Shown here: piece after piece, positions 1 to 64,000 of the stretch
How positions within the stretch are numbered: position 1 is the first letter of the stretch
How the letters are laid out: every line of letters starts with the position of its first letter
Assembly (NCBI GenBank): GCA_049521895.1
Contig: JBEKOJ010000001.1
Coordinates: 631,114-695,113 of the forward strand
Direction of reading: 5' to 3'
DNA: 64,000 bases
Source of the DNA: Candidatus Saccharimonadales bacterium
Lineage (GTDB): Bacteria > Patescibacteriota > Saccharimonadia > Saccharimonadales > UBA10212
Translations under genes and position numbers: made by a program
The notes under the pieces: generated by a model
What the model was told of the DNA's origin: nothing
The model's database searches: none
What the model saw: only the letters and a program-made list of their open reading frames with translations

Positions 1-698
1 CAGGCGCCAAAGGCGTTACGGCCGTCCGGCTCACCGCTAAGTTTATGCCGGCGGTGCGAAAAATAGGTAGCATCGGCGCCGGTATCAATGTTTTCTACCT
101 CTATATTTTCAGCTAAAATCCCCGCAGCCTTCAACTCATCGAGCACGTAGCCAAACAGATTGATATGTATCCCATCGGGCTCGTTAGTAACGTAGCTGTT
201 CCAGCTTGCATCTAATTTTTTATCGCTTAAGTCTTGATCAACCAATCGGTAGGATTTTTGGCTGATAGACGGCCCAAAATAACAGGATATTTGTTCGGGA
301 GGGTAGCCAAGCGCATTGACTACTTTGGCTGGCAAATGCAATACCGCGCCGCTTGTGCCAACGTGGGCAAGAACCAAAATTTTTTGCCTGGGTACATAGC
401 AAACCAAGGGGATACAATCAGCAGCCCTAAGGGTTAAAAGGGCAGAGAAGCTTTTGGTGATCAGCGCATCGGCCTCCATTTGGAATAACCTTTCAGGGGT
501 CAGGGAGTCAACTTTTACGATGTTGTCTTTGCCGACTGCCGGCATATCATAGACCGTTTTGCCGGGGAATTTGGCCGTAAATTTGGCAAAGTTGGCATCG
601 GCGGTCGGGCCAAAGCTAGCCCGGGTATTACCCAGCGCCTTGCCGCTGTAGCCGACAATTACGCCGCCGCCAATTGTTTTTACAGTTACGGACTCCAT
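1..698 (-). CDS. pgeF: YfiH/PgeF family (DUF152, polyphenol-oxidase-like) protein, 3' end cut by window edge
   Basis: Absent from the ORF track because it runs off the window. The reverse-strand frame from the ATG at 698-696 reads MESVTVKTIGGGVIVGYSGKALGNTRASFGP..EADALITKSFSALLTLRAADCIPLVCY..LAHVGTSGAVLHL..TYFSHRRH. This carries the His/Cys/His pattern typical of YfiH/PgeF. Confidence 0.75.
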   Translation of the reverse strand, partial: MESVTVKTIGGGVIVGYSGKALGNTRASFGPTADANFAKFTAKFPGKTVYDMPAVGKDNIVKVDSLTPERLFQMEADALITKSFSALLTLRAADCIPLVCYVPRQKILVLAHVGTSGAVLHLPAKVVNALGYPPEQISCYFGPSISQKSYRLVDQDLSDKKLDASWNSYVTNEPDGIHINLFGYVLDELKAAGILAENIEVENIDTGADATYFSHRRHKLSGEPDGRNAFGA

Positions 699-781
699 AC
701 ATACATCCTACCACCCTATAAAGTAGGGCGCGGAAACGTACTTGCCGCTTTGGCTGCTCTTTTCCTAACTCGCAAAAATAG

Positions 782-789
782 TGGATAAT
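782..789 (+). promoter_or_regulatory. extended -10 promoter of polA (leaderless-type)
   Basis: TGGATAAT ends 7 nt before ATG 797, and there is no SD. Confidence 0.5.
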
Positions 790-796
790 AGTAGCA

Positions 797-3514
797 ATGG
801 TTGAGAGGCGCAAGAAACTAGCTATTATAGATGGAAAGTCAGTATTCTACCGAGGATACTATGCACTTCCAAATTTAAGCACTAAGGAGGGCGTGCCGAC
901 CGGCGGCGTCTATGGTTTTGCCACCATGGCGCTAGAACTTATCAAGCAGCTCAAGCCGGATTATGTTGCCGTAGCTTGGGACAAGCCCAAAACCAACATC
1001 CGCTCGCGCCTCAAGCTTTATCCGCAGTACAAAGCCGGCCGCAAACCGGCACCGCCGGATTTTTATACCCAAATCCCAGTCTTGCACGAACTACTAGAAG
1101 CCTTCGGCTGGCCCCTGTACGAACTGGATGATTACGAAGCCGACGATATCATGGGTACGCTAGCCGAGCAGGCGCGCAAAAAAGATATCGAAACTATGCT
1201 TATCACCTCTGATCTGGACGCTCTGCAGTTAGTCAATGGACACGTGAAGGTCTATGCGCTTAAACGCGGATTTTCTAATATCGAAGAATTCCATACGGAA
1301 AGTTTTGAGGCTAAATACGGCCTTAAGCCCGAGCAATTTTTGGACTTAAAAGCCCTAAAAGGCGATAACTCTGACAATATCCCCGGCGTGCCCGGTATCG
1401 GCGAAAAAACCGCCACCGAGCTGCTGAAGCAATACGACACGCTGGACGGCGTATATAAAAACCTGCCGGCAATTAAGGAAACTTTGCGCAAAAAACTAGA
1501 GGCAGGCAAAAAACTAGCTTACCTCAGTAAAAAACTGGCTACCATCTGGACGGATGCGCCACTGAAACTTAATTTAGCCGAGATGGACGGCACCAAAATC
1601 AACACCGAGCGGCTACGCGAGCTGCTGCAAAAGCTGGAATTCCGTACGCTGCTGGCCAACCTGCCGGCCAACATGCAAACCATCATTCCGCAAGAAGACA
1701 GAGTGGGCGGCGCCAAACTTAAAACCGGCAAAAATATCCTCATCGATTCCAATCAAAAATTGGCTGAGTTTTCCAAGGGTAATCCTTGGAAAAGGGACAT
1801 GGTTTTTGTCCACTCGCGCTCGGCAGGCAAGCACGGCCAGGATCCGCAGGTGTTGCTGCTCAGCGCAGATGACAAAACCGTCTACACCTTAGACCTAACC
1901 CAACTTTCCCCTGAGGCCGTCAAAAAATCTGTAACCTACAACCTACAACCTACAACCTCTCTAATTGGCTACGACATCAAATCTGATATAAAACTCCTCA
2001 AAAATCTGGGCATAGATGCCCAAAATGTTGGGCATGATGTGTTGGTAGGGGCATTCTTGATCAACCCACTAGTCCGCGCACAAAGTCTAACCGATCTGGC
2101 CATCGCCAACCTGGGCTACGAGGGCGCTTCGCTGGAAGATGTGCCAACGGATGATTTCATGGCTCGCGCGCCGGAATTTATTGCCGTTATCCAGCAGCTT
2201 TATAAAGAAGAAGTCAAAGCGCTGGATAAACTACCCAAGATAGCCAAACTGGCCAAAGACATTGAGTGGCCGCTCATCCCCGTGCTGGCCGATATGGAGA
2301 TGGCCGGTATAAAACTAGACACTGGCTACCTGAAGAAAATCTCCAAAGAACTTGATGGCGACATCAGCGACCTTGAGCAAAAAATTTATGGCCACGCCGA
2401 CCACGAGTTCAATATCAGCTCGCCGGCGCAGCTAGCGGACGTGCTTTTCGTTAAGCTCAACCTGCCCAAGGAGGGTATAAAAAAGACCAAAACCGGCTAT
2501 AGCACCGGCGCTGCGGAGCTGGAAAAACTGCGCGGCCTGCACCCGATTATTGATCTGATAACCCAGTACCGCGAGGCTACCAAACTCAAGAATACCTACG
2601 TTGACACACTGCCCGAACAGGTAGATAAAAACTCGCGCTTGCACACAACTTTTAACCTGACTATCGCCCAAACCGGCCGGCTTAGTTCCACCGATCCAAA
2701 TCTGCAGAATATTCCTGTTCGCACCGAGCTGGGCAAACGCATCCGCACGGCCTTTGTGGCAGAGAAGGGCAATGTGCTAATCAGCGCCGATTACTCCCAG
2801 TTTGAGCTGAGATTAGCCGCCGCGCTATCTGGTGATAAGGGCATGCTGGAAGCTTTTAACCGTGATGCCGACATCCATGTGGAAACCGCCGCCCAAATTT
2901 ATGGTATTCCGGCAGGAAAGGTTACTAAAGCCCAACGTAGCTCAGTCAAAGAAGTTAATTTTGGCATTATGTACGGCCTGGGCCCGCACGCCCTGAGTGT
3001 TAGCACCGGAATGAGCTTTGGTGAGGCCAAAAGATTTATAGACAAGTATTTTGAAATCCGCCCCAAGCTCAAACAATATATCGAACTGCAGCGTAAACTG
3101 GCGCTAGAACAGGGGTATGTAGAGACTTTGTTGGGCCGCCGCCGGCCGACGCCAGACGTAAAATCATCCAACTTCGTGGTGCGCGAGGCGGCTTATCGCG
3201 CGGCTGTGAATATGCCGCTGCAGGGTACGGCAGCCGACATTATGAAACTCGCAATGATTGAAGTCGATCAAAAACTACAATCATTCACCGAAACAAGAAA
3301 CAAGAAACAAGAAACAAGTCCAGTTCCCAGTTCCCAGTTCCATATTCCTCGCATCCTGTTACAAATTCACGACTCCTTAATACTGGAGTGTCCCGTGAAG
3401 GAGGCTAAGGAGATTGGAGAAATGGTAAAGGATGCGATGGAAAACGTTTACACCAAACTACCCGTCAAACTCAAAGCCGACATCTCGCACGGCGCTAACT
3501 GGGGAGAGCTTTGA
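797..3514 (+). CDS. polA: DNA polymerase I
   Basis: 905-aa ORF. N-terminal 5'-3' exonuclease motifs (GVPGIGEKTA). C-terminal family A polymerase motifs (DYSQFELRLAA, KEVNFGIMYG, QIHDSLILE). The extended -10 TGGATAAT ends 7 nt before the ATG. Confidence 0.95.
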   Translation: MVERRKKLAIIDGKSVFYRGYYALPNLSTKEGVPTGGVYGFATMALELIKQLKPDYVAVAWDKPKTNIRSRLKLYPQYKAGRKPAPPDFYTQIPVLHELLEAFGWPLYELDDYEADDIMGTLAEQARKKDIETMLITSDLDALQLVNGHVKVYALKRGFSNIEEFHTESFEAKYGLKPEQFLDLKALKGDNSDNIPGVPGIGEKTATELLKQYDTLDGVYKNLPAIKETLRKKLEAGKKLAYLSKKLATIWTDAPLKLNLAEMDGTKINTERLRELLQKLEFRTLLANLPANMQTIIPQEDRVGGAKLKTGKNILIDSNQKLAEFSKGNPWKRDMVFVHSRSAGKHGQDPQVLLLSADDKTVYTLDLTQLSPEAVKKSVTYNLQPTTSLIGYDIKSDIKLLKNLGIDAQNVGHDVLVGAFLINPLVRAQSLTDLAIANLGYEGASLEDVPTDDFMARAPEFIAVIQQLYKEEVKALDKLPKIAKLAKDIEWPLIPVLADMEMAGIKLDTGYLKKISKELDGDISDLEQKIYGHADHEFNISSPAQLADVLFVKLNLPKEGIKKTKTGYSTGAAELEKLRGLHPIIDLITQYREATKLKNTYVDTLPEQVDKNSRLHTTFNLTIAQTGRLSSTDPNLQNIPVRTELGKRIRTAFVAEKGNVLISADYSQFELRLAAALSGDKGMLEAFNRDADIHVETAAQIYGIPAGKVTKAQRSSVKEVNFGIMYGLGPHALSVSTGMSFGEAKRFIDKYFEIRPKLKQYIELQRKLALEQGYVETLLGRRRPTPDVKSSNFVVREAAYRAAVNMPLQGTAADIMKLAMIEVDQKLQSFTETRNKKQETSPVPSSQFHIPRILLQIHDSLILECPVKEAKEIGEMVKDAMENVYTKLPVKLKADISHGANWGEL

Positions 3515-4101
3515 AGTATCTTAAGGTCGGTTCGGAAGAGGAAATGGTGGCGATTTTCTTGAAAGCCGAATTAGACTCACCGCGTTTTAGTAAATTGATT
3601 AAGAAAAATTCTAAAAAATTTAATGTCCCTCTATCTGTTATTGAGCATCCAGATTTAAGAGATTCAAACCAAAATCAGCAAAGATCCAAGATACTTACAA
3701 GTTACCGTGGCTGGGGAACTAGAACTAAGATGTTTGAAAACTTCCCAAGCAAGCTACGTTGGGAATGGTGGGAGTTAAATAAATCAGATGTTTTAAATCT
3801 CTGCTACGTCGATTATTCATACTGGAACGAGCTGAGCAGAGGTAGCCATTTAGTAAAAGACGGGGTTCAGACAGTACGGGACGGTGTTGAAATTTATGGC
3901 GTTTCAAACCAGCAATATCTAGATTTGGCACAAAAGATAGACAAAAATGCCAGTTTGCCGCCACTAATTCTTGACCAGGCACGGTCCGAGGGACGATTAG
4001 AAATTATTGAAGGCCATGTCCGAGCTACTGCATTCGGTTTGTCCAAACAAAAGAACATTACAGTAAAAGCTCTAATTGGTAAGAACCGGGGCGAACTATG
4101 A
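3511..4101 (+). CDS. hypothetical protein (AT-rich accessory ORF; true start uncertain)
   Basis: 196-aa ORF overlapping the polA stop. No motif recognised with confidence. The LEIIEGHVRATAF segment is only vaguely ParB/Srx-like. Confidence 0.45.
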   Translation: MKYLKVGSEEEMVAIFLKAELDSPRFSKLIKKNSKKFNVPLSVIEHPDLRDSNQNQQRSKILTSYRGWGTRTKMFENFPSKLRWEWWELNKSDVLNLCYVDYSYWNELSRGSHLVKDGVQTVRDGVEIYGVSNQQYLDLAQKIDKNASLPPLILDQARSEGRLEIIEGHVRATAFGLSKQKNITVKALIGKNRGEL

Positions 4102-4113
4102 AAATAACACTTT

Positions 4114-4527
4114 ATGCGGCAGCAAATGATTAGGTTGGCGGGGTGCGTGATTACCGATGAGCGAGGCAGGGTTTTGCTACTGCACCGCAACAACGGTAAG
4201 CACACTCACTGGGAAATTCCTGGCGGCAAAATTGACCGTGGCGAATCGGCCGAAGAAGCGGCAATACGCGAAATCAAAGAAGAGCTAGATGTGGATGTGG
4301 TTATTGAGCGAAAATTTGGCGAGAAAGAATTTAAGATGGAAGACAGCACGCAGATGCACCATACCTGGTACTTGGCGCAGATAGTCAGCGGCAAGCCCAG
4401 AATTGCTGAACCGCAAACATTTGATGATTTACGCTACTTTTACATTGAAGAGTTAACCAAAATCCGCGATCAACTATCACATAGTGCAAAAAATTTCCTT
4501 GAAGTCTTTGAGCGCAGGTCAAAATGA
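4114..4527 (+). CDS. NUDIX hydrolase
   Basis: Nudix box GGKIDRGESAEEAAIREIKEELDV (GX5EX7REUXEEXGU). Confidence 0.85.
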   Translation: MRQQMIRLAGCVITDERGRVLLLHRNNGKHTHWEIPGGKIDRGESAEEAAIREIKEELDVDVVIERKFGEKEFKMEDSTQMHHTWYLAQIVSGKPRIAEPQTFDDLRYFYIEELTKIRDQLSHSAKNFLEVFERRSK

Positions 4528-4576
4528 TAAAAATTACACTATATGTAGCGGTATAATTAAAGTTCAGGAGGAAAGT

Positions 4577-5395
4577 ATGAAAATACCGAGTTTAGAGATG
4601 AATAATGGGCGGGAAATTCCGCAGATTGGCTTTGGGTTGTGGCGCAACACGGACGAAAAAGAATGCGTAGAATCAGTAAAGCTGGCGCTAAAAGCCGGCT
4701 ATCGCCACTTTGACGATGCCCAAGTTTATGAAAACGAGGAATATCTCGGCGAAGCACTAAAAGATAGCGACTTTAAGCGTGAGGAGCTATTTGTCACCAC
4801 CAAAATTGGCGTCAAAAACTTTGGCTATCATCGCGCATCAAAAAGTTTCAAAGTCTCGCTGGAAAAGCTACGGATGGAGTATGTAGACTTGCTGTTGCTG
4901 CACTTTCCGGTGCCGCTACTGCGTGGCAAATCTTGGAAAGCGCTGGAGGAAATCCACGCGGCGGGCCAGGCCAAAGCCATTGGCGTGAGTAATTACACTA
5001 TCCGCCACTTGGAAGAGTTGTTAAAGGACTGCAAAGTGCGGCCAGCCGTCAACCAGGTAGAGCTAAGCGTGGTTCTGCAACAGCCGGAACTAGTAGATTA
5101 CTGCAAAGAGCAAGGCATAATCGTAGAGGCTTACACACCTCTGGCAGAAGGCCACTTTTTCGATGACCCAACGCTCAAAGAAATCGCCAAAAAGCATGGC
5201 AAATCAGTGCCGCAAATAATGCTGCGCTGGTGCATAGATTACGGCGTGGTGGCGCTGACCAAATCCATCCACGAGGACCGCATCAAGAGTAATATCGACA
5301 TTTTCGACTTCAAATTAGATGACGCAGACATGAAAAAATTAAAAACACTGGACAAAAACTACCGCACCAACTGGGACCCCACCCACGTAGCATGA
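4577..5395 (+). CDS. aldo/keto reductase (2,5-diketo-D-gluconate reductase-like)
   Basis: ORF 4484..5395, with the start chosen at ATG 4577 after the AGGAGG RBS. AKR signatures present: GFGLW, AGYRHFDDAQVYENE, LLLHFP, IGVSNY. Confidence 0.85.
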   Translation: MKIPSLEMNNGREIPQIGFGLWRNTDEKECVESVKLALKAGYRHFDDAQVYENEEYLGEALKDSDFKREELFVTTKIGVKNFGYHRASKSFKVSLEKLRMEYVDLLLLHFPVPLLRGKSWKALEEIHAAGQAKAIGVSNYTIRHLEELLKDCKVRPAVNQVELSVVLQQPELVDYCKEQGIIVEAYTPLAEGHFFDDPTLKEIAKKHGKSVPQIMLRWCIDYGVVALTKSIHEDRIKSNIDIFDFKLDDADMKKLKTLDKNYRTNWDPTHVA

Positions 5396-5958
5396 AAGAA
5401 GAACCGGTAGACATCTTAGACGAGCAGATGAATACGACGGGTAAAACGATGCTGAAATCCGAGGCTCATAAAAAAAGTCTTCGTCATGGCGGCGCACATC
5501 TGTGGATCTACAATTCTAAGGGAGAAATTCTACTCCAACTCCGCCACCCCAGTAAAGTTATTCGTCCCAATGTTTGGGATGTTTCTGCAGCCGGGCATAT
5601 AAGCGCGGGGGATACCCCCGAAGAGACTGCAGTACGTGAAGCCGAAGAAGAGCTTGGCGTAAAGGTAGACCCAGATAAGTTTATTTTTATAGGGATTAAC
5701 AAGGTAGATGAACCTATGCCGGATGGTTGGACGCACCGGGGCTTCAATTGGTCATACGTGATAGAACTTGATTTGGATTTGAGCAAACTAAAGTTCCAAA
5801 AAGGCGAAGTCGCCGATATCCGCTGGGTTCCGCTGGACCAGTTCGAGGCCGAGATTAATGATCCCCAGCGATCTAAAAAATATACTCCTTCTCGCCTAGA
5901 GTTTTACCCAGTTATAATAGAAAGCATTCGGAAAGAATTAGGGCGACATCACAGGTGA
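5392..5958 (+). CDS. NUDIX hydrolase (Idi-like subgroup)
   Basis: Nudix box AGHISAGDTPEETAVREAEEELGV. ATGA overlap with the upstream gene. Confidence 0.8.
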   Translation: MKEEPVDILDEQMNTTGKTMLKSEAHKKSLRHGGAHLWIYNSKGEILLQLRHPSKVIRPNVWDVSAAGHISAGDTPEETAVREAEEELGVKVDPDKFIFIGINKVDEPMPDGWTHRGFNWSYVIELDLDLSKLKFQKGEVADIRWVPLDQFEAEINDPQRSKKYTPSRLEFYPVIIESIRKELGRHHR

Positions 5959-6503
5959 AAACACTCAAGATTTACGTAGCAGGGAAAATGTCCAAGCACT
6001 CCCATTTTGATTCGCATTACTGGCGCGACGATTTTTTGCAGCAGCTGGCAAAACTCACGGGCTTACGGTTTATTAGTTTTGATCCTACCAGCACCACCAA
6101 AGACTATACCTTTCCCGAATTGGTTTTTGGCAGCGACGTGCACATGATTTCACAAATTGATGTTCTGGTTGCTTACCTTAGTGATGACTTTAGTGTTGGT
6201 GGCTCGCAGGAGATCTTAATCGCCAAATATTATAAAAAGCCGGTTATTGCGCTGGCACCTTTTGGCGGTATATTCCATACCAAGAATAAGGAAGTTACCG
6301 GCCAGATCATTGAAGATTTTAAACATCCTTTTGTCTATTCCACCTGCGACGTTGTCTGCGAGACTGTAGGAGAAGTCGCCGAGGCGCTAAAAAACTTGGA
6401 CAAGATCAAACCCAAAACCCTGAAATTAATTGACGACGCCCACGCCAAATTCAACAAAAAACACCTAAAAACCAAAATGTACCAAGAACATCGTATTGGT
6501 TGA
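5955..6503 (+). CDS. nucleoside 2-deoxyribosyltransferase-like protein
   Basis: KIYVAGKM N-terminus and DVLVAYLSDDFSVGGSQEILIAKYYKKPVIAL fit the NDT-fold pattern. Called by motif only. Confidence 0.5.
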   Translation: MKTLKIYVAGKMSKHSHFDSHYWRDDFLQQLAKLTGLRFISFDPTSTTKDYTFPELVFGSDVHMISQIDVLVAYLSDDFSVGGSQEILIAKYYKKPVIALAPFGGIFHTKNKEVTGQIIEDFKHPFVYSTCDVVCETVGEVAEALKNLDKIKPKTLKLIDDAHAKFNKKHLKTKMYQEHRIG

Positions 6504-6516
6504 ATAAACCGATTGG

Positions 6517-7194
6517 TTAAGCGGCAAGGTCTTGGTAGGGCTTAGATGCAACAATTTTATGAAAGATTGGCTGCAAGCGGTTGACTCGATCGCCGGCTGA
6601 ACGGGGATGACCGCCATCTGGAATTTTTAATATTGGTAGGGAGCCTTCCTCATTTTGCCGCGCCGTATCCAGCCAAGATTTAGTCTCGGCAATAGCCAAT
6701 TCTGTCATGATTAGGCCGGCGTGCGTTAAGTTATCTCGTCTATCAATTTGACCTAGCATCGCGATATGCACCAGCCGGGCGCACACTTCGTAGGCTCTAT
6801 CCTCAGGAATTTTTATAACTATAACTTCGTTAGCAGCCACGCGACCCAATACTCTATCGATAGCCTTTGCTTGAACTTCCAACATATCGGCCGGGTGTTT
6901 TTCAATGGTCCCATCGGCCTCAGCCCTAAGTAATATTGCCGATGAAATTATCCCCGCAATATTTTTTCCCTGATTAAAAAAGGCCAAAGCGCTTACTTCT
7001 GGATCACCTTCAATATCGTATAAATTCCGTCTGGTAACATTACCATCATGCTGTGATACAGCTCGTCCATCCAACCAGCCGGCCAGCTGGCCTTTGTAGG
7101 GCGCCATTAACGAAGCCCAAAGCAGTTCTTTGCGCAACCACTCGCGGGGACTGAACTCGCCTTGGCCAGTAACTTCCACTCGGCTATCAGACAT
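6517..7194 (-). CDS. hypothetical protein
   Basis: 225-aa ORF with no recognisable motif. Lies downstream of the split phosphotransferase genes on the same strand. Confidence 0.6.
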   Translation of the reverse strand: MSDSRVEVTGQGEFSPREWLRKELLWASLMAPYKGQLAGWLDGRAVSQHDGNVTRRNLYDIEGDPEVSALAFFNQGKNIAGIISSAILLRAEADGTIEKHPADMLEVQAKAIDRVLGRVAANEVIVIKIPEDRAYEVCARLVHIAMLGQIDRRDNLTHAGLIMTELAIAETKSWLDTARQNEEGSLPILKIPDGGHPRSAGDRVNRLQPIFHKIVASKPYQDLAA

Positions 7195-7315
7195 AAGTCA
7201 CGATATTATAATATAAACACCAGTCCCTTACAAGATGTAGAACAGGCCAAGAGTTTATTAATGGCAGACATAATACTTAGACTGGCAACTTTGGCATCGT
7301 TTTATAATTAAAAAT

Positions 7316-8413
7316 TTAGGCTAGCTTAACAAGGCCAGCGTCGGCATCAACAGATACGATCTGGCCATTTTTGAGTACTTTGGTGGCATTGCCAGCGCCC
7401 ACAATGCAGGGCTTTTTAAGCTCGCGGGCTACAATCGCCGCATGCGACAAAATCCCGCCTTGGTCAGTTACGATCGCGGCAGCTTTTTGTATCAACGGTA
7501 CGTAATTTGGTGTCGTGACCTCACAAACTAGCACCGCGCCCTCCGGGAAATCTTCATCAACACCGTCCGCCTGGACAATTCTCACCGGGCCCTTGGCTTT
7601 ACCCGGGCTGCCAACCAGGCCATAAATAAGCGCGTTAGCATCTGTTTTTGGCTCCTCAATTATTATATTTGAATACATTTTTCCCAAGGCCGGGCTATAG
7701 TCTATAAACCATGTTCCAAGCGACGAATTGGTAGTTTCAAAATAACCCTCCAGATAATTATGTGTGAAGGTCGCCCTAAGCTTTTTGCTGAGCGTAGTTT
7801 GCTTGGTAGCGTCCGGAACATATAGGTAATCAGCCAAGGATTTTAGGTGTTCCAGAGCCTTTTTGTCGGCTGGCGCAACCATCCATTTTTTAAAATCGTA
7901 CCTAAAGACATGCGGCCGGTTTTTATCATGAAAGCCTTGAGTCAATTGATGATGTCCACCCCAGATTATCTCGCCTTGGATGCCATGTTTATTAACGATA
8001 AAAATGGTCGCCCAAGAATAGTCGGGTGGGTGGGGGATAAAATCCGCGCGGTATTTTGCCGGCTTAATGTCTTGCTCTAGGAACCACTTGTAGGCATTCT
8101 TTATAGATTTGCCGCGCATACGCAATTTCGGCAAATCATCTTCTTTGGGGATCAAACGCAGGGCACACAACTCATCACCATGTTTCCGCAAATATTTAAT
8201 GAAACCAGCTGTTTTATCAGCTAAATCCACTGCCTCAAACTGTGTCGGCTTATCAAATGGTAAGCCAATAACATCGTTGAGGATTTTTAATCGCTCACGC
8301 TTGTCGTTATCCTCGCGTCTGATCGCTTTGGCGTCTTTGTGTTTGATATCTTCCAACCACTCAGTCAGGGATTTCTGAGTTTTTAGCAGTTCGGCTAATT
8401 TCTCGTCCGCCAT
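7316..8413 (-). CDS. PEP-utilising enzyme, mobile (swivel His) domain protein with unknown N-terminal domain
   Basis: The C-terminus VTDQGGILSHAAIVARELKKPCIVG is the PEP-utilizers phosphohistidine motif. An AGGAGG RBS lies 9 nt upstream of the ATG. Confidence 0.8.
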   Translation of the reverse strand: MADEKLAELLKTQKSLTEWLEDIKHKDAKAIRREDNDKRERLKILNDVIGLPFDKPTQFEAVDLADKTAGFIKYLRKHGDELCALRLIPKEDDLPKLRMRGKSIKNAYKWFLEQDIKPAKYRADFIPHPPDYSWATIFIVNKHGIQGEIIWGGHHQLTQGFHDKNRPHVFRYDFKKWMVAPADKKALEHLKSLADYLYVPDATKQTTLSKKLRATFTHNYLEGYFETTNSSLGTWFIDYSPALGKMYSNIIIEEPKTDANALIYGLVGSPGKAKGPVRIVQADGVDEDFPEGAVLVCEVTTPNYVPLIQKAAAIVTDQGGILSHAAIVARELKKPCIVGAGNATKVLKNGQIVSVDADAGLVKLA

Positions 8414-8448
8414 AAGTTCAATCCTCCTAGAGTTTTTAGCATATCATC

Positions 8449-9180
8449 TCAACCGAGGGCAGTTACAGGGCGGCTCTGCAGAATATAAAGCTTGCCTTGG
8501 GCTATAGTCCACTCCACATCAACAGGGAAGGCAAAGTATTTTTCTAGCCGTTTTACCGCATCACTAACCTCTGTTATTTGCTTATCAGTAAGCATGTTTT
8601 TCTTGCCTTTGGTGTGTATTTCTATAACTTGGCCAGTTTTCTTATCAATAATGTAACTGTCCGGCGTTACCTCACCAGATACTAACGGTTCAGCCAATCC
8701 GCGGACGACCTCGATTATCATATGATTACGATTCTTGGTAACCGGATGCACGGAAAAGGCGACACCGCTAACTTCACTTGGAATCATAACCTGCACAACG
8801 ACTGCCACAGCGCCGGTTTGTAAGCCTTTTTGCTTGGCATAAGCCCTGGCTCGCGGAGAATTGGCAGAACCCCAGCATTTTTTAACTGCATCTAATAGAT
8901 GAGAACGATCTATACTCAAAAAAGTATCCAGCTGCCCGGCCCATGCCGCGCCTTTAGCATCTTCTGCTACAGCGCTTGAACGTACAGTTACCTGTCTGGC
9001 GCCCAGACTGTCGAAATCGTCCAAAATTGCTTTTTCCAGCTCGCGGCTCATTTTTTGGGAAGCCTCAGCGGTCACCACAAATCCTGGCGGTACGTCAAAC
9101 CCACTTTTTATGAGTTGGCTCAACGCTCGTGCTTTCCCGCCGACTAAAGAAATGTCTTCGACTTGCCCCAAGGGAACCAT
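8449..9180 (-). CDS. pyruvate phosphate dikinase-type ATP-grasp (PPDK_N) domain protein
   Basis: VGGKARALSQL..VTVRSSAVAEDAKGAAWAGQLDTFL..VAVVVQVMI..GVAFS is the PEP synthase/PPDK N-terminal nucleotide-binding domain. The ORF track starts at 9228. I prefer ATG 9180 (MVPLG) after GGAGGAG. Confidence 0.8.
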   Translation of the reverse strand: MVPLGQVEDISLVGGKARALSQLIKSGFDVPPGFVVTAEASQKMSRELEKAILDDFDSLGARQVTVRSSAVAEDAKGAAWAGQLDTFLSIDRSHLLDAVKKCWGSANSPRARAYAKQKGLQTGAVAVVVQVMIPSEVSGVAFSVHPVTKNRNHMIIEVVRGLAEPLVSGEVTPDSYIIDKKTGQVIEIHTKGKKNMLTDKQITEVSDAVKRLEKYFAFPVDVEWTIAQGKLYILQSRPVTALG

Positions 9181-9279
9181 CAATAACTCCTCCATATGGA
9201 TATCATACCAGCCCCCAAAAGGTTGCAAGCACGGAAATATTATTGTATTATAACCATCGTTAAGAGAGTTTTGTAAGGA

Positions 9280-9867
9280 ATGAACCGCGCCGTTTTTGGC
9301 TTTTTAGCTTTTATTATCTTGATCATACTGATCGTGGTCTTGATTTTTGGTGGTGGTAAAAAACCGGCAAATAATTCTGGTCCTTCTCTGATGCCGTTGC
9401 CAAACTACTCTACCACTGATGCTACTACCAGCATGACCATAGACGGGCAGGTAAACGGTGACGACATACACCGGGCTATCCGTATTACCGTTAGCCAAAA
9501 CCAGCGCGAGCTGGATATCATCGGCGGCTACAACGGCAACATTATAAGCAGCCAAACTTTTGGCAACAATCAGGCTGCTTATGCCGTCTTTCTGCGGGTT
9601 ATCAACAACTATGGCTTTTTGCAAAAGCTCAAGAACACCAAGGCGCCGGCTGATGAGCGCGGCCAATGTCCGCTAGGCAACCGTTATATCTTTGAGTTGG
9701 ACCAAAACGGCTCTACACTTTCGCGCCTGTGGGCTTCTGATTGCAGTACCACCGATGCCACTTTAGGCGGCAACTCCCAGACTCTACAAGCCCTGTTTGA
9801 GGGGCAAATCACCCAGTACCAAACCCTGACCGAGAACGTCAACCTCGGCTCCGACCAGCTGTTATAG
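9280..9867 (+). CDS. membrane-anchored hypothetical protein
   Basis: 195 aa with a single N-terminal TM helix (FGFLAFIILIILIVVLIF). Confidence 0.6.
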   Translation: MNRAVFGFLAFIILIILIVVLIFGGGKKPANNSGPSLMPLPNYSTTDATTSMTIDGQVNGDDIHRAIRITVSQNQRELDIIGGYNGNIISSQTFGNNQAAYAVFLRVINNYGFLQKLKNTKAPADERGQCPLGNRYIFELDQNGSTLSRLWASDCSTTDATLGGNSQTLQALFEGQITQYQTLTENVNLGSDQLL

Positions 9868-9874
9868 TGGAGGC

Positions 9875-10753
9875 GTGAGCAACACTCAAACAGCGGGCAA
9901 AATCCTGCAGGATGACGAAGATTTCCTAGTAGAAGTTATTGATTGGCAGGGACGTCTTGCGGTCAGAAAATCTGTAAAGACAACAACCCGCCCCGAGAGG
10001 CTAGAGCGGCTCAAAAACGAAGCTTATGGCCTGAAGTATTTTACAGATTTGGCAGCTAAGCATCCAGAAATAAACGTTTATGTACCAATACTCTACGAAG
10101 TTAAACCCGAGTTTATCGTTACCGAATATATAGAACAGCCATCGGTCGGTGATAAACCGCAAAATTTAAATAAACTGGCGCGTTTGCTGGCCCAAATCGA
10201 CCACATCGAGCCGTACGGCAAGGCCAAAATCCACCCTAGCTTTGATTACATGGATATTCGTAAAAGATTTCCGCTTTGGTATATGCCTACAATAAACTCA
10301 AAGCCAAAAAAACTACTTACTGATGCTCAGATTAGCAGAGTCAATAAAATTTTGGATAGATACCAGCCATATTTGACCCCGCGGATTGCCCATGGCGACT
10401 TGTCGCCGTATTTTCATGCCTTTATGATGCCAAATAACAAAATCGCTTTTGTTGATTTAGAAGTTTTTACGCCGCGCGGTGCGCGCTATTACGACGTCGC
10501 CCGCTGCTACACCCGCCTGTACGAAAAAGCCCCCTCAACAGATGCACCAAAGCAATTTTTATCGGCCTTTATGCAATATGCCGATGAGATACAACACCGG
10601 AATGAACAACTTATGGCCATCTTAATCCAGCGAACAGTCGGCATGCAACGTGACGCAGGCATTGATAAAACCAAGGGCAGAGATTACAGAAACCGCGCTG
10701 CCGAACTGCTAGACTTAGTCTTGCAAAACAAATTGGAGCTGTTGAAAGCATGA
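9875..10753 (+). CDS. aminoglycoside/choline-kinase-like phosphotransferase family protein
   Basis: Brenner-type motif IAHGDLSPYFHAF followed by FVDLE. GTG start. Confidence 0.6.
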   Translation: MSNTQTAGKILQDDEDFLVEVIDWQGRLAVRKSVKTTTRPERLERLKNEAYGLKYFTDLAAKHPEINVYVPILYEVKPEFIVTEYIEQPSVGDKPQNLNKLARLLAQIDHIEPYGKAKIHPSFDYMDIRKRFPLWYMPTINSKPKKLLTDAQISRVNKILDRYQPYLTPRIAHGDLSPYFHAFMMPNNKIAFVDLEVFTPRGARYYDVARCYTRLYEKAPSTDAPKQFLSAFMQYADEIQHRNEQLMAILIQRTVGMQRDAGIDKTKGRDYRNRAAELLDLVLQNKLELLKA

Positions 10754-11334
10754 TTAAAGCGATTATTTTCGATTGTTTTGGAGTTTTGAGCACTGAAGGC
10801 TTTGGGTCATTTCGAGATAAATACTTGGTGAATGATCCAGATAGGCGCCAGCAGGCAAATAAAACCATGGACGAGCTGAATGCCGGGCGGATACCATACG
10901 ACGAATTTGTTAAAGAACTGGCCAGGTTAGCTAATGTTAGCGAACAAACCGTTGGAGAATACCTAAGCGAGAATAAACCCAACGAGCCCCTCTTTGACTA
11001 TATACGTCAAAACCTCAAGCCCCATTACAAAATTGGCATGTTATCTAATGCAGGGGACAATTGGCTTGAAGAATTATTCGAACAAAGGGACATTAAGTTG
11101 TTTGATGATATCGTACTATCTTACAAATTTGGAATGATTAAGCCTCAGTCAGATATCTATACCCTAGCAGTCAAAAGGCTTGGTGTAGCGTCAAGTGAAT
11201 CCATATTTATTGATGATCAGGAAAAGCACTGCGAAGGGGCACGTGCAGCCGGCATACGAGCCATTTGGTACAAGGATTTTTCGCAGTTTAGGTTTGAGTT
11301 AGAAAAAATTCTAGCCCCCAGCGCGGATAACTAG
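10750..11334 (+). CDS. HAD-superfamily hydrolase (subfamily IA)
   Basis: Motif I IIFDCFGVL, motif II MLSNAG, motif IV FIDDQEKHCEGARAAG. Confidence 0.8.
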   Translation: MIKAIIFDCFGVLSTEGFGSFRDKYLVNDPDRRQQANKTMDELNAGRIPYDEFVKELARLANVSEQTVGEYLSENKPNEPLFDYIRQNLKPHYKIGMLSNAGDNWLEELFEQRDIKLFDDIVLSYKFGMIKPQSDIYTLAVKRLGVASSESIFIDDQEKHCEGARAAGIRAIWYKDFSQFRFELEKILAPSADN

Positions 11335-11550
11335 CCTCTGCTTTAAATCACAGGCTTCAATAAGATTCTGGCGCTCCAGCTGGAGAGTGGCCGCTAGGGC
11401 AGAGCCGCGTACACTAACGATCAACGCTCCGCGCTCCAGCTTAACGGTGCACGGTCGCTTGTAACGCCGCATCACATAGTCTTTAACCACTGTTATTTCA
11501 TCCGGCCGCGCGAAGTTTTTCTTGCTCAAAATATCCTGCAGACTGTCCAT
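11311..11550 (-). CDS. DUF721/DciA-like small protein
   Basis: The ORF track extends to 11622 through a heptad repeat array. I prefer the start at MDSLQDIL. The pattern LERGALIVSVRGSALAATLQLERQNLIEA resembles DUF721. Confidence 0.5.
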   Translation of the reverse strand: MDSLQDILSKKNFARPDEITVVKDYVMRRYKRPCTVKLERGALIVSVRGSALAATLQLERQNLIEACDLKQRLVIRAGG

Positions 11551-11569
11551 TACACACTTCCTACGGGGG

Positions 11570-11657
11570 CAATGGACAAATGGACTAATGAACGAATGGA
11601 CAATACATTGAACATTGAACATTGAACATTGAACATTTTGGACTCCATGAGTCCAAG
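11570..11657. repeat. heptad-periodic AT-rich intergenic repeat block
   Basis: CAATGGACAAATGGACTAATGAACGAATGGACAATA followed by (CATTGAA)x4 at 11605-11632 and the hairpin GGACTCcatGAGTCC. Confidence 0.8.
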
Positions 11658-11669
11658 TATAATGGAGGT

Positions 11670-11692
11670 ATGCCGGAGTTACCAGAAGTAGA
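11670..11692 (+). pseudogene. relic duplicate of the fpg start (MPELPEV) with its own -10 box
   Basis: ATGCCGGAGTTACCAGAAGTAGA, against the real start ATGCCCGAACTCCCAGAGGTTGA at 11883. All differences are synonymous. TATAAT at 11658-11663 ends 6 nt upstream. Confidence 0.7.
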
Positions 11693-11849
11693 CCCGGCAG
11701 TAGACTTTCGAGTCAGCTCGTCGTCAGATGAGATATTTATTCGATGTCAGCGCTTAATTAATTGCCTAGGACTTACAGCCACCGATATTCGTGCTGACGA
11801 GCTGAAACTTACATGCAAAGTCGAATAATCTCGAAAGCTCACTGCCGGG
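11693..11849. mobile_element. 157-bp palindromic MITE-like element (family 1, long form) behind a relic fpg start
   Basis: Termini are CCCGGCAGTAGACTTTCGAGTCAGCTCG ... AGTCGAATAATCTCGAAAGCTCACTGCCGGG. They are identical to the termini of the 18186-18342 copy in the opposite orientation. Flanked by TAGA/TAGA. Confidence 0.8.
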
Positions 11850-11864
11850 TAGAGACAGATGGCT

Positions 11865-11873
11865 TGATACAAT
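11865..11873 (+). promoter_or_regulatory. extended -10 promoter of fpg
   Basis: TGATACAAT ends 9 nt before ATG 11883. Confidence 0.5.
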
Positions 11874-11882
11874 ATAGAAACT

Positions 11883-12818
11883 ATGCCCGAACTCCCAGAG
11901 GTTGAAACTGTCAAACAAGGTCTGAGCAAATTTTTGCCCAAGCTTGTAATTAAAGATGTCTGGCACGACTGGCCAAAGGGTTTCCCAAACGCGCCAGCAG
12001 ACGTAGCACGCTTTATGGTGGGTGCATCAATCACAGATGTTAAACGGCGGGCAAAAGTCTTAATTATTGGCCTCTCGAGCGGCTACAGCTTGGTTATCCA
12101 TCTTAAAATGACCGGCCAGCTGGTTTTTGTCGGCTCCGCCGACAAGCTAAAAGCTAACAGCTCAAAGCTTAAAGCTGAAGAAAAGTTTGGTGGTGGTCAC
12201 CCTACAAGTTCATTAGTCAATGATTTACCGGATAAAAGTACAAGGGTAGTTATTGATTTCACCAACGGAGCCAAACTTTTCTTCAACGACCAGCGTAAAT
12301 TTGGCTGGATGCGCCTGCTACCTTCAGTGGAAGTGCCGGAGATTGATTTTATGAAAACCGTCGGTCCCGAACCGCTGGACGATGATTTTACAGCTGGTAA
12401 ATTCATAGAGTGCATCCGTGGTCGCAAAAACAGCCCTATCAAGGCAGTTTTGCTGGACCAAAAAGTCCTGGCTGGAATCGGTAATATTTACGCCGATGAG
12501 TCGCTATTTGCTGCTAAAATCCATCCGTTGACCAAAGCAAGTGCCATCTCTCGCACCAAGCTTGTAGCGTTGCATAATGATTTGCGGTCCATACTACGGA
12601 CAGCCATAAAAAAAGGCGGCAGTACAGATAGGAATTACGTTAACGCCGAGGGCAAAAAGGGCAGTTACATCCAGTTTGCACAGGTGTTTAGGCGGGAAGA
12701 ACAGCCGTGCCCACGCTGCGGTACCACCATCCAAAAAATAAGAGTGGCGGGTAGAGGAACGCATATATGTCCCCGATGTCAGAAAATCAGGGACCAGAAG
12801 ATAAGGGACAAAAAATGA
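11883..12818 (+). CDS. mutM: formamidopyrimidine-DNA glycosylase
   Basis: N-terminal MPELPEVETV with catalytic Pro2. H2TH region LLDQKVLAGIGNIYADESLF. C-terminal zinc finger CPRCGTTI..CPRCQ. Confidence 0.93.
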   Translation: MPELPEVETVKQGLSKFLPKLVIKDVWHDWPKGFPNAPADVARFMVGASITDVKRRAKVLIIGLSSGYSLVIHLKMTGQLVFVGSADKLKANSSKLKAEEKFGGGHPTSSLVNDLPDKSTRVVIDFTNGAKLFFNDQRKFGWMRLLPSVEVPEIDFMKTVGPEPLDDDFTAGKFIECIRGRKNSPIKAVLLDQKVLAGIGNIYADESLFAAKIHPLTKASAISRTKLVALHNDLRSILRTAIKKGGSTDRNYVNAEGKKGSYIQFAQVFRREEQPCPRCGTTIQKIRVAGRGTHICPRCQKIRDQKIRDKK

Positions 12819-13729
12819 TAGTAACTTTAGCGGGCAATAACAGCTATCTGTTGCGACGGCGGCTGGACGAATTAATCGCCGAGTTTGTTAACAAACAAGG
12901 CGAGCTGGCACTAGAGCGGATTGATGCGACAGAAACCGACTTGCAGGCCATTTTAGATGCCGTACAAAGCCTGCCATTTTTGTCAAAACGCAAAATGGTC
13001 GTGCTGCGCGACCTATCGGCCAATAAGCGTGCAGCGGAGGCCATTGAACAAATAATTAACTCAATTTCGGATACCACTGACGCAGTATTTTACGAGCCCG
13101 TAACAGATAAGCGGACGACTTTTTATAAAATCCTGAAACAAAAAACTAAATTCGAAGAGTTCGATGAACTGGCGCCGCGCGAACTGCCAAAATGGCTGGT
13201 GAATGAGGCCAAGAAAACCGGTGCGCAACTATCGCTTACTGAAGCCAATTACTTGGTGGAGAGACTTGGTCCGAACCAAACTATGTTGGCCAGCGAGCTG
13301 CAAAAATTAATAACTTATATCCCAGAAATTACACGCGAAAATATAGATTTGTTAACTGATCCCACGCCGCAGGGAAGAATTTTTGATCTGCTGGACGCAG
13401 CTTTCGGCGGTGATAAAAAACGTGCCCTAAAACTCTATGAAGAGCAACGTGCGCAGCGCGTGGAGCCGCAAGCAATCTTGGCGATGGTGGCCTGGCAACT
13501 GCAACTATTGGCTTTGGTAAAACACTCTGGCAACCGCCTGGCGGCGGACGTGGCCAGAGACGCAGGCCTTAATCCCTATCCTGTGACAAAGGCTAAAAAC
13601 CTGGCCGCAAAAATCACCGAGTCCGAGCTTAATAAGATGGTGGATGAGGCTCTGGATATAGATTGGCGCAGCAAAACCACGTCAATTGACCTGGACGAAG
13701 CCCTCAAAACTTACATAACGACCCTTTAA
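12815..13729 (+). CDS. holA: DNA polymerase III subunit delta
   Basis: The start at ATG 12815 forms an ATGA overlap with fpg. Length and pattern (LQAILDAVQSLPFLSKRKMVVL, ..LGPNQTMLASELQKL) are typical of HolA. Confidence 0.8.
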   Translation: MIVTLAGNNSYLLRRRLDELIAEFVNKQGELALERIDATETDLQAILDAVQSLPFLSKRKMVVLRDLSANKRAAEAIEQIINSISDTTDAVFYEPVTDKRTTFYKILKQKTKFEEFDELAPRELPKWLVNEAKKTGAQLSLTEANYLVERLGPNQTMLASELQKLITYIPEITRENIDLLTDPTPQGRIFDLLDAAFGGDKKRALKLYEEQRAQRVEPQAILAMVAWQLQLLALVKHSGNRLAADVARDAGLNPYPVTKAKNLAAKITESELNKMVDEALDIDWRSKTTSIDLDEALKTYITTL

Positions 13730-14031
13730 AAGGAAAAACCCGCCGCCAGCTTATGCTGGCGACGGGCGATGGAGTTGTTCCGGATGGTGGCGAGATCCTT
13801 GCGGAGCGCGACCAGGTAGTCGTAGAAGGGAATGAGGACATACCCCACTGCGAACCGGATCTTGCTCGGCGGTCTTCTGCGCCGCCGCTTGTGGGGGCAG
13901 ACCCCCAAGTTCATGCTGCAACCGAAGTGCTCGTCATCGAAGAGATCGAAATGCACGATCGTCCTTTCTGCCGGTGGACAACACCTCTGGGAAAACTCGG
14001 GAATCACCCCGAACCCCAGAGAAGTGAACAT
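13726..14031 (-). CDS. GC-rich orphan ORF (101 aa), possibly a captured foreign gene fragment
   Basis: Two sampled 60-nt lines are about 60-63% GC. There is a strong G/C preference at third codon positions in this frame only. No RBS. An intrinsic terminator follows. The product was not recognised. Confidence 0.35.
   Translation of the reverse strand: MFTSLGFGVIPEFSQRCCPPAERTIVHFDLFDDEHFGCSMNLGVCPHKRRRRRPPSKIRFAVGYVLIPFYDYLVALRKDLATIRNNSIARRQHKLAAGFSF
13729..13766 (-). terminator. intrinsic terminator (minus strand) after the rpsT/GC-rich ORF unit
   Basis: The reverse strand reads CCCGTCGCCAGC-ATAA-GCTGGCGGCGGG followed by TTTTTCCTTTT. Confidence 0.75.
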
Positions 14032-14073
14032 TGTAACATCTTATGCTTAAAAATGCAATAGGTTTCAGGATAA

Positions 14074-14448
14074 TTACTTATGGGTTTTGCCGGCAGATTT
14101 AGCGGGTTTCCCGGCAGTAGATCTTCGCGTGGCTTTGCCAGCATCCGCTTTGGCGGGTGGTCGCGAAGGCTCACTGCCGGGTTTGACACCCGCGGCTTTG
14201 GCTTCTCTGGCGATCCTTGATTTATAGCGTGCCGCTTTATTCTTATGGATCACAGCTTTTTTGGCGGCTATATCTATAGCTTTGACCGCTACTAGGGCGG
14301 TTTTGGCTATCTGGTCAGCCTTTTTGCCATCAACAGCTTTGGCAAAGGCCTTAAGCGCATTACGCAAGTCGCGTTTGGTGCGTGCATTGCGGGCACCAGC
14401 CTTGGCTGTCACCTTCACACGTTTTTTAGCAGATTTAATAATTGGCAC
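14074..14448 (-). CDS. rpsT: 30S ribosomal protein S20 carrying an in-frame 72-bp element insertion in its C-terminal tail
   Basis: MPIIKSAKKR..VIHKNKAARYKSR is canonical S20. The tail ..GVK-PGSEPSRPPAKADAGKATRRSTAG-KPAK.. is encoded by the palindromic element at 14110-14181. Confidence 0.93.
   Translation of the reverse strand: MPIIKSAKKRVKVTAKAGARNARTKRDLRNALKAFAKAVDGKKADQIAKTALVAVKAIDIAAKKAVIHKNKAARYKSRIAREAKAAGVKPGSEPSRPPAKADAGKATRRSTAGKPAKSAGKTHK
14110..14181. mobile_element. 72-bp palindromic MITE-like element (family 1, short form) in frame within rpsT
   Basis: CCCGGCAGTAGATCTTCGCG..CGCGAAGGCTCACTGCCGGG. 67/72 nt identical to the reverse complement of the 51908-51979 copy. Flanked by TTT/TTT. 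Confidence 0.85.
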
Positions 14449-14571
14449 GGTCGTTAACTATAACAGATAGGGAACTCTTTTGTCAAAACCTAAAGTTACC
14501 TCTTGCAACACGATAACGGTTATGTTACTCTGAGCGGCAGAAGTCACCTCACAAAAACTTCAGCCAAAATA

Positions 14572-14670
14572 AAAATGCTCAATGGACAAATGCTCTATGT
14601 TCAATGAATGGCCGATGAGGCGATGTAGCGATGCATTGCTTATTGTTCATTTGTCGCATTTGTCCATTGC
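14572..14670. repeat. heptad-periodic AT-rich intergenic hairpin
   Basis: Perfect 14-bp inverted repeat CAATGGACAAATGC (14580-14593) / GCATTTGTCCATTG (14656-14669). AATG/CATT recurs every 7 nt. CAATGGACAAATG also occurs at 11570. Confidence 0.8.
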
Positions 14671-14688
14671 CTCCGAAAGAGGTACCTA

Positions 14689-16269
14689 ATGGACGCTCCG
14701 GCCAAACAACAAGTAGTAGAGCGCGTTAAACAGGCCACCAATATTTTGGTGACTATTAGTACTGATCCGTCGGTGGACCAGCTAGCGGCTTGTATTGGTT
14801 TAACGCTATTGCTTAACCGCATGGAAAAACACGCCACAGCGGTGTTTTCTGGCCAAGTGCCATCCACGCTGGAGTTTTTGCAACCCGAAAAAACCATCGA
14901 GACCAATACCGACTCCTTGCGTGATTTTATAATTAGCCTGGACAAGAACAAGGCCGACAAGTTGCGCTATAAGGTCGAAGACCAAGTAGTGCGCATCTTT
15001 ATAACACCTTATAAAACGTCATTGAGTGAAAAAGACCTGGTTTTCAGCCAGGGTGACATTAACGTGGAAGTGGTCATGGCGCTGGGGATCAAAAACCGCA
15101 CGCATATAGATGCTGCCATTACCGCACACGGCCGTATTTTACACGACGCCACCGTAATTAACTTAATTGCTGGACCAGATAACCTGCCGCCGCTGGGCCA
15201 AATCAATTGGCAGGAGCCAGGCGCCAGCAGCTTATCGGAAATGCTGGTCAGTATCTCTGAAGCTTTTGGTCCTGGGTTGATAGATAACCAGATAGCTACG
15301 GCCTTTTTGACCGGTATCGTGGCTGAGACCCAGCGCTTTAGTAATACCAGGACTTCTCCCAAGACTATGACTATGGCCGCGCAACTAATGGCTGCCGGCG
15401 CTAACCAGCAGTTGATCGTCAGCAAACTGGAGCCGCCGCAAATGCCGCCGGCTGCCGGAAAACCGGCGCCAAAGCCCCAACCACCCAAACCGCCCATGCA
15501 ACCCAAAGACAAAGGCACCCTGAGCGTTTCGCATGATAAAGACAAAGGTGATAGCTCCGAAGTCGAAATCGCACCAGGCGAAATCCATATCGATGAAAAG
15601 GGCAACTTAACAACCACCAATCAGCTTGAGGACGAAGTTGAGCAACTACGAAAGCTGCGTCAACAGGAGGCATCGGTGCCTGAATCCGTTCCTTTGCCTT
15701 CACCACTGGCTCCGCTGGCAACTGCCGTACCCCCAGAAGCTCCCAAGCCACACGAGCTATTAGACCCCGTAGACCACAAACCGGCTTTTAACTCGCCATT
15801 TACTGCCGATACCCAAGCCGAGTGGATCGATCCTTATAACAGCGTGACAATTGACCCGCTGAGCGGCAATAGCGGCTCGGCGCCGGGCTCGCAAACAGAT
15901 GGTTTTATTGAACCCTCCAAAACAATACAACCCCCGGCTGAGCCGCCAAAAACACCGCTAACGGCGGCTGCTCTAGCAAACCCCGTGGCCGTTGGATCCG
16001 CGCCTGGTAACACTATGCCGGCGGTGGATAATGCCCGCAGCGCGGTAGAAAGCGCTATCGCCTCCAGCCCGTTTGACCCCGCTTTCGCGCCGCCTGTCAA
16101 TTCACTCAATGCTCAAACAATGGGCCCGGAATTGCATGGCTCCAGGAGCGCGAATATTACACCGAGTCTGCAGCTGCCTACTAATGGTGCTCCAGCGCCG
16201 GCTGCCGATATCGCCCCGCCAGCGCCGCCAACGGTACCGCCGCCGCTAGTACCAATAAACGGCCAATAA
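14689..16269 (+). CDS. DHH-family (NrnA-like) protein with degenerate catalytic motifs and a proline-rich C-terminal half
   Basis: The N-terminal 250 aa follow the NrnA layout, but the DHH/DxD positions are substituted (ILVTISTDPSVDQLAA). The C-terminal roughly 270 aa are low-complexity and P/A-rich. Confidence 0.5.
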   Translation: MDAPAKQQVVERVKQATNILVTISTDPSVDQLAACIGLTLLLNRMEKHATAVFSGQVPSTLEFLQPEKTIETNTDSLRDFIISLDKNKADKLRYKVEDQVVRIFITPYKTSLSEKDLVFSQGDINVEVVMALGIKNRTHIDAAITAHGRILHDATVINLIAGPDNLPPLGQINWQEPGASSLSEMLVSISEAFGPGLIDNQIATAFLTGIVAETQRFSNTRTSPKTMTMAAQLMAAGANQQLIVSKLEPPQMPPAAGKPAPKPQPPKPPMQPKDKGTLSVSHDKDKGDSSEVEIAPGEIHIDEKGNLTTTNQLEDEVEQLRKLRQQEASVPESVPLPSPLAPLATAVPPEAPKPHELLDPVDHKPAFNSPFTADTQAEWIDPYNSVTIDPLSGNSGSAPGSQTDGFIEPSKTIQPPAEPPKTPLTAAALANPVAVGSAPGNTMPAVDNARSAVESAIASSPFDPAFAPPVNSLNAQTMGPELHGSRSANITPSLQLPTNGAPAPAADIAPPAPPTVPPPLVPINGQ

Positions 16270-16285
16270 CTGGTCTAAACCAAAT

Positions 16286-16405
16286 TTGACATCTTACAAT
16301 TCACACTTAACATTTATTTAGCATTTGTCATTTCACAGGTGTTAATGCTACTTGAAAGATGTAAAATAAATGCTCAATGATAAATGAAAAGTGCTAAATG
16401 CTTAA
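16286..16405. repeat. heptad-periodic AT-rich intergenic hairpin
   Basis: The left arm is ..ACATTTATTTAGCATTTGTCATTTCACA. The right arm is AGATGTAAAATAAATGCTCAATGATAAATGAAAAGTGCTAAATG. It shares CATTTGTCATTTCACA with 18606 and AAATGCTCAATG with 14572. Confidence 0.8.
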
Positions 16406-17165
16406 GATGGACGGATTTTTATTAGTTGATAAGCCAGCTGGCATGACATCTCACGATGTTGTCGCAAAAGTGCGAAGCATTTTGCGACAAGTCCAGAGCT
16501 CAGAGCTAAGAGTCCACAGCAAAGACCAAGAACTCTCAGCTCTTGGTTCTCGGCTCTCAGCTCGCGCACCAAAGGTGCGCGTGGGCCATACTGGCACTCT
16601 GGATCCGGCGGCCACCGGCCTAATGATTTTAGTTTTAGGCAAATACACCAAGCGGGCGGGAGAATTCAGCAAGCTGGATAAGACTTATGAGGCGGAGATA
16701 ATTCTTGGAAAAGTTAGTTCAACTGGTGATAGTGAGGGCACGATTAGTAAAACGCAAAATGTAAAAAGCAAAAAGCCAACCGAAAAGGAAATTCAAAAAG
16801 TTTTGGGCACATTTTTGGGTGAGATCCAGCAGACGCCGCCAGCTTTCAGCGCCATAAAAGTAGACGGCCAGCGGGCTTATAGGCTGGCGCGGCAGGGGAA
16901 AGAAGTGAAACTCCAGCCGCGCAAGGTTACAGTGCACAGGTTACAGGTTACAGAATATGAATATCCGACCCTTAAATGCACAACGGAGGTTAGTAGCGGC
17001 ACATATATCCGTTCGCTGGCGACTGATATCGGCGCCAAACTCGGCACCGGCGGCTATTTATCCTCCCTCCGCCGCACCCAAGTCGGCAGTTTTCATCTGG
17101 AAAATGCCCTCAAAATCGACGACCTAACTCCTTCGAACATCGAAACCCGCCTTCGCCCCGCTTAA
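16398..17165 (+). CDS. truB: tRNA pseudouridine(55) synthase
   Basis: LLVDKPAGMTSHDVV..VGHTGTLDPAATG (catalytic Asp). It carries an insertion of about 26 aa (QSSELRVHSKDQELSALGSRLSARA) between these motifs. Confidence 0.9.
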   Translation: MLKMDGFLLVDKPAGMTSHDVVAKVRSILRQVQSSELRVHSKDQELSALGSRLSARAPKVRVGHTGTLDPAATGLMILVLGKYTKRAGEFSKLDKTYEAEIILGKVSSTGDSEGTISKTQNVKSKKPTEKEIQKVLGTFLGEIQQTPPAFSAIKVDGQRAYRLARQGKEVKLQPRKVTVHRLQVTEYEYPTLKCTTEVSSGTYIRSLATDIGAKLGTGGYLSSLRRTQVGSFHLENALKIDDLTPSNIETRLRPA

Positions 17166-17297
17166 AAGCCTGAGCGGAGCAGTCGGTAATCCCGCATATT
17201 TTCAGCTCTTTTCGCAATCTGATTGCTAGACTGCTCAAAACCAGGAAAATAAGCGGGACAGGTCAGATTATGGAGCATCAAGATTTTAGTGCTGGGG
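17156..17297. repeat. palindromic repeat family 2, long copy (overlaps the truB stop)
   Basis: CCCCGCTTAAAAGCCTGAGCGGAG ... GGAGCATCAAGATTTTAGTGCTGGGG. The core AATCTGATTGCTAGACTGCTC is shared with the copy at 35533. Confidence 0.65.
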
Positions 17298-17347
17298 TTG
17301 CAAAAATAGCCAAAGTGTGGTAATATTGGTAATATTAAAGAATTAAA

Positions 17348-18121
17348 ATGACTAAAACCGAATTGCCATATTTTGAACGACAACTTCCTATTCGGCCAGA
17401 AGGGCTAGTTAAAAACTACAAAGATGCAGTAAAAGAAAAAGATCGAGTTATTAAAATCGAAGATTTACTAAGGAGAGGCACTTGGCGTGGTGCGCTCGGT
17501 CGAGTGTTTCTTGGCTGGGGGAACGCTAATAGATATAACAATGCCATGGCAGGTCCCGACAGAGAAAGGTCTATTGCTAGGTCCCATGTTAATGCGTCTC
17601 TGGACCTTTATAAAGAACAAGCGAAAAATGAGGCTCGCGCAAAGGGCAAAAATATTGAATTGCTCGAGGATATGCCCCGTAGAAAACGTAAGTATATTGA
17701 ATATCAGCATATGCGCAACGAAGTGAGGGATTTATTGGCTCCACTTATGGACGAATATAATAAGGTTGCTGCTGAGAGTGATCCTTCGGATCATGTATAT
17801 TTCGAGTTCAGTCGTGAAGGTAATAATGAGCTTTCAGAGTTCCATATGTACACCATGCCTTTTACTGATAGCGATGATGGCAGACCCAGTTTTGAGGGCC
17901 GGTTTATAGAGAAGTGGCCACAGAACAAACCTCATAATGACCATGGCAGTTTCCATTACGCCAACTTCGTCCTTAGCGGTCTTGATAATTGGGAGCGTGA
18001 AGAACATGAATTCCGGGCTGCCGAGCGCGTAGTTGAAGCCCTAAAAGATGGGACTATTCATTTTGACGGTGTAGTTAAGCAATCTGACTTAACCCCCAAA
18101 ACTAAAGAAGTAAATCAATAA
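17348..18121 (+). CDS. hypothetical protein (AT-rich accessory ORF)
   Basis: 257-aa ORF with no recognisable motif. Confidence 0.6.
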   Translation: MTKTELPYFERQLPIRPEGLVKNYKDAVKEKDRVIKIEDLLRRGTWRGALGRVFLGWGNANRYNNAMAGPDRERSIARSHVNASLDLYKEQAKNEARAKGKNIELLEDMPRRKRKYIEYQHMRNEVRDLLAPLMDEYNKVAAESDPSDHVYFEFSREGNNELSEFHMYTMPFTDSDDGRPSFEGRFIEKWPQNKPHNDHGSFHYANFVLSGLDNWEREEHEFRAAERVVEALKDGTIHFDGVVKQSDLTPKTKEVNQ

Positions 18122-18144
18122 ACATTGCTAAATCACCTCTGATT

Positions 18145-18153
18145 TGCTATAAT
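18145..18153 (+). promoter_or_regulatory. extended -10 promoter of rpsO
   Basis: TTGCTA-N17-TATAAT with a TGC extension. ATG 18165 is 11 nt downstream. Confidence 0.6.
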
Positions 18154-18164
18154 TGGCCGCAAGA

Positions 18165-18185
18165 ATGATCACCAGTGAGAAGAAG
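18165..18185 (+). pseudogene. ancestral rpsO start (MITSEKK), now separated from the gene body by the element
   Basis: ATG ATC ACC AGT GAG AAG AAG lies directly after the extended -10 TGCTATAAT (18145-18153). This frame runs into TGA at 18294-18296 inside the element. Confidence 0.7.
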
Positions 18186-18342
18186 CCCGGCAGTGAGCTT
18201 TCGAGATTATTCGACTCATCCATGAGGCTTAGCTCGCTGGTGCACCAATCAATAGCAGTAAATCATACGGTCAAGGATGATGTTTATGTCGAATGATGTA
18301 GTTACAGGAGAAGGCGAGCTGACTCGAAAGTCTACTGCCGGG
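18186..18342. mobile_element. 157-bp palindromic MITE-like element (family 1, long form) splitting rpsO
   Basis: CCCGGCAGTGAGCTTTCGAGATTATTCGACT ... CGAGCTGACTCGAAAGTCTACTGCCGGG. Flanked by AAG/AAG. Same length as the 11693 copy, but the 98-bp core is diverged. Confidence 0.85.
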
Positions 18343-18591
18343 AAGGCCAGGATTATATCCGATCTTCAGGCTCACAAAACCGATACCGGTTCGTCCGCAG
18401 TGCAGGTCGGTATTATGACCGAGCGGATTGCCGAGTTGACGGCGCATATGAAGACGCACAAACACGATTTCGCCGCCCGCCGGTCATTGCTGCAACTGGT
18501 CGGCAAACGCAAACGGCTGCTCAAATATATCGCCGCCCAGAGCGGGGATGAGTACCTGGCTTTGATTAAAAAGCTCGGTATTAGACGCTAG
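18277..18591 (+). CDS. rpsO: 30S ribosomal protein S15; its N-terminus is encoded inside an inserted element
   Basis: ..KARIISDLQAHKTDTGSSAVQVGIMTERIAELTAHMKTHKHDFAARRSLL..LGIRR is canonical S15. The probable start is ATG 18286, 8 nt after AAGGA. The ancestral start at 18165 is separated by the 157-bp element. Confidence 0.9.
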   Translation: MMFMSNDVVTGEGELTRKSTAGKARIISDLQAHKTDTGSSAVQVGIMTERIAELTAHMKTHKHDFAARRSLLQLVGKRKRLLKYIAAQSGDEYLALIKKLGIRR

Positions 18592-18596
18592 CACCT

Positions 18597-18714
18597 TAAT
18601 TTTACATTTGTCATTTCACACTTATCATTTATTTATCAGGTGTCATTTCATCAATGATGAATGGTAAATGTCTAAATAAATGTGAAATGTAATCTGTAAA
18701 ATGTTAAATAATCG
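18597..18714. repeat. heptad-periodic AT-rich intergenic hairpin
   Basis: TACATTTGTCATTTCACACTTATCATTTATTTATC ... GGTAAATGTCTAAATAAATGTGAAATGTAATCTGTAAAATG. The left arm has xxCATTT heptads and the right arm has AAATGxx heptads. Confidence 0.8.
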
Positions 18715-18961
18715 TGGGTGATAGAGCACAGCTTTTCGCGAAAAAAGCGAATGGTTGGACCTTGTCACCCAAAGAAAGGCAAACAACAGATATGGCAGAG
18801 ACCAGTAGGCATAACAGTAACTTTTTTCGTATACGAGCGATTCGCTTGGGCGATGCATTGCAATTACCAGGCGAACAAGGTGTATCCAATGGATACATTG
18901 CGGAGCGGTGTGATTGCAATGCGCGTCCAAAGAATTGCGTAGTAGAAAAGGAGTTGCTGGT

Positions 18962-21097
18962 ATGACTACTATCAATCCGTTTGGCAAAAAAATAATTAAA
19001 GTCAGTACTGACTTTTGTGGCCAGGAGCTCAGCTTGGAAGTAGGGCGTGTAGGCTTTAGGACCAGCGCTTCGGTGGTTGCCCGTTATGGCGATACGGTGG
19101 TGCTAGGCACAGCCATGGTGAGCCCGGAAACTGTTCAGGGGCTGGATTATTTCCCGCTGAGCATTGATTACGAAGAAAAATTTTATGCCGCCGGTAAGAT
19201 TAGCGGCAGCCGGTTTATTAAGCGCGAGGGCCGCCCATCTGATGAAGCGATACTGATTGGCCGTTTGATTGACCGCCCGATACGGCCTCTATGGCCCAAG
19301 GGCTATAGGCACGAAGTACAGGGTGTGGCCACTGTTTTGAGCTTGGACCCGGCATTTAGGCCTGATTCCATAGCAATGATCGTTATGTCCGCCGCCTTTA
19401 TGCTAACCGGCGTACCATTTGAGGGCCCGGTAGCTGGTATACGGGTTGGTTTGGTGAATGGCAAACCCAAGGCTTTTGCCAGCGTAGAAGAATTGGAGCA
19501 AGGCGAACTAGACCTGGTGGTAGCCGGCACCAAAGACGGCGTGATGATGGTAGAAGCTGGCGCTCGCGGGGTCAGCGAGGACGCCGTAGTTGAAGCTATG
19601 GAATACGCCCATAAGGCTATTCAGCCAGCAATTGAACTGCAGAATGAGCTGGTAAAAAAGGTGGGAATAACACCTCAGGAATATAAGCTTATATTGCCCG
19701 ACGAAGATATCCAGAAGCAGGTCAATAAGTGGGTAGAAGGCAAAATGGGCAAAGCCCTGCGTGCCCCGTATCCCGAGCGTAATGATTTAGTCTCCGACCT
19801 GCGCCACAAAATGCACGAGCATTTCCGTAGCCAGCTTGGAGAAGAATATGACAAAGAAGTTAAGGCGGAATGGGATGAGGCCTTTGACATGGCCATCCAC
19901 AAGGACGTGCGGGATGGCATCTTAGATGAAAATATCCGGCCCGATGGCCGCAAATTAACGGAGATACGGCCGCTAAGTAGCGAGGTAGCCTTGCTGCCAA
20001 GGGCCCATGGTTCCAGCCTGTTTACCCGTGGTGTTACCCAGGCATTAAATATTGTTACGCTAGCGCCGCTTTCTTATGCACAAATGGTAGACACCATGGA
20101 ACGTGAAGGTGAACGCCGCTACATGCACCACTACAATGCTCCGGGTTACACCGTTGGCGAGGTGCGCCGTCTGGGAGCCCCAGGCCGGCGTGAAATTGGC
20201 CACGGTTATCTGGCAGAAAAGGCGCTGAGTACCGTTTTACCGACCGAAGCCGATTTTCCTTACACCATCCGCTCGGTTACTGAAATTATGAGCCAAAACG
20301 GCAGCACCTCGATGGCGGCAACTTGCTCCTCGTGCATGGCGTTAATGGACGCCGGTGTACCGCTAAGCGCGCCGGTCAGCGGCATTGCTATGGGCTTGAT
20401 GACCGACGGCACAAAAAATGTTATTTTGAGCGACATTGCCGATGCTGAAGATTTTGCCGGCGATATGGACTTTAAAGTAGCCGGTACTGCCAAAGGTGTT
20501 ACAGCCCTGCAGATGGATATGAAAGTCCACGGATTGTCAGTAGCAGTACTTAAAAAAGCCTTAGAGCAGAGCAGGACCGGCCGGGCGGAGATCCTGCAGC
20601 ACATGCTGTCGGTAATTCCTGAACCTAGAGCCGAGATGAGCCCGTACGCACCACGCGTTGAGGCCATTCAAATTAACCCAGAAAAGATCCGCGAGGTTAT
20701 TGGCAAGGGCGGCGAAACTATCAATAAAATAATTGCTGAAACCGGCGCTGAAATTGATATTAAAGACGACGGCACGGTGATGGTCGCCAGCCCTGATAAA
20801 ACCAGCATTGATGCCGCCATCAAATATATCCGCACGCTGACAGCCGAACCGGAAGTTGGTAAAATATATGAGAACTGCCGGGTCGTAAGCGTTTTAGACT
20901 TTGGCGCCTTTGTGGAAATTATGCCGGGCAAAGAGGGCCTGGTGCACGTCAGCGAGATGAAAGAAGAGCGGGTGGAAAAACCAAGCGATGTGGTCAAAGA
21001 GGGCGATCAAGTAACCGTTAAGCTGATAGCGATTGATGACCGTGGGCGTCTGCAGCTATCCATGAAAGCCGCACAGCGGGAGCTTGATAAGAAATAA
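18962..21097 (+). CDS. pnp: polynucleotide phosphorylase
   Basis: Start at ATG 18962 after AAAAGGAG. Two RNase PH domains, then KH (GKGGETINKI) and S1 (GKIYENCRVVSVLDFGAFVEI). Confidence 0.95.
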   Translation: MTTINPFGKKIIKVSTDFCGQELSLEVGRVGFRTSASVVARYGDTVVLGTAMVSPETVQGLDYFPLSIDYEEKFYAAGKISGSRFIKREGRPSDEAILIGRLIDRPIRPLWPKGYRHEVQGVATVLSLDPAFRPDSIAMIVMSAAFMLTGVPFEGPVAGIRVGLVNGKPKAFASVEELEQGELDLVVAGTKDGVMMVEAGARGVSEDAVVEAMEYAHKAIQPAIELQNELVKKVGITPQEYKLILPDEDIQKQVNKWVEGKMGKALRAPYPERNDLVSDLRHKMHEHFRSQLGEEYDKEVKAEWDEAFDMAIHKDVRDGILDENIRPDGRKLTEIRPLSSEVALLPRAHGSSLFTRGVTQALNIVTLAPLSYAQMVDTMEREGERRYMHHYNAPGYTVGEVRRLGAPGRREIGHGYLAEKALSTVLPTEADFPYTIRSVTEIMSQNGSTSMAATCSSCMALMDAGVPLSAPVSGIAMGLMTDGTKNVILSDIADAEDFAGDMDFKVAGTAKGVTALQMDMKVHGLSVAVLKKALEQSRTGRAEILQHMLSVIPEPRAEMSPYAPRVEAIQINPEKIREVIGKGGETINKIIAETGAEIDIKDDGTVMVASPDKTSIDAAIKYIRTLTAEPEVGKIYENCRVVSVLDFGAFVEIMPGKEGLVHVSEMKEERVEKPSDVVKEGDQVTVKLIAIDDRGRLQLSMKAAQRELDKK

Positions 21098-21098
21098 A

Positions 21099-21317
21099 AT
21101 GGCAAGACAAGATGCCAACCAAGTGAATATGCCGGCGTATCTGCAGTATTGGTGGGCCGGGCTGATTACGGTGATCATATTTCTGGTTATATCTTACGGT
21201 TTTGTGTCCTGGGCCATTAATTCGGGTAGTTTATGGCAGTATGTCTTGGCTATAGTGTTCTTTGTCTGGGCTGTCAAAGTATTCGTTCGGGCGGTGCGCC
21301 GGATTTTTAATCGTTAA
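21099..21317 (+). CDS. small membrane protein (two TM helices)
   Basis: 72 aa from ATG 21099. Hydrophobic segments WWAGLITVIIFLVISYGFV and VLAIVFFVWAVKVFV. Confidence 0.5.
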   Translation: MARQDANQVNMPAYLQYWWAGLITVIIFLVISYGFVSWAINSGSLWQYVLAIVFFVWAVKVFVRAVRRIFNR

Positions 21318-21329
21318 TGTTTTAAAAGT

Positions 21330-21977
21330 ATGACTAAACAATCAACTAACGCAGAGCTTCTTGAGAAGATTAAGGCCGATATTTTGGTCCAGAAAATCTG
21401 TCCAGAACTAGCCGCGGGCGCTACTCAGCTGGTATTTGCTGACGGCAATCCGAACGCGGAGGTGGTTTTTATCGGTGAAGCCCCTGGTAAAAGCGAAGAC
21501 GAACAAGGTTTGCCATTCGTTGGGGCGGCCGGTAAGTTTTTGGACGAACTGTTAGCCGGGATCGGCATGAAGCGCCCCGATGTTTACATTACCAATATCG
21601 TAAAATACCGTCCGCCCGAGAACCGCGACCCTTACCCAGATGAAAAAGTTGCCTTTTTGCCGTTTTTACGCCGCCAACTCGAGGTTATTAAGCCTAAATT
21701 GGTGGTGACGCTTGGCCGCCACAGTATGGACGCCTTCTTGCCGAGCCTGCAGATCAGCCAAGTCCACGGCCAACCCAAAAGGTACAAGGGGCAAGTTTAC
21801 CTACCACTGTTTCACCCTGCCGCCGCTCTTTACAATGGCGGTCTAAGGCAAACAATGGTAGACGATTTTTCACGGATCCCGCGCATTTTAACGCAAATTA
21901 CCCGCGTGCCATCCGCCAAGGCGGAGGTGCGAAGTTCTGCTTCCCAAAGTTCTAAAAAAGCCAACAAATTGCTGTAA
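21330..21977 (+). CDS. uracil-DNA glycosylase, family 4
   Basis: VVFIGEAPGKSEDEQGLPFVGAAGKFLDELL and HPAAALYN motifs. Confidence 0.88.
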   Translation: MTKQSTNAELLEKIKADILVQKICPELAAGATQLVFADGNPNAEVVFIGEAPGKSEDEQGLPFVGAAGKFLDELLAGIGMKRPDVYITNIVKYRPPENRDPYPDEKVAFLPFLRRQLEVIKPKLVVTLGRHSMDAFLPSLQISQVHGQPKRYKGQVYLPLFHPAAALYNGGLRQTMVDDFSRIPRILTQITRVPSAKAEVRSSASQSSKKANKLL

Positions 21978-22050
21978 ATAGTGGAAGCTCCAATTATTAA
22001 TGAAACCAAAGTTTTAATAACTAAATCTAAAAAGGAGAAAAATATTTAAA

Positions 22051-24141
22051 ATGAATCCAAAAAACAACAATCAATCAAGGCGTCCGCGCTCACAGCAGAC
22101 GAATAATTCCCGTAGGCGGAACCCCCAAAAAGATGGAGCAATCCGTAATGTCAGCAGGGGGGCGGCTATACGCGCCCAAAAAATGGCAGTCCAAGACGCC
22201 AACCGCGTAGCTAGCCAGTACTTGGACGCGGCTACTAAGCAAACTGACCAGCCCCGCCTGCCAGCCGGCAGGCCGGGGCGTGCCAATGTAGTGGATGACA
22301 GCCCGCGGCTTAGAATTACTGGCCTGGGTGGTATGGATGGCGGCGGCTCTAAAAACATGATAGTCATTGAATATAAAAACGATGCGATTGTCATCGACTG
22401 TGGCAATGATCTGGGCGTGGATTTGCCGGGCATTAATTATGGCATCGCCGACACTACTTATCTGGATCAAATCAAAAATAAAATTCGGGCTTTCGTAATT
22501 ACCCATGGCCACTTGGATCATATTGGCGGGCTACCACATATTTTGCCCAAGTACAACGTGCCAGTTTACGGTAGCCGCTTTACTATTGGCCGGGTGGAAG
22601 AAATTTTCGAAAATTTTGGGCTGCCAATGCCGGATGGCTTTGAGCTGAAAACAGTCATAATGAACGAAACTACGCACGAGCGTCTAAAAATCGGTGAATT
22701 TTTTGTGGAGTTAGTTAGGGTAACACACTCTATACCAGGTAGTACGGCAATAGTAATAGATACACCGCTGGGCAGAATCATAAATAGCGGCGATTTTCGC
22801 TTTGATTCCAATCCGTTAGACCACGAAAAGACTGACATGAACCGCTTTCAGGAACTAGCGCGCGATGGCGTATTAGTTCTGATGAGCGAATCCACTACTA
22901 CCGAGCGCCCGGGCCGGACGCCGTCTGAATCTACTATCGAGCAAAGTTTCATAGATATCATGAGCAATGCCGAGGGCCGTATCTTTGTCGGCCTGTTTTC
23001 CACCAACATGAACCGCGTGCAGATGATTATCAATGCTGCCGTTCACCATGGCAAAAAAGTAGCTATGGATGGCCGCAGCATGATCAGTACGTTGGAGATG
23101 GCGGTCAGGAACGGCTTCATGAAAATTCCCAAAGGTACATTTGTACCGATATCCAGTGTGGCTAATATGAAGGATGACCAAGTGGTGGTGGTCTGCACTG
23201 GTTCGCAGGGCGAGTCCAATTCGGCATTGGTGCGTATGGCCATGGGCGATCACAAGCACATCCAGCTGAAAGAGCAGGACACCGTGATTTTGTCCAGTAC
23301 GCCTATTCCATACAGTGGTAACGACGCTTTGATTCGTGCCATGACGGACGACATGTTACGCAAAGGCGTGCATGTTTACCGTCACGAAACGCATGACGTA
23401 GATAATGTCGGCCCGCTGCATGTCTCTGGCCACGGTAGCCAGGAAGAATACCGCGAGATGATCGAAATGCTAAAACCCAAGTTTTTCATTCCGGTTTATG
23501 GCGACTATACTGCTAAAAAATACCATATTGATTTGGCTATCCAGGCGGGTGTTCCGCGGGCTAACACGATCAATGCCGAGAACGGCGAAGTCATTAGCGT
23601 CAGCGGCTCTAAGATGGAAAAGGATGGCGAAGTACCGCACGGCACGATTCTAGTGGACCAAACCGGCGCCATCGTCAGCACCGTAGTGGTTAAAGACCGC
23701 GTACTGCTGGCCGAAGAGGGCTTGGTGGCAGTCGTTCTGACTGTCGATAAAAAAACCGGCTCGCTGCTCACCAGCCCGGACATCATCAGCCGCGGCTTCA
23801 TCTACATGAAAGATAACGAGGAGTTGATGAATGCCTTTAGGACAGAACTACGCCGTGCGGTGGTGCAGCGCTTCAAGCGGGTAGATTTGGACCGATTTAA
23901 AGCCGAGCTGCGTGATTACGTCACGCACTTTTTGTACGAGCAGACGCAGCGCAGCCCGATTGTCATTCCGGTGGTCAATGTCATTGGCGGCCGGGTAGAG
24001 AAGGGCAATAACGACCTGCATAAAACTGGTGCTAACGGCCAACCGGTGGCTAAAACACCAGAGGAAATTGCTCTTGAGCAGCAGCGACGCTTCGCGCAGA
24101 TGAGGCAACGTCTGCTGAACCAAGACGCCCGCGTCGACTAG
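22051..24141 (+). CDS. rnj: ribonuclease J with basic N-terminal extension
   Basis: Metallo-beta-lactamase motif ITHGHLDHIGG plus beta-CASP and C-terminal domain. About 80 aa of R/Q/N-rich N-terminal extension. Confidence 0.9.
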   Translation: MNPKNNNQSRRPRSQQTNNSRRRNPQKDGAIRNVSRGAAIRAQKMAVQDANRVASQYLDAATKQTDQPRLPAGRPGRANVVDDSPRLRITGLGGMDGGGSKNMIVIEYKNDAIVIDCGNDLGVDLPGINYGIADTTYLDQIKNKIRAFVITHGHLDHIGGLPHILPKYNVPVYGSRFTIGRVEEIFENFGLPMPDGFELKTVIMNETTHERLKIGEFFVELVRVTHSIPGSTAIVIDTPLGRIINSGDFRFDSNPLDHEKTDMNRFQELARDGVLVLMSESTTTERPGRTPSESTIEQSFIDIMSNAEGRIFVGLFSTNMNRVQMIINAAVHHGKKVAMDGRSMISTLEMAVRNGFMKIPKGTFVPISSVANMKDDQVVVVCTGSQGESNSALVRMAMGDHKHIQLKEQDTVILSSTPIPYSGNDALIRAMTDDMLRKGVHVYRHETHDVDNVGPLHVSGHGSQEEYREMIEMLKPKFFIPVYGDYTAKKYHIDLAIQAGVPRANTINAENGEVISVSGSKMEKDGEVPHGTILVDQTGAIVSTVVVKDRVLLAEEGLVAVVLTVDKKTGSLLTSPDIISRGFIYMKDNEELMNAFRTELRRAVVQRFKRVDLDRFKAELRDYVTHFLYEQTQRSPIVIPVVNVIGGRVEKGNNDLHKTGANGQPVAKTPEEIALEQQRRFAQMRQRLLNQDARVD

Positions 24142-24144
24142 GTT

Positions 24145-24223
24145 GAGGTCCGTCCTTGGAAAAGGATAGATAAAACTTTGTGGTTTTAATTTCTTAACTG
24201 TACCTTTTCCAAGGACGGACCTC
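24145..24223. repeat. perfect 21-bp inverted repeat with 37-nt spacer, downstream of rnj
   Basis: GAGGTCCGTCCTTGGAAAAGG (24145-24165) and CCTTTTCCAAGGACGGACCTC (24203-24223). Confidence 0.85.
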
Positions 24224-24239
24224 TTCACGCCTCAGCCGA

Positions 24240-24269
24240 TTGACAACTGAGGCGTGAATGTGTTATAAT
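24240..24269 (+). promoter_or_regulatory. sigma-70-type promoter of ftsK
   Basis: TTGACA (24240-24245), an 18-nt spacer, then TGTTATAAT (24261-24269). The -35 box lies in the loop of an 11-bp hairpin (24225-24257). Confidence 0.6.
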
Positions 24270-24336
24270 TACAACATTGTGCACGTTCTATTAATTTTCT
24301 TATAAACCTTATAGCTTAAGGTATAATCAATCTGTA

Positions 24337-26538
24337 ATGGCTAAAAAACGCAAACCTGGCCGACCCCCTAAAAAACATAGTGAGCTGGCAAAACCTTCGG
24401 CCAATTTTTGGCGCGGCGCTGGTGCCGTAGTGACTATAGTAGCTGGCGTCGTTTTAGCTTTTGGGGCGATTATTTCGGCGCCGCTGCCACACGATCTCTG
24501 GAATGGCGTGTGGTGGGCCTTTGGAGCAGCAACACTTATGGTGCCTTTGGCGCTAGTTTATCTGGGCGCCTTGAAATTTTTGAGCGAAGACCAACAGATA
24601 CCGCTGGCCAAACTGGCCGGCACCATCTGCCTGCTGGTATTTTCAGCCAGCTGGTTGCAGAGCGCTTTTCTGCAAACTGATGCCGCCACTGGTAACTCAA
24701 TTGGTGGTCACGGCGGCCACGTCGGCCAAGCGGTTGGCAATCTACTGGTAGGGGCGATGGGATGGTTTTTGGCCTCTTTAGTGTTCATTATTTTAACGTT
24801 ATTTGCGATTTTCTTTACCTTTGGTATCGAACCGCGGGTGTTGCTAAAACTGGGTAAATTATTTAGACGCGAAAAGCCCGAAGGCGGTGAAGAAGATCTT
24901 GCCGCCCTGAAAAGTAAGATGAATCCAGGTTTTCAGCTACACGAAGGCGTGCCGGTAGAGCACAGTACGCTAGCACGGGTTTCCTCGCTTCGTAACACTG
25001 CTCAAAGACTCGCGCCGGAAGCTGACCATGCAGCTCTGACTGCCGCCAGCGACCCCGATTGGCAATTTCCGTCGCTAGACTTGCTGAGCCAAAAGCAAGA
25101 TAAGGCCGACCCCGGCAATGTGCAGGAGAACGCTGAAACTATCAAAGAGACTTTTGCCAATTTCAACATCGACGTGGATGTGGAAGGCGCCAGTGTTGGC
25201 CCACGGGTTACACAATATACCATAAAGCCGCCAACAGGGGTAAAACTGACTAAACTAACGCAGCTGGAAGACAACCTCAAGTTAGACTTGGCTGCCCACA
25301 GTATCCGCATGGAGGCACCGATCCCCGGCAAACGCGCTGTGGGTGTGGAGGTGCCTAATGTTAAAGCATCAACCGTTACCATTCGTAGCCTGCTTTCCAG
25401 TCCGGAGTGGAGCGAGTCTCCAAGCAATTTAAGTTTTGCCGTGGGCAAAGACATAGTAGGTAACCCGGTAGTGGCAAATCTGGATACCATGCCTCATCTG
25501 CTGATTGCGGGGCAGACCGGTTCCGGCAAATCAGTCATGATTAATACCTTACTGACCAGCTTGCTATACCGCAATAGCCCGTCGGATATGAAGCTGATTT
25601 TGGTGGATCCTAAGCAGGTGGAAATGACCCTTTATAGAGATATTCCGCACCTGTTGGCGCCGGTTATAAATGAACCCGAAAGATGTATCAGTGCTTTTAA
25701 ATGGGCGATCGCCGAAATGGAGCGGCGCCTGAGAACTTTTGCTGAAGTGGGTACGCGCAACATCCACGAATACAACTCGGTGAAAAGAGAAGAAGGTATG
25801 CCTTACATAATCATTGTAGTGGATGAGCTGGCCGACCTGATGATGATGGCTGCCCGCGACGTGGAAGCCTTGGTGGTGCGCCTGGCAGCCAAGGCCCGGG
25901 CCGCTGGTATCCATCTGGTAATCGCCACCCAGCGCCCAAGCGTAGATGTTATAACTGGCCTGATTAAGGCCAATGTGCCAGCCCGGATCGCTTTTACCAC
26001 CGTGCAGCAGGTTGACAGCCGTACTATCATTGACCAAGCCGGCGCTGAAAAACTGCTGGGCACCGGCGACATGCTATTCTCTATCCCCGAATACGCTAAG
26101 CCCAAACGCTTGCAAGGCGCATTTATCAGTAATGCCGAGACCACTAAAGTTTGCGACTTTTTGCGTGCCCAACGCCCGCCGAGCTATAACGAAGAAGTAG
26201 TCAGCCAGCCGGTGCAGTTAACCGGCCGGGGCAGTATAGTGTCACAGATCGAAGGCGGCGCCGATGACGACATGTGGAAAGACGCCGTATCGGTGGTGGT
26301 CGCCAACCGTAAGGCCAGCACGTCTTTGCTGCAGCGCAAACTGCGCATCGGCTATGGCCGCGCCTCCCGCCTGATGGACATGATGGAAGAGCAGGGCATA
26401 ATCGGCCCGGCCGACGGCGCCAAGCCACGCGACGTGTTGGTCCATAGCGTGGATGAAGTCTTTGGCAGGGAAGAAGAAGAGCCCGCAGAACAGGCTAGAC
26501 ACGATGACGATATCTACGACGACATGCCGGACGAGTAG
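24337..26538 (+). CDS. ftsK: DNA translocase FtsK/SpoIIIE
   Basis: N-terminal TM helices. Walker A GQTGSGKS, Walker B IIVVDELADL. Gamma winged-helix domain LLQRKLRIGYGRASRLMDMMEEQGIIG. Confidence 0.95.
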   Translation: MAKKRKPGRPPKKHSELAKPSANFWRGAGAVVTIVAGVVLAFGAIISAPLPHDLWNGVWWAFGAATLMVPLALVYLGALKFLSEDQQIPLAKLAGTICLLVFSASWLQSAFLQTDAATGNSIGGHGGHVGQAVGNLLVGAMGWFLASLVFIILTLFAIFFTFGIEPRVLLKLGKLFRREKPEGGEEDLAALKSKMNPGFQLHEGVPVEHSTLARVSSLRNTAQRLAPEADHAALTAASDPDWQFPSLDLLSQKQDKADPGNVQENAETIKETFANFNIDVDVEGASVGPRVTQYTIKPPTGVKLTKLTQLEDNLKLDLAAHSIRMEAPIPGKRAVGVEVPNVKASTVTIRSLLSSPEWSESPSNLSFAVGKDIVGNPVVANLDTMPHLLIAGQTGSGKSVMINTLLTSLLYRNSPSDMKLILVDPKQVEMTLYRDIPHLLAPVINEPERCISAFKWAIAEMERRLRTFAEVGTRNIHEYNSVKREEGMPYIIIVVDELADLMMMAARDVEALVVRLAAKARAAGIHLVIATQRPSVDVITGLIKANVPARIAFTTVQQVDSRTIIDQAGAEKLLGTGDMLFSIPEYAKPKRLQGAFISNAETTKVCDFLRAQRPPSYNEEVVSQPVQLTGRGSIVSQIEGGADDDMWKDAVSVVVANRKASTSLLQRKLRIGYGRASRLMDMMEEQGIIGPADGAKPRDVLVHSVDEVFGREEEEPAEQARHDDDIYDDMPDE

Positions 26539-26557
26539 CCCTTAGGCGCAAGGAAAG

Positions 26558-26583
26558 ACGCGGTGAGAAACCGCGTAGTTTTT
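26558..26583 (+). terminator. intrinsic terminator after ftsK
   Basis: ACGCGGT-GAGAA-ACCGCGT followed by AGTTTTT. Confidence 0.7.
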
Positions 26584-26591
26584 CTCATACG

Positions 26592-27887
26592 CTAATAGCG
26601 GTAGAACTCGGGCTTAAATGGTCCGTCAGCCGAGACGTCGAGATATTTAGCTTGTGCAGGTGTAAGTTTGGTTATTTTGCCGCCCAACGCTTCTACGTGG
26701 AGTTTGGCAATTTTTTCATCTAGATGTTTAGGTAGCTGATGCACTCCCAAATCGTAATTTTTGGTAAATAACTCTATCTGGGCTAGCACCTGATTGCTAA
26801 AAGAATTGCTCATCACGAATGATGGATGGCCGGTGGCATTACCCAGATTTACTAGCCGGCCTTCGGCCAGCAGTATTATGCGGTGCCCGTCTGGGAAGCT
26901 ATATAGATCTACCTGCGGTTTGATTTCTTGCTTTTTAATCCCAGGCAGGCAGTTTAACTCAGCGACCTGAATTTCGGTATCAAAATGGCCGATATTGCAG
27001 ACAATGGCTGTATCTTTCATCAACTTCATGTGATCTATCGTAATGACATCATTGCAACCGGTGGCCGTTACAAATATGTCGGCTTCTTTTACCGCTTGTT
27101 CCATAGTTACGACCTCGTAACCTTCCATCAAGGCCTGCAAAGCGCAAATCGGGTCAATTTCTGTGATAAGCACACGGCAACCGTAAGAGGCCAGCGATTG
27201 GGCGCTGCCTTTACCCACGTCGCCGTAACCGGCGACTACGGCGACTTTTCCAGCCAGCATTACGTCAGTGGCACGCTTTATGCCGTCTACTAGTGACTCC
27301 CGGCAACCATACTTATTATCGAACTTACTTTTGGTGACAGAGTCGTTAACATTTATTGCCGGGACTTTAAGCTTGCCGACCTTCAACATCTGGTAGAGCT
27401 GGTGAACTCCAGTGGTAGTTTCTTCTGAGATGCCCTTAATTCCCGCCAGTAGTTTTGGATATTTGTCGTGCACCCACTTAGTTAAATCACCACCATCATC
27501 CAGTATCATGTTGGGGCCTTTTCCGCCCGCGAATTTTAGGGTTTGGTCAACGCACCACCAGTATTCTTTCTCCGTTTCACCCTTCCAGGCAAACACCGGT
27601 ACGCCGGTTGCAGCAATGGCCGCCGCCGCGTGGTCTTGGGTGCTAAAAATATTGCACGATGCCCAGCGAACTTCGGCTTCCAATTCTTTCAAAGTTTCAA
27701 TTAAAACAGCCGTTTGGATAGTCATATGCAAGCACCCGGCAATCCGAGCGCCTTTGAGGGGCTTTTTGGCTGCGTACTCCGCGCGGATACTCATTAAACC
27801 TGGCATCTCTTTTTCTGCCAGAATAATTTCCGTGCGGCCCCACTTGGCCAGGCTTATGTCCTTAACTTTATAATCAGTTTTTGGCAT
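26592..27887 (-). CDS. ahcY: adenosylhomocysteinase
   Basis: 431 aa. DDGGDLT, the NAD-binding motif GYGDVGKG and GHFDTEI motifs. Confidence 0.95.
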
Positions 27888-27904
27888 GACAACTCCTTTA
27901 TAGC

Positions 27905-28861
27905 TTATTTAGGTAACAGCTCTTTAAATTCTCGCTGGTAGCGTGAGGCTGCCTCATTCAAGTTAAACACATGATTTTGAGTACCGGGCTGTTCTATCGC
28001 ATAAGCTGCACAAATGGCACCTAGCCTTGCCGATATTTTTAAATCCCAGCCGCGGACGTAACCATGCAAAAAACCGGCTCTATAAGCGTCCCCGGCACCC
28101 GTAGGGTCAACTATCTTCTTGGGTTTACCAATACCAATGTGAATAGGTTTTGGCACGTTTTTACCTTCTACGACTGAACCTTGGCTGCCCAAGGTCGTTA
28201 TTACTATTGGTACGAGTGATTTTACTTCAGTTTCGGTCCTTCCGGTCTTTTGGCAAATAACGGACAGCTCGTAGTCGTTTACAATAAGCACCTCGGCCAC
28301 GCTTACCCCAGCTCGAATATCCTCACCACTAATATTAGTAACTTGCTGGCTAACATCATAAAAAAGCCGCAGTCCAAACTCTTTACACTGGGCAACCTGG
28401 TGATTCATTGCCTTAGGATCATGCGGCGCAATTACCATAAAGGCATCTTTATTTTTCCAAGGCGCAAAGCTGAGTTTGGCGCTATCAAACATGGCGCCGG
28501 GGTAAAAACCGCCAATCTGGCGGTTGCCGCCATCAGTGAATACGTTAAAACTGGCAGTGGGCAGTTGGCTTTTATGTACGTGCTTGGTGTTTATGCCTAA
28601 TTTGTCCAGATCTTGCATATATTCATCGGCCTCTCGTCCAACTGAGCCTAGGAGCACAGGCTGATTGCCAAGTAGTGCCATAGTGTAAGCAATGTTAGCG
28701 CCAATGCCGCCACGACTATCAGCCAAATTATCTAAGAATATAGAAATGGATAATGAATGAATCTTCTCAAACTTAATCAAATCCGTAAAATGCCCACCAA
28801 AATTCATAATGCGGTCAATGGCAATTGAGCCCGAGATGACAACTAACGGCAAATTTTGCAC
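27905..28861 (-). CDS. PfkB-family carbohydrate/nucleoside kinase (adenosine kinase candidate)
   Basis: The [14 protein letters not shown] motif is the PfkB signature. Directly upstream of ahcY. GTG start 7 nt after the extended -10 TGCTAAGAT. Confidence 0.8.
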
Positions 28862-28868
28862 TGAGGTA

Positions 28869-28877
28869 ATCTTAGCA
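28869..28877 (-). promoter_or_regulatory. extended -10 promoter of the PfkB kinase-ahcY operon (leaderless-type)
   Basis: The reverse strand reads TGCTAAGAT, ending 7 nt before GTG 28861. Confidence 0.5.
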
Positions 28878-28952
28878 GGGGCTTAAGGCCGTAAGCAAGT
28901 AATGGCTGATGGATATGATGGAAGAAAGCGGGATAAATTGCGAAATTATTAC

Positions 28953-28983
28953 AAAAAGCTTGCGTTAATCCAGCAAGCTTTTT
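28953..28983. terminator. bidirectional hairpin terminator
   Basis: AAAAAGCTTGC-GTTAATCCA-GCAAGCTTTTT, with an A-tract and a T-tract on either side. Confidence 0.6.
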
Positions 28984-29082
28984 ATTATAAGGCTAGAGGG
29001 TTAACAAAAATGGCAGGAATGAAACCATGCATCCGGGATTAAATGCCATCCCTGACTGTGTTTCGGGCAACCAAAGCCTATC

Positions 29083-29110
29083 CGCGCCTTTAAGCGCGGA
29101 TTTTTGTTTT
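29083..29110 (+). terminator. intrinsic terminator inside the leader of the 29124 ORF (possible attenuator)
   Basis: ATCCGCGC-CTTTAA-GCGCGGAT followed by TTTTTGTTTT. The AAGGAGG RBS follows immediately. Confidence 0.6.
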
Positions 29111-29123
29111 AAGGAGGGCTGGC

Positions 29124-29909
29124 GTGCCTGACCTAAGAGAAATGGCTCAAGCTGACAAGATAACTGGACTCCCCTATCATATATATTATGGCCCTGAGCA
29201 TCTTGGTCTAGCTTCTGACATTCATCATGGTAATCAGGGTAATATTCTGGTAAGGTCTGTATTCCCAAAAATCGTAGCTGATGCGTATCGAGCATCCCGG
29301 GTACATAGGGTGCCGATAGAATTTCATAGCGGCGGCTCCCCAATCGGCTTCCATAAAAAATACGCTAGTACTGATTTAGCCCTAGGCATTAGCGGCCCAA
29401 ATGAAAAAATATCTCTAGCCATTTCAGGCGTTGTGCCTCGCTGGGCTTATGATATGAGAAGCGGCGAAGGACTTCTAAAGTATTTAAGTGATGAAGAGCA
29501 CGAGTTTCTAACCAGCCCAGAAAGAACATTCGTCGAAGGAACTCACTCCAGACCCAGTAAAAGAGAGAGGCATCGCTTAGCTATAGGCCATTACTATGCC
29601 TACCAGGCTCTGCAGCAGTTGATGACACAAGACGAAGCAGCTAATAATATAGAGAAGATTCTTCTGAGCAGTGACGAAACAGTAATTCGCGCGCTAGGTA
29701 GTTTAATGTATGAACAATCGTTGGATATTTTAGATGATCTGCTACAGCCTACCATGACAATTTATGCAGAAGCTAAGAAACAAGGTATGGTACCTGCGTG
29801 GTCAAGAGAGCCCCATCTTGCTATGCGCGAGTATTTGCCAGCAGCCAGATTTGGCGAATATCTTCAGGCGGGCGGCGTAGCAGACGAATCAGAAAGTTTG
29901 GCAGCCTAA
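29124..29909 (+). CDS. hypothetical protein
   Basis: 261-aa ORF. GTG start 7 nt after a strong AAGGAGG RBS. No motif recognised. Confidence 0.6.
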   Translation: MPDLREMAQADKITGLPYHIYYGPEHLGLASDIHHGNQGNILVRSVFPKIVADAYRASRVHRVPIEFHSGGSPIGFHKKYASTDLALGISGPNEKISLAISGVVPRWAYDMRSGEGLLKYLSDEEHEFLTSPERTFVEGTHSRPSKRERHRLAIGHYYAYQALQQLMTQDEAANNIEKILLSSDETVIRALGSLMYEQSLDILDDLLQPTMTIYAEAKKQGMVPAWSREPHLAMREYLPAARFGEYLQAGGVADESESLAA

Positions 29910-30026
29910 ATGATAGCTTTACAAACAGGGGTGAGAGTGCTACCATTACAAGCGTAAACAACTAACTTCAGGTTGGGGCGACTCATATAGGCACCCAGCC
30001 CGAGACCAAAGGAAGGAGTGCGAGTT

Positions 30027-30413
30027 TTGAATCAGTACGAGATTGCGGTGCTTTATCACCCGGATCTAGAAATTGATTTGGCTAAGGCCGAGGACCGCGT
30101 TAAAAAAATCATCGCCGACAATGGCGGCGAAATCACCAAAACCGACAATTGGGGTAAGCGCAAGCTGGCTTATCCTATCAACAAACAGGAGCACGCCGTA
30201 TATGTTTTTTACGACGTATTAATGCCTGCCGAGAACGTCCAAAAAGCCGAACAGACCCTCAACATAACGGATGAGATCATTCGCTTTTTGATAACCAAAC
30301 CGGATCTGAAGGCCAAAGCCAAGGCAGAGGCGCTAAAGGCTGAAAAAGCCAAAAAAGCGGCCGAGAGCGACGACGAGGACGAAGAATCCACTGATGATAA
30401 AGAGGAAGAGTAG
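30027..30413 (+). CDS. rpsF: 30S ribosomal protein S6 with acidic C-terminal tail
   Basis: NQYEIAVLYHPDLE.. aligns with the S6 N-terminus. I prefer TTG 30027 (7 nt after GGAG) over the GTG 30018 used by the ORF track. Confidence 0.88.
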   Translation: MNQYEIAVLYHPDLEIDLAKAEDRVKKIIADNGGEITKTDNWGKRKLAYPINKQEHAVYVFYDVLMPAENVQKAEQTLNITDEIIRFLITKPDLKAKAKAEALKAEKAKKAAESDDEDEESTDDKEEE

Positions 30414-30442
30414 TAAAATTAGGTTAATAAGGAGATTTTGAG

Positions 30443-30934
30443 ATGGCAAGAAGTTTTAATCAAGCAACATTGATGGGTAACCTAACCCGCGATCCAGAGC
30501 TGCGCACTACGCCCAACGGCCAGAGCGTTTGCAATTTTGGGCTGGCGCTAAACCGCAGTTACAAGAGTGCCGACGGCGAGTGGGTAGAAGCCACAGATTT
30601 TGTCGACATCGTAGCTTGGGGGCCGCTGGGCGAACGGGTCGCGCAGTATCTAAGCAAGGGCCGTCCGGCACTAGTCAGCGGTAGGTTGCAGAGCCGCAGC
30701 TGGGAACAAGACGGCCAAAAACGCAACAAACTGGAAGTTGTGGCCCAAGACGTGACGTTTCTGGGCAGCCCGGGCGGAGCACCGTCCGGTGCAGTGCCAA
30801 AAGACGATGACCAGACCGCTGACGAACCAGCAGCCGCACCCGCCAAAAAAGCCGCCGGCAAGAAAAAAGATGAAGATGTAGTTATTGAGGATATCGGCGA
30901 CGAGCCTATCAACCTCGACGATATTCCTTTTTAG
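30443..30934 (+). CDS. ssb: single-stranded DNA-binding protein
   Basis: OB-fold N-terminus (ATLMGNLTRDPELRTTPNGQSVCNFGLA), a disordered linker and the acidic tip DDIPF. Confidence 0.93.
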   Translation: MARSFNQATLMGNLTRDPELRTTPNGQSVCNFGLALNRSYKSADGEWVEATDFVDIVAWGPLGERVAQYLSKGRPALVSGRLQSRSWEQDGQKRNKLEVVAQDVTFLGSPGGAPSGAVPKDDDQTADEPAAAPAKKAAGKKKDEDVVIEDIGDEPINLDDIPF

Positions 30935-30969
30935 GGAGTAGTGGGTAGAGAGTAGAGAATAGTAAGTCC
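30935..30969. repeat. short heptad tract (GTAG-type)
   Basis: GAGTAGT GGGTAGA GAGTAGA GAATAGT, between ssb and the extra ORF. Confidence 0.6.
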
Positions 30970-31272
30970 ATGCAAGAATTTTTAACAAGAGAGTCTGCAA
31001 AATGGGTAGAGCTGCCTTTGAATCCAGTTGACCGTCACAGACGCGTTCTAGAGTATCTTGGGGATCGAAGCTTTACAGGCGCACGAGTGATTCTTAACCC
31101 GACTGAACGACCGGATGTGAAAGAACTGGCTGACAAGGATCCTATGACTGTAATAGTTCATACTTTTAACCCAATCTACGGTAGATGGACATTGCGAAAG
31201 GTCGCAAAGACTTTAGAGGCAGTTGACCGAATGGTCAGTGACGAAATTATAGAAGGAGGTATTGAGAACTAA
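30970..31272 (+). CDS. hypothetical protein inserted between ssb and rpsR
   Basis: 100-aa ORF. Its stop TAA overlaps the rpsR ATG by 1 nt. Preceded by a heptad tract at 30935-30969. Confidence 0.5.
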   Translation: MQEFLTRESAKWVELPLNPVDRHRRVLEYLGDRSFTGARVILNPTERPDVKELADKDPMTVIVHTFNPIYGRWTLRKVAKTLEAVDRMVSDEIIEGGIEN

Positions 31273-31475
31273 TGGCAAAGATATTTAAACACCGGACGGA
31301 CGTAGCCTATTTTGACTACAAGGATTTTAAGACCTTGCAGCGCTACGTTAACCAGTACGGTCAGATAGAACAACGTAAAAAAACCGGTCTGACCGAGTCT
31401 AAGCAGCGTCAGCTGGCCCGGGCCATCAAGCGAGCCCGCCACATCGCTTTGCTACCATTTGTATCCAACGGCTAA
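31272..31475 (+). CDS. rpsR: 30S ribosomal protein S18
   Basis: DYKDFKTLQRYVNQYGQIEQRKKTGLTESKQRQLARAIKRARHIALLPF is canonical S18. Confidence 0.93.
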   Translation: MAKIFKHRTDVAYFDYKDFKTLQRYVNQYGQIEQRKKTGLTESKQRQLARAIKRARHIALLPFVSNG

Positions 31476-31618
31476 TAAAACTTTCGAGGCGGCGCACTGT
31501 GGCGTCAAAGCCTGCGCGCCTCACTCGAAGTATTGGCAAAATACATCTCTTTCCAGTGCTCGGCTCTTCCTTACATTGCATTCACCTAGAAAGTTTTAGA
31601 AAATGAACAAGGATTTAT

Positions 31619-32188
31619 ATGGCTTTATCAATTACTAATCTTAAAAAAGGGACGATTTTTGCGCTGGACGACGTGCCATACCGGGTGCTGGAGTATAGCC
31701 ATAAAGTTATGGGCCGCGGTGGTTCAACCGTAAATGTTAAGATCAAAAGCCTGATAGATGGTAGAGTGCTGGCCAAAACTTTTCATGGTAGTGACCAAGT
31801 TGATGGCGCCGATGTGGCCAACCGGCCGATGCAATACCTGTATGCCGACGGAACAAAATTTTATTTCATGGATCCGGTGAGCTTTGACCAATTTGAATTG
31901 CCTGCCGGGCTATTGGAAGACAAAGCCGGCTTCATGCGCGAGGGCGACGAAATTACCGCCCAGTTTTTTGATGGCCGCATTATTAATATCGAACTGCCCA
32001 AAAACCTGTCGCTAAAAGTTACTTATACCGAAAATGCTGTGAAAGGCGACACATCCAGCGCCATCACCAAAGACGCAACACTCGAGACCGGCATGACCAT
32101 CAAAGTACCGGCTTTTATTAACCAAGGCGACGTTATCAGCGTGGATACGCTGACGGGGACTTACCGTGAACGAAAAAAAGACCAATGA
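31619..32188 (+). CDS. efp: elongation factor P
   Basis: 189 aa. NLKKGTIFALDDVPYRVLEYSHKVMGRGGSTVNVKIK (KOW-like domain I) and OB domains II/III. Confidence 0.93.
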   Translation: MALSITNLKKGTIFALDDVPYRVLEYSHKVMGRGGSTVNVKIKSLIDGRVLAKTFHGSDQVDGADVANRPMQYLYADGTKFYFMDPVSFDQFELPAGLLEDKAGFMREGDEITAQFFDGRIINIELPKNLSLKVTYTENAVKGDTSSAITKDATLETGMTIKVPAFINQGDVISVDTLTGTYRERKKDQ

Positions 32189-32706
32189 TTACTACCTATG
32201 ACAACTTACCTCTGGTACGACAAGAAGCAGAAGAACCGCCAATCTTTTTAAAAACCGGATCTTTTGATCTTTTTCATGAAGGGCACATAGATATACTGAA
32301 GTTCTTGAAATCCCTGGGCGGCATTTCGGTTGTCGGTGTCTCGCCGGATAGTCGAGTTAGGCAGAGAAAGGGACCCGGCAGACCAGTCAAAAATGAAAAT
32401 GCTGGAGTTCAGGACGTCGAAGATAGCGGTTTAGTTAATTACGTGTTTGTTATGCCTGAGGGAGTACTTGGCGTACCCAAATCTATCAATAGATTAAGGC
32501 CTGATGCATTCGTTGAACACCGGTCAGATTCTATAGGAGTGGGAATCACAAAAGCCTTATTGGGATTAATAAGAGTTAAATACGTAGTTTGCGACGACCC
32601 AAGAATTTGCTCCACGACAGAGATTATTGAAAGTAAAACAAGATTAGCCGTCGAAACATCTGTCCTTACTAAACAGGGCGATATCATTGGCGAAAGGGTA
32701 AAGTAA
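32185..32706 (+). CDS. cytidylyltransferase-like nucleotidyltransferase
   Basis: HxGH motif in GSFDLFHEGHIDIL. ATGA overlap with efp. Confidence 0.65.
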   Translation: MITTYDNLPLVRQEAEEPPIFLKTGSFDLFHEGHIDILKFLKSLGGISVVGVSPDSRVRQRKGPGRPVKNENAGVQDVEDSGLVNYVFVMPEGVLGVPKSINRLRPDAFVEHRSDSIGVGITKALLGLIRVKYVVCDDPRICSTTEIIESKTRLAVETSVLTKQGDIIGERVK

Positions 32707-33201
32707 ATGGCCGGGCGGAATGAGCATTTGGTCGTGATAATGCTTGAGCCAATGCCGATGGGTGAGGAATTCGAAATCTGGCCGCCACATATCACTTTGG
32801 TGCCGTGGTTCCCGTGCGATGATGGCCAGCGTCTGGATGAAACTTTAGTCAAGGTCGCCAGCCGGCACAAAAACTTTGTAGTAGAAGCAGGCAAGGTGGA
32901 AACATGGGGAGGAAAAAAGAAATATGAGGCCCAAAAAATAAATGACGGCGGCGAACTAGGCCGGCTGCACTGGGATATCTTTCATAGCCTGGAGAAAAAC
33001 GGCTTCCCGCTGCACCAAAAAGATTTTTTGGGCGAACGCTATACGCCGCACATCGCCTTGCGCAACCGCCTGCAAAAAGGCCAGGCGCTGGAACGCGGCC
33101 GGGAAATAGCAATAGCGAAATTTACGTTGGTCAAACAGCTAAGGTTGAAAGACTCTGGACGGATGATAAAATCACCAGTGAAAGACTATGAACTCAGCTG
33201 A
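32707..33201 (+). CDS. 2H phosphoesterase superfamily (LigT-like) protein
   Basis: Two HxT/S-type motifs: PHITLVPW and TPHIALRN. Confidence 0.6.
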   Translation: MAGRNEHLVVIMLEPMPMGEEFEIWPPHITLVPWFPCDDGQRLDETLVKVASRHKNFVVEAGKVETWGGKKKYEAQKINDGGELGRLHWDIFHSLEKNGFPLHQKDFLGERYTPHIALRNRLQKGQALERGREIAIAKFTLVKQLRLKDSGRMIKSPVKDYELS

Positions 33202-33772
33202 AAACCCGCGCTATGTTAGCCGTGCCGCACTTAAGCTGGCTGGTGCTTCTGCCAATTTTGGATTAGATTTCACGGATAAAACAGTGCTGGATGTGGGCAG
33301 CAGCACCGGTGGTTTCACCGATTTTGCCTTAAAAAATGGCGCCCAAAAAGTCATTGCCGTGGATGTCGGCACTGATCAGATGCATTCCAGCCTGCGCCAT
33401 GATCCGCGGGTTGAACTGCATGAAAAAACCGACATCAGGGACTTTAAACTGGACGCTAAACCAGACCTCATCTTAATAGACGTGAGTTTTATTTCGCTGC
33501 ATGAAGTTCTGCCGGCGGTGGTCAGATTATCATCAAAAAATACCCAAATCGTGGCTATGTGCAAACCACAATTTGAAGCCAGTGCTAAAGATTTGAACAG
33601 GGGAGTGATAAAAAATGACACGCTGCGGCGAAGAATTCTAAAGGATTTTGAGGCTTGGGCAAAAGATCTGTTCATAATTGAAGCCAAAACTGACAGTGAA
33701 ATAGCTGGCAGTAGGGGTAATGTAGAGCGTTTTTATTTGCTCAAGATCAAAGCCCCGAGGCCTAAACATTAA
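33188..33772 (+). CDS. tlyA: TlyA-like rRNA 2'-O-methyltransferase (FtsJ domain, no S4 domain)
   Basis: YVSRAALKLAGA..VLDVGSSTGGFTDFALKNGAQKVIAVDVG..DVSFISL. Confidence 0.8.
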   Translation: MNSAENPRYVSRAALKLAGASANFGLDFTDKTVLDVGSSTGGFTDFALKNGAQKVIAVDVGTDQMHSSLRHDPRVELHEKTDIRDFKLDAKPDLILIDVSFISLHEVLPAVVRLSSKNTQIVAMCKPQFEASAKDLNRGVIKNDTLRRRILKDFEAWAKDLFIIEAKTDSEIAGSRGNVERFYLLKIKAPRPKH

Positions 33773-33789
33773 ATCTGAACTCAACAACG
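33764..33789. repeat. direct repeat copy 1 (tlyA stop / ancestral ychF 3' end)
   Basis: AAACATTAAATCTGAACTCAACAACG, against AGACATTAAATCTGAACTCAACTACG at 33872-33897 (24/26 identical). Confidence 0.85.
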
Positions 33790-33796
33790 AAATATG

Positions 33797-33819
33797 AGGA
33801 ACCCCACGCGGGTTCCTCA
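33797..33819. terminator. hairpin between convergent tlyA and ychF
   Basis: GAGGAACCC-CACGC-GGGTTCCTC. The T-rich tract is on the minus-strand side only. Confidence 0.55.
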
Positions 33820-33869
33820 CCTGAGCCGGGCACGAAATAAATTCGACGTTCGGGCTGCTCTTCCTGTAG

Positions 33870-34955
33870 CTAGACATTAAATCTGAACTCAACTACGTCG
33901 TCGGGTCGCATAACGTAGGTTTTGCCCTCGGTGCGGACTTTGCCGGCGGCCCGGACGGCAGCCTCTGAACCAGCGTTAATTAAATCGTTATAGTCAATAA
34001 CCTGGGCGGCAATAAAACCCCTTTCAAAATCAGTATGAATGACTCCGGCAGCTTGCGGAGCAGTGGCACCCTTAGCGATAGTCCAGGCCCGCACTTCTTT
34101 TTCGCCGGCAGTCAGAAAGCTTTGTAGACCAAGTGTGTCATACGCAGCATGAATTAGCTGGATGAGACCGCTTTCTTTTTGGCCGTAACTGGCCAGCAAC
34201 TCCTGCCTGTCTGGCTCATCGAGCCCGCGCAGTTCGCTTTCTAACTTGGCGCAGATAAAAAGCGCCGGGGCAGGCGCGACCAACTCACGCAGTTTTTGCC
34301 TACGCGCTTTGTCGTTTAAATCTGACTCGTCAATATTGAATACATAAATAACAGGCTTTGCCGTTAATAACTGCGAATCCTGTAGTAGTTGGTAATTGGT
34401 AGTTAGTAGTTCGGGATTAGAAAAAATTGGTTTATTTTGATTTAAAGATTCTTGTATCTTCAGCAGGGCATCGAACTCGGATTTTAGTTTGGGGTCGGCT
34501 TTAGCCGCTTTTTCCAGGCGGGGCAGACGGTTATTAACAGTCTGCAGATCGGCCAGGACAAGCTCGGTGTTAATTACCTCGATATCTTTTTTGGGATCGT
34601 GCTGGTTGTCGACACGCTGCACATTAGGGTCTTCAAATGCCCGCACCACTTGGCAAATAGCGTTGCAGCTGCGGATATGGCTTAAAAACTGATTGCCCAA
34701 ACCTTCGCCTTGGCTGGCGCCAGCCACCAAACCGGCAATATCCACAAACTGCACTGTAGCGGGAACAATCTTTTGAGTTTTATAAAGCTCCGCCAGCTTT
34801 TGCAGGCGCGGATCAGGCACTGGCACGATGCCGGTATTGGGCTCAATCGTAGCAAAAGGATAATTAGCCACCAGCGCGTTTGCGTCTGTCAGCGCGTTAA
34901 ATAAGGTAGACTTGCCGACGTTCGGGAGGCCTACAATCCCAATAGATAAACTCAC
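33870..34955 (-). CDS. ychF: redox-regulated ATPase YchF
   Basis: GTG start. G1 motif GIVGLPNVGKSTLFNAL. The C-terminal TGS-like domain ends in ..VEFRFNV. Confidence 0.95.
   Translation of the reverse strand: MSLSIGIVGLPNVGKSTLFNALTDANALVANYPFATIEPNTGIVPVPDPRLQKLAELYKTQKIVPATVQFVDIAGLVAGASQGEGLGNQFLSHIRSCNAICQVVRAFEDPNVQRVDNQHDPKKDIEVINTELVLADLQTVNNRLPRLEKAAKADPKLKSEFDALLKIQESLNQNKPIFSNPELLTTNYQLLQDSQLLTAKPVIYVFNIDESDLNDKARRQKLRELVAPAPALFICAKLESELRGLDEPDRQELLASYGQKESGLIQLIHAAYDTLGLQSFLTAGEKEVRAWTIAKGATAPQAAGVIHTDFERGFIAAQVIDYNDLINAGSEAAVRAAGKVRTEGKTYVMRPDDVVEFRFNV
33872..33897. repeat. direct repeat copy 2 (current ychF 3' end)
   Basis: See copy 1. The repeat period is 108 bp. Confidence 0.85.
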
Positions 34956-34962
34956 AAGCCTA

Positions 34963-34971
34963 TTCTAACAG
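34963..34971 (-). promoter_or_regulatory. extended -10 promoter of ychF (leaderless-type)
   Basis: The reverse strand reads TGTTAGAAT, ending 7 nt before GTG 34955. The same 12-mer ATCTGTTAGAAT recurs at 35631-35642 and 63839-63850. Confidence 0.55.
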
Positions 34972-35014
34972 ATTAGTATCTTGCAAAGAAAGAGATAATG
35001 TGGTAGCATAGGGT

Positions 35015-35422
35015 ATGACTAGAAATAAAACAGAATCGCAACTACGACCATCTGATCAAGCAATAGAAGAAATTTTGGGGAGGGCAAGTGCCTTAATGGT
35101 CGGATCTGCGTTAACAAAAAAGACTGGTTATTTTGATAGTGAAGATCCAATGACCGGCGATAGAGTGTCTGTAAGTTTTAATGAAGACGACTCCCTCCAG
35201 GGTGTACAAGTGACACTGCGAGAAGCTAAAAGACGCCTCGGATTTACACCGGACGGTGAAGTCAAAATGCTCTTCAGAAAAGGCTCGAAGAGCATATACA
35301 ACTTAGGTCACGGAGTAAATTCAGAACTTAGTCCTAAAGTTCAAAGACAAACAGTAGGTTATATAGCTTTATCGCGTGAAGTATTTGAATCGTTAGTCGA
35401 AGAGCCTAAACAGTTGCAATAG
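35015..35422 (+). CDS. hypothetical protein (cassette ORF between the two copies of the ychF 5' end)
   Basis: 135-aa AT-rich ORF with no recognisable motif. Confidence 0.5.
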   Translation: MTRNKTESQLRPSDQAIEEILGRASALMVGSALTKKTGYFDSEDPMTGDRVSVSFNEDDSLQGVQVTLREAKRRLGFTPDGEVKMLFRKGSKSIYNLGHGVNSELSPKVQRQTVGYIALSREVFESLVEEPKQLQ

Positions 35423-35431
35423 ACTTAATCT

Positions 35432-35509
35432 TTAGTTGTAGATCACTGCATTAAATAAAGTGGATTTGCCGACATTCGGGAGCCCAATGATTGCAATCGG
35501 AAGACTCAT
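35432..35509 (-). pseudogene. relic duplicate of the ychF 5' end (first 22 codons, then stop)
   Basis: The reverse strand reads ATG AGT CTT CCG ATT GCA ATC ATT GGG CTC CCG AAT GTC GGC AAA TCC ACT TTA TTT AAT GCA = MSLPIAIIGLPNVGKSTLFNA.., against the real MSLSIGIVGLPNVGKSTLFNA. Identity is about 75% at the nucleotide level. A GGTGGAG RBS lies upstream. Confidence 0.8.
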
Positions 35510-35532
35510 TCGGCTCCACCAATCTTTTCCCA

Positions 35533-35599
35533 CCCCGCACTAAAACTCGAAGTTACGTAATCTGATTGCAGACTACTCCACTCGGGTTTTAGGGCGGGG
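35533..35599. repeat. palindromic repeat family 2 copy
   Basis: CCCCGCACTAAAACTCGAAG..AATCTGATTGCAGACTACTCC..CTCGGGTTTTAGGGCGGGG. Confidence 0.65.
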
Positions 35600-35726
35600 C
35601 AAGCAATCCCGATACTCAAGGCCATAGAGTTATTCTAACAGATAAGAGTTGGTTATAAGTACCTTAGCTATTGCCGTTGAGAGGCATTATAGTTATGCTT
35701 AAACCAAGAATTAACGAGAGGTAGGT

Positions 35727-36293
35727 ATGAAATCCAAAGATCAACAAGGCTTCGCGGTACTGGAATGGGTACTGATTTTAGTAATCATAGGTATCTTAGC
35801 TGGCACCGGCTGGTACGTTTACCAAGCCAGGGGTAATGCCAACGACAACCTAAACCTAGCTGCTGGAACCAGTGTGGCGGTTAAAGGCACGCCCAAGAAG
35901 ACTACGGCCAAGACAACTACGCCCGTAATTTCCGCGTCGCTCAAAGAAAATACCGCAGCCGCTATCAGCTCTGGCAATACCGCTGCGCTGGAAGGTTACA
36001 TGGCCAGCTCGGTCAATGTGGTGATTGCCGGGTCGGAAAAATCCGGCGCCGAAACAGCCGCCCAGGCAGTCAGCGATCTTAGCTATTTAAATGCAGGCAC
36101 TGCGCCCTGGAATTTCTCAGTGCCAGCCGCCACACTAACAACCTGGCAAAACGGGTCCTACAAACAGTACTTCGGGGCTAATACCACCATTGTTGGCGAG
36201 TCAGCCAACAGCTATGTGGTTTCATTCGGCGTTAACACTAGTGGCAAAATAGACACCGTCTTTATGTCCGCCAGCGCCGACCAGCTCCAGTAA
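35727..36293 (+). CDS. type IV pilin-like protein (prepilin-type N-terminus)
   Basis: The leader MKSKDQQG is followed by FAVLEWVLILVIIGILAG, with Glu at +5 after Gly-Phe. Confidence 0.65.
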   Translation: MKSKDQQGFAVLEWVLILVIIGILAGTGWYVYQARGNANDNLNLAAGTSVAVKGTPKKTTAKTTTPVISASLKENTAAAISSGNTAALEGYMASSVNVVIAGSEKSGAETAAQAVSDLSYLNAGTAPWNFSVPAATLTTWQNGSYKQYFGANTTIVGESANSYVVSFGVNTSGKIDTVFMSASADQLQ

Positions 36294-36294
36294 G

Positions 36295-38796
36295 CTAATC
36301 CCTTGCCGCGTAGGCTAAGACAACGGTGGTTGTCATAGCAATGCTGAAACCTATTACGTATATATCAGGCACCCGCAGATCCTGGTCGGCAGCAGTATTG
36401 GTTATTGAATGGCCCGCTGTTTTGCTGGTACCGGAAGCCAGAACCATGGGCGTGGAGGTGCTAGACTGGCCCGTAGTTTGACTTTGAGCAGGGGTGCTGG
36501 ATTCTGTTCTGTTACTTTCGGCATTGTTATCGTTCAGATTGCTGGAGACATCAGCCACATACACTGTTTTGTAAATATCAACTGGCTGGCCCGTGATATC
36601 CGTGCCGTAAAAATGCAGGCTATGATAGCCGGCAGAGACACCATCCGAAATAGTTATTTGTGCCGAGAGATTACCCATGGAGTCGGTGGTAAAGTTACCG
36701 AGTGCAACCGGCTCAGAATGAATGACAGCCGTCAGCTCACTTAATGGCTGCAGAGAATGGCTCAAGCCATTGATAGTTACGCTGGTAAGCGTGCCCTTGT
36801 AGAAGGTGTCATCAGATATATCAGGGTCATATTGCGCGACGTTTATGGCACGGTTGCTTTTAGAGATATTCAGTATGGCCAGACCTGATTCATCGGGCGG
36901 CATGGCACTCGGATTAGCTGTTGGCATTGGTTGGTTAAGATTTTGCGTGGCTGCCACTACTGCTTGTGCTAGCAGCTGGTGGCCGAGGTAATTTGGGTGG
37001 TAGCTTTCGTCACCGATGGGTCCGCCCAGCGAGCTAGGCCGGTCATTACCGGCAGTTAGGCCGTTGACGGCTACAGAGTAGCTGTTAGTTTCGCAGAGCA
37101 TGTGGCCATCCAGGGCGTGCTGCGTATCAACATAAATTACGCCGGCCCTGTTAGCTGCCGTCTGAACTACACTGTCCAAATAAGAAATTAGCCGAGCCGC
37201 AAAGTCTATCTCTTGGGCGTCCAAATGGACATTGTCAGCGCAGTCGCCGCTGGGTTTGACAATTTGCGGATAGCCGATAACATAAATGCGCGCGTCTGGC
37301 GCCCCGGCATTTTTAGCGCGCTGATAAGTATCCACTAACTTTGGAAAAACCGAGCTGTTGATTTGCCGCACCAGCTCTAAGCGGTCTTCGTAGGTGTTAT
37401 AACAGGTTCCCGGCATAACACAGTCTTTGAGGATCGAAGAAAAACCTATGTCATTGCCACCAGCCGATATGGTAATAATTTTCGGCTGATAGCGGGCGAT
37501 GAAACTATTTTGGTAGATATACCCGGGCAGAAAACTGGATAATATTGCGGCTAGTTGGTCTTTAGTCCGTGAGCCTTGCTTGATTTTTGGCCGAGCCTGG
37601 CCCATATAGTCCGCTCTAGAATTATTTATATCATTGGTTGTGGCACCCGAGCAGGCCACCGAGCGGTAGGAATCATAGCCCAGGTTGTAACCGAGCAAAT
37701 AGGGGTACGAAATTACAGAAATGTGGCATTTATTATCGCTGGTATCCGTGCCGGCCAGATAATTAAAAGCACCCTCGCCGGAAATATAAGAATCACCCAG
37801 TGTCAAATAATCCAGTTGGTGCAGGCCACCACCAGCAGTGCTCAGTATGTATTTAGACGTTGTTTGCATGGCGTCCAGGACGGCAGAAGCGTATAGGCCT
37901 AAAGTGTCATCATCAATGAATCTGATATTGCTGGCCCTAGTAAAACCAGCGACCTGGTCTTCCATGAAACTTTTGAGGTCGCGCGACTGGCAAGCAACCG
38001 GGCCGGTGATGTGAAATGGCACTGGGCCGCAGGTGCTAAGGTCGTAAATCTTAAAAAAATAGAAGTTTTTCGAGGCGACTACCGCATAGCGGCCGTCGTT
38101 GGTAATAGCTGTTTGCAAAGTGGGGTCAAGGCCGATTGTGTAATCAAAACCAACGGCAAACGGGGTAACCTCAAAAGTATTCAAATTGACACGCAGCAGG
38201 GCGCCATTGGGCTCCGATGCTACCATCCACTGGCCGTTGCTGGAAAAACTCATAGAATCGTAATCCACAGCTAACAAATGTCCGCTTTGGTCAGCCAGCT
38301 TGCCATCCGGTGGGCGGTTTATATCATATTTATATTCCCAATCTACCCCATTAAAGTATCTATTAAAATCAATCGAGCTGTTAAAGTTGCGGTTGAAATA
38401 GTAGTAAGCACCGTACGGTGGCTCTAGTGTATAGGTGAGGACAGTGTTGGAGCCGGGGATGGCTTGAAAGTACTGTTGGTTATCCAGGTAGCTATACACT
38501 GGGTAGTATCTCGTAGTTCCGTTTAGCAAAACCCGGCCGTTGGAGCTGGCCATGCCGTAAGCAGTTGGTATGTCGCAATATGTTTCGTATGTTTGCTGGC
38601 AATCAATGTTGCCATTGAGAGAGTAGGGAATAAATGAGAGGCTAGTCTCGCCTTGCAGGTGCAGAAGCGAGTTATTGAGCCACCCTGAGGGATTGTCGGC
38701 ACTACTCGTCAGGACAAGAACACTTAGTAGCAAGACCGCGGTAACGGATAAGGCTCCACCCAGACAAAGGCCAAAAGCCCATCGGGATTTAAACAT
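36295..38796 (-). CDS. secreted SGNH/GDSL-family esterase/lipase with large N-terminal and C-terminal accessory domains and a C-terminal TM anchor
   Basis: Signal peptide. Block I LTLGDSYISGEG, block III ITISAGGNDIGF, block V DESYHPNYLGH. C-terminal hydrophobic tail IGFSIAMTTTVVLAYAA. Confidence 0.8.
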   Translation of the reverse strand: MFKSRWAFGLCLGGALSVTAVLLLSVLVLTSSADNPSGWLNNSLLHLQGETSLSFIPYSLNGNIDCQQTYETYCDIPTAYGMASSNGRVLLNGTTRYYPVYSYLDNQQYFQAIPGSNTVLTYTLEPPYGAYYYFNRNFNSSIDFNRYFNGVDWEYKYDINRPPDGKLADQSGHLLAVDYDSMSFSSNGQWMVASEPNGALLRVNLNTFEVTPFAVGFDYTIGLDPTLQTAITNDGRYAVVASKNFYFFKIYDLSTCGPVPFHITGPVACQSRDLKSFMEDQVAGFTRASNIRFIDDDTLGLYASAVLDAMQTTSKYILSTAGGGLHQLDYLTLGDSYISGEGAFNYLAGTDTSDNKCHISVISYPYLLGYNLGYDSYRSVACSGATTNDINNSRADYMGQARPKIKQGSRTKDQLAAILSSFLPGYIYQNSFIARYQPKIITISAGGNDIGFSSILKDCVMPGTCYNTYEDRLELVRQINSSVFPKLVDTYQRAKNAGAPDARIYVIGYPQIVKPSGDCADNVHLDAQEIDFAARLISYLDSVVQTAANRAGVIYVDTQHALDGHMLCETNSYSVAVNGLTAGNDRPSSLGGPIGDESYHPNYLGHQLLAQAVVAATQNLNQPMPTANPSAMPPDESGLAILNISKSNRAINVAQYDPDISDDTFYKGTLTSVTINGLSHSLQPLSELTAVIHSEPVALGNFTTDSMGNLSAQITISDGVSAGYHSLHFYGTDITGQPVDIYKTVYVADVSSNLNDNNAESNRTESSTPAQSQTTGQSSTSTPMVLASGTSKTAGHSITNTAADQDLRVPDIYVIGFSIAMTTTVVLAYAARD

Positions 38797-38919
38797 AAGC
38801 TTATAATTGACAATCAGTCAAATAATAGCATATTCTAAGCTAATTCCCAGCCAACGGACCCAGAAACTTGCAAAAACACAAGAAGTATGCTAATGTAACA
38901 GAGTAAATTAAAAACAAAA

Positions 38920-40134
38920 ATGCCCACCGATAACTCACAACCTACCGTTGAGACTAAACCCGGACGCCGGGGTGCCGGTTTGAAGAGAACAGTCGCCGGA
39001 ATAGTAGGGGCTGCAGCTTTTGGAGGTTTGGGTGTTGCCTCTGCCAACGCTCAGACCGAAGGGCATTCATTAAAAGCGCACGAGGCTAACAGGGCGGAGC
39101 TGGTGACGCCCAACAAATTGCCGGGGTATGGCATAGAAGTCAACCCTGCGACCATAGAGCAGCTAGAACAATCAACGGTCGAAGTAATGACCAGCTCAGG
39201 ATCCCCAGGTTGTACCGGCGCCAAAATAGACTTTAACGGCGAGAAGTTTGTCGTAACGGCTGCCCATTGCGAGGCTGGTCTGACGGGTGTAGCCGACGGG
39301 GCGTTCCATTTGCCGGATGCAAGCGTTAAAGCCAAAGACTATATTAAACTATCCAACCTTAATTATGTCATTGGTGACCCAATGGTACCAACCAGCGAAC
39401 GCTGGCAACAACCCTCCGGTTTCGTAACAGGCATATCTGTATCTACCGCGGATCAAGATATAGCTCTGCTTCAGGTCGGGGGCAACGGCTTCAAACCGGG
39501 AGCCGTTACCGCCGGCTCTCAGCATCAACCGGATGCTCCGGACCGTGCCCAGCCAACAGTCCGGAGGGGTTTCGATCAGATAAACTACATGGACTATTCG
39601 AAAGAAGATCAGCCAGGTTATGAACCGATCCCCGGGCAAGAGGTTGCAGTGTTTGGTGTGCCGCAGGCAGCTAATTTTGAGCCGGTGATGGGCAAAGGGG
39701 TATATCTGGGCAGGTTTACCTATCGAAACAAAAATGGCTCCACGCGTCTGATGGATTATGCAGCGCTCAATACGCAGGGCATTAACTATGATGCCTGCAA
39801 TTTCGGGGCCAGTGGTTCGGTTTTCGCTGCCAACATCAACGGCGGTAAAGAAGTTTTTACCTCTGGTCCGCTGAGCGTAAGATACAACGTCCGCTATGAT
39901 CCCTATAACACTGCTTACATCCCTCCGCCGGAAGGAAGCGGTATCCAACCTGGCGTTGCCTACAATCTGGAGGTCGAGAGGGAGTGGTGGAGCTACCTAC
40001 AGACCACGACCGGGATCAATCTTAGCTCATTTGATACAGTATGCGGCTATACGGTAGTTGAGGACTTACTGCCAGGTCTTGTAGCTGGTATCGGTCAGTA
40101 TGCCGGCCCCGAAGACCTTGCCAACTCCGGATAA
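38920..40134 (+). CDS. secreted trypsin-like (S1 family) serine protease
   Basis: N-terminal RR-containing signal. Catalytic triad context: VVTAAHC (His), DIALLQV (Asp), CNFGASGSVF (Ser). Confidence 0.7.
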   Translation: MPTDNSQPTVETKPGRRGAGLKRTVAGIVGAAAFGGLGVASANAQTEGHSLKAHEANRAELVTPNKLPGYGIEVNPATIEQLEQSTVEVMTSSGSPGCTGAKIDFNGEKFVVTAAHCEAGLTGVADGAFHLPDASVKAKDYIKLSNLNYVIGDPMVPTSERWQQPSGFVTGISVSTADQDIALLQVGGNGFKPGAVTAGSQHQPDAPDRAQPTVRRGFDQINYMDYSKEDQPGYEPIPGQEVAVFGVPQAANFEPVMGKGVYLGRFTYRNKNGSTRLMDYAALNTQGINYDACNFGASGSVFAANINGGKEVFTSGPLSVRYNVRYDPYNTAYIPPPEGSGIQPGVAYNLEVEREWWSYLQTTTGINLSSFDTVCGYTVVEDLLPGLVAGIGQYAGPEDLANSG

Positions 40135-40192
40135 GTAGCTAGAAGATCAAGCGCGGGGCAACTATAGATGCAGGCTGAAGCTCGAAGAGTGA

Positions 40193-40222
40193 AATACTTA
40201 ACTTGTTAAGTATTTTTGGTAT
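40193..40222 (+). terminator. intrinsic terminator after the trypsin-like protease gene
   Basis: AATACTTAAC-TTG-TTAAGTATT followed by TTTGG. Coordinates are approximate to within a few nt. Confidence 0.6.
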
Positions 40223-40442
40223 GGGTCTGGGCATAAGGAGTCAACCTGAGTAGATGTTGTTAAAACCAGGCGGCCTTGGGTGCTAAAGCATGTCCGACGA
40301 AGTCAAATAGTTAGGGACTATTTGACGAGGAGTTCTTTAGCAAGCCTAGTTTTAATTCAACAGCTACATCAAGTTGGCAACGCGCCCAGCAGCTTTGCTA
40401 CTTTGGGTGGCCAAAGTAGAAAATGTTATATACTGCTTATGT

Positions 40443-41498
40443 ATGATGAAAATCGCGGCAGTGAAAAAACGCTTTGCATCGGTTGGCGTAGTCGTGGTCG
40501 CGGCATTTTTTGCGCTGGCCCCGGCGGTTTATGCCGATACCTTCCCATATCTTAAAGCGTTTGGTGGCGATAGCTGGGCTGGCGGCGCATACGTGAGCAA
40601 TGGCGGTTGTAGCACCTCGGGCGCCTATCAAGATCCGGCCAACGGCGGCAATAAGGACTCCGGTGGCATTTTGACTTATGCTAATAGCTCCGGCGGTGGC
40701 TCTTCTGATGAATTCGGAGCGCTGTCACTGGGCGTGATAGACAATAGCGCTACTAACTATGGCTTTTACAGCGATGGCCATGATGCTTCGTCCAGCCCTA
40801 AATTAAGTTTCGCTAATACTAACGGCGGCTTGGGCGGGCAATTTGAAGGCACTACCCAACAAGCGCACTGCATACCCAATTATTACGATAGCAAAATTCA
40901 GGGGACACCGGTGGCCTTTGGCGGTAACTACAGTGCCTCAGGCCAGTTTCAAGTCGTCCCAGCCGCCACCTTGAGCGGTGGAACAGTATCGGCCGGCACG
41001 GACCTGACACTGTTTGTTAACGGCAATGTTTATATTGGTGGCAACGTAACATATGGCAGTTATACTGAGGCCAGCGTGCCCAAGTTTGCGTTGGTAGTAA
41101 AAGGTAACATTTACATTGCTCCGTCGGTTACTCAACTGGACGGCGTCTACATTGCCCAGCCTACCAGCGGCACGACTGCGGGGGTTATTTGGACCTGCTA
41201 CGACACGACACCCTCGGCCTCTAATTCTACTTACGGTCCCTGGATACACGATAACTGCCAGCAGAAACTGACCGTTAACGGCGCGTTGATTGCCCAGCAG
41301 GTTAATTTCTTACGGGTGCCTGCCAATAGTAACGTCAGTGCAGTATCCCCCAGCGCCAGCGAGAGCGCTACCAGTAATAACGCCGCGGAAGTCATCAACT
41401 ACACGCCCAGCATGGTCATTGGCGGACCCTTCTTTAACCCTCCCGCGTCATCCAGTTTGAAGATAGAGAGTTTAGTAAGCTTGCCGCCGCTGTATTAG
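40443..41498 (+). CDS. secreted hypothetical protein (Gly/Asn/Ser-rich, beta-rich)
   Basis: Start at ATG 40443, 8 nt after the -10 TATACT. Signal peptide MMKIAAVKKRFASVGVVVVAAFFALAPAVYA. Confidence 0.6.
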   Translation: MMKIAAVKKRFASVGVVVVAAFFALAPAVYADTFPYLKAFGGDSWAGGAYVSNGGCSTSGAYQDPANGGNKDSGGILTYANSSGGGSSDEFGALSLGVIDNSATNYGFYSDGHDASSSPKLSFANTNGGLGGQFEGTTQQAHCIPNYYDSKIQGTPVAFGGNYSASGQFQVVPAATLSGGTVSAGTDLTLFVNGNVYIGGNVTYGSYTEASVPKFALVVKGNIYIAPSVTQLDGVYIAQPTSGTTAGVIWTCYDTTPSASNSTYGPWIHDNCQQKLTVNGALIAQQVNFLRVPANSNVSAVSPSASESATSNNAAEVINYTPSMVIGGPFFNPPASSSLKIESLVSLPPLY

Positions 41499-41499
41499 T

Positions 41500-41534
41500 G
41501 CTCAATGTTCAAGTGCCAATATTCAATGATTTTG
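41500..41534. repeat. short heptad tract
   Basis: GCTCAAT GTTCAAG TGCCAAT ATTCAAT GATTTTG, immediately after the stop of the 40443-41498 gene. Confidence 0.6.
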
Positions 41535-41554
41535 GTTTTACCTCATTACCCTTA

Positions 41555-41565
41555 TGCTATATAAT
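41555..41565 (+). promoter_or_regulatory. extended -10 promoter of the pilMNO operon
   Basis: TGCTATATAAT in the shared context CCCTTATGCTATA. Confidence 0.55.
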
Positions 41566-41581
41566 CGGAACTGATTATGAG

Positions 41582-41721
41582 TCCCGTTAGACCTTACTTA
41601 AGCTACCAAAGTTTCTTTGAAATTCTAGGTGGGTTAACTTCCGTATCAGCCAGAAAGACTAAACTTGTGGGTATAGCCCGACATATAAAGCACCGTAAGC
41701 TTTCTGGAGTCTAACGGAATG
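41582..41721 (+). promoter_or_regulatory. conserved structured 5' leader of pilM
   Basis: The 5' segment TCCCGTTAGACCTTACTTAAGCTACCA is homologous to 44604-44630. CCGTTAGAC (41584-41592) is complementary to GTCTAACGG (41709-41717), which abuts the ATG. Confidence 0.5.
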
Positions 41722-42762
41722 AGTTTACTGAGTGGGATATCTGATTTCTTCGGACTGGACATCGGTACGACGGCTCTACGCGTAGTGGAGCTAAAGGGTT
41801 CAGGACCGGTTAAAACGCTGCAGCATTATGGCCAGACTGCACTGGAGGGAACTTTGGCCATTAGCGACGCCAAGGTTGACCGCCAAAAGGTAGCCCTGGA
41901 AATCCATAATTTGGTGAAAAAAGTTGGTATAACCACTAGTAATGTAGCCGTAAACCTACCTTCCAGCCGAGTCTTTACGGCCGTAGTGGACCTAAACAAA
42001 ATGCCCGCTGCCGAACTGGCAAAAACTATCCGTTATCAGGCGCAAACTTTTATTCCAACTCCTTTAGCGCAGTCTAAAATCGACTGGGCAGTCATTGGCC
42101 CTTCGCCAAAAAACGCCAGCAAAATGGAAATACTGCTTTCCAGCGTATCGAATGATCTTATAGAACCACGCCTGGATATGCTGGAAGCCGCCGGGCTAAA
42201 TGTAGTGGCTTTTGAACCGGACAGCATGGCGCTGGCGCGGGCAATGATCCCGGCTGACGCCACTACCCCGGAAATGGTGCTGGACGTCGGTGCTAGCTCT
42301 ACCGATTTGGTGATTACCTTGGCTGGCACACCCAGACTCACCAGGGCAATTCCCATTGGCTCACAGGCGATTATTCGCTCCGCCGTACAATCATTGGGAG
42401 TAGAGCCGGCGCAGGCCGAACAGTTCGTTTTCAAGTTCGGTCTGGGCAAGGATAAGCTGGAAGGCCAAGTCTATAACGCCATTATTGGCACTATAGACTC
42501 TTTGGTCAACGAAATCGAAAAATCCATTGCGTTTTTCCAGGAACGTTACACTAATATGCGTCTGGATAGGATTATTGTGACTGGTGGAGCCTCGGCGCTG
42601 CCGGAATTTCCGTTATATATTGCCAACAAGTTCGGTTTGAATGTTGAGATTGGCAACGCTTGGCGGAATGTCAGTTTTCCGTCGGCGCGTCAGAACGAAC
42701 TGCTAAGCGTATCCAACCATTTCGCGGTCGCCGTAGGGCTGGCAGAGAGGACTGGGCCATGA
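41719..42762 (+). CDS. pilM: type IV pilus assembly protein PilM (actin-like ATPase fold)
   Basis: FGLDIGTTALRVVELK.. N-terminus and ..IIVTGGASALPEFPLYI. Followed by pilN/pilO-like genes. Confidence 0.88.
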   Translation: MSLLSGISDFFGLDIGTTALRVVELKGSGPVKTLQHYGQTALEGTLAISDAKVDRQKVALEIHNLVKKVGITTSNVAVNLPSSRVFTAVVDLNKMPAAELAKTIRYQAQTFIPTPLAQSKIDWAVIGPSPKNASKMEILLSSVSNDLIEPRLDMLEAAGLNVVAFEPDSMALARAMIPADATTPEMVLDVGASSTDLVITLAGTPRLTRAIPIGSQAIIRSAVQSLGVEPAQAEQFVFKFGLGKDKLEGQVYNAIIGTIDSLVNEIEKSIAFFQERYTNMRLDRIIVTGGASALPEFPLYIANKFGLNVEIGNAWRNVSFPSARQNELLSVSNHFAVAVGLAERTGP

Positions 42763-43463
42763 GTGCCGTACAATTCAACCTGCTGCCCGACGTCAAACTG
42801 GAATACATAAAGGCCCAGACCAGCCGTAGTTTGGCTACCAGCATTGCTGTTTTAGCCACTGCCGTGGCTATCGCCATCTTGATAATTATGCTTTTCACGG
42901 CTGAGGTGATACAGAAAAAACAGCTGAGTGACGCCGAAACCAGCGTGACCACAGCCAGCAAGCAACTGACCGGTATCACTGGTCTGGGCCAGGTACTAAC
43001 AGTACAGAACCAATTGGCTACATTATCTAAACTACACGCCAACAAGCATATAACTTCGCGCATCTTCACTTATCTGCCGGAAATAACTCCCAGTAATGTC
43101 CAAATCACCGAGGCTAATCTTGATCTTACTAGCAACAGCCTCACCGTTTCCGGTATGGCGGCTAGCCAACTGGCGGTCAACACTTTCATCGACACGCTGG
43201 AGTTTACAAACTACAAGGCTAATGCCCAGAACAGCGAACACCCGGCTTTCACTAGTGTGATAGAAAGTGCGTTTGCATTGACCGATAACGGTGCTACCTA
43301 TACCATAACCGCCCAGTTCGATCCGGCTCTGTTCGCCAACTCCAACCAGCAAACACCGCAAATAATTTTGCATAACCAGGTAACTACGCGCTCGGTTCTG
43401 AATGACCCTAGTAACGTATTGTTCAGTGGCCAGACTAATTCGACCAAGTCGGGGGGACAGTAA
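42759..43463 (+). CDS. pilN: PilN-like pilus assembly protein
   Basis: ATGA overlap with pilM. N-terminal FNLLPDVKLE motif followed by a single TM helix. Confidence 0.65.
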   Translation: MSAVQFNLLPDVKLEYIKAQTSRSLATSIAVLATAVAIAILIIMLFTAEVIQKKQLSDAETSVTTASKQLTGITGLGQVLTVQNQLATLSKLHANKHITSRIFTYLPEITPSNVQITEANLDLTSNSLTVSGMAASQLAVNTFIDTLEFTNYKANAQNSEHPAFTSVIESAFALTDNGATYTITAQFDPALFANSNQQTPQIILHNQVTTRSVLNDPSNVLFSGQTNSTKSGGQ

Positions 43464-44149
43464 TGCCCAAGCTGGAAATCTCGAGCAAATACAAGCAGAT
43501 TAATAAGGCGCAGTCGGCTATGCTGGCTACCGTAACTATTGCCAGCGTGGTGATCATTTTCTGTCTGATGAGTGCCAAAGCTTTGCTTTCGCAAGCCGCC
43601 TACCAGCGCAACGTCATCAATGCCAACCATGTTGCCGTCAAACAGTTGCAAACTAACGTATCAGCTGCCAAGCAGCTGGTTAACCAGTATAACTCGGTAT
43701 TTGAAGGCAGCAGTACTACCAATGTCATCGGCGGCAAGAACGATACCAGCGCCAACGCCGTGCCGCCCAATGGCGACAACGGCCGTATCGTGCTGGATGC
43801 GCTGCCCAGCAATTATGATTTTCCGGCCTTGCTTAGTAGCGTCAGTAAAATTTTAAGTAATGATGGTGTCGCTAACTCTTCGGTCGGCGGCACGGATCAA
43901 TCGGCTACTATTGACAATAACCCCACGGCTAATCCGCAACCGATACAGATACAGCTGACAGTCGCTGGCACCAGTAGCTATAGCGGCGTGCAGAGCTTTA
44001 TAAAGGATCTGGAGCGCTCTATCCGACCTTTTGACGTTACTGCTTTGCAGCTTTCTGGGCCGCAGGGTCAGTTAACTTTTACGCTTACTGTCAACAGCTA
44101 TTTCCAGCCGGCCAAATCACTATCTCTAACAACTAAGGTAATACACTGA
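43463..44149 (+). CDS. pilO: PilO-like pilus assembly protein
   Basis: Single N-terminal TM plus a coiled-coil segment. Position after pilN. Called from architecture only. Confidence 0.5.
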   Translation: MPKLEISSKYKQINKAQSAMLATVTIASVVIIFCLMSAKALLSQAAYQRNVINANHVAVKQLQTNVSAAKQLVNQYNSVFEGSSTTNVIGGKNDTSANAVPPNGDNGRIVLDALPSNYDFPALLSSVSKILSNDGVANSSVGGTDQSATIDNNPTANPQPIQIQLTVAGTSSYSGVQSFIKDLERSIRPFDVTALQLSGPQGQLTFTLTVNSYFQPAKSLSLTTKVIH

Positions 44150-44150
44150 T

Positions 44151-44414
44151 ATGAAACGCGATGACATCATCAAAATAGCGCTAGTCGCCGGCTTTTCGGC
44201 GATCATTTCGTTTGTCATAGCCGGGGCGATCTTTAACTCGCCGGCTAAGCACGACCAGAAAGTACCGGTAGTACAGTCCATTAATTCCAGCTTTCCCGAT
44301 GTCGCTAATGACCCATCGTATAATGTTATCTTTAATAGCAATGCTCTGGATCCGACGCAGACTGTACAAATAGGTAATTCACAAAACACGGCACCTTTTA
44401 CCGGATCACGGTAG
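44151..44414 (+). CDS. small membrane protein of the pilMNO operon
   Basis: 87 aa with one TM helix (IALVAGFSAIISFVIAGAIF). Confidence 0.5.
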   Translation: MKRDDIIKIALVAGFSAIISFVIAGAIFNSPAKHDQKVPVVQSINSSFPDVANDPSYNVIFNSNALDPTQTVQIGNSQNTAPFTGSR

Positions 44415-44461
44415 GGGGAGGGGACAGATACGTATCCATGAATCCCATCAGACCCCAAAAA

Positions 44462-44580
44462 ACAATGGATTTCATGTTTAACAGTTTGTATTTAACATTT
44501 ATTGATCATTCTTTACTTAGTCATTGGAAATTAGCAATTGCTAAATTAATGGCAAATAGTAAACGGCAAATAGTAAACGC
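44462..44580. repeat. heptad-periodic AT-rich intergenic hairpin
   Basis: Centre palindrome TTAGCAATTGCTAA. 14-mer GGCAAATAGTAAAC x2 (44551-44578). TTTAACA heptads on the left arm. Confidence 0.75.
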
Positions 44581-44603
44581 CGCCGGAGGTGGCCGGCTGT
44601 GAA

Positions 44604-44710
44604 TCCCGTTAGAATCTCACTTAACTTCCAGCCCATAGATAGCGTCTTAAATCGCTTGCATACTTCGTCGCATCAACTAACCTTGATAGTCTTTGAGGTC
44701 TAACGGGATG
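44604..44710 (+). promoter_or_regulatory. conserved structured 5' leader of pilB
   Basis: TCCCGTTAGA (44604-44613) is complementary to TCTAACGGGA (44699-44708), which overlaps the ATG. It is homologous to the pilM leader. Confidence 0.5.
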
Positions 44711-46513
44711 AATATCTTATTGCCCACAGTTCAACAACAAGTCGAAGAAGTACTGGTATCTGATGGCTTACTCACTGATACCCAACTGGAGAAACTTAAG
44801 GATAAGGCCGCGCGCAGCCACCAACCATTGTTCGGCTTGTTGCTCAAAGAGGGTCATATTAATGACGAACAATTGACCAAAACTTTGGCCGTGGTTAGCA
44901 AGGTGCCTTATGTCAACCTATCACAGACGCGCATTGATTCTAAGATGCTAGCGCTGCTGCCGCGTGACGTGGCTGAACAGTATATGGCCGTGCCTATAGG
45001 TGAAATGCAGCACCGCCTGGTGGTTGCTATGCTGGACGCCGACAATGTGCAAGCCGTAGACTTTCTGAGCAATAAGATCAACCGCCCCTTGAAAGTTTAT
45101 GCCGCCAGCGAATCGGGTATCAAGCACATTCTTAAGCAGTACGATCAGAGTATTAATGCCGGTGATTCGAACATTGATTTCAGCACGCTGGGCGGCGAGG
45201 TAGAGGGCGAGAGCCCCTCGTCAGCTTTCGCTCCAGTAGGTACAGCCGAGCGTAAAGTGCAGACCATCGTACAAGATTCCCCGGTCAGCAGGGCTCTAAG
45301 CGCCATCATGGATTACGCCGCCAAAAACCGTGCCTCTGACGTGCATATCGAGTCACTGGAAAAAGGGCTTAAGATACGCTGCCGTATCGACGGCGTGCTG
45401 CGCGAAGTCATGAGGCTGCCCAAAAACGCCGAAGCGCCGCTGGTCAGCCGCATCAAGATCCTGTCCAATCTGAAAATCGACGAACACCGTATACCGCAGG
45501 ACGGCCAATTTACCATCATTGCCGACGGTCGCCCTGTAGATATCCGTGTGGCCATCAGCCCGGTGATCTGGGGCGAGCAAGTAATTCTGCGCTTGCTGGA
45601 CAAAACTGGCACTAGCCTGAAATTGGAAGACTTGGGCTACATAGGCCGGGCGCTGCGTGAAATCAGAAAAGGTCTGACCCGCCCACATGGCATGGTACTA
45701 ACCTCCGGCCCCACGGGTTCCGGAAAAAGCACCAGCATGTACGCCATGATCCAGGAAATCAAGACCGACTCCATTAATATCGTCACCTTGGAAGACCCGG
45801 TAGAATACAAAATCGAGAGCGTTAACCAAATTCAGGTCAACCCCGATGTTGGACTGACTTTCGCTACCGGGCTGCGTTCTATACTGCGCCAGGATCCGGA
45901 CGTAGTGATGGTAGGCGAGATCCGTGACAGAGAAACCGCCAACCTGGCAGTCCAGGCGGCGCTGACTGGTCACTTGGTTTTTAGTACGCTGCATACTAAT
46001 TCTGCGGCCGGTATTCTGCCGCGTCTGCTGGACATGGGCATTGAACCTTTTCTAATCGCCAGTACCGTGCACACTGTTATTGGCCAACGGTTGGTACGCC
46101 GGGTAGTGCCAGGCGGTGAAAGCTATCAATCTACCAAAGCCGAAACCGAGGCTATCCATCAGACGATCGGTATGTTGCTGCCCAAAACTGGGACCGATGA
46201 GCCTAAGGTGGCGCAGGATCTGGGCTATTCCAACTTGCCTCTGTCTGCCCAAAACGCTTATACTTTGGTTAAGGGGAAAGAATCACCCGAAAATCCAACC
46301 GGTTATGTCGGTCGCATGGGGCTTTATGAGGTGTTTGAAGTTACCGAGGCCATCCAGGATTTAATCATCAAACATGCGCCGAGCTCCACAATTCAGAGGG
46401 CAGCTCAGGCCCAAGGCATGATTAGCATGCGCCAGGACGGCTATCTAAAAGCTCTGGCTGGTCTGACCACATTGGCCGAAGTCAATCGGGTAGCGGCCAT
46501 GGACGATAGTTAA
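44708..46513 (+). CDS. pilB: type IV pilus assembly ATPase PilB (GspE family)
   Basis: N-terminal GspII_E domain, Walker A SGPTGSGKSTS, Asp box, Walker B VVMVGEIRD, His box. Confidence 0.93.
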   Translation: MNILLPTVQQQVEEVLVSDGLLTDTQLEKLKDKAARSHQPLFGLLLKEGHINDEQLTKTLAVVSKVPYVNLSQTRIDSKMLALLPRDVAEQYMAVPIGEMQHRLVVAMLDADNVQAVDFLSNKINRPLKVYAASESGIKHILKQYDQSINAGDSNIDFSTLGGEVEGESPSSAFAPVGTAERKVQTIVQDSPVSRALSAIMDYAAKNRASDVHIESLEKGLKIRCRIDGVLREVMRLPKNAEAPLVSRIKILSNLKIDEHRIPQDGQFTIIADGRPVDIRVAISPVIWGEQVILRLLDKTGTSLKLEDLGYIGRALREIRKGLTRPHGMVLTSGPTGSGKSTSMYAMIQEIKTDSINIVTLEDPVEYKIESVNQIQVNPDVGLTFATGLRSILRQDPDVVMVGEIRDRETANLAVQAALTGHLVFSTLHTNSAAGILPRLLDMGIEPFLIASTVHTVIGQRLVRRVVPGGESYQSTKAETEAIHQTIGMLLPKTGTDEPKVAQDLGYSNLPLSAQNAYTLVKGKESPENPTGYVGRMGLYEVFEVTEAIQDLIIKHAPSSTIQRAAQAQGMISMRQDGYLKALAGLTTLAEVNRVAAMDDS

Positions 46514-46530
46514 AGAATAAGGGTAGGGAA

Positions 46531-47598
46531 ATGCAACAAACCTCAAAGATAGAAATACTCCTCGAAACAGTCGTGAAGCGCAAAGCCTCCGACCTGCATC
46601 TGCAAGTTGGCTTACCACCGATACTCAGAATTGATGGTTCTCTGACACCAACCCAGGGCGAGCCTAAACTTAGTGAGGAAACTGTCGAGAATTTGGTATT
46701 CAGTTTGTTGGACGAAGACCAGAAACAGATTTTGCTGCGTGACAAGGAGTTTGATTTTTCTTTCGCTTTTGGTGATTTGGGACGCTTCAGAGTTAACGCC
46801 TTTCACGAACGCGGCAACCTGGCCGCGGCCATGCGCCTGATTCCTAACCAAATCAGGACAATTGAACAACTGGGCTTACCATTGGTACTTAATAAATTTA
46901 CCGACTACCCGCGCGGTCTGGTGCTAATTACTGGGCCGACCGGTTCCGGCAAATCCACCACACTGGCAGCCTTGGTCAACAAGATTAATGAAGAACGCGC
47001 AGCGCATATAATTACCGTAGAAGACCCTATAGAATACACCCACCAATCCAAAAAATCTGTGGTAGTTCAGCGCGAAGTGCACTACGACACTTATAGTTTC
47101 TCTACGGCCTTGCGTTCGGTGTTACGCGAAGATCCGGACGTAGTACTGATCGGCGAGATGCGCGATCTGGAAACCATCGCTGCGGCCGTAACAATCGCCG
47201 AAACCGGGCACTTAGTATTCGCCACTTTGCACACCAACAACGCCAGCCAATCCATTGACCGCATGGTAGATGTTTTTCCGCCGCACCAACAGCCGCAGGT
47301 CAGAGCACAGTTGGGAAATATATTGACCGCCATCTGCTCCCAGCGGCTTATTCCGGCATTAGGCGGTGGCCGAGTGGCTGCGGCCGAAATCCTGGTAGCT
47401 ACTTCGGCTGTGCGCAATATTGTCCGCGAAGGCAAGAACTATCAACTGGAAGCCGTCATCCAGACCGGCGCGCAATATGGTATGCAGAGTATGGACCGCA
47501 CGCTGGTCAATCTTATCCACAACGGCATTATTAGCTACGATGAGGCCCGCAATTACGCCGTCGATGTTGAAGAACTTGACCGCTTAATGAGAGGCTAA
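46531..47598 (+). CDS. pilT: twitching motility (retraction) ATPase PilT
   Basis: ASDLHL.., Walker A TGPTGSGKSTT, DVVLIGEMRD, GHLVFATLHT. Confidence 0.93.
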   Translation: MQQTSKIEILLETVVKRKASDLHLQVGLPPILRIDGSLTPTQGEPKLSEETVENLVFSLLDEDQKQILLRDKEFDFSFAFGDLGRFRVNAFHERGNLAAAMRLIPNQIRTIEQLGLPLVLNKFTDYPRGLVLITGPTGSGKSTTLAALVNKINEERAAHIITVEDPIEYTHQSKKSVVVQREVHYDTYSFSTALRSVLREDPDVVLIGEMRDLETIAAAVTIAETGHLVFATLHTNNASQSIDRMVDVFPPHQQPQVRAQLGNILTAICSQRLIPALGGGRVAAAEILVATSAVRNIVREGKNYQLEAVIQTGAQYGMQSMDRTLVNLIHNGIISYDEARNYAVDVEELDRLMRG

Positions 47599-47617
47599 GT
47601 CGTGATTGCATCACTCC

Positions 47618-47727
47618 AATTCACATTTAACAATTCACATTTAACAATTATTGATTATTTTTCATTTCATCAATGCCAAATGCCAAATGCCAAATTAATG
47701 GTAAATGGTAAATGGCTAATGGTAAAT
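47618..47727. repeat. heptad-periodic AT-rich intergenic repeat block upstream of pilC
   Basis: AATTCACATTTAAC x2 (47618-47645), (AATGCCA)x3 (47672-47692), and GGTAAAT GGTAAAT GGCTAAT GGTAAAT (47700-47727). Confidence 0.85.
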
Positions 47728-47747
47728 GCATCGGGAGGAGTGTCCTG

Positions 47748-48971
47748 ATGCTGACATACACTTATACGGCTCGTAATACCAGCACCGGCGAAACCGTTAA
47801 GGCTGAAATCGAGGCCGCTGACGAGCAATCAGCCGCCAAGACCCTGATTGACCGTGGCCTGGCACCCGTAGATATCAAGCTCAAGAAAGAACAGACCGGT
47901 TTCTTGAGTGATTTGCGCAACCGTATTAAAACTAAGCAAAAGGTAATCTTTTCGCGCCAGCTGGCGACTATGGTTAATGCCGGCTTGCCACTAGCACAAA
48001 GCCTCAACACTGTACGGGGCCAGACTAACAGCAAGCCACTAAAAGACGTGATTAGCTCAGTGATCGTTGATGTGGAGTCCGGTTCCAGTTTTGCCGATGC
48101 GCTCTCCCGTCATCCCAAAGTATTCAACAGTGTTTATATCAGCCTGGTAGCTGCCGGTGAAGCCTCTGGCACGCTAGATACCTCCTTGGGGCGTCTGGCT
48201 AACCAACAGGAAAAAGACGCCGAAATTGTTTCTAAAGTGCGCGGCGCCATGATTTACCCGATTATAGTAATATTGGTGCTTATCGCCGTAGTGGTCTTTA
48301 TGATGACTACGGTTCTGCCGGAGGTACAAAGCCTCTACAAAGGTATTCCTGGCGCTAAACTGCCGTTTGTAACGGTGATACTGCTTGGTGTGGCGCACTT
48401 TATCATCAATTTTTGGTGGCTAGTGATACTAATTCTGGCATTAGGCGGCTTTTTGCTGACACGCTGGGCGCATACCGGTAGGGGAATAGAGGTAATAGAT
48501 GGTCTTAAGCTCAGAGTCTGGCCAGTAGGCCCGCTGTTTAGCAAGCTGTACATGGCGCGTTTTGCCCGCACCGGTGCTATTTTGGCGGCCAGCGGCGTGC
48601 CGATGATTAAAATGCTCAATACTACTGCCGATGCCGTAGACAACACTCACGTGGCTGAATCTATCCACAAGGCCACGGAACAGGTCAAGGGCGGTAAAGC
48701 CTTATCCGATAGCCTAAAAGGCGATCCCAACTTTTTGGAGCTGGTACCGGACATGATCCATATCGGCGAGCAATCGGGCGCCTTGCAGGACATGCTTAGT
48801 AAAGTGGCCGACTACTACGAGAAAGAGGTTGATGAACAAATTCAAGCTGTCTCTACCATTATTGAGCCGGCGCTAATGATCATTGTGGGCATCATCGCGC
48901 TGACCATCGTGGCGGCGGTATTGCTGCCAATCTATAGTTTGGCGGGCAAGAACTTAACCTCTGGCCTGTAA
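47748..48971 (+). CDS. pilC: type IV pilus platform protein PilC (GspF family)
   Basis: Start at ATG 47748 after GGGAGGAG. Duplicated GspF domain with three TM segments. Confidence 0.9.
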   Translation: MLTYTYTARNTSTGETVKAEIEAADEQSAAKTLIDRGLAPVDIKLKKEQTGFLSDLRNRIKTKQKVIFSRQLATMVNAGLPLAQSLNTVRGQTNSKPLKDVISSVIVDVESGSSFADALSRHPKVFNSVYISLVAAGEASGTLDTSLGRLANQQEKDAEIVSKVRGAMIYPIIVILVLIAVVVFMMTTVLPEVQSLYKGIPGAKLPFVTVILLGVAHFIINFWWLVILILALGGFLLTRWAHTGRGIEVIDGLKLRVWPVGPLFSKLYMARFARTGAILAASGVPMIKMLNTTADAVDNTHVAESIHKATEQVKGGKALSDSLKGDPNFLELVPDMIHIGEQSGALQDMLSKVADYYEKEVDEQIQAVSTIIEPALMIIVGIIALTIVAAVLLPIYSLAGKNLTSGL

Positions 48972-49065
48972 TTCTGCCTAAAAGGCATTGCTTTTTTGAC
49001 CGCCTATGCCTAGTATGTAAGCATAACTGCTTCAACATAATTCCTAAAAGGGTGGGAATAGCAAC

Positions 49066-49566
49066 ATGAAACTAAAACCGACTAAGCAAAATCATGGTTT
49101 TACCATAATTGAGATTATGATCGTGCTGGCCATTGCTGGGCTTATCATGGCAATCGTCTTCTTGGCCGTACCAGCCTTGCGACGCAGCGCTAATAATACT
49201 CAGCGTAAAAATGATGCCGCCAACATACTTGCTCTAGTCAATGAATATGCCAGCAATCAGGGTGGCGCCATACCAACCGAAATATGCTATACCGCTGGCC
49301 CCCCTAGTACTGTGAGTGTTGGAGGAGGAGCTAGCTGTCCCGCTTCAAATGCTGTAAGCACCAATGTCAGCGGACAAATTACCACTGTCAATATTGCCGC
49401 AACAGTACCCGCAACTTTGCCCACGTTGAATACTTCAACTCTATGGATTTTCGGAACAGCTACGTGCAGCAATGCTAACACTGTTGCCGCTGGCTCGTCG
49501 AGTCGCTCGGTGGCGGCTTATTATGGGATAGAACCGGCCACAGTTAACCTATGTCAGGGGTCTTAG
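49066..49566 (+). CDS. pilA: type IV major pilin candidate
   Basis: The leader MKLKPTKQNHG is followed by FTIIEIMIVLAIAGLIMAIVF (Glu+5). A strong intrinsic terminator follows. Confidence 0.88.
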   Translation: MKLKPTKQNHGFTIIEIMIVLAIAGLIMAIVFLAVPALRRSANNTQRKNDAANILALVNEYASNQGGAIPTEICYTAGPPSTVSVGGGASCPASNAVSTNVSGQITTVNIAATVPATLPTLNTSTLWIFGTATCSNANTVAAGSSSRSVAAYYGIEPATVNLCQGS

Positions 49567-49595
49567 GACCAAACAGAATATTACAGAACTATGCG

Positions 49596-49625
49596 GACGA
49601 GCCCTAAACAGGGCTCGTTTTTTAT
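49596..49625 (+). terminator. strong intrinsic terminator after the major pilin gene
   Basis: ACGAGCCC-TAAACA-GGGCTCGT followed by TTTTTAT. Confidence 0.8.
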
Positions 49626-49640
49626 GTTAGGATACCGCTA

Positions 49641-50501
49641 ATGATCGCCATCATTTTGATTGTTCTCGGCCTATGCCTGGGCAGCTTTGTTAATGCCCTG
49701 GTCTGGCGCCTCCATAAGCAGTTGATAGTTGATAGTGAGAAGTTTATAGATAAGAAAACTACAAACTACAAACTACAAACTACTAACTACTCTGTTTTGC
49801 ACGGGCACTCTATGTGTCCCAACTGCGGCCATGAACTGGCGCCGCGCGACCTGGTGCCGGTTTTTAGCTGGTTATTCTTGCGTCGTCGCTGCCGTTACTG
49901 CGGCCTACCAATTTCCTGGCAATATCCACTGGTTGAGGCGGCCACGGCGGGTGTGTTTGTAGTTTCTTACTACTATTGGCCAGGCGGTCTAGTAGGAGCA
50001 GGGCAGTGGCTGCTATTCATAACTTGGCTAGCAACGTCCGTAGGCTTGATGGCGTTGTTGATATCTGATTTACGCTATATGCTGTTGCCCAGTAAAATTC
50101 TTTATCCAGCGTTCATTATTGCCGCCGCTGGCCGCTTGGGCTATATCTTGTTCTTCTCCAACAACATAGCTCACAGCTCTGAGCTCTTAGCTCTCAGCTT
50201 GTTGGTCGCCAGCGGGGTGTTTCTACTGCTGTTCTATGTCTCTTCCGGCCGCTGGATCGGCTTTGGCGATGTGCGCCTGGGGCTAATTACCGGTATATTA
50301 CTGGCCACCCCGGCCAAGAGTTTTTTGATGGTTTTTTTGGCCTCAGTACTAGGTACTCTATTCGTGCTGCCGGCTGTTGCCAGTGGCCGTACTAAGATGA
50401 CTAGCCGCATAGCGTACGGCCCGTTTTTAGTTGTTGCTACCGGTATCGTGCTGCTGTTTGGCCAATCATTTATTACTTGGTACCAAAACCACCTCTTCTA
50501 G
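49641..50501 (+). CDS. pilD: prepilin peptidase (A24 family)
   Basis: Cys motifs CPNCGH..CRYCG. Polytopic, with the GFGDVRLG catalytic Asp motif. Confidence 0.9.
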   Translation: MIAIILIVLGLCLGSFVNALVWRLHKQLIVDSEKFIDKKTTNYKLQTTNYSVLHGHSMCPNCGHELAPRDLVPVFSWLFLRRRCRYCGLPISWQYPLVEAATAGVFVVSYYYWPGGLVGAGQWLLFITWLATSVGLMALLISDLRYMLLPSKILYPAFIIAAAGRLGYILFFSNNIAHSSELLALSLLVASGVFLLLFYVSSGRWIGFGDVRLGLITGILLATPAKSFLMVFLASVLGTLFVLPAVASGRTKMTSRIAYGPFLVVATGIVLLFGQSFITWYQNHLF

Positions 50502-50571
50502 CTCTGCCAAACCCTACAGGTTGTCCCCGTAAAAGAGCCTAGGTTACTTTTACCAGTCGTCAAACCCCTTA

Positions 50572-50580
50572 TGCTATACT
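50572..50580 (+). promoter_or_regulatory. extended -10 promoter of the minor pilin operon (leaderless-type)
   Basis: TGCTATACT ends 7 nt before ATG 50588. The upstream context CCCTTATGCTATA is shared with the pilM promoter at 41548-41565. Confidence 0.55.
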
Positions 50581-50587
50581 TTTAGCT

Positions 50588-51445
50588 ATGGAACGTGTCG
50601 CCTGGGGCTACACCATCATTGAGGTGATGATCGTGCTGTCTATTACGGCGGTACTTTTTGCTAGCGCTATGTTGGTTTTTAGCGGCCAGCGCAGCTCAAC
50701 GGGTTTTTCGCAGGCCATGCAAAGCGTCAATTCTAAAATCCAGGAATATGCCAATCGGGTAGTAACTGGCTCTTATCCCGGCAGCAGCAACTATAGTTGT
50801 AGTGTAAGTAGTACAACTGGCCGGGCAATGCTTAGCAGTCCGCCGACTGGTAGTGGCTTGACGTGCCTGTTTTTGGGTCTGGCCATCCAAGCCCTGCCGG
50901 CGCAATCGTCGCTCCAAGCTTACACTGTCCTGGGCGACAAAGATATTTACAGTGGCCCCCAAGACACTCTTAGCCCGGTTCTAACTATTGATAGCGCCCA
51001 GCCTGAACCGGCGATTACTACTATTTCCGGCAACCAGACTTATGTGCTAACAGATAACTTTACTCTTGATGCCGGTACTACTGTGCTATCCTCCAACGCC
51101 ATAACAACCCTTGGCGCTACGTTGCCCAATAATAGTTACGATTTAGTCGGCTTTTATAACGGCTTGCCAGGTGATAGTGCCGCATCTTCCAGTGGAACTG
51201 GTGCGCTGGTGCTCAAGGCCTACGCCTGCAATTCAGGTAATGGCTGCAGCTCCCAGCCGCCGCAACAATCCCCTCAACTTAAAACTTGCATTGAAGAGTC
51301 AAACTCAACCGTCTGCGCCAATAGCAATATCAAACAATGGAACGTCTGTTTTAAGGATGGCGGCAGTAGCAATACCGCGCTCTTGAAGGTCAAAAGTGCC
51401 CCCGGCGGTATTACCACCCAACTAAATTTCGTGGGATGTAGCTAA
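50588..51445 (+). CDS. minor pilin / pseudopilin
   Basis: MERVAWG then YTIIEVMIVLSITAVLF (Glu+5). The extended -10 TGCTATACT ends 7 nt before the ATG. Confidence 0.75.
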   Translation: MERVAWGYTIIEVMIVLSITAVLFASAMLVFSGQRSSTGFSQAMQSVNSKIQEYANRVVTGSYPGSSNYSCSVSSTTGRAMLSSPPTGSGLTCLFLGLAIQALPAQSSLQAYTVLGDKDIYSGPQDTLSPVLTIDSAQPEPAITTISGNQTYVLTDNFTLDAGTTVLSSNAITTLGATLPNNSYDLVGFYNGLPGDSAASSSGTGALVLKAYACNSGNGCSSQPPQQSPQLKTCIEESNSTVCANSNIKQWNVCFKDGGSSNTALLKVKSAPGGITTQLNFVGCS

Positions 51446-51446
51446 T

Positions 51447-51863
51447 ATGAAAATATTTGCCAAAACCGGCGTAGGTCAGCGTGGCGACACCATTATAGAG
51501 GTGTTAATAAGTATGAGTATCCTGGCGCTAGTGTTGACCGGTGCTTATGTATCCACCAGCCGCAGCTTACAAGACGGCACGGATTCGTCTGACCGCCAGC
51601 AAGCCTTGGCGCTGGCCGAGCAACAAATAGAATTTATTAAAAGCAACCCATCCGCTTACCAACCGCCAACCAATTCGAAAACTAATAGTTTCTGTATTGG
51701 TAACGATAGTAGCATACAAACCGGCGCGAGTTGTACGTTCAACAGCCAGTACACCATGACAGATACTTACAGCGGCGGCCTATTTACTATTGTGGCTACT
51801 TGGCCCAGCGCTGTAGGGTCCGGCGGCCAAAGCCAACTAACACTTTATTACCGCGCCCTATGA
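51447..51863 (+). CDS. minor pilin / pseudopilin
   Basis: ..GQRG then DTIIEVLISMSILALVL (Glu+5). Confidence 0.7.
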   Translation: MKIFAKTGVGQRGDTIIEVLISMSILALVLTGAYVSTSRSLQDGTDSSDRQQALALAEQQIEFIKSNPSAYQPPTNSKTNSFCIGNDSSIQTGASCTFNSQYTMTDTYSGGLFTIVATWPSAVGSGGQSQLTLYYRAL

Positions 51864-52642
51864 AAAACACCCACTCTCCACTCTCCACTCTTCACCTAAG
51901 AGGCTTCCCCGGCAGTGAGCCTTCGCGACCATCCACCTTAGTGGATGCTGGCAAAGCCACGCGAAGATCTACTGCCGGGTTCACCATAGTTGAGCTGCTG
52001 CTGGCTACCTCTGTTTTCTCGATAATTTTGCTGGCAGCTTTAGCCAGCTTTTTGCAGGTGGGCCGGCTATTTTATAAAGGCGTATCATTGACCAACACTC
52101 AGAATACCGCTACCCAAGTACTTAATGATGTCGCTCACAGTCTACAGACTTCCAGCACACTTTCTCTGCCAACCACTGCCAATGGCTACACCTATACATG
52201 CATTGGAAACGCCCGTTATACCTACACTACCACTAATATCAGTGGCCAGCAGGTAGCGGTGGCGGCTAACCTGTCGGATTCACCCAACTATGGTAGTGGA
52301 GCCAACGGCGGCAACTTTGGCCTGCTTAAAGATACCTTACCAGGCAGCTCCGGCTGCGCGGTCCCATGCTGGCCCGCCAGCAGCTGTAGCAACGGCCAAG
52401 TAGTGTTTAGTAATCCGGTAGAGATGCTGGGCGACCAAATGCGCGTGGCGACTTTTAGCATAAGTAGTGTATCTGGCGTCCAAAACCTCTATAATATCAA
52501 AATGGTAGTGGCTTATGGGGATAGTTCGGTTATGAGCTTTAGTAATCCCGGGCAACCTGTGTGCATAGGCAATTCGCAAAACCAGGCATTTTGCTCGGTT
52601 GTCAACCTCTCTACTACTGTTTTTCAGGGGGTGCGTTCATGA
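51860..52642 (+). CDS. minor pilin / pseudopilin with repeat-expanded leader peptide
   Basis: The ATG at 51860 forms an ATGA overlap. Leader MKNTHSPLSTLHLRGF-[PGSEPSRPSTLVDAGKATRRSTAG]-FTIVELLLATSVF. The bracketed residues are encoded by the 72-bp element. Confidence 0.8.
   Translation: MKNTHSPLSTLHLRGFPGSEPSRPSTLVDAGKATRRSTAGFTIVELLLATSVFSIILLAALASFLQVGRLFYKGVSLTNTQNTATQVLNDVAHSLQTSSTLSLPTTANGYTYTCIGNARYTYTTTNISGQQVAVAANLSDSPNYGSGANGGNFGLLKDTLPGSSGCAVPCWPASSCSNGQVVFSNPVEMLGDQMRVATFSISSVSGVQNLYNIKMVVAYGDSSVMSFSNPGQPVCIGNSQNQAFCSVVNLSTTVFQGVRS
51908..51979. mobile_element. 72-bp palindromic MITE-like element (family 1, short form) in frame in a pseudopilin leader
   Basis: CCCGGCAGTGAGCCTTCGCGACCATCCACCTTAGTGGATGCTGGCAAAGCCACGCGAAGATCTACTGCCGGG. 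Flanked by TTC/TTC. Confidence 0.85.
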
Positions 52643-55542
52643 TATGGTTACGGCCTCGCACTACTAAATTGACCACCAAAACCGACCAGAAGGGTATGGC
52701 CTCGATTGTCATTGTCGCTGTACTAATAGTTCTTCTTACCCTGATTAGCATTGGTTTTAGCCGCTTGATGAACCGTGCCATCAATAATTCTACCGACAAA
52801 GAACTCGGCGCCGCCGCTTCTTACGCCTCGCAGTCCGGCATCAACGATGCTGCTTCTTATCTGCAAAAAAATTATAACCCCGCCGCCCCTAGTTCTTTGC
52901 TGACCCCCAGCTGTAGCAGCCTCATAAGCGGTAGTGGCGCCCCAATCAATCCGAATTTATCCGGCGACAGTAATGTTAAATATAGCTGCCTGACTATCAA
53001 CCCAGAGCCCACCGACCTGGTCTTTGGCGGCCAGGATCCGGCACCGTCTTATAAATCGCAGGTTATCAAGGTGACCACCGATGCCTCAACAGGTTCGCTA
53101 AGCAGCTTGATGCTTTCCTGGAGCTCCGGTAACGGCAATAATAGTACCGTAAGCGGTACCAGCCTGTATGATGAGACTACGTGGTCCGCTAAACAGCTAG
53201 CGCCACTGATGCGCTTAACACTTTATCCAATAGCTAGTTCTAGCACCGCGATAGACAACAGCTCCATACAAAACGCCTCGCGCACTTTCTTCTTCTATCC
53301 TAATCCGGGTAACAGCGGTCAGAACATCAGCTCCTTTGATTACAACTCAACCGCGCCGTCGTTACGGGGTATTCAGTGCGGTAATACCGGCACCAACGGC
53401 TTTAACATGGGGAGCGACAGCCCATCCGATTATGCCTGCAACGCTATTATTACTGGCATGCCCAGCACCGGTTTCTACTATGCCCGCATAACTCCATTTT
53501 ATGATTCCACTAATTTTCGCATAGAAGGCAATAATGCGTCCGGCAATCTGATCAAATTCGAAGGCATACAGGCCATCATTGATTCTACGGCCCAGGCCAA
53601 TACTTCCTCTAAGCGCCTGCAAGCAAGGATAGATCTAAGCAGCCTTACCAGTGGCAGCAGCAGTGACAACATAACACCTGCCGATGACGCTATGCCCGAA
53701 TTTGCCATAGATTCAGCCAACGCCATCTGTAAACGTTTAGACGTCAAAAACCTTACTGTTTCTGTCACAGACCCCTACTGTATGAACCAAACAGCGGTTA
53801 CCCAACCGGTTCTAAGCATAGGGCTTTGTGCAGCCAATGGCGGCAGTTCTTGCGATCCATCCTCGGGCTCCACAGTCACTATTAGCGCCGGCGGCACCGT
53901 TACACTGGATTATAGTGTAAAAAACTCCATACCCGGCAGCTGCAGCCTCAACAACGGTGGTCGATCCGGGTTTGGCGACGGCACAGGCAATTACCCAACC
54001 GGTGCCCTATTCGCCAATACTAAATACACTTTGACATGTACGGACTACAGCGATGCGCTGCAGAACACGTCCGTAACCGTTACTGTCAACCCCGTCTTAT
54101 CCTTTTACACCGACAATGGCTCAAACTCCATCACCATACCGTATAACAGCTCAACGAATTTGCACTGGCGTATAACTGGTCAAGCCGACTGGTGCTGGGC
54201 CAGCGGCGCTTGGAGCAGCTGGGTGAATCCTCCTAGCGGTGGCAGCGCTGGCACAGGCCCTCTCACTGGCACTCAGACCTACCATCTCTACTGCGGCTAT
54301 AGCGTCACTGGCTACCAAACGCCAACCCAAAATGTGGCGATTACAGTCAGCCCACCACCACCACCAACGGTGAACATTAGCGCTTCGCCGCCTTCTATAA
54401 CTAAGGGGGGTACTAGTACCATTACTTGGAACAGTGCTGGCGTTGTTACAGGCTGTACGGTTCCGAGTGGCAGCAGCTGGGCGGCTGGTAGCCGCAATGC
54501 CAGCGGCGCATCTGGCACTGGTCCTCTTAACGGCGTCGGTACCTACACCTACTCAATTTATTGCTCTGGGCCCGGCGGAAACTCTCCGACTCAAAGCGCC
54601 ACTGTAACTGTTAACTCGCCGCCTCCCCAGAAAGTCTATATCGACCAACTAGACATTACGGCCATCAGCGGCACATGGAGCGCGCATATTCAAGACAATG
54701 GCGATGGCACTACCTTTTCTAGCTGCGTCTTTAGTGGCGCAGTAAATAAGACTCTTGGTGCCTGGGGCCAATTCAATAGGTCTGGCGTAGAAGGCTGGTC
54801 TATCTCTGGCGGCGCTTCGGTTACTCTCACTTGTTACGCCCTCGATGGCGCCTCGGGCTCCAAAACCGCCACCGTCCCCACTCCAACTATTACCATAAAC
54901 GCCTCTTGTGCCAGCGGAGGTTGTATGCACGGCTACGCCACTCCATACGGTGTTGCTACCTGCCATGACGGCTTTCATGATTACATAATGTGTATCAGTT
55001 GGAACGCCAGTCAAAGTGGCGGCACTATAGATTCCTGCAGCGCCAGCGCTAATGATCAATCCTACAGTAATACGTACCCTGTCTCTAGTGGGTATGGTTA
55101 CAGCGGCTATGGTTCTGGACCGGCACCACCCAATAACTGGTGGAACGTAACATTTGGCTTCCAAAATTACCCGGGACCGGTTAGTACTACCATATACATA
55201 AGGTGCCACAGCAGCACGTTCGGTAACTATGGTTATGCGACCATTTCGGCCACATGGCCGCAATGTAGTGATAGCGGTCAGACGGGGGTATGGCCCAACT
55301 GCCAACAACAGCAACCCGGTGGCGGCAGCGGCGGCGGCCACGGCGGTGGACCGCCACCCACTCAAACTTGTACCCACGGCGGTACCGTAAATGTGCCACC
55401 CGGGTGTTCCGGCTGTTGGGATGGTAGTACGGCTACGAGCCTTAGTCAGTGTCCGCCTCAGCCAGTTTGCCGTACAAGATGTGCAGTTTTTATTCCTGGT
55501 AAAAGCGCTCTAGCTGATATATTTACTTGGAGAAGGGCATGA
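52639..55542 (+). CDS. large PilX-like pilus-associated protein (putative tip adhesin), 967 aa
   Basis: The ATG at 52639 forms an ATGA overlap. PilX_N-like hydrophobic N-terminus GMASIVIVAVLIVLLTLISIGF. Three tandem modules of about 90 aa, ending ..TVTVNP / ..ITVSPPPPP / ..TVTVNSPPP. Cys- and Gly-rich C-terminus. Confidence 0.7.
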   Translation: MIWLRPRTTKLTTKTDQKGMASIVIVAVLIVLLTLISIGFSRLMNRAINNSTDKELGAAASYASQSGINDAASYLQKNYNPAAPSSLLTPSCSSLISGSGAPINPNLSGDSNVKYSCLTINPEPTDLVFGGQDPAPSYKSQVIKVTTDASTGSLSSLMLSWSSGNGNNSTVSGTSLYDETTWSAKQLAPLMRLTLYPIASSSTAIDNSSIQNASRTFFFYPNPGNSGQNISSFDYNSTAPSLRGIQCGNTGTNGFNMGSDSPSDYACNAIITGMPSTGFYYARITPFYDSTNFRIEGNNASGNLIKFEGIQAIIDSTAQANTSSKRLQARIDLSSLTSGSSSDNITPADDAMPEFAIDSANAICKRLDVKNLTVSVTDPYCMNQTAVTQPVLSIGLCAANGGSSCDPSSGSTVTISAGGTVTLDYSVKNSIPGSCSLNNGGRSGFGDGTGNYPTGALFANTKYTLTCTDYSDALQNTSVTVTVNPVLSFYTDNGSNSITIPYNSSTNLHWRITGQADWCWASGAWSSWVNPPSGGSAGTGPLTGTQTYHLYCGYSVTGYQTPTQNVAITVSPPPPPTVNISASPPSITKGGTSTITWNSAGVVTGCTVPSGSSWAAGSRNASGASGTGPLNGVGTYTYSIYCSGPGGNSPTQSATVTVNSPPPQKVYIDQLDITAISGTWSAHIQDNGDGTTFSSCVFSGAVNKTLGAWGQFNRSGVEGWSISGGASVTLTCYALDGASGSKTATVPTPTITINASCASGGCMHGYATPYGVATCHDGFHDYIMCISWNASQSGGTIDSCSASANDQSYSNTYPVSSGYGYSGYGSGPAPPNNWWNVTFGFQNYPGPVSTTIYIRCHSSTFGNYGYATISATWPQCSDSGQTGVWPNCQQQQPGGGSGGGHGGGPPPTQTCTHGGTVNVPPGCSGCWDGSTATSLSQCPPQPVCRTRCAVFIPGKSALADIFTWRRA

Positions 55543-56255
55543 GAAAACCGCTAACAATAAAGCTTGCGCTAAGTGTTATTTTAGCCTTAATCATCATTGG
55601 ATCGCTTGGCTCATATCTGTATGTACATAACAGAAATACTTCTTCTTACTCCCACCCCTATACTTACCACAAGCTTATTAATACTTCTTTGACTGGTAAC
55701 GGCGCGTCTAATGGCTTTGTTTTTGACAGGCCCGCCGAGTTTACAGCGATTGCACCTGAAGGCAAGCCAAACATTGCTAACTTCGCCCAAGATATAAGCA
55801 GTAAAGGTATTAGTAATACTCTGGGCGGTGAGGCGGCCTTTACGGCTGTCGCGCCCGCTGACTACAGTTCAATAATAGATAAAGACTTTAGTTTGCAGAC
55901 TACCTCTAGCGATTACCGAAGTGCTATAACTCCTGTCCACAACTTCCTAATGTCGGAAATTCCCTATATTTTCTTCTTTGATGACAAAAATGCCAAATTG
56001 GATCTAAGCTTAGCCAAGCCCTATCAAATTTATACGAATAACCTGAACCGTGATGCATGGATTTTTAACTTTATGGCTACCAATACCAATCTTAAAAACA
56101 GCAAACAGAAGGTCTCTATCATACAAGGGAAACTGGCTTTGGTCGTCGGTAAAACCGATTATTATTACTTGCTCCTCGGTACAACGTCATCTAACTGGAA
56201 TGTTAATAGTTCAACGTGGGAAAGTATTCTTCTGAGCTTGAAAATAGACCAATGA
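55539..56255 (+). CDS. membrane-anchored hypothetical protein, last gene of the pilus operon
   Basis: The ATG at 55539 forms an ATGA overlap. A single N-terminal TM helix. Confidence 0.55.
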   Translation: MRKPLTIKLALSVILALIIIGSLGSYLYVHNRNTSSYSHPYTYHKLINTSLTGNGASNGFVFDRPAEFTAIAPEGKPNIANFAQDISSKGISNTLGGEAAFTAVAPADYSSIIDKDFSLQTTSSDYRSAITPVHNFLMSEIPYIFFFDDKNAKLDLSLAKPYQIYTNNLNRDAWIFNFMATNTNLKNSKQKVSIIQGKLALVVGKTDYYYLLLGTTSSNWNVNSSTWESILLSLKIDQ

Positions 56256-56268
56256 ATCGCCAGCTCTC

Positions 56269-56297
56269 TTGATATAGTGCTCATGTTATGATATAAT
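56269..56297 (+). promoter_or_regulatory. sigma-70-type promoter of the GC-rich secreted protein gene
   Basis: TTGATA-N17-TATAAT. Confidence 0.55.
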
Positions 56298-56374
56298 CTG
56301 GCTGTCCTAGCAACTCCAGGACGCGAGCTTAGTGCTATGTAGGACATGGCGCGTTTCCGAAAGGAAGTAAAGCA

Positions 56375-57334
56375 ATGCGTAAGTGGATTTTGTTGCTCGC
56401 CGCCGCCTGCATCGCACAAGCGGCAGGTGGTGCAGCAGCACAAGCCAAGGCCAAGCCGCAACCAAAGGCGGCGTGTACTGCTTCGGCGGTGCCCGGCCAG
56501 AAGGGGCAGGTCAGCTTCAGTGGCGGCTGCAAGGTGAACGGCCGGGTCATTCCGGTTGTCGCCCATCGCAGCTACACGGTTGTTGATCAGTCCAAGAAGT
56601 ACGTCTGCAACTCGGTTTCTGGTGTCGTCTCGGGCAAGACCTTCGCGGTCTTGCCGGCGGATGGCTACCAAGCGACCGGTAGGATCTGGTACACGCCCAA
56701 GAACAAGGCCATCAAGGTCGAGAGCAACAAGACTGCGACCTTCAACTTGGTTCTCGGTGGTGCCGACATGTGCGGCAAGCCGCCGATTCCGGCGCTGTCC
56801 CCGTCTGCAGTATGCGACTGGGGCATGCTGGTCGGTCAACCCGATCCGCAGTACTCGTACTGCGGCGTGGTCTACTGGAAAGTGGCCAAGCCCCCTGTGC
56901 CAGTAGTCACCTGGGCAACCAGGGCGACCGTGGCGGCCGGCAACGTGGTGTCGATAGGCCACCTTGTGAGCCCGTCCGGCATCTGCCGGGCGACCCCGTA
57001 CGGCGGCGCTCAACCCACGGCCTCATGGTTTACCGTGCTCCAATTCAGTTATTGGCAGTGCGGGCAAATCAAAGCCCGAATCTCCATCATCGATGCTTGG
57101 TTGTTCAACTCGGAGGGCAAAGTCTGTCATCTCCCGGGTTACCCGGAAGGGACGAACAAGATCCAACTCCCGTCCGACTGGGATGACGTGCTGCAAATCG
57201 CATACACTGTGGATACCTTCACCGGTCCACAGAACGTTTGGAACTGGCAGGCCTATGAAAATAGTACTGCCTATCTCCAGCTCTCGGGCGGCACGGTGGA
57301 TGGCTGTGCGGCCCTCGGGCTGCCAGTCAGCTAG
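56375..57334 (+). CDS. GC-rich secreted Cys-containing protein, probable horizontal acquisition
   Basis: Signal peptide MRKWILLLAAACIAQAAG. Sampled lines are about 65-70% GC, against about 40% in the preceding gene. Strong GC3 skew in this frame. It has its own TTGATA-N17-TATAAT promoter. Confidence 0.7.
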   Translation: MRKWILLLAAACIAQAAGGAAAQAKAKPQPKAACTASAVPGQKGQVSFSGGCKVNGRVIPVVAHRSYTVVDQSKKYVCNSVSGVVSGKTFAVLPADGYQATGRIWYTPKNKAIKVESNKTATFNLVLGGADMCGKPPIPALSPSAVCDWGMLVGQPDPQYSYCGVVYWKVAKPPVPVVTWATRATVAAGNVVSIGHLVSPSGICRATPYGGAQPTASWFTVLQFSYWQCGQIKARISIIDAWLFNSEGKVCHLPGYPEGTNKIQLPSDWDDVLQIAYTVDTFTGPQNVWNWQAYENSTAYLQLSGGTVDGCAALGLPVS

Positions 57335-57345
57335 GACTACAAGGG

Positions 57346-57375
57346 CCCCCGGCCGAGCTAACTGCTCGGTCGGGG
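57346..57375. terminator. GC-rich hairpin between the GC-rich gene and xer
   Basis: CCCCGGCCGAGC-TAACT-GCTCGGTCGGGG (one G-T pair) with no U-tract. Coordinates are approximate. Confidence 0.45.
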
Positions 57376-57391
57376 TGCCCGGAACAATGCT

Positions 57392-58309
57392 CTAATGACC
57401 TTTATGTCTATGGAACCGCTCATGCACTTCTTTTAGGTGAGGGTCGGTAACATGGGTGTAAATCTGGGTGGTGGCGATGTTGGAGTGGCCCAACATTGCC
57501 TGGACCGAGCGTAAATCAGCCCCATTCATCAATAAATCGGTGGCAAAACTATGCCTTAAAGTATGCGGACTGACATGTTTGGTTATGCCGGCTAGCCGGG
57601 CGTAGCGGCCAATCATGCGCTGAACAGAGCGCGCCGTTAAACGGGTAAAATTACCCGATAAATCGACCTTTTTACTACCGCTGTATCTGATAAATAGCGG
57701 TTTGGTATTATCCTGGCGCTTATCTAAATATTGCTTTATCCAATCAGCGGCTGTTGGGCTGATAAAAATTGGCCGGTCTTTTTGGCCTTTGCCACGCACC
57801 ATGAATTCACGCCGGCCCAAATTGATGTGGTCACGGTCCAGACCCACCAGCTCGGATACACGCAAACCGCTGCTGAATAGCAGTTCAATAATGGCCCGAT
57901 CACGCAGGCCGGTCAGGATAGAGGTGTTGGGCTGGCTGCCCAGGCGGTCTATCTCTTCTGGCGTTAAAAATGTCACTTGCGGCCGGCGGGTACGCGCCAG
58001 CTCGACTCTATCAGCCACCATGGCATCGTAACCGCGCTTCGCACAATATTTTAAAAACGAGCGCAGTGCGATTAGGTGATAGTTCTGAGTCGTTTTAGAT
58101 AGTTCATCAGAGGTGTTAGTGCCCAGGCGGTTAAGCCACAAGCGCCATTTGCGGATAAGCTCGTCGTTGATGTCGGCAAGCTTAATATCACCGGCGAAAT
58201 CCGACAAGCGGGTAAGATAATGGCTGTAATTTTGGATAGTTTTGGCTGAGCGGTTTTGTTCCAACTCTAAATACTCCAGAAAATCGCTTACCGCTTCATC
58301 GTAACTCAT
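57392..58309 (-). CDS. tyrosine site-specific recombinase (XerC/XerD-like)
   Basis: SAM-like N-terminal domain. Catalytic residues in context: ..GLRVSEL.. (Arg), HTLRHSFAT (His-x-x-Arg), LGHSNIATTQIYTHV (His, Tyr). Confidence 0.9.
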   Translation of the reverse strand: MSYDEAVSDFLEYLELEQNRSAKTIQNYSHYLTRLSDFAGDIKLADINDELIRKWRLWLNRLGTNTSDELSKTTQNYHLIALRSFLKYCAKRGYDAMVADRVELARTRRPQVTFLTPEEIDRLGSQPNTSILTGLRDRAIIELLFSSGLRVSELVGLDRDHINLGRREFMVRGKGQKDRPIFISPTAADWIKQYLDKRQDNTKPLFIRYSGSKKVDLSGNFTRLTARSVQRMIGRYARLAGITKHVSPHTLRHSFATDLLMNGADLRSVQAMLGHSNIATTQIYTHVTDPHLKEVHERFHRHKGH

Positions 58310-58329
58310 AATTTAGTCCGTGTCGCTTG

Positions 58330-58402
58330 CCCCGCACTAAATCCTGAGCGGAGAAGAGAGGAAATACCTCTATTTCGGAGCATCAAGATTTTAGTGCCGG
58401 GG
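58330..58402. repeat. palindromic repeat family 2 copy
   Basis: CCCCGCACTAAATCCTGAGCGGAG..GGAGCATCAAGATTTTAGTGCCGGGG. Its arms match the 17156 copy. Confidence 0.65.
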
Positions 58403-58518
58403 TACAACATAAGCATATTATATAGCGGGCAGGGAATAGTAGATAGAGTTTGGCTTGTTGAGCAAAAAACGTATTCAATTTGCATCCAGTCGTTACATCT
58501 GTTACAATCCTTGATAAC

Positions 58519-59100
58519 ATGGAAAGAACGTTAGTATTGCTCAAACCCGATGCGGTGCAGCGCGGTATCATTGGCGAAATTATCTCGCGCTTTGAAAAGT
58601 CCGGCCTTAAACTTATCGCCACCAAAATGGTAAGGGCTAACGAAGATTTGGCCAAAAAACACTACCCTAGCGACCGGCGAGAATTTATAGAAGGTATGGG
58701 CCGTAAGACGTTGGGCAGCTACAAAGAACAGGGGCTTAACGCTAATGAGGCCTTTGGTACTGAAGATCCGCACGCCATAGGCCTGCAGGTGCAACAGTGG
58801 TTGGTGGACTCGCTGACTTCGAGCCCGATTATTGCGCTGGTACTAGAGGGGCCGCACGCCGTAGAGTTGGTACGTAAAATCTGTGGCAATACTCTACCTA
58901 TTAAGGCTAACCCGGGTACCATCAGGGGGGACTATTCCTTTGATTCGCCAGCTTTAGCTAACAGCGAAAAGCGCGCCATCCGCAACTTGGTGCACGCCTC
59001 CGGTGATAAAGCTGAGGCCGATTTTGAGATCAAACTGTGGTTTACGGAGTCTGAACTGCATAGCTATGACTCAGCCCACCAAAAACACATGACCGGCTAG
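58519..59100 (+). CDS. ndk: nucleoside diphosphate kinase (long form with internal insertion)
   Basis: MERTLVLLKPDAVQRGIIGEIISRFE..NLVHASGD (active-site His). The extended -10 TGTTACAAT ends 10 nt before the ATG. Confidence 0.88.
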   Translation: MERTLVLLKPDAVQRGIIGEIISRFEKSGLKLIATKMVRANEDLAKKHYPSDRREFIEGMGRKTLGSYKEQGLNANEAFGTEDPHAIGLQVQQWLVDSLTSSPIIALVLEGPHAVELVRKICGNTLPIKANPGTIRGDYSFDSPALANSEKRAIRNLVHASGDKAEADFEIKLWFTESELHSYDSAHQKHMTG

Positions 59101-59119
59101 AAGCTACACGGGCGTGCGG

Positions 59120-59461
59120 CTACTTTTTTGGCTTGATCTTAACGGCGGTGCCGTAAGCTGCGACCTCGCTCATTACGCCGCCCAGTTCACTGGTGTCAAA
59201 ATTCATACCAATGATAGCGTTGGCACCTTTGGCCTTAGCCTCTTGGCGCATCCTGTCTACTGCTTCCTCGCGTGTTCGCCCCAGCAGTTTGGTGTAACCA
59301 CCGACTTCGCCGCCAAAAATCGTTCTAAAGCCGGCGCCGATGTTGCTGAATAGGTTGCGGCTACGCACAATCAACCCGAAGACCTCGCCGTAAACTTCCA
59401 CCACCTCGTAACCAGGCACGTCGTTAGTGGTCGTAGTGACTACTAAAATATTATTGTCCAT
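59120..59461 (-). CDS. ybjQ: YbjQ/UPF0145 family protein
   Basis: GYEVVEVYGEVFGLIVRSRN..GGEVGGYTKLL..EAKAKGANAIIGMNFD is the typical YbjQ pattern. Confidence 0.85.
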   Translation of the reverse strand: MDNNILVVTTTTNDVPGYEVVEVYGEVFGLIVRSRNLFSNIGAGFRTIFGGEVGGYTKLLGRTREEAVDRMRQEAKAKGANAIIGMNFDTSELGGVMSEVAAYGTAVKIKPKK

Positions 59462-59478
59462 ATAACCTCCTTTTTAAT

Positions 59479-59554
59479 TGGTACCCTGGGCAGGATTCGA
59501 ACCTGCGACGCCCGCCTTAGGACGGCGGCGCTCTATCCACTGAGCTACCAGGGC
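59479..59554 (-). tRNA. tRNA-Arg (anticodon CCT), CCA encoded
   Basis: Reverse complement: GCCCTGG-TA-GCTC-AGTGGATA-GAGC-G-CCGCC-GTCCTAA-GGCGG-GCGTC-GCAGG-TTCGAAT-CCTGC-CCAGGGT-A-CCA. Folded by hand into a cloverleaf. Confidence 0.9.
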
Positions 59555-59620
59555 GTTACTCTAAATTGTAGCATTGCTTAACCCCTATACCCTAAAGCCC
59601 ATCACCTATATAATGTAGCC

Positions 59621-60229
59621 ATGAGCGCCAAGCCAGAAAAGTCTGACTCCGAAGATGTCGACGATATCGAAGAGCCGGCAGAGCAAAAACCCAAACACTT
59701 CAAAGAGCAGTTCGAGGACGAAGAAACACTGCTGGTCTTCCGTAAACATCCAATAGTCATGCGCCGCGGCCTCGTCTACTGCATGTTGGCTATTTTATTG
59801 GGGACTATTCCGGCGTTCGTCAAACCGCAGTACAGCTACTTTTTTGGCGGCCTGGCGGCCGGTTTTATCTTAGGTATTATCCTAATTTTTCCGTTCTGGG
59901 TACGCTGGTATTTTAGTGTTTACATCATGACCGACAAAAGATTTATCCAGCAGACCCGCTCGCTACTGCAAGTCAATGTCGTAGATATCGGCTTGGAACA
60001 GATACAGATGATCAATTATCAGATCTCCGGCCTAGAGGAGACAGTGCTTAACTTTGGTACAATAGTGGTGCAAACGTACGTGGGTGACTTGGTAATCCGC
60101 GATGTGCACCACCCGGCCCGTATCCAAAAGAAGATGGTGCATATCTTACGTGATCTAGGGATCCATCCCACTCAGCGCCCGTTTGCCGGTGGCGACGATG
60201 ACCAGCACAAGACTTTAGGTGATGATTAA
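59621..60229 (+). CDS. membrane protein with bacterial PH (YdbS/DUF304-like) domain
   Basis: Acidic N-terminus, two TM helices, then a ..YIMTDKRFIQQ.. beta-rich domain. Confidence 0.5.
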   Translation: MSAKPEKSDSEDVDDIEEPAEQKPKHFKEQFEDEETLLVFRKHPIVMRRGLVYCMLAILLGTIPAFVKPQYSYFFGGLAAGFILGIILIFPFWVRWYFSVYIMTDKRFIQQTRSLLQVNVVDIGLEQIQMINYQISGLEETVLNFGTIVVQTYVGDLVIRDVHHPARIQKKMVHILRDLGIHPTQRPFAGGDDDQHKTLGDD

Positions 60230-61343
60230 AAAATTTCGTAAAAAGTTGAGTAAGAAAGCCAACCGCCAGGCCAAGAAGGTCAGGGGGTTGGTTCCCGATT
60301 CTGTGGTCGAAAAAGCCTCCCAGCTCAACCCGCTGGCGCCCCCGCCCGAGCCGACCGTGGTCAGTTCGGTGCCGCAGATTACCACTGAAACCATCGCTGA
60401 GCACCGTGAGCAGGTACTGTCCGGCGCCCGTAAGTATATTTATCCATTGCAGCACTCTAAACACCGTATTATCACTATCACCGGTAGCATTGTAGCGGCG
60501 GCCGTTGCCGGATTGCTTATCTATTGCTCCATCGGCCTCTATAAGCTCTACCAATACAATACTTTCATATACCGCATCACGCAGGTGGTGCCGTTTCCTA
60601 TCGCCCGCGTCGGCGGTACCTATGTAGATTACGAAAACTACCTGTTTGAATTGCGCCACTACGTCCACTACTACCAGACCCAGCTGGGCCGTGATTTTTC
60701 TGGCGAGGATTACCAGCAGCTGGTGTCATTCCGTAAACAAGCCTTGCAGGATAGCATTAATAACGCTTACATCAAGATCTTGGCGCAAAAAAACCACGTT
60801 GGCGTGTCTAACGCCGAGGTCAACGACCGTATAGCTGAAGTCCGCGACCAAAACCGCTTGGGCGATAATAATAAGGTCTTTGATGATGTTCTGCGCGATT
60901 ATTGGGGCTGGTCAGTTAATGATTTTAAGCGGGCTCTTAAGCAGGAAATCCTATCCGAAAAAGTCGTTGCTAAGCTGGATACAACCGATATGGCGCGTGC
61001 CAACGCTGCGCTGGCCCAGCTCAAAGCCGGCGCCGATTTCCAAACTTTGGCCAAGCAAGTTTCGGACGCGCCGGATAAAGCCAACGGCGGTGATTATGGT
61101 TTTAACATTACGCGCTCTAACCCCAATGTACCGCCACAAGTAGTAGGGGCTATATTCAAACTTAAAGCTGGCCAAATATCCGGCGTGATTGACGCTGGCC
61201 AAACCCTGGAAATCGTTCAGGTGGTCAGCAATGACGGCACTAACATTACTGCCCGCCACATATCTTTTAATTTACAGAACACCTCGGTTTATATCAAGCC
61301 GCTGCAAACTAAGTACCCGACCCATGAATACGTACATTTTTAA
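60219..61343 (+). CDS. membrane-anchored parvulin-type peptidyl-prolyl isomerase (SurA/PrsA-like)
   Basis: N-terminal TM. PpiC domain near ALAQLKAGADFQTLAKQVSDAPDKANGGDYGF. Confidence 0.75.
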   Translation: MMIKKFRKKLSKKANRQAKKVRGLVPDSVVEKASQLNPLAPPPEPTVVSSVPQITTETIAEHREQVLSGARKYIYPLQHSKHRIITITGSIVAAAVAGLLIYCSIGLYKLYQYNTFIYRITQVVPFPIARVGGTYVDYENYLFELRHYVHYYQTQLGRDFSGEDYQQLVSFRKQALQDSINNAYIKILAQKNHVGVSNAEVNDRIAEVRDQNRLGDNNKVFDDVLRDYWGWSVNDFKRALKQEILSEKVVAKLDTTDMARANAALAQLKAGADFQTLAKQVSDAPDKANGGDYGFNITRSNPNVPPQVVGAIFKLKAGQISGVIDAGQTLEIVQVVSNDGTNITARHISFNLQNTSVYIKPLQTKYPTHEYVHF

Positions 61344-61367
61344 GCCAAGTGCTCAAGCTAACCCATT

Positions 61368-62225
61368 ATGATAATTGAAATGCGCCGTAAGGCACGTAAT
61401 TTTGTAAGACAAAGACGCAAGGTCTTAACGCCGGCGCTGATTTGTTTGTTGGTGGTCGAATCACTGCTTGTGGGCGGCTACTTACTAATCAATATAGGCC
61501 GGAATGACAAAGTGGTGCCGTCGTCGGTCGCTGTTTCTACCCGCGTTATAGCCAAGACCAAGCCACCAAAACCAACCGTCCAAGCCATAACGCCCATACC
61601 AGCCAATGATTACACTATTCCAGCCATCAGCAATGGCCTGGCCCCAGTGCTAAGTCGGATACCAACCGCCGAACCAGTGGTCTTTCTAGGCATTGACGAC
61701 GGTATTTATCAAGAGCCAACCGCAGCGGCGCTTATGAAGGCCAATAACGTTAAGGCCTCCTTGTTTCTTGTCTACCGCTTTATCAAAACTAATCCATCGT
61801 ATTTCGCTGATTTGAGCGCCCGGACCGGTTCAATGATCGAAAACCACACCTATGACCACTCATGGTTGACCAGTCTCAACTACGACCAGCAAAAACAGGA
61901 AATCTGTAGCAATGCCGACATATTCACCCAGTGGTTTGGCAGGCGGCCAATTATTATGCGGCCGCCAGGCGGCTATTATAATGCAACGACTCAGGCAGCC
62001 GCTGCCACCTGCGGTATGCAGGCAGTTATTATGTGGGACGCAACGGTTAATAATGGCAGCTTGCAGTATCAGGTGGGGCACGGCTTACGACCGGGCGATA
62101 TCGTGCTGATGCACTTTCGCACCACATTCGTTGAGGACATGCAGGCTTTTATTAATGCCGAAAAAGCCGCCGGCTTGCACACCGATTTGCTAGAAAACTG
62201 GCTGCCAAACAGCGCCACAGACTAA
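61368..62225 (+). CDS. polysaccharide deacetylase (NodB domain) with N-terminal TM
   Basis: NodB motifs VFLGIDDG, ENHTYDH, MRPPGG, IVLMH. Confidence 0.8.
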   Translation: MIIEMRRKARNFVRQRRKVLTPALICLLVVESLLVGGYLLINIGRNDKVVPSSVAVSTRVIAKTKPPKPTVQAITPIPANDYTIPAISNGLAPVLSRIPTAEPVVFLGIDDGIYQEPTAAALMKANNVKASLFLVYRFIKTNPSYFADLSARTGSMIENHTYDHSWLTSLNYDQQKQEICSNADIFTQWFGRRPIIMRPPGGYYNATTQAAAATCGMQAVIMWDATVNNGSLQYQVGHGLRPGDIVLMHFRTTFVEDMQAFINAEKAAGLHTDLLENWLPNSATD

Positions 62226-62235
62226 GCAGCCTAGT

Positions 62236-63675
62236 TTAAACCCAGCTAGTTTCCAGGGCCATACCTTCCCGGTAACCGGCGTCTGATTGGATACCAACCA
62301 CCGCTTTTTGATAAAACTCTTCCAGGTTACTAGCACCAATGTAAGTCATTGAACTACGCAGGCCGGCAACTAGCCAATCGATTATATCTTCGGCGCCCGG
62401 CCGGTCACTATTTAGATAAGCTTTACTGCTACTGATTCCTTCTTCGAAAAACTCTTTTTTGGCCTGTTCAAAGAGTGAATCGGTTTGGTTACGGCCTTTT
62501 ATGGCGCGTTTACTAGCCATGCCGAAATTTTCTTTATAAAGTTTACCATTACTATCAATTATCGTATCGGCTGCGCTTTCATAGGTACCGGCCCAAAGTG
62601 AGCCGAAGAGCACATTGCTGGCGCCGGCCGCCAACGCCAACGCCACATCGCGCGGGTAACGGATGCCACCGTCGGCCCAAATGTGCGCGTCCATTTGCCT
62701 GGCGGCCGCGGCACATTCCAAAACGGCGCTAAACTGCGGCCGCCCAACGCCAGTCATCATACGCGTAGTACACATGGCACCCGGGCCAACGCCAACCTTA
62801 ATAATATCCGCGCCGGCTTCAATCAGTTCCTTAGTCGCATCGGCCGTAGCGACATTTCCAGCTACCAGGGGTGTTTTCTTAGCTACCGAGCGGGCAGCTT
62901 TTATGGCGCGGATCATTTTTGCCTGGTGGCCATGCGCGGTATCCAGCACGATTATATCGGCGCCCAAGGCAAGTATTTGGCTGACCTTGTCGGCCAAATT
63001 GCCATTAATGCCCACTGCAACGGCTACAGCTAACCACCCATGCCTATCCGTTGCCGGAGTATAAATAGTTGAGCGCAGCGAACCTTTTTGAGTTACCACG
63101 CCAATGACCTTTTGCTTGGATATAACCGGTGCTACTGTAACCCGTTTTTTGCGTAAAAGCTCAAATATTTTTCTGGGCTCCAAGCCATCAGGGACGCTGA
63201 CTATCTCGTTTTTCATCACCGAGGCCAATGGGGTGAACCTATCATAACCCACGCCATCTTTCTCCTTAAATATACCTACCAGCCGGTTTTTAGCGTCCAC
63301 CACAATTACCGACTCGTGTGAGCGTTTATGAATGATATTTAGGGCATCGGCGATGGTATTAGTAGGCTCCAAAAGTAGCGGTGTTTCATAGACAAGATGG
63401 CGTGATTTGATGTAGCTAATGGTGTCTTTAAGCACAGGGAGCGGTATGTCTTGGGGCAAAACCGTCAGAGCGCCCCGGCGGGCCACAGTTTCAGCCATGC
63501 GCTTACCAGCCACGGCGTTCATGTTGGCGACTATAAGCGGCAGAGTCGCACCCGTATTATCATGCGGCTTTAAATCAACCGCAAAACGCGACTCAGCATC
63601 GCTTTTACCGGGCACCAAAAACACATCGCTGTACGTTAAATCGTAGGCCGGGCGCCGGTTGTTTATAAACCTCAT
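62236..63675 (-). CDS. guaB: IMP dehydrogenase
   Basis: 479 aa. CBS pair, catalytic loop VGVGPGAMCTTR, GGIRYPRDVALALAAGA. Confidence 0.95.
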   Translation of the reverse strand: MRFINNRRPAYDLTYSDVFLVPGKSDAESRFAVDLKPHDNTGATLPLIVANMNAVAGKRMAETVARRGALTVLPQDIPLPVLKDTISYIKSRHLVYETPLLLEPTNTIADALNIIHKRSHESVIVVDAKNRLVGIFKEKDGVGYDRFTPLASVMKNEIVSVPDGLEPRKIFELLRKKRVTVAPVISKQKVIGVVTQKGSLRSTIYTPATDRHGWLAVAVAVGINGNLADKVSQILALGADIIVLDTAHGHQAKMIRAIKAARSVAKKTPLVAGNVATADATKELIEAGADIIKVGVGPGAMCTTRMMTGVGRPQFSAVLECAAAARQMDAHIWADGGIRYPRDVALALAAGASNVLFGSLWAGTYESAADTIIDSNGKLYKENFGMASKRAIKGRNQTDSLFEQAKKEFFEEGISSSKAYLNSDRPGAEDIIDWLVAGLRSSMTYIGASNLEEFYQKAVVGIQSDAGYREGMALETSWV

Positions 63676-63742
63676 GCAAATTTTATTCTAGGCCAGATAT
63701 AGGAATAATCAATATACCATTAACTAATAAAAACCCTAAACT

Positions 63743-63819
63743 TGGCGGGCCCGACCGGATTTGAACCGGCGATCTCCTCCGTGACAGGGAGGCGTGTTAG
63801 GCCGCTACACTACGAGCCC
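63743..63819 (-). tRNA. tRNA-Asp (anticodon GTC), CCA encoded
   Basis: Reverse complement: GGGCTCG-TA-GTGT-AGCGGCCTA-ACAC-G-CCTCC-CTGTCAC-GGAGG-AGATC-GCCGG-TTCAAAT-CCGGT-CGGGCCC-G-CCA. Folded by hand. Confidence 0.9.
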
Positions 63820-63867
63820 TCGGCCCAAGAACAGATGTATTCTAACAGATACGGGGATCAAAATAAA

Positions 63868-63912
63868 GCCCGTCTGCCCCGCCAGAATCTGCTATACTAC
63901 AATTTTAGTGGA
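63868..63912. repeat. possible degenerate family 2 copy
   Basis: CCCCGCCAGAATCTGCTATACTACAATTTTAGTGGACGGGG shares the AATCTG..TA.ACT core and the TTTTAGTG..GGGG arm. Confidence 0.4.
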
Positions 63913-63951
63913 CGGGGCAAACTCTGGAGCAGAACTAGAAGCCCAAATTGA

Positions 63952-63979
63952 AACCTTAGCCTGGGAGGCTGAGGTTTTT
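63952..63979 (+). terminator. intrinsic terminator of a short promoter-proximal transcript
   Basis: AACCTTAGCCT-GGG-AGGCTGAGGTT followed by TTTTAAT. Confidence 0.55.
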
Positions 63980-64000
63980 AATATACCCCCTGTACATATC

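Follow-up and report, generated by a model that had tools for sequence, protein, structure and literature searches.

Tandem tracts of 7-nt units run in frame through several conserved genes of a Saccharibacteria genome, which raises the questions of whether they are insertions and what kind of process builds them. We analysed a stretch of ~64 kb (hereafter the window) from a Candidatus Saccharimonadales MAG (Saccharibacteria, TM7). Exact tandem tracts of at least three units revealed a clear preference for period 7, with seven tracts at this period and none at any other period from 4 to 15. A lag-match search (17/21) returned 10 regions at lag 7, seven at lag 14 and 0-1 at other lags, compared with 0 regions on 50 triplet shuffles. 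In all, ~19 period-7 arrays with differing units were found in the 64 kb, both intergenic and genic, and 7-8 of the 10 strongest lie within genes, including polA, fpg, truB and pilD. Relatives show the same periodicity (1.42 Mb; 27 regions at lag 7 vs 0-5 at most other lags), at a density of 19 per Mb vs 156 per Mb in the window. Direct inspection and TRF located every tract listed in a preliminary description of this DNA, and the peptides read from them (TETRNKKQETSPVPSSQFH, TTNYKLQTTNY, TTNYQLLQ and VTYNLQPTT) were correct on translation. That units in the coding arrays are stop-free was given no weight, since any intact ORF requires it and 70% of random 7-mers lack a stop codon in any case.

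The tracts had been described as apparent insertions, to be checked for lineage specificity. Orthologue alignments bore out the insertion for polA site 2, fpg, truB and pilD, where the tracts interrupt conserved protein genes in frame, but not for ychF or polA site 1. Nor are the inserts simply lineage-specific: other Saccharibacteria carry heptad tracts at the same loops, built from differing units.

The polA gene (797-3514, + strand; NCBI product name DNA polymerase I, Ca. Saccharimonadales) encodes a DNA polymerase I of 905 aa (PDB phmmer, Taq Pol I, E = 2e-160) and hosts two tracts. Site 2 (3290-3345, +) consists of (GAAACAA)x4 followed by (CCAGTTC)x3 (TRF: x4.1 at 3290-3318 and x3.1 at 3320-3341), an insertion of ~20 aa directly before the QIHDS motif. 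This extra sequence, first noted relative to E. coli Pol I, was confirmed as an exact 19-aa gap relative to Taq and as ~20 aa in excess of most of 80 Saccharibacteria PolA proteins, and independent heptad inserts occupy the same position in three relatives (L005, L010 and L015). Its antisense strand folds (-25.9 kcal/mol, z = -5.0), while the sense strand does not (z = +1.0). Site 1 (1933-1958, +; TRF) is a plain direct array, (AACCTAC)x3.7, which encodes VTYNLQPTT and forms no hairpin (z = -0.35 sense, -1.4 antisense). It lies in a length-variable loop where five relatives (L001, L012, L037, L061 and L066) have other heptads, and its length is the same as in the closest relatives, which have their own, different heptads; a clean insertion is not supported at this site. 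The polA linker is also re-occupied by differing heptad units among relatives.

Single-unit slippage variants were observed at both polA sites, in one metagenome contig each. The first (L087) matches window positions 1-13380 without a mismatch; the one gap in the alignment, of 7 nt, corresponds to the loss of one GAAACAA from site 2, and its PolA is truncated at 858 aa. The second (L173) lacks one AACCTAC of site 1, and its PolA is truncated at 386 aa. In these two cases copy-number polymorphism shifts the frame, as in phase-variable loci. The preliminary description proposed that the process building intergenic arrays also operates in coding DNA and that its products survive only where the frame is kept, an idea that is supported by these losses of one unit (-7 nt), which truncate PolA at either site. 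Copy-number variants in 21-bp steps, suggested as a check, were not seen; we found instead single 7-nt steps and one whole-cassette replacement. Between strains differing by 1-6%, the arrays are stable.

The fpg (mutM) gene (11883-12818, +; 311 aa; PDB MutM match, E = 1e-52) carries an insert at 12127-12185 (+) composed of a left-junction palindrome (12127-12145, TTGTCGGC-TCC-GCCGACAA) and five AGCT-core heptads (12144-12185; TRF, degenerate AAGCTAA x4.7 at 12144-12176). The heptads amount to a 14-aa (42-nt) insertion that most Saccharibacteria Fpg proteins lack, and the 26 aa by which this Fpg exceeds Geobacillus MutM are mostly a clade-wide segment, not heptads. Independent inserts occur at the same site in L012, L009, L024, L030, L033 and L010, the first four of which have heptad arrays within or beside the insert.

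In truB (16398-17165, +; 255 aa, NCBI start 16407; PDB TruB matches, Pfam TruB_N), the cassette (16461-16581, +) comprises a stem-loop, H0 (16461-16488), inverted heptad arrays (CAGAGCT at 16494-16514, TRF 16494-16512; CTCTCAG at 16533-16563) and a junction hairpin (16563-16581, CGCGCACC-AAA-GGTGCGCG). The insert adds ~23-28 aa relative to orthologues and, as had been anticipated, can fold as a hairpin (z = -4.4 sense, -4.2 antisense). Most of the 120 closest TruB homologues have the insert at this position, and its sequence is hypervariable. A scan of metagenome contigs with a TruB alignment recovered mainly distant relatives of <=55% identity without the insert, and only one contig (L091) was usable. 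Two further TRF arrays in truB (16749-16776 and 16924-16953) were rejected as inserts; they are weak (72-80% matches) and lie in normally aligning parts of the protein.

The prepilin peptidase gene pilD (49641-50501, +; 286 aa; Pfam A24_N_bact and Peptidase_A24) is ~14 aa longer than short PilD forms. Its cassette (49709-49802, +) has a left AGTTGAT-type arm and a right (AAACTAC)x5 arm (TRF: AGTTGAT x2.4 at 49720-49736; AAACTAC x5 at 49756-49790), and forms an antisense hairpin (z = -5.1). In a sister strain ~99.98% identical to the window over 20.8 kb, the whole 94-nt cassette is replaced by an unrelated 118 nt. The left arm of the sister strain matches that of L175 (z = 11.5), the right arm of the window matches that of L175 (z = 12.4), and within each allele the retained arm is paired with a complementary second arm (z = 3.9 in the sister strain and 5.0 in the window).

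The array in ychF (33870-34955, -; 361 aa; PDB YchF match, E = 6e-107) is not an insertion. It is a degenerate NAACTAC array (34383-34411, -; sense-strand units GAACTAC, TAACTAC, CAATTAC and CAACTAC) encoding LTTNYQLLQ, folding z-scores indicated no hairpin on either strand, and the protein is length-neutral relative to H. influenzae YchF and 3 aa longer than in most relatives. Intergenic arrays were found at five positions: upstream of fpg (11571-11637; AATGGACA x4 and ACATTGA x4.7; TRF, z = -3.3); at 14580-14669, ~20 nt upstream of a gene starting at 14689 (inverted heptad/octad arrays, repeats I4 and I13; hairpin z = -4.4); directly upstream of truB (16316-16402; inverted arrays of ATTTAGC... 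and TAAATGC x5, repeat I8; z = -2.6); upstream of pnp (18592-18716; inverted ATTTxAC and AAATGTA arrays, repeat I1; z = -4.7); and upstream of pilC (47617-47728; a 14-mer x2.4, AATGCCA x3.4 and AATGGTA x4.6; TRF and lag match). L175 has different heptads at the position orthologous to the pilC-upstream arrays.

A hairpin had at first been noticed in truB only, yet inverted arrays proved general, junctions are palindromic and polA site 2 folds on its antisense strand. Many heptad tracts consist of two arrays in inverted orientation that can form a hairpin, with z-scores of -4 to -5 in truB, pilD, polA site 2 (antisense) and several intergenic arrays. Among the coding tracts, those of truB, pilD, polA site 2 (antisense only) and fpg fold, and those of polA site 1 and ychF do not. 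Insert junctions often carry inverted copies of flanking gene sequence, and perfect stems of at least 7 bp span 12 of 44 insert junctions vs 0.7% of control positions.

We consider the most probable explanation, at roughly 45%, to be that the tracts are heptanucleotide microsatellites (STRR-like) arising by slippage together with snap-back or template-switch copying, and surviving only where they keep the frame within disordered loops. A replication or repair process slipping by 7 nt would make the arrays and alter their length. A snap-back or template switch would then copy nearby sequence inverted, turning arrays into hairpin cassettes, and the same inverted copying would leave short inverted flank copies at insert junctions; we infer this step from the anatomy of the cassettes and from the two pilD alleles. 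Within genes, persistence would be limited to in-frame, stop-free products in tolerant, disordered loops, and survival limited to such loops would explain why a handful of loops in PolA, Fpg, TruB and PilD are re-occupied by different units across lineages. The recurrent occupation by differing units at the polA linker, polA sites 1 and 2, fpg, truB and pilD favours this explanation, as do the period-7 excess, the single-unit polA variants, the predicted disorder of the TruB insert, the hairpin z-scores, the stems across insert junctions, the long fpg inverted repeat and the arm relationships of the pilD alleles. The encoded peptides are most likely passengers and not functional domains, and each tract, once present, would act as a built-in frameshift hotspot. 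Against a neutral origin, the synonymous conservation of the pilD NAACTAC array and the compensation in the truB stem look selected, and a functional reading keeps some probability because some arrays are conserved at the nucleotide level. The stability of the arrays between strains also weighs against the explanation. A wider proposal, which is conceivable although we lean against it, is that Saccharibacteria possess a hitherto undescribed slippage and snap-back process working in a 7-nt register that makes hairpin cassettes and time and again installs, overwrites and resizes them in permissive loops of essential genes; at least some of them (the pilD NAACTAC array and the truB stem) would be kept as structured DNA or RNA or as frameshift switches.

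Selection on the nucleic acid itself is a somewhat unlikely alternative. The cassettes would then be RNA stem-loops, with candidate roles in mRNA stability, translation or antisense transcripts, or protein-binding heptad arrays, and the peptide a by-product. Synonymous-site conservation in pilD points in this direction: the DNA sequence of the right arm is kept in L174 and L175, the NAACTAC array is conserved across orthologues of only 58-61% identity, and identical codons make up 7/9 in NAACTAC x5 vs 18/120 elsewhere (p = 1e-4). The truB junction stem shows compensatory changes in L176, L178, L009 and L001 around a loop that is always a Lys codon, and a protein-level association was detected there (27/2/4/33, p = 5e-12, kinship ignored); such covariation statistics leave phylogeny out of account, which weakens their weight for this alternative. 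In fpg, a perfect 15-nt inverted repeat (12176-12285, +; arms 12176-12190 and 12271-12285; z = -4.8) joins the 3' end of the insert (EEKFG) to conserved downstream codons (KLFFN). An inverted repeat of 15-16 nt occurs only in the window and L012, the two lineages with an EEKFGG-ending insert, and their Fpg proteins are 75% identical; the longest Watson-Crick run at this repeat has a median of 4 over 63 Fpg genes. The strong z-scores, the antisense hairpins of polA site 2 and pilD and the placement of intergenic hairpin arrays just upstream of start codons would also suit selected elements. However, one loop holds unrelated units across lineages, polA site 1 and ychF fold on neither strand, the pilD arms of L175 lack mutual complementarity (z = -1.1), short forms of TruB, PilD and Fpg exist entirely without inserts, and Rfam at gathering thresholds returned two tRNAs from the window and no cassette match. 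Although hairpins are more stable on the antisense strand in 19 of 30 coding arrays (p = 0.03), we claim no general antisense bias because this excess is weak and confounded by the base composition of A/C-rich sense strands.

It is unlikely that the cassettes are miniature mobile palindromic elements inserting in frame (as the Rickettsia palindromic element, or MITE/REPIN-like) through a trans-acting enzyme or gene conversion. Such elements would account for hairpin architecture in frame within housekeeping genes, for the swap of the pilD cassette in an otherwise near-identical background, and for cassette types that recur across genes and lineages (L009 truB resembles window polA site 2, z = 11.6; sister-strain pilD resembles window truB, z = 11.9; and window fpg resembles L005 polA, z = 9.7); the genome also has real small palindromic elements, a 72-nt repeat and a 44-nt insertion. 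No cassette is a copy of another in the ~64-kb window or the fetched loci, though, and their likeness is at unit level only; target-site duplications and conserved termini were not seen, and the annotated neighbours include no transposase or RAYT, a XerC/D-like integrase being the sole related gene among them. Moreover, the junctions copy the local flank, which indicates local templating rather than an imported element. Counting against slippage and inverted copying, the recurrence of cassette types in unrelated genes and lineages could reflect transfer instead of de novo origin, and the pilD swap within 20.8 kb of ~99.98% identity could be recombination between old alleles. As a separate candidate, a diversity-generating retroelement was rejected; neither a template/variable repeat pair nor a reverse transcriptase turned up, and the variation shows no specificity for adenine.

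It appears quite improbable that the inserts serve the protein as adaptive segments (flexible linkers or interaction loops, for example) under peptide-level selection, with the DNA period marking their origin only. In favour of this reading, every insert is open and in frame, six PilD lineages share the peptide TTNY(K/Q)L(Q/P)TTNY, three YchF lineages share TNYQLLQ, and most relatives retain the truB insert. Yet the sequence at any given site is hypervariable, the TruB insert is predicted to be disordered (AF2 pLDDT 44-59 in an otherwise confident model), many orthologues function without inserts, and peptide selection does not explain the conservation of synonymous sites. Splicing or bypass of the inserts at the RNA level was also considered and is unlikely, as all lengths stay in frame and stop-free. 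Finally, assembly or sequencing error or chance periodicity is hardly credible: although the assemblies are short-read metagenomes and each -7-nt variant sits on a single contig, the tract-bearing proteins recur in as many as 33 contigs drawn from NCBI, JGI, ENA and Logan assemblies, so that the tracts are not assembly artefacts. The tracts are also far shorter (26-35 nt) than the assembly k-mer and have homologues in independent genomes, and the period-7 excess is absent from shuffles.

Among long SSRs, heptanucleotide repeats are in many prokaryotes the most abundant class, and their proposed cause is polymerase slippage (Mrazek 2007, summarised in PMC4679880; PMC4692102). Published heptamers are strongly biased to non-coding DNA (PMC4692102), unlike the strongest arrays of the window, which lie mostly within genes (7-8/10). 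Searches of the literature on Saccharibacteria and Patescibacteria yielded no prior description of heptamer or tandem repeats. The arrays resemble cyanobacterial STRRs in their tandem 7-nt units, several dispersed unit families, typical copy number (~3-5), tandemly inverted arrangement, frequent position just upstream of genes and proposed slippage; they differ in host phylum, which is Saccharibacteria/Patescibacteria and not cyanobacterial. The window unit TCCCAGT is one base from STRR1 (CCCCAGT), and canonical STRR1, searched as (CCCCAGT)x3 with <=3 mismatches, is absent from the window.

In marine Beggiatoaceae, TAACTGA direct repeats lie mostly upstream of start codons (MacGregor 2015, PMC4679880), and a minority is read through within ORFs in a stop-free orientation, with mobility or slippage discussed as the origin (PMC4679880). 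The Saccharibacteria arrays are likewise heptanucleotide direct repeats, and the polA unit CAGTTAA of L010 differs at a single base from TAACTGA read as its reverse complement, but they comprise many unit families instead of one dominant unit. Whereas in-ORF copies in Beggiatoaceae are mostly at protein termini (PMC4679880), the Saccharibacteria tracts occupy internal loops of conserved enzymes and recur at orthologous sites. The window had 0 matches to (TAACTGA)x3 at <=3 mismatches.

Rickettsia palindromic elements (RPEs), reportedly described by Ogata et al. in 2000, are said to be palindromic DNA lying in frame in conserved protein-coding genes. RPEs form multi-copy dispersed families of ~100-150 bp, conserved in sequence and lacking a heptad substructure. 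The cassettes of truB, pilD, fpg and, on the antisense strand, polA site 2 share with them in-frame palindromic inserts that are apparently tolerated in surface loops as seeming passengers, but each is unique within the ~64-kb window and the fetched loci, built from 7-nt units and joined by junctions that copy local flanks. Contingency loci of Haemophilus, Neisseria and others usually have 1-5-nt units, or heptanucleotides in the promoter or 5' UTR; they belong to surface or restriction-modification genes, hold many copies and switch reversibly, as has been proven. A one-unit change similarly shifts the frame and truncates the product here, twice in polA, but the genes are housekeeping genes and the arrays are short. 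Polymerase-theta-type snap-back insertions and bacterial quasipalindrome template-switch mutagenesis are usually short one-off mutations. As in those events, inserts start or end with the reverse complement of adjacent sequence, and imperfect inverted repeats are converted towards perfect ones. To our knowledge, such events have not been reported to expand with a 7-nt period or to recur across a phylum at the same loops of a protein.

These findings extend heptanucleotide repeats, known in cyanobacteria and a few proteobacteria, to Patescibacteria and into housekeeping genes. As orthologous loops are hit repeatedly, they provide natural replicates from which the generating mechanism (slippage register and snap-back copying) may be read: there are dozens of inserts that arose independently, a pair of alleles within near-identical sequence, and variants that differ by one unit. 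For the annotation and alignment of CPR proteins this is a warning, as conserved enzymes may contain low-complexity, hypervariable loops that are passengers at the DNA level. The frameshift hotspots of polA and similar genes could make natural populations heterogeneous.

Additional arrays lie in the pilin locus. A second pilD array of the AGCTCTN type (50165-50199, +; TRF and lag match) falls in a region without length change. A (CCACTCT)x3.6 tract (51871-51895, +) lies in a long pseudopilin leader or just upstream of the gene; it would be in the prepilin leader only if the ATG at 51860 is the start, on which gene callers disagree. The 72-nt repeat, a true small palindromic element, is located in the rpsT tail and in the pseudopilin leader, and the 44-nt insertion, likewise palindromic and inside or beside a gene, differs between strains.

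All heptad tracts named in the preliminary description were found at their positions in the window, part of an uncultured Candidatus Saccharimonadales (Saccharibacteria/TM7) genome; there, exact tandem tracts of at least three units numbered seven at period 7 versus none at each other period from 4 to 15. A 17/21 lag-match criterion gave 10 regions at lag 7, 7 at lag 14 and 0-1 at other lags (50 triplet shuffles yielded 0 regions), and 7 or 8 of the 10 lag-7 regions are intragenic. Intergenic heptad/octad arrays (11571-11637, 14580-14669, 16316-16402, 18592-18716 and 47617-47728) share an AATG/CATT core (units TAAATGC, AAATGTA, AATGGTA, AATGCCA, ACATTGA and AATGGACA) and are mostly inverted pairs ~0-250 nt upstream of start codons; the coding arrays belong to different unit families.

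The tracts had also been described as apparent insertions in conserved genes, which orthologue alignments bore out for the second polA tract, truB, fpg and pilD and contradicted for ychF and the first polA tract. The second polA tract, (GAAACAA)x4 plus (CCAGTTC)x3 at 3290-3345, falls in an exact 19-residue gap of the Taq polymerase alignment and is missing from most of 80 Saccharibacteria PolA. TruB carries ~23-28 extra residues between TSHDVV and GHTGTLD relative to solved TruB structures, this segment measuring 25 residues in typical bacteria, 30-35 in plain Saccharibacteria forms and 53 in the window; the AlphaFold2 model is confident overall (mean pLDDT 86), and its values of 44-59 across the insert fit a surface loop that is disordered. 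In fpg the heptads are an insertion of 14 residues (42 nt) that most Saccharibacteria Fpg lack, the rest of the excess over Geobacillus MutM (KFGGGHPTSSLVNDLPDKS) being a clade-wide segment, and PilD is ~14 residues longer than short Saccharibacteria forms. Compared with H. influenzae YchF the ychF tract leaves the length unchanged, compared with most relatives it adds only 3 aa, and the first polA tract, (AACCTAC) at 1933-1958, lies within a length-variable loop whose length equals that of the nearest relatives. Two weak period-7 signals in truB, 16749-16776 (AAAAAGC) and 16924-16953 (AGGTTAC; 72-80% matches), fall where TruB aligns normally. The latter encodes the conserved strand VTVHRLQVTEY, shares its unit with the second polA site of locus L015 (CAGGTTA), and may be either chance or an overwritten segment.

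Lineage-specific inserts had been anticipated; instead, other Saccharibacteria carry arrays at the same protein loops, and the arrays of different lineages share loops and differ in units. We found 27 lag-7 regions versus 0-5 at most other lags in 1.42 Mb of other Saccharibacteria, a density ~eight-fold below that of the window. Among loci from relatives or metagenomes, the second polA site holds CAGCTCA/CAGCTAA (L005), CAGTTAA (L010) or the L015 unit, and the first holds five more unit types (L001, L012, L037, L061 and L066). The fpg site bears inserts in L012, L009, L024, L030 and L033, and in all of these but L033 heptad arrays were detected within or next to it. The truB insert, hypervariable yet patterned, recurs at the same position in most of the 120 closest homologues and is absent from TruB forms of 222-230 aa. 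By sequence similarity, cassette types (heptad-repeat inserts) are shared between genes and lineages: the window's second polA cassette resembles the L009 truB cassette (z 11.6), its truB cassette the pilD cassette of the sister strain JGI Ga0427934_0000036 (z 11.9), and its fpg insert the L005 polA insert (z 9.7). Locus L030 (CAZHJG010000007; 22 kb), with six lag-7 regions, is denser than the window, so heptad load varies strongly among Saccharibacteria lineages. A further inverted pair within a gene occurs in L019, from a relative, where a GTAGACA-type array and a complementary TGTCTAC-type array (20187-20216 and 20363-20401) lie ~150 nt apart inside one 723-nt ORF.

We tentatively favour, with a probability of roughly 45%, a mutational origin of the tracts. 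They would be STRR-like heptanucleotide microsatellites that slip by 7 nt at a time; inverted arrays and palindromic junctions would arise through snap-back or template-switch copying; and selection would act as a filter, leaving in-frame, stop-free inserts within tolerant loops. Slippage was observed directly, as two independent contigs (L087 and L173) are each exactly one heptad unit short. L087 matches window positions 1-13380 with 0 mismatches and a single 7-nt gap, the loss of one GAAACAA, which cuts PolA short at 858 aa, ahead of the catalytic HD motif. In turn, L173 has one AACCTAC fewer and a PolA stop at 386 aa. These single-unit losses in polA agree with the earlier proposal that the process also operates in coding DNA, and the 21-bp copy-number steps foreseen there were not seen in the strains and contigs compared.

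Comparison with the sister strain covered three regions. The pil cluster (39641-60501) differs by 5 mismatches and 0 gaps in 20.8 kb, apart from the replacement of 94 nt of pilD (49709-49802) by an unrelated 118 nt, and its remaining tracts are unchanged. At 94.4% nucleotide identity, both polA tracts are unchanged in length and nearly so in sequence, and the arrays of the truB region (6395-18771; 98.8% identity) are without indels. Most tracts are therefore stable across this divergence range. The divergence itself is a mosaic: beside the polA value, identity is 98.2-98.8% between 4.5 and 18.8 kb and rises to 99.96-99.98% in two stretches, 18.8-27.1 kb and 39.6-60.5 kb (sister-strain loci L088, L082 and L172), which suggests recent recombination between the window and sister lineages. 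Downstream of polA lies a variable island: window 3511-4544 holds nothing but a 196-aa ORF and a NUDIX gene, versus ~4.7 kb of different genes in L088 (12715-17426; metallophosphatase, HD hydrolase, GIY-YIG protein, an HTH and M78 peptidase pair, aldo-keto reductase and dCMP deaminase).

The inverted-copy step is suggested by cassette anatomy, since many cassettes consist of two inverted heptad arrays folding into a hairpin. Folding z-scores were -4.4 (sense) and -4.2 (antisense) for truB, -2.0 and -5.1 for pilD, and -2.6 to -4.7 for the intergenic arrays at 14580-14669, 16316-16402 and 18592-18716. The second polA cassette forms no sense-strand fold (-1.3 kcal/mol, z +1.0), whereas its antisense strand, by means of G-U pairs, does fold (-25.9 kcal/mol, z -5.0); the first polA tract and ychF are plain direct arrays with no fold on either strand. 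Insert junctions often hold inverted copies of neighbouring conserved gene sequence. In truB, the final insert codons pair with the V-R/K-V-G codons around a Lys-codon loop, the stem shows compensatory changes between lineages (CGCGCACC/GGTGCGCG, CCTTCACC/GGTGAAGG, CCACGCGAATC/GATTCGCGTGG), and the association holds at the protein level (27/2/4/33, p = 5e-12, uncorrected for phylogeny). The fpg left junction is a palindrome of flank and insert in 5 of 7 insert-bearing lineages. A 15-16-nt perfect inverted repeat also joins the fpg insert to codons 80 nt downstream (median Watson-Crick run among 63 Fpg genes, 4 nt), only in the window and L012, the two lineages with the same insert. Perfect stems of at least 7 bp spanned 12 of 44 junctions versus 0.7% of the positions taken as controls within these genes; none of the 12 is at the second polA site.

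The pilD alleles point the same way. The orthologue in L175 (GCA_040879175.1; 61% identical) has a left array of GAGCYNA x5 resembling the sister-strain left arm (z 11.5) and a right array of CAACTAC x5 resembling the window right arm (z 12.4), which are not complementary to each other (z -1.1). The left arm is complementary to the right in the window (z 3.9), as is the right arm to the left in the sister strain (z 5.0). On the simplest reading, one arm of each allele would have been overwritten by the other arm copied in inverse; alternatively, old alleles may have recombined. In the NAACTAC array, 7 of 9 amino-acid-conserved codons are identical in three lineages versus 18 of 120 in the rest of pilD (p = 1.3e-4), more than selection on the protein explains. 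Nucleotide-level function could account for this, as could concerted evolution acting on a unit whose three frames are all read. L175, a distant relative, further carries (AGAATCA)x4 and (TTCATGC)x3 upstream of pilC (7564-7642), where the orthologous window position (47617-47728) has other heptads. Its pilC and pilin genes are separated by an inserted gene for a 23S rRNA intervening-sequence protein (8929-9285).

This synonymous-site conservation, together with the compensatory stems, would suit selection for a DNA or RNA structure or for an array of binding sites, but we consider this reading unlikely given the unit diversity at each site, arrays without structure, the non-complementary L175 arms and the lack of an Rfam match. 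Less probable again are RPE/MITE-like mobile palindromes: the cassette swap, cassette types common to several loci and the existence of further small palindromic elements speak for them, whereas no cassette had a second copy in the window and fetched loci and no mobilising gene was seen among the annotated neighbours. Translated, the inserts would give peptides such as TETRNKKQETSPVPSSQFH; that they are adaptive protein loops seems improbable. An artefact is very hard to credit; PolA, Fpg, PilD and YchF are identical to NCBI MAG proteins (MGA3150644 and neighbours, on a contig of 776,545 bp), TruB differs only in annotated start (252 aa in NCBI, 255 aa in the window), and the tract-bearing proteins were also recovered in JGI, ENA and Logan assemblies. 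The source metagenomes include JGI 3300038415, 3300038423 and 3300038424 and ENA ERZ27249712 to ERZ27250043. The closest species representatives show ~72% PolA identity.

A heptanucleotide-repeat excess in prokaryotes is established (Mrazek 2007 as summarised in PMC4679880; PMC4692102), as are cyanobacterial STRRs and Beggiatoaceae TAACTGA repeats, and occasional heptad read-through inside ORFs has been reported (PMC4679880). The window lacks canonical STRR1 and TAACTGA arrays. Our literature searches brought up no earlier account of heptads in Saccharibacteria or Patescibacteria. Four features appear to be new: the phylum; arrays that lie predominantly within genes, in frame, in housekeeping enzymes; their return at orthologous loops in different lineages; and an anatomy of hairpins and palindromic junctions, combined with turnover at the level of alleles.

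Other small palindromes were also present. A 72-nt palindromic dispersed repeat, a genuine RPE-like in-frame element distinct from the heptads, has two copies (93% identical, with a compensatory change in the inner stem). One (14110-14181, minus strand) lies in frame in rpsT, within an extension of ~40 aa at the C terminus of ribosomal protein S20 (124 aa versus 83-88 aa in solved structures); the other (51908-51979, plus strand) lies in the long pseudopilin leader, adjoining the CCACTCT tract. Upstream of pnp, the sister strain has a 44-nt palindromic insertion (TCGGCCGCACAAATTTCG...GAAATTTCGGCGGCC; L172 12375-12418), absent from the window (~18770); no other indel in the 20.7 kb of the L172 comparison exceeds 1 nt.

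Follow-up and report, generated by a model that had tools for sequence, protein, structure and literature searches.

The fpg (mutM) gene in the window, the whole 64,000-nucleotide stretch of DNA that we analysed, has two starts, an interrupted relic and a working one, with a small palindromic element between them (Table 1). The working product matches PF01149, PF06831 and PF06827 and has 8000 homologues; its N-terminus (MPELPEVET) and C-terminus (CPRC...CPRC) agree with the Fapy glycosylase, H2TH and zinc-finger domains. The first-pass annotation of this sequence had described an upstream TATAAT box, a relic start, a 157-bp element between two TAGA copies, and a 33-nt spacer (11850-11882) that leads from the element to the working ATG and contains a second extended -10 box, and all of these coordinates hold. 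The last 4 nt of the relic segment (TAGA, 11689-11692) form the left target-site duplication, and deleting the element together with one TAGA yields, as had been claimed, an MPELPEVET reading upstream. Also borne out was the count of 7 differences between the two 26-nt copies of the start (8 over 27 nt), all of them synonymous.

PELPEV occurs at only two sites in the six-frame translation of the window, the relic and the working start. The upstream MPELPEV is kept in relatives, and the probability of such a match within 300 nt 5′ of fpg is 6.6e-8 (about 7e-8), which excludes chance. A layout like that of the upstream box P1 (TATAAT-N6/7-ATG) also precedes the uninterrupted fpg of lineages L005, L009, L160, L161 and L162, and the TATAAT is kept in L066 and L159, which carry the interrupted arrangement. 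The locus is not an assembly artefact, as four independent contigs, from JGI and ENA, show the same sequence throughout 6.7 kb and the same architecture is present in other species. The peptide PELPEVDPAVDFR belongs to the relic ORF and PELPEVETVK to the working start.

Table 1. Features of the fpg 5′ region and further copies of the element family in the window
Feature	Position	Strand	Remarks
P1, ancestral -10 box TATAAT	11658..11663	+	6 nt 5′ of relic ATG; leaderless-type layout
Relic fpg start, codons 1-7 + 2 nt (MPELPEV)	11670..11692	+	sequence ATGCCGGAGTTACCAGAAGTAGA
MITE-like palindromic element, long form, 157 bp	11693..11849	+	ends CCCGGCAGTAGACTTTCGAG + CTCGAAAGCTCACTGCCGGG; 30-bp stem
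Predicted terminator-like hairpin + U-rich tail in element	11717..11732	+	fpg sense strand
Right TAGA copy (11850-11853), then decayed relic codons 8-12	11850..11866	+	G ACA GAT GGC TTG
P2, candidate extended -10 TGATACAAT	11865..11873	+	9 nt 5′ of working ATG; at relic/patch junction
Patch attributed to import: 16 nt upstream + working codons 1-10	11867..11912	+	ATG CCC GAA CTC CCA GAG GTT GAA ACT GTC; the window's own sequence (KQGLSK...) resumes 3′ of it
Working fpg (mutM), 311 aa	11883..12818	+	Pro2 right after Met; C-terminal zinc finger
Short copy, 72 nt, in rpsT	14110..14181	+	translated in frame in C-terminal tail
Second long copy, in rpsO after codon 7	18186..18342	-	3-bp AAG duplication
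Short copy, 72 nt, in prepilin gene	51908..51979	-	translated in frame in leader peptide

A family of palindromic elements

The inverted arms at the element's ends are 20-21 nt long and 86% complementary, and they extend to the 30-bp stem; the end sequence is also written CCCGGCAGTAGA. In the stem, 95.7% of cells are paired, 5 pairs are changed on both sides, and the covariation score is higher than that of all 500 shuffles. L164 and L162 show an empty site, GAAG-TAGA-GACAGTGCGC, where GAAGTAGAGACA runs uninterrupted. Inverted ends, a target duplication with a matching empty site, small size, several copies and the lack of a transposase gene are the features of a miniature inverted-repeat transposable element (MITE). 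We detected four copies within the window, at fpg and three other sites, in two sizes (157 and 72 bp), and further copies in other Saccharibacteria and in Patescibacteria with duplications of 3-5 bp; across copies these duplications read TAGA, AAG, TTT, GAA, TCAA, TATAA and TCTG. S15 proteins without the element read EKKA, which identifies the AAG at rpsO as a target duplication. The 72-nt form is read in one frame (PGSEPSRP...RRSTAG) in rpsT, the prepilin gene and gyrA. The 157-nt copies in fpg and rpsO have a length not divisible by three and include stop codons, and so split the gene and do not extend the protein. Between these two long copies, similarity is confined to the ends, a few islands and about 40% of the core. 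The core of the fpg element has diverged unevenly, by 24% between L066 and L159 (against 3% in their flanks) and by 13% between the window and L066, a pattern that no simple history of vertical descent or single transfer accounts for.

Neither the window nor 160 fetched loci contained an IS-sized pair of ends that would mark a cognate autonomous IS. Scans of sequence collections gave only small elements, for the metagenomes among the matches listed, and no autonomous transposase with matching ends. Scanning a genome-contig collection with the element ends returned 34 matches, nearly all attributable to chance and real only in L027 and L037, and a viral contig collection returned none. The element had no Rfam match at the gathering score in the window or at E up to 10 at the locus, the only matches being two tRNAs, and a limited literature search found no description of such a MITE family in Saccharibacteria. 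A self-splicing intron or known RNA at fpg was rejected on the missing Rfam match and because exact removal of the element gives EVDRD... and not EVET. Exact excision at rpsO does restore the frame, but element-free S15 proteins lack the extra AAG. Programmed translational bypass of the T4 gene 60 type was likewise rejected: GTA flanks the element at fpg, but the resumed frame VETDGLIQYRNYARTPRG stops after 18 codons. For the variable core we rejected a diversity-generating retroelement (no adenine-specific pattern) and a hammerhead (no stem II).

The Correia elements (CREE/NEMIS) of Neisseria resemble this family in their length of ~70-160 bp, long and short forms, terminal inverted repeats, short target duplications and many copies, in being co-transcribed with host genes as long hairpins, and in promoter insertions, here represented by an L077 copy that lies in a TATAAT box. 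CREE can create promoters, and they are bound or cut by RNase III (PMC2649163, PMC10969869); the counterpart here would be the predicted stem and a weak sense-strand bias in its wobble pairs. The sequences are unrelated, however, the duplication here is 3-5 bp, variable and not TA, no cognate IS was found, and the putative promoter of the working fpg lies outside the element, in the imported patch. Rickettsia palindromic elements also sit inside essential protein genes, where they are read as an in-frame conserved peptide (PMC10969869, PMC1779305). The same is true of the 72-nt relatives but not of the 157-nt fpg copy, and the Rickettsia elements belong to a different phylum and share no sequence similarity with those described here.

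Ancestry of the two fpg starts

The upstream copy had been read as a disrupted ancestral start. With the element and one TAGA taken out, it matches the uninterrupted start of L164 at 33 of 33 nt, and L164 shares TATAAT-N6-ATG with all relatives that lack the cassette (relic, element, spacer and new start). By this comparison, the relic is the resident start of the ancestral fpg. It is longer than the first-pass annotation had seen: comparison with L159 and L164 extends it to about codon 11-12 (GTA GAG ACA GAT GGC TTG, ending at 11866). Over codons 8-12, L159 still reads GAG ACA GTG CGC TTG (ETVRL), and three lineages differ there by non-synonymous changes. The first 23 nt differ at one position from the L066 and L159 relics (0-1/23 among comparisons), whereas the spacer differs at 8/33. 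The relic and P1 are thus more conserved than a dead relic should be, which hints at remaining function or very recent spread. The window's relic was probably imported along with the cassette, since its codons 10-12 resemble the VRL of the other clade and not the window's own VKQ.

The working start differs in ancestry from the remainder of its gene. Between L159 and L164, codons 2-20 differ at 14 of 16 same-amino-acid codons versus 31% in the remaining gene (Fisher p 1e-5), and between L066 and L164 at 13 of 16 versus 24% (Fisher p 5e-6); cassette-free control pairs have no excess of synonymous differences in these codons. The ancestry breakpoint lies at codon 20/21, beside a highly conserved stretch. 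Between the window and L066, the patch is ~94% identical and the sequence further into the gene ~70%. In place of the AKFLPK of sister lineages the patch reads AKLLPG, and its CCC GAA CTx signature is absent in all cassette-free relatives. This profile of synonymous differences upholds the proposal that the downstream copy is a replacement 5′ end, and we interpret it as a foreign patch that is of different ancestry from codons 21 onward. No donor lineage was found among the relatives compared. A donor-type 5′ end would be expected to read TACAAT-N9-ATGCCCGAACT. The left junction reads ...GTG CGC TTG|ATACAAT, where TTG is either resident codon 14 after a 6-nt deletion or donor sequence, and it can be placed at relic codon 11 or 14 (with the possible 6-nt deletion) but not to the nucleotide.

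Over 10 consecutive codons, 9-10 differ between the relic and the working copy, a little more than saturation would predict; the longest identical run is 5 nt, and in L159 the two peptides are identical at 11 of 12 residues. The same peptide with nearly every codon changed implies that both copies diverged as working genes. Selection for maximal recoding between them was marginal (rough p 0.02-0.05), and a distant donor explains the pattern better. No foreign DNA would be needed if the fpg promoter and first 12 codons (~52 nt) had been tandemly duplicated in situ and had drifted, with the element hitting the redundant upstream copy; the two units do share a layout (-10 box, short spacer, ATG and 12 codons), and TACAAT resembles TATAAT. 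But a redundant copy drifting to synonymous saturation would lose its reading, yet the peptide is unchanged, and neither the ancestry breakpoint nor the AKLLPG of the patch fits a local copy. We rejected this duplication on the all-synonymous saturation and the breakpoint, and consider it extremely unlikely.

The complete cassette is present in at least three other Saccharibacteria lineages (L066/L130, L158 and L159), with Fpg only 74-78% identical, and contigs Ga0265329_10001315 and Ga0395915_0005751 belong to carriers. The first-pass annotation had traced the two copies to different alleles or strains, but this occurrence is at odds with a recent strain- or allele-level event in this genome. 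It is missing from the equally close or closer relatives L164, L162, L009 and L005, which Fpg and HolA trees place between carriers. A cassette found in distant lineages but missing from closer ones points to an old allele that has moved horizontally. Between the window and L066 the cassette is ~89% identical, while identity at the four-fold sites of fpg and holA is only 38-44% (saturation of neutral sites) and the 45 nt 5′ of the cassette are ~50% different. Given this identity and the absence from closer relatives, the cassette probably spreads between lineages by homologous recombination; Saccharibacteria are naturally competent (PMC10633639). L164 did not lose a cassette, as its codons 12-20 are resident-type. 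Descent from a single origin in the common ancestor, with several losses and with purifying selection behind the conservation, would account for the identical architecture and junctions in all carriers, in which P1, the relic, the element ends and P2 look constrained. We find it unlikely, as it needs at least 3 or 4 independent losses, deletion between repeats could not regenerate the resident-type codons of L164, divergence between the window and L066 is far lower at the presumably neutral sites of the spacer and in the element core than at four-fold sites, and codons 10-12 of the window's relic resemble the VRL of the other clade. Judged by its distribution, the fpg arrangement is an old, shared, horizontally moving allele and not a strain-level accident. 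The interpretation in the first-pass annotation was largely right overall, though as stated only partly supported.

Proposed promoter replacement and history

The replacement 5′ end has, as had been proposed, its own extended -10 box. A 12-nt block around it, GCTTGATACAAT, is invariant in the window, L066, L130, L158 and L159 (three diverged cassettes) and so kept in three lineages, whereas 8 of the 21 other spacer positions vary. P2 lies 15 nt outside the element. No Shine-Dalgarno sequence precedes the working ATG, and the working fpg is probably transcribed from P2 as a nearly leaderless mRNA. A consensus promoter scan called neither P1 nor P2, missing P2 because it has no -35; in a crude scan, -10-like boxes lay directly 5′ of ~15 of 62 candidate starts in the window.

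On another reading, the upstream part (P1, the relic's short ORF and the structured element) would serve as a functional 5′ leader or small RNA in control of fpg, for instance if transcripts terminated at the hairpin inside the element, if RNase III processed its 30-bp stem or if the upstream ORF were coupled to the gene. Carriers hardly vary in P1 and the relic's first 23 nt, and the sense-strand terminator-like hairpin, which could stop P1 transcripts, is kept in L066 and L159 with a G.U pair changed to G-C. Wobble pairs in the stems favour the sense strand of the host gene (8 versus 2), and Correia elements are known RNase III targets (PMC2649163, PMC10969869); the wobble count is not significant, however, and we rejected it as proof of function at the RNA level. 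The relic frame stops inside the element (11826-11828), and its ORF is conserved neither in length (52 aa in the window, 24 aa in L066) nor in sequence. Further against control by a leader, the relic start codon is GTG in other carriers, which is poor for leaderless initiation, internal initiation at the working ATG would lack a Shine-Dalgarno sequence, P2 is itself conserved, and relatives do without the whole arrangement. Such control is therefore quite unlikely. With a similarly low probability, the strongly conserved P1-relic-element RNA may have a function of its own, or the rpsO copy may be skipped at the RNA or ribosome level, as its seven-codon relic still looks protein-constrained.

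Replacement of a gene end has parallels elsewhere. Integration of e14 or phage 21 in E. coli icd supplies a diverged gene end and leaves the original end as a relic opposite. As at fpg, the target gene stays functional through the diverged incoming copy. Here, by contrast, the 5′ and not the 3′ end is replaced, the two copies are only ~210 bp apart, no integrase or recombinase ORF and no identical core attachment sites are present, and the intervening element has its own target duplication. Another parallel is homology-facilitated illegitimate recombination (HFIR), documented in competent bacteria, which joins a foreign segment through homology at one end and illegitimately at the other, so that resident sequence stays beside the incoming copy (PMC3240628). 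In the fpg locus, likewise, one end of a segment of different ancestry is a homologous junction (p about 1e-5). Here only the product points to HFIR, the left junction allows no microhomology to be defined, and the natural product gives the gene a start again and has spread from lineage to lineage since.

We consider it likely that a MITE, a small non-autonomous transposon, split the fpg start, that a foreign fpg piece with a promoter repaired the gene, and that the arrangement now moves between lineages. The insertion is recorded in the target duplication: the MITE-like element entered fpg at codon 7/8, duplicating TAGA, and severed the leaderless-type start formed by P1 and MPELPEV. Because the catalytic nucleophile of Fpg is the Pro that follows the initiator Met, the gene could not have been rescued by a start codon within the element. 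This Pro2 argument, already made in the first-pass annotation, accounts for the need of fpg for a new start; the element of the same family at rpsO codon 7 has no replacement start. An fpg stretch of another Saccharibacteria lineage (~16 nt with a -10 box and the first 10-20 codons) would have been joined just 3′ of the relic, likely by HFIR: on the right, recombination would have used the conserved codons 21-27 as its anchor, and on the left the incoming piece would have been joined illegitimately after relic codon 11-12. Insertion and patching may have happened in either order. The junction may have created the extended -10 TGATACAAT, the putative source of the nearly leaderless fpg mRNA. 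The resulting cassette of ~245 bp appears to behave as an allele; its distribution is patchy, and it has probably passed from one Saccharibacteria lineage to another, and into this genome, by homologous recombination in its conserved flanks.

The element and the recoded start could also be one mobile unit aimed at the fpg start and carrying its own repair, and so able to enter a genome with the gene still functional. The cassette does always travel complete and patchily, with relic and working codons differing slightly beyond saturation, but the other family copies (rpsO, rpsT, prepilin, gyrA and intergenic) have no duplicated host sequence. The element's own TAGA duplication and matching empty site, the lack of an encoded recombinase or nuclease, and a patch that looks like an ordinary Saccharibacteria fpg 5′ end (AKLLPG) also make this very unlikely. 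It is improbable, too, that the cassette as assembled is a self-propagating unit, with a selfish palindromic element held between a retained native start and a recoded, promoter-bearing rescue start. If that were true, its conserved fpg flanks would let it invade naive Saccharibacteria by transformation without the host losing the gene, and it would be a natural analogue of a rescue-carrying drive allele.

These results document a MITE family in Saccharibacteria and Patescibacteria that is seated in essential genes (rpsO, rpsT and gyrA) and a pilin gene. Gene callers mis-start fpg and rpsO at such sites, as in a 104-aa S15 call and 284-aa Fpg calls. Under the history that we favour, the fpg locus would be a clean natural case of a selfish element destroying a gene start, short foreign DNA with a promoter repairing it, and the repaired allele crossing species. 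Competence and frequent recombination in ultrasmall bacteria could explain the spread of such alleles.

Structure and ancestry of the fpg start

The first-pass annotation had described a TATAAT box (P1), a disrupted fpg start (the relic), a 157-bp element between paired TAGA repeats, a 33-nt spacer and a working start, and we found all of these exactly as claimed, including the seven differences between the two 26-nt copies of the start, all synonymous. A chance origin of the upstream match, raised there as an alternative, is contradicted by its probability (~7e-8 for MPELPEV within 300 nt upstream of fpg) and by the presence of the relic start in relatives; six-frame translation of the window revealed PELPEV at these two sites only. 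Four independent metagenome contigs are identical across 6.7 kb of the locus, so the arrangement is not an assembly artefact, and protein matches from the window are to Saccharibacteria.

Features of the fpg locus and element copies in the window
Feature	Position	Strand	Evidence
P1, TATAAT box	11658-11663	+	Sequence inspection
Relic start ATGCCGGAGTTACCAGAAGTAGA (MPELPEV), 6 nt after TATAAT	11670-11692	+	Sequence inspection
157-bp element, TAGA on each side	11693-11849	+	Sequence inspection
P2, extended -10 TGATACAAT, within the 33 nt between element and working start	11865-11873	+	Sequence inspection
Working fpg start, 311-aa ORF	11883	+	Product with three Fpg domains
Second 157-bp copy, rpsO	18186-18342		End-motif matches
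72-bp copy, rpsT	14110-14181		End-motif matches
72-bp copy, prepilin gene	51908-51979		End-motif matches

Comparison with related fpg loci revealed the empty site: in L164 and L162, ATGCCGGAGTTACCAGAAG-TAGA-GACAGTGCG runs uninterrupted, proving insertion with a 4-bp duplication. When the element and one TAGA are removed from the relic of L159, the result, (G)TG CCG GAG TTA CCA GAA GTA GAG ACA GTG CGC TTG, equals the L164 start across 33 nt, start codon excepted, so the relic comprises 11–12 codons and represents the resident, ancestral form of the start. Every uninterrupted fpg examined is preceded by the same TATAAT-N6-ATG layout. Past the element, the window's relic has degenerated into GAG ACA GAT GGC TTG, and its codons 10–12 are nearer the other clade's VRL type than the window's own VKQ.

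Codons 2–3 are CCG (or CCT) GAG in all relatives lacking the cassette (relic, element, spacer and new start together), and the working gene of carriers opens CCC GAA CTx CCx GAG GTT. Within codons 2–20, 14 of 16 same-amino-acid codons differ between L159 and L164 (31% in the rest of the gene; Fisher p 1e-5) and 13 of 16 between L066 and L164 (24%; p 5e-6), with no such excess in cassette-free control pairs; the comparison was also run as a windowed profile along fpg. Together with an AKLLPG motif where sister lineages have AKFLPK, this indicates that the first ~20 codons and 16 upstream nt (the patch) differ in ancestry from the remaining gene. Relic and working copy encode an identical peptide with nearly every codon different, a pattern typical of two functional genes that evolved separately before being joined, and not of local duplication followed by drift.

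Two short tandem arrays (AATGGACn ~4x, then CATTGAA 4–5x) lie directly upstream of P1 at 11571-11640 and may form a regulator binding array; a 38-nt inverted match to the AATGGACn array precedes another gene start (14657-14694). A close Fpg homologue, P0003 (a relative of P0002), begins MQELPEV, with Gln replacing the catalytic Pro2; the allele is inactive or the sequence contains an error. After the ORF ending at 24141 come two perfect 21-nt inverted arms separated by 37 nt (24145-24223), which could be a terminator or a further small palindromic element.

A family of palindromic elements

We identify the 157-bp element as a palindromic transposon of MITE-like type. The window contains its 20-nt inverted ends six times, where zero are expected, and these define four copies, in fpg, rpsO, rpsT and a prepilin gene. 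The two long copies have identical 28- and 30-nt ends but share only ~40% of their cores. Related elements were detected on other Saccharibacteria and Patescibacteria contigs, with 3–5 bp direct duplications in every case. Eight aligned long copies form a common 30-bp terminal stem (95.7% of cells paired) in which five pairs have changed on both sides, exceeding shuffled controls, and the 72-bp form adopts a Y-shaped fold with compensatory changes. No Rfam family matched, even at E up to 10; the end motif was absent from the viral contigs scanned, and no IS-sized partner with these ends was found in the window or the 160 loci examined.

The 72-nt form occupies one reading frame in rpsT, the prepilin gene and the gyrA C-terminal domain (L027 1513-1584), encoding P[GS]SEPSRP...ATRRSTAG in all three; the prepilin copy falls precisely on the G|F leader cleavage site, which it recreates. 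L077 carries two copies (4566-4720 and 7948-8102), one of the long form and inside a TATAAT box upstream of mscL, where duplication of TATAA recreates the -10 box. The second is degenerate and has a T6/A152 end variant in common with L159, a hint that copies in one genome may evolve in concert.

The family acts like bacterial MITEs, sharing hairpins in transcripts and insertion at promoters with Correia elements and an in-frame short form with Rickettsia palindromic elements, but it has no sequence in common with either and a different duplication (PMC2649163, PMC10969869, PMC1779305). A limited literature search found no paper on miniature inverted-repeat elements in Saccharibacteria.

Distribution and probable spread of the cassette

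Carriers besides the window are L066/L130 (Fpg 74–78% identical to the window's), L158 and L159; L005–L008, L009/L010, L160, L161, L162/L163 and L164 lack the cassette. In trees of Fpg and of HolA, encoded by a neighboring gene, non-carriers fall between carriers: by HolA, L164 is as near to L066 and L159 (0.88) as those two are to one another (0.89), and the window groups with non-carrier L005. L164 has resident-type codons 12–20 and so never carried the patch. When the window is compared with L066, identity at four-fold sites of fpg and holA is 38–44%, near saturation, and the 45-nt stretch before P1 is ~50% different; differences within the cassette number 1/23 in the relic, 14–15/157 in the element, 8/33 in the spacer and 2–3/31 in working codons 1–10, past which identity falls to ~70%. 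On the simplest interpretation, the L164/L066/L159 group is where the cassette originated, and homologous recombination across the conserved fpg start brought it into the window lineage. Natural competence is documented in Saccharibacteria (PMC10633639), and the cassette probably spreads between lineages by transformation.

The spacer upstream of fpg, following a 79-aa gene, is an insertion hot spot: almost every relative has a different lineage-specific ORF there (131–138, 205, 292 or 420 aa; L005 2340-2957, L009 1230-2657, L066 2791-3186, L164 1-1157), and the window has none (11550-11670). Incoming fpg DNA would therefore have homology on one side only. The patch probably entered by homology-facilitated illegitimate recombination anchored on invariant codons 21–27, with an illegitimate left junction (PMC3240628). 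It may have rescued an fpg that the element had previously disrupted; alternatively, the relic may have been redundant by the time the element inserted. Separately, a 123-aa 23S_rRNA_IVP family gene (PF05635) is inserted between fpg and holA in the cassette carriers L066 (4445-4816), L158 (1001-1372) and L159 (1357-1728) and is absent from the window, L005, L160, L162 and L164.

The locus combines transposon insertion with duplication, a resident relic, a foreign working 5' end, a conserved -10 block and a patchy distribution. The first-pass reading of a disrupted start and a replacement 5' end was largely right, but the event is older, common to several lineages and probably horizontally mobile. 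When e14 or phage 21 integrates at icd, incoming DNA replaces the gene end and the original end stays as a relic. The fpg cassette resembles this, but without a recombinase and with only ~210 bp between copies; the finding is real, and amounts to a variation on established processes, not a novel type of system.

Expression of interrupted genes and their annotation

The 12-nt block around P2, GCTTGATACAAT, shows no change among the window, L066/L130/L158 and L159, while the window and L066 disagree at 8 of the 21 remaining spacer positions. P2, which would drive working fpg, has no -35 and was therefore not called by a consensus promoter scan; in a crude scan of the window, candidate start codons commonly had a -10-like box immediately before them. 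No Shine-Dalgarno precedes the working ATG, though one is present before other window genes and L077 mscL, and from sequence we infer that the P2 transcript is nearly leaderless. P1 and the relic's first 23 nt are better conserved than the spacer, a sense-strand terminator-like hairpin (11717-11732) is kept through a G.U to G-C change, and the element cores of L066 and L159 are 24% divergent (flanks 3%), but those of the window and L066 just 13%. Stem wobble pairs favor the host gene's sense strand (8 vs 2), which is suggestive of selection on a transcribed hairpin but not significant. Given these features, a leader or small-RNA function retains some plausibility, as does gene conversion between copies of the element.

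In the essential S15 gene rpsO (18153-18591), a 157-nt element with stop codons interrupts the coding sequence after codon 7 (MITSEKK), and two further species have the same insertion (L047 3460-3970; L065). Across the three, changes in the seven-codon relic are synonymous or Ser/Gly only, and those in the element-encoded in-frame S15 N-terminus (..GEGELTRKSTAGK) are solely non-synonymous. Fpg requires Pro2 and so needed a new start; rpsO, in contrast, has no replacement start, just in-frame start codons within the element. S15 may be made from an internal ATG at 18277, by termination-reinitiation or by element skipping. Gene callers start S15 inside the element (104 aa) and overlook leaderless fpg starts, giving 284-aa products that begin at V/M-ETVR; cases are P0058 and P0060, from L005 and L007, and P0121. 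Public annotations of fpg and S15 genes are systematically wrong at such sites.

Follow-up and report, generated by a model that had tools for sequence, protein, structure and literature searches.

Rickettsia palindromic elements (RPE) are short palindromic repeats that lie in frame in unrelated coding genes and add an extra peptide to their products in a reduced genome (PMC10969869). In-frame MITE fusions are known beyond Rickettsia and have been reviewed (PMC10969869). ERIC, BOX and Correia elements, QMITE1/2 of Coxiella, and the MITEs of Anabaena are small and non-coding, with inverted termini, direct-repeat flanks and stem-loops; they exist as full-size and small versions, with occasional in-frame fusions to host ORFs (PMC10969869; PMC5896051). 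The 72-bp sequence described here, from the gene for ribosomal protein S20 of a Candidatus Saccharimonadales bacterium, is probably a non-autonomous mobile DNA element of the MITE type, belonging to Saccharibacteria and behaving like RPE. The analysis covers a stretch of 64,000 nucleotides, referred to as the window, with a G+C content of 49.1%. The literature on Saccharibacteria, Patescibacteria, and the Candidate Phyla Radiation (CPR) was searched, and no description of such elements was found, in line with the initial annotation, which was aware of no equivalent in this lineage. The family is apparently undescribed, and apparently common in a lineage of very small genomes.

The likeness to RPE, which had been proposed from the sequence of the window, is apt as a description of behavior, as palindromic sequence is inserted in frame in S20, GyrA, Jag, and a prepilin. 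It is an analogy, and the two are compared by behavior, not by sequence. The host phylum differs, being Saccharibacteria here, and the in-frame form has 72 nt, whereas that of RPE has about 150 bp. Unlike RPE, the present elements have a 20-bp terminal inverted repeat, duplications of 3–5 bp, and long forms that are mostly intergenic, and the interior is predicted to form a three-way junction or interleaved helices, not a simple long hairpin. With ERIC, BOX, Correia, QMITE, and the Anabaena MITEs they share small non-coding sequence, inverted termini, direct-repeat flanks, stable predicted stem-loops, size versions, and in-frame fusions. However, there is no known sequence similarity to any of these, and the host lineage is new. 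Furthermore, the size classes found here share their termini only, and copies at orthologous loci are conserved far above the synonymous level.

The rpsT gene is located on the minus strand at 14074–14448 and encodes an S20 protein of 124 aa, with a match to Pfam PF01649 at residues 4–82. The element within it, S1, is a short form of 72 nt at 14110–14181 on the minus strand (94.5 bits, E=1e-23, with R1, a covariance model built from short forms only). In gene sense it reads CCCGGCAGTGAGCCTTCGCGACCACCCGCCAAAGCGGATGCTGGCAAAGCCACGCGAAGATCTACTGCCGGG and encodes PGSEPSRPPAKADAGKATRRSTAG, which is 24 extra residues beyond the S20p domain, in the Lys/Ala/Pro-rich tail. It is flanked by TTT at 14107–14109 and 14182–14184, a target-site duplication that is the AAA codon for Lys in gene sense. 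The 72 nt and the 3-bp duplication together make 75 nt, or 25 codons, and keep the reading frame. The ORF is continuous through the element, as expected from the in-frame addition of 24 codons with TTT flanks that the initial annotation had described. The corresponding empty site is seen in the relative L128, which has GGT GTT AAA CCC AGC AAA where the window has GGT GTC AAA[element]AAA CCC GCT AAA.

The reverse complement of S1 is identical at 67 of 72 positions to a second short form, S2, at 51908–51979. All five mismatches, at element positions 25, 28, 31, 32, and 35, fall in a span of 11 nt that belongs to an apical hairpin; under uniform mutation, the chance of this is about (11/72)^5 = 8e-5. 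The arms of 23 and 33 nt are exact and have no other occurrence in the window (shuffled expectation 0.00). The hairpin, CATCCAC-CTTA-GTGGATG, is perfect in the copy at 51908. Positions 28 and 35 show a compensatory change, pairing as A:T in that copy and as G:C in the one in rpsT, and positions 31 and 32 are loop changes. On recomputation, the identity, the central placement of the differences, the compensatory pair, and the two loop changes were all as first claimed. A detail absent from that account is the change of T to C at position 25, which leaves the rpsT copy with a C·A mismatch. Paired changes can also arise without selection, through template switching within quasi-palindromes, so the compensatory pair alone is no proof of a functional fold.

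S2 (plus strand; 95.6 bits with R1) lengthens a type IV prepilin-like leader in frame, directly before the G|F cleavage site, and is flanked by TTC, a Phe codon, at 51905–51907 and 51980–51982. The host gene extends over 51860–52642 on the plus strand, and the Pfam N_methyl motif of its product is displaced to residues 35–61. The product reads MKNTHSPLSTLHLRGF-PGSEPSRPSTLVDAGKATRRSTAG-FTIVELL. The terminal codon of the element, GGG, provides Gly at −1 and, with the duplicated TTC, restores the G|F cleavage site. The gene is part of a type IV pilus cluster with PilM, PilN, PilB, PilT, and PilC, and a prepilin peptidase is found at 49641–50501. Among 99 homologues, the insert is found only in the window's own cluster, and the leaders of the others have about 13 residues. 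The empty site is present in L127, a 67%-identical orthologue, as CTG GCC GGG TTT ACC ATT. In public gene calls, the pilin begins at a GTG within S2 (51938–51979), giving VDAGKATRRSTAG|FTIVE, a normal, positively charged leader of 13 residues. S2 may thus provide the pilin's working start codon, beyond lengthening the leader. The proposal that the element was recently active holds for this copy, which is absent in 98 of 99 homologues. It does not hold equally for the S20 copy, which is probably older, since a copy at the same site is found in the diverged relative L123.

The same terminal inverted repeat also bounds two long forms of 157 nt in the window. L1, at 11693–11849 on the minus strand, is inside the remnant of the original mutM start and is flanked by TAGA at 11689–11692 and 11850–11853. 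L2, at 18186–18342 on the plus strand, is inserted after codon 7 of rpsO and is flanked by AAG at 18183–18185 and 18343–18345. L1 and L2 have identical ends of 31 and 33 nt but agree at only 82 of 157 positions overall, and the variable interior is 32% identical. The relative L123 shows synteny to the window (FtsK, RNase J, UDG, PNPase, S15, TruB, S20, holA, mutM) and contains neither long form. Its rpsO reads ATG ATA ACC AGT GAG AAA AAG GCT, where the window has ...GAG AAG AAG[157 nt]AAG GCC, and its mutM start directly follows TATATAAT-AGGGGT-GTG. With L127 and L128, empty sites are thus known at the DNA level for all four copies of the window. Orthologous copies are found of L1 in L082 and of L2 in L081.

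The long forms are accompanied by changes at the ends of genes. The rpsO gene (18165–18591) is split after codon 7, and the S15 ORF appears to restart inside L2, at an ATG at 18277 or 18286. An AAGGA-N8-start arrangement for this restart is kept in the orthologous copy of L081, with GTG as the start codon. Gene callers give S15 a length of 101–104 aa, compared with 88 aa in the uninterrupted gene of L123. At mutM (11658–11910; also 3200–3450 in L082), the original start, with TATAAT, GGAGG, and ATGCCGGAGTTACCAGAAGTAGA, is interrupted by L1, and a second, functional start, MPELPEVET, is found at 11883. Between the two starts, 7 of 24 nt differ, six of them synonymously. In L121 (820–1050), the C-terminus of a sigma factor, RKLHEYLQ*, is also encoded twice, with synonymous differences, at the insertion of a long form. 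These duplicated gene ends may have arisen by rescue through recombination with an intact foreign allele. Comparison of about 11300–11657 in the window with 2850–3205 in L082 shows that the homology breaks off precisely at the −10 box in the original promoter of mutM and that the upstream genes differ, so a rearrangement breakpoint adjoins the element-bearing segment.

How widely is the family distributed? A metagenome scan with one terminus gave 44 contigs, of which 39 have complete elements (71–90, 155–160, and 226 nt), all with the terminal repeat. Each of these contigs has one or two copies, and the 64-kb window has four. Reference-genome contigs were scanned with the pattern CCCGGCAGT..., which gave 77 matches, approximately the number expected by chance. 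Only one of these is real, an in-frame copy in gyrA of a Ca. Saccharibacteria MAG (L044); however, the pattern fixes G at position 4, where most members have A, and hence it underestimates the taxonomic spread in reference genomes. The long forms of the window, the MAG copy, and the complete elements on the 39 metagenome contigs are further copies of the kind for which the initial annotation had proposed to search; all the checks it suggested bear out its interpretation. R1 detected every long form (E 1e-7 to 1e-12), and its search of the window and 247 kb of related contigs gave no additional copies. No match to the element was obtained in the viral contigs and phage records searched. Single-repeat matches in L080, L089, L113, and L114 were rejected as chance matches in high-GC organisms. 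A doubled profile of the 24-residue peptide gave two matches in 5.8 billion proteins, at E-values that are too strict for 24 residues.

The terminal inverted repeat has 20 bp and consists of CCCRGCAGT, an asymmetric tetranucleotide (GAGC at one end and RUCU at the other), and YTTCGMG. The interior is variable yet always self-pairing, and different size classes have these termini in common and unrelated interiors. The 71–90 nt forms have two small hairpins, the 155–160 nt forms have two interleaved helices of 9–10 bp, and the 226-nt form has two long arms. This last variant, seen in L106 (3361–3586) and L108 (7667–7892), has a P2-like helix with compensatory changes, TTATCCCGAC/GTCGGGATA, and a second helix, GTCCGCC/GGCGGAC, that is in series with it, not interleaved; in this variant, the equivalents of P2 and P3 of the 157-nt forms are nested. 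The long forms have stop codons in most frames and are mostly intergenic, and many copies of the family are non-coding. The intergenic copies are divided about 7 sense to 5 antisense, so there is no strand bias.

Direct repeats of 3–5 bp flank 33 of 40 unique insertions (3 bp, n=16; 4 bp, n=15; 5 bp, n=2), while the chance of a direct repeat of at least 3 bp is about 1/64 per site. Including the terminal C or G extends 14 of the 16 duplications of 3 bp to 4 bp, so the staggered cut is probably 4 bp, in A/T-rich sites that are often followed by C. The family has several of the features by which MITEs are recognized: lengths of 71–226 nt without a transposase ORF, terminal inverted repeats of 20 bp, and target duplications together with empty sites. 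A parent insertion sequence with matching termini, which would be a further such feature, was not found in the DNA scanned.

S1 and S2 are predicted to fold into one and the same three-way junction, with a long terminal helix that has an internal loop, a 7-bp hairpin, and a small GGC-AAA-GCC hairpin. The predicted RNA folds have energies of −38.7 and −41.9 kcal/mol, with z of −6.2 and −7.1 against shuffles; as DNA, z is −7.4 and −8.1. In 15 short forms, 96.8% of the cells in the three helices are paired, and 10 of 23 pairs are compensatory (31 cells), which none of 500 shuffles equaled, while slid controls gave 33–46% pairing. The covariation supports the helices, in agreement with the structure-preserving variation first noticed between two copies. 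In 19 long forms, P1, P2, and P3 are 95–99% paired (98.1% overall), and 8 of 38 pairs are compensatory; P1 helices are 95.6–99.2% paired across copies. P2 (TTATTCGAC/GTCGAATAA) and P3 (CAGCTCGTC/GACGAGCTG) of the long form interleave. On this model they would be either a pseudoknot or alternative pairings, and interleaved helices are unusual for a MITE. In the long form, the two variable linkers do not pair consistently from copy to copy.

In the long form, columns 10/157 and 12/155 are invariably G·U, and some hairpins have C(UUCG)G loops. The ratio of G·U to A·C is 14:1 in P3, 3:7 in P2, and 1:7 in the short form. Assignment of an RNA folding strand was tried and abandoned, as these counts are contradictory and the orientation to genes is unbiased. 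The mixed counts and the lack of strand bias fit a DNA-level element. In Rfam searches of the window, only two tRNAs reach the gathering threshold; there is no match at E<=10 over the long form, and around the short form there is only noise, below 13 bits. The interiors of the long forms have no promoter or terminator signal above chance.

The 72-nt form occurs in frame, in one orientation and phase, in GyrA at two different sites (L044 and L094), in the Jag/R3H tail (L078 and L092), in the pilin, and in S20, and 9 of 10 coding copies use the same frame. The S20, GyrA, Jag, and prepilin ORFs run unbroken through the element, which, on the reading of these sequences, is the frame-keeping type of insertion known for RPE. 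In that orientation and frame, the 25 codons are stop-free, hydrophilic, and probably disordered. Among the best 120 of 3383 S20 homologues, at least eight carry inserts, and most of the 120 are without; the DNA was confirmed for four carriers. The insert follows AAG[VI]K in P0001 and P0006 and is at other tail positions in P0012, P0013, P0024, and P0033. The insertion point is nearly always K|KP, or AAA|CC. P0028 has an 87-nt copy in reverse orientation, with a different peptide. S20 tails have thus received the element repeatedly, in independent events. The tail of P0002, an S20 homologue of 117 aa, reads AAGVK-PAKTIPARPSRPIAKTPARRSPAK-KPAK and resembles a decayed, shortened element peptide at the site used in the window; if it is a decayed copy, this looks like erosion of an insert into ordinary coding sequence.

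What is the constraint on the sequence within these genes? The ends of the peptide are conserved in the coding copies, P-[GS]-S-E ... S-T-[AT]-G. In nine in-frame copies, however, the variability is 22, 23, and 23 at codon positions 1, 2, and 3, and it is 0.42 in the loop and 0.06–0.11 in the stems. Equal variability at the codon positions, with the loop exceeding the stems, shows the encoded peptide to be a by-product. The same peptide in unrelated proteins (GyrA, Jag, prepilin) always coincides with palindromic DNA; thus, it is the DNA that spreads, not a protein motif. What is constrained is the nucleic acid, in its termini and pairing, and not the encoded peptide.

Copies at orthologous loci were compared with the neutral sites of their neighboring genes. 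At mutM, the window and L082 (MutM 78% identical) share 143 of 157 positions of the element (0.96 in the blocks and 0.86 in the variable part), compared with 0.41 at four-fold third positions. At rpsO, the window and L081 agree at 0.93 in the element blocks and 0.68 in the variable part, compared with 0.42 at all S15 third codon positions. At the S20 locus, S1 and the copy in L123 are identical at 60 of 72 positions, compared with 0.45 at all rpsT third positions and 0.58 at four-fold-type sites. Neutral decay would be expected of a fixed MITE copy that is purely selfish, and does not explain this conservation at the same locus. Selection could account for the excess, as could gene conversion between copies or recent exchange across lineages.

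Conservation above that of neutral sites keeps alive the reading that the element is a functional, structured nucleic-acid module, used by the host or by a dedicated protein, and that its insertional spread is secondary. It might then be an element for RNA processing or stability, a riboregulator, or a folded-DNA recognition site. We consider this unlikely. It would account for structural blocks at 0.93–0.96 when synonymous sites are at about 0.41–0.46, for perfect ends of 31 and 33 nt around interiors that are 32% identical in L1 and L2 of one genome, for covarying helices with a pseudoknot-like P2/P3 in the long form, and for the invariant G·U pairs, the predominance of G·U in P3, and the C(UUCG)G loops. 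However, the intergenic copies are unbiased in orientation to transcription, the G·U and A·C counts indicate opposite strands in different helices, there is no Rfam match, and promoter or terminator signals are not beyond chance. Furthermore, inserting into coding regions and duplicating the target is how a transposon behaves, and gene conversion or recent lineage exchange could also explain the conservation. It is likewise doubtful that we are dealing with a mobile 'handle plus cargo' module, in which a 20-bp terminal helix is joined to internal helices that are under purifying selection at fixed loci. If true, this would be a domesticated or self-maintaining structured RNA/DNA element of Saccharibacteria, for instance, a signal for processing or regulation, or a substrate for an undescribed recombinase that recognizes structure.

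Spread by a RAYT (HUH, Y1) transposase via single-stranded DNA, as a REP/BIME-like palindrome and not as a cut-and-paste MITE, is very improbable. REP/BIME are also palindromes, abundant and extragenic, in which structure is kept over sequence; the present elements are hairpin-rich, with an interior conserved in structure more than in sequence and a GTAG tetranucleotide in the terminal repeat (CCCRGCA-GTAG-AC), and a DDE transposase was not found. However, this GTAG forms part of the P1 stem instead of standing at the 5′ end of a stem-loop, and target-site duplications, which are not expected from such a process, are present at 33 of 40 insertions. REP/BIME are recognized as units of 20–40 nt with a 5′ GTAG/CGTC tag, no target duplication, and a RAYT, and this combination is not found here. 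In contrast, the elements are longer, at 72–226 nt, have true terminal inverted repeats of 20 bp and target duplications, and occur inside genes, and no RAYT was seen; a Y1 transposase domain is absent from the roughly 36 Pfam-scanned ORFs of the window and from the Pfam list for the 20-kb rpsT region. It is hardly credible that selection has favored the 24 residues as a protein module with a function in S20 and elsewhere, with the palindromic DNA incidental. The use of one frame in nine of ten coding copies and the conserved peptide ends would agree with this, but the variability is equal at the three codon positions and tracks stem versus loop, numerous copies are non-coding, and the reverse-orientation S20 copy gives a different peptide. 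Moreover, the insert occurs in unrelated host proteins, in low-complexity tails or in a leader that is cleaved off.

The preferred reading is that of a non-autonomous MITE. Insertion occurs by a short staggered cut, giving an A/T-rich duplication of 3–5 bp, mostly 4 bp, often in the context AAA|CC. The Lys/Pro/Ala-rich tails of saccharibacterial proteins are written as AAA CCN repeats, and insertions land between codons there. Stop-free, in-frame 72-nt copies are therefore retained in the tail of S20, in GyrA and Jag, and in the leader of a prepilin. Mobilization would be in trans, by a putative DDE-type transposase that is encoded elsewhere and makes a cut of about 4 bp. Presence and absence were compared between species, and activity may continue today. 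A Pfam scan of about 36 window ORFs of at least 150 aa detected no DDE transposase, only a XerC/D-like recombinase (57392–58309); the ORFs at 18914–26538 were covered just by a precomputed Pfam list for 20 kb around rpsT. No autonomous partner was detected in the window, and 356 kb of related DNA yielded neither such a partner nor a DDE transposase; terminal-repeat pairs 300–4000 nt apart were only combinations of separate copies or chance matches. The CC termini and the duplication of 4–5 bp recall IS1380-type insertion sequences, which we take as a lead only; no transposase or full-length element with these termini was found here.

Other repeats are present in the window. A 28-nt intergenic motif, GGAGCATCAAGATTTTAGTGCYGGGGT, occurs at 17269–17298 and 58374–58403 with 26/27 identity, and its reverse complement, CCCAGCACTAAAATCTTGAT, shares 14 of 21 positions with the end of the element; the motif may be a solo or degenerate end, or may belong to a related family. 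Another repeat is present in two inverted copies, at 11545–11582 and 14657–14694, which lie 3 kb apart and bracket mutM, holA, and rpsT. Its unit is a hairpin, GTCCATT...AATGGAC, followed by CAAATG, and the two arms are 82% complementary. A/T-rich blocks of ACATT/CATTTA-like units, for example cattgaacattgaacattgaacatt, are seen in both orientations in several intergenic regions (11600–11645, 16284–16325, 18599–18709, 44469–44510, and 47618–47711). The nucleoside diphosphate kinase (NDK) ORF at 58480–59100 has 206 aa from a TTG start, and the Pfam NDK match is split in two; the start may have been placed too far upstream, or an insertion may be present.

The genomes of Saccharibacteria and other CPR bacteria, of about 1 Mb, are thought to be streamlined, and yet an abundant miniature mobile element is found here in essential, conserved genes (S20, S15, GyrA), whose products bear it as additional peptide. 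CPR proteins are thus still being remodeled by selfish DNA, for which Rickettsia has been the main earlier example. For annotation, the element accounts for odd extensions and start codons in ribosomal proteins and pilins, and for strain tracking it provides a presence/absence marker. The strong conservation of inserted copies, together with the modular and folded interior, prompts the testable question of an acquired function.
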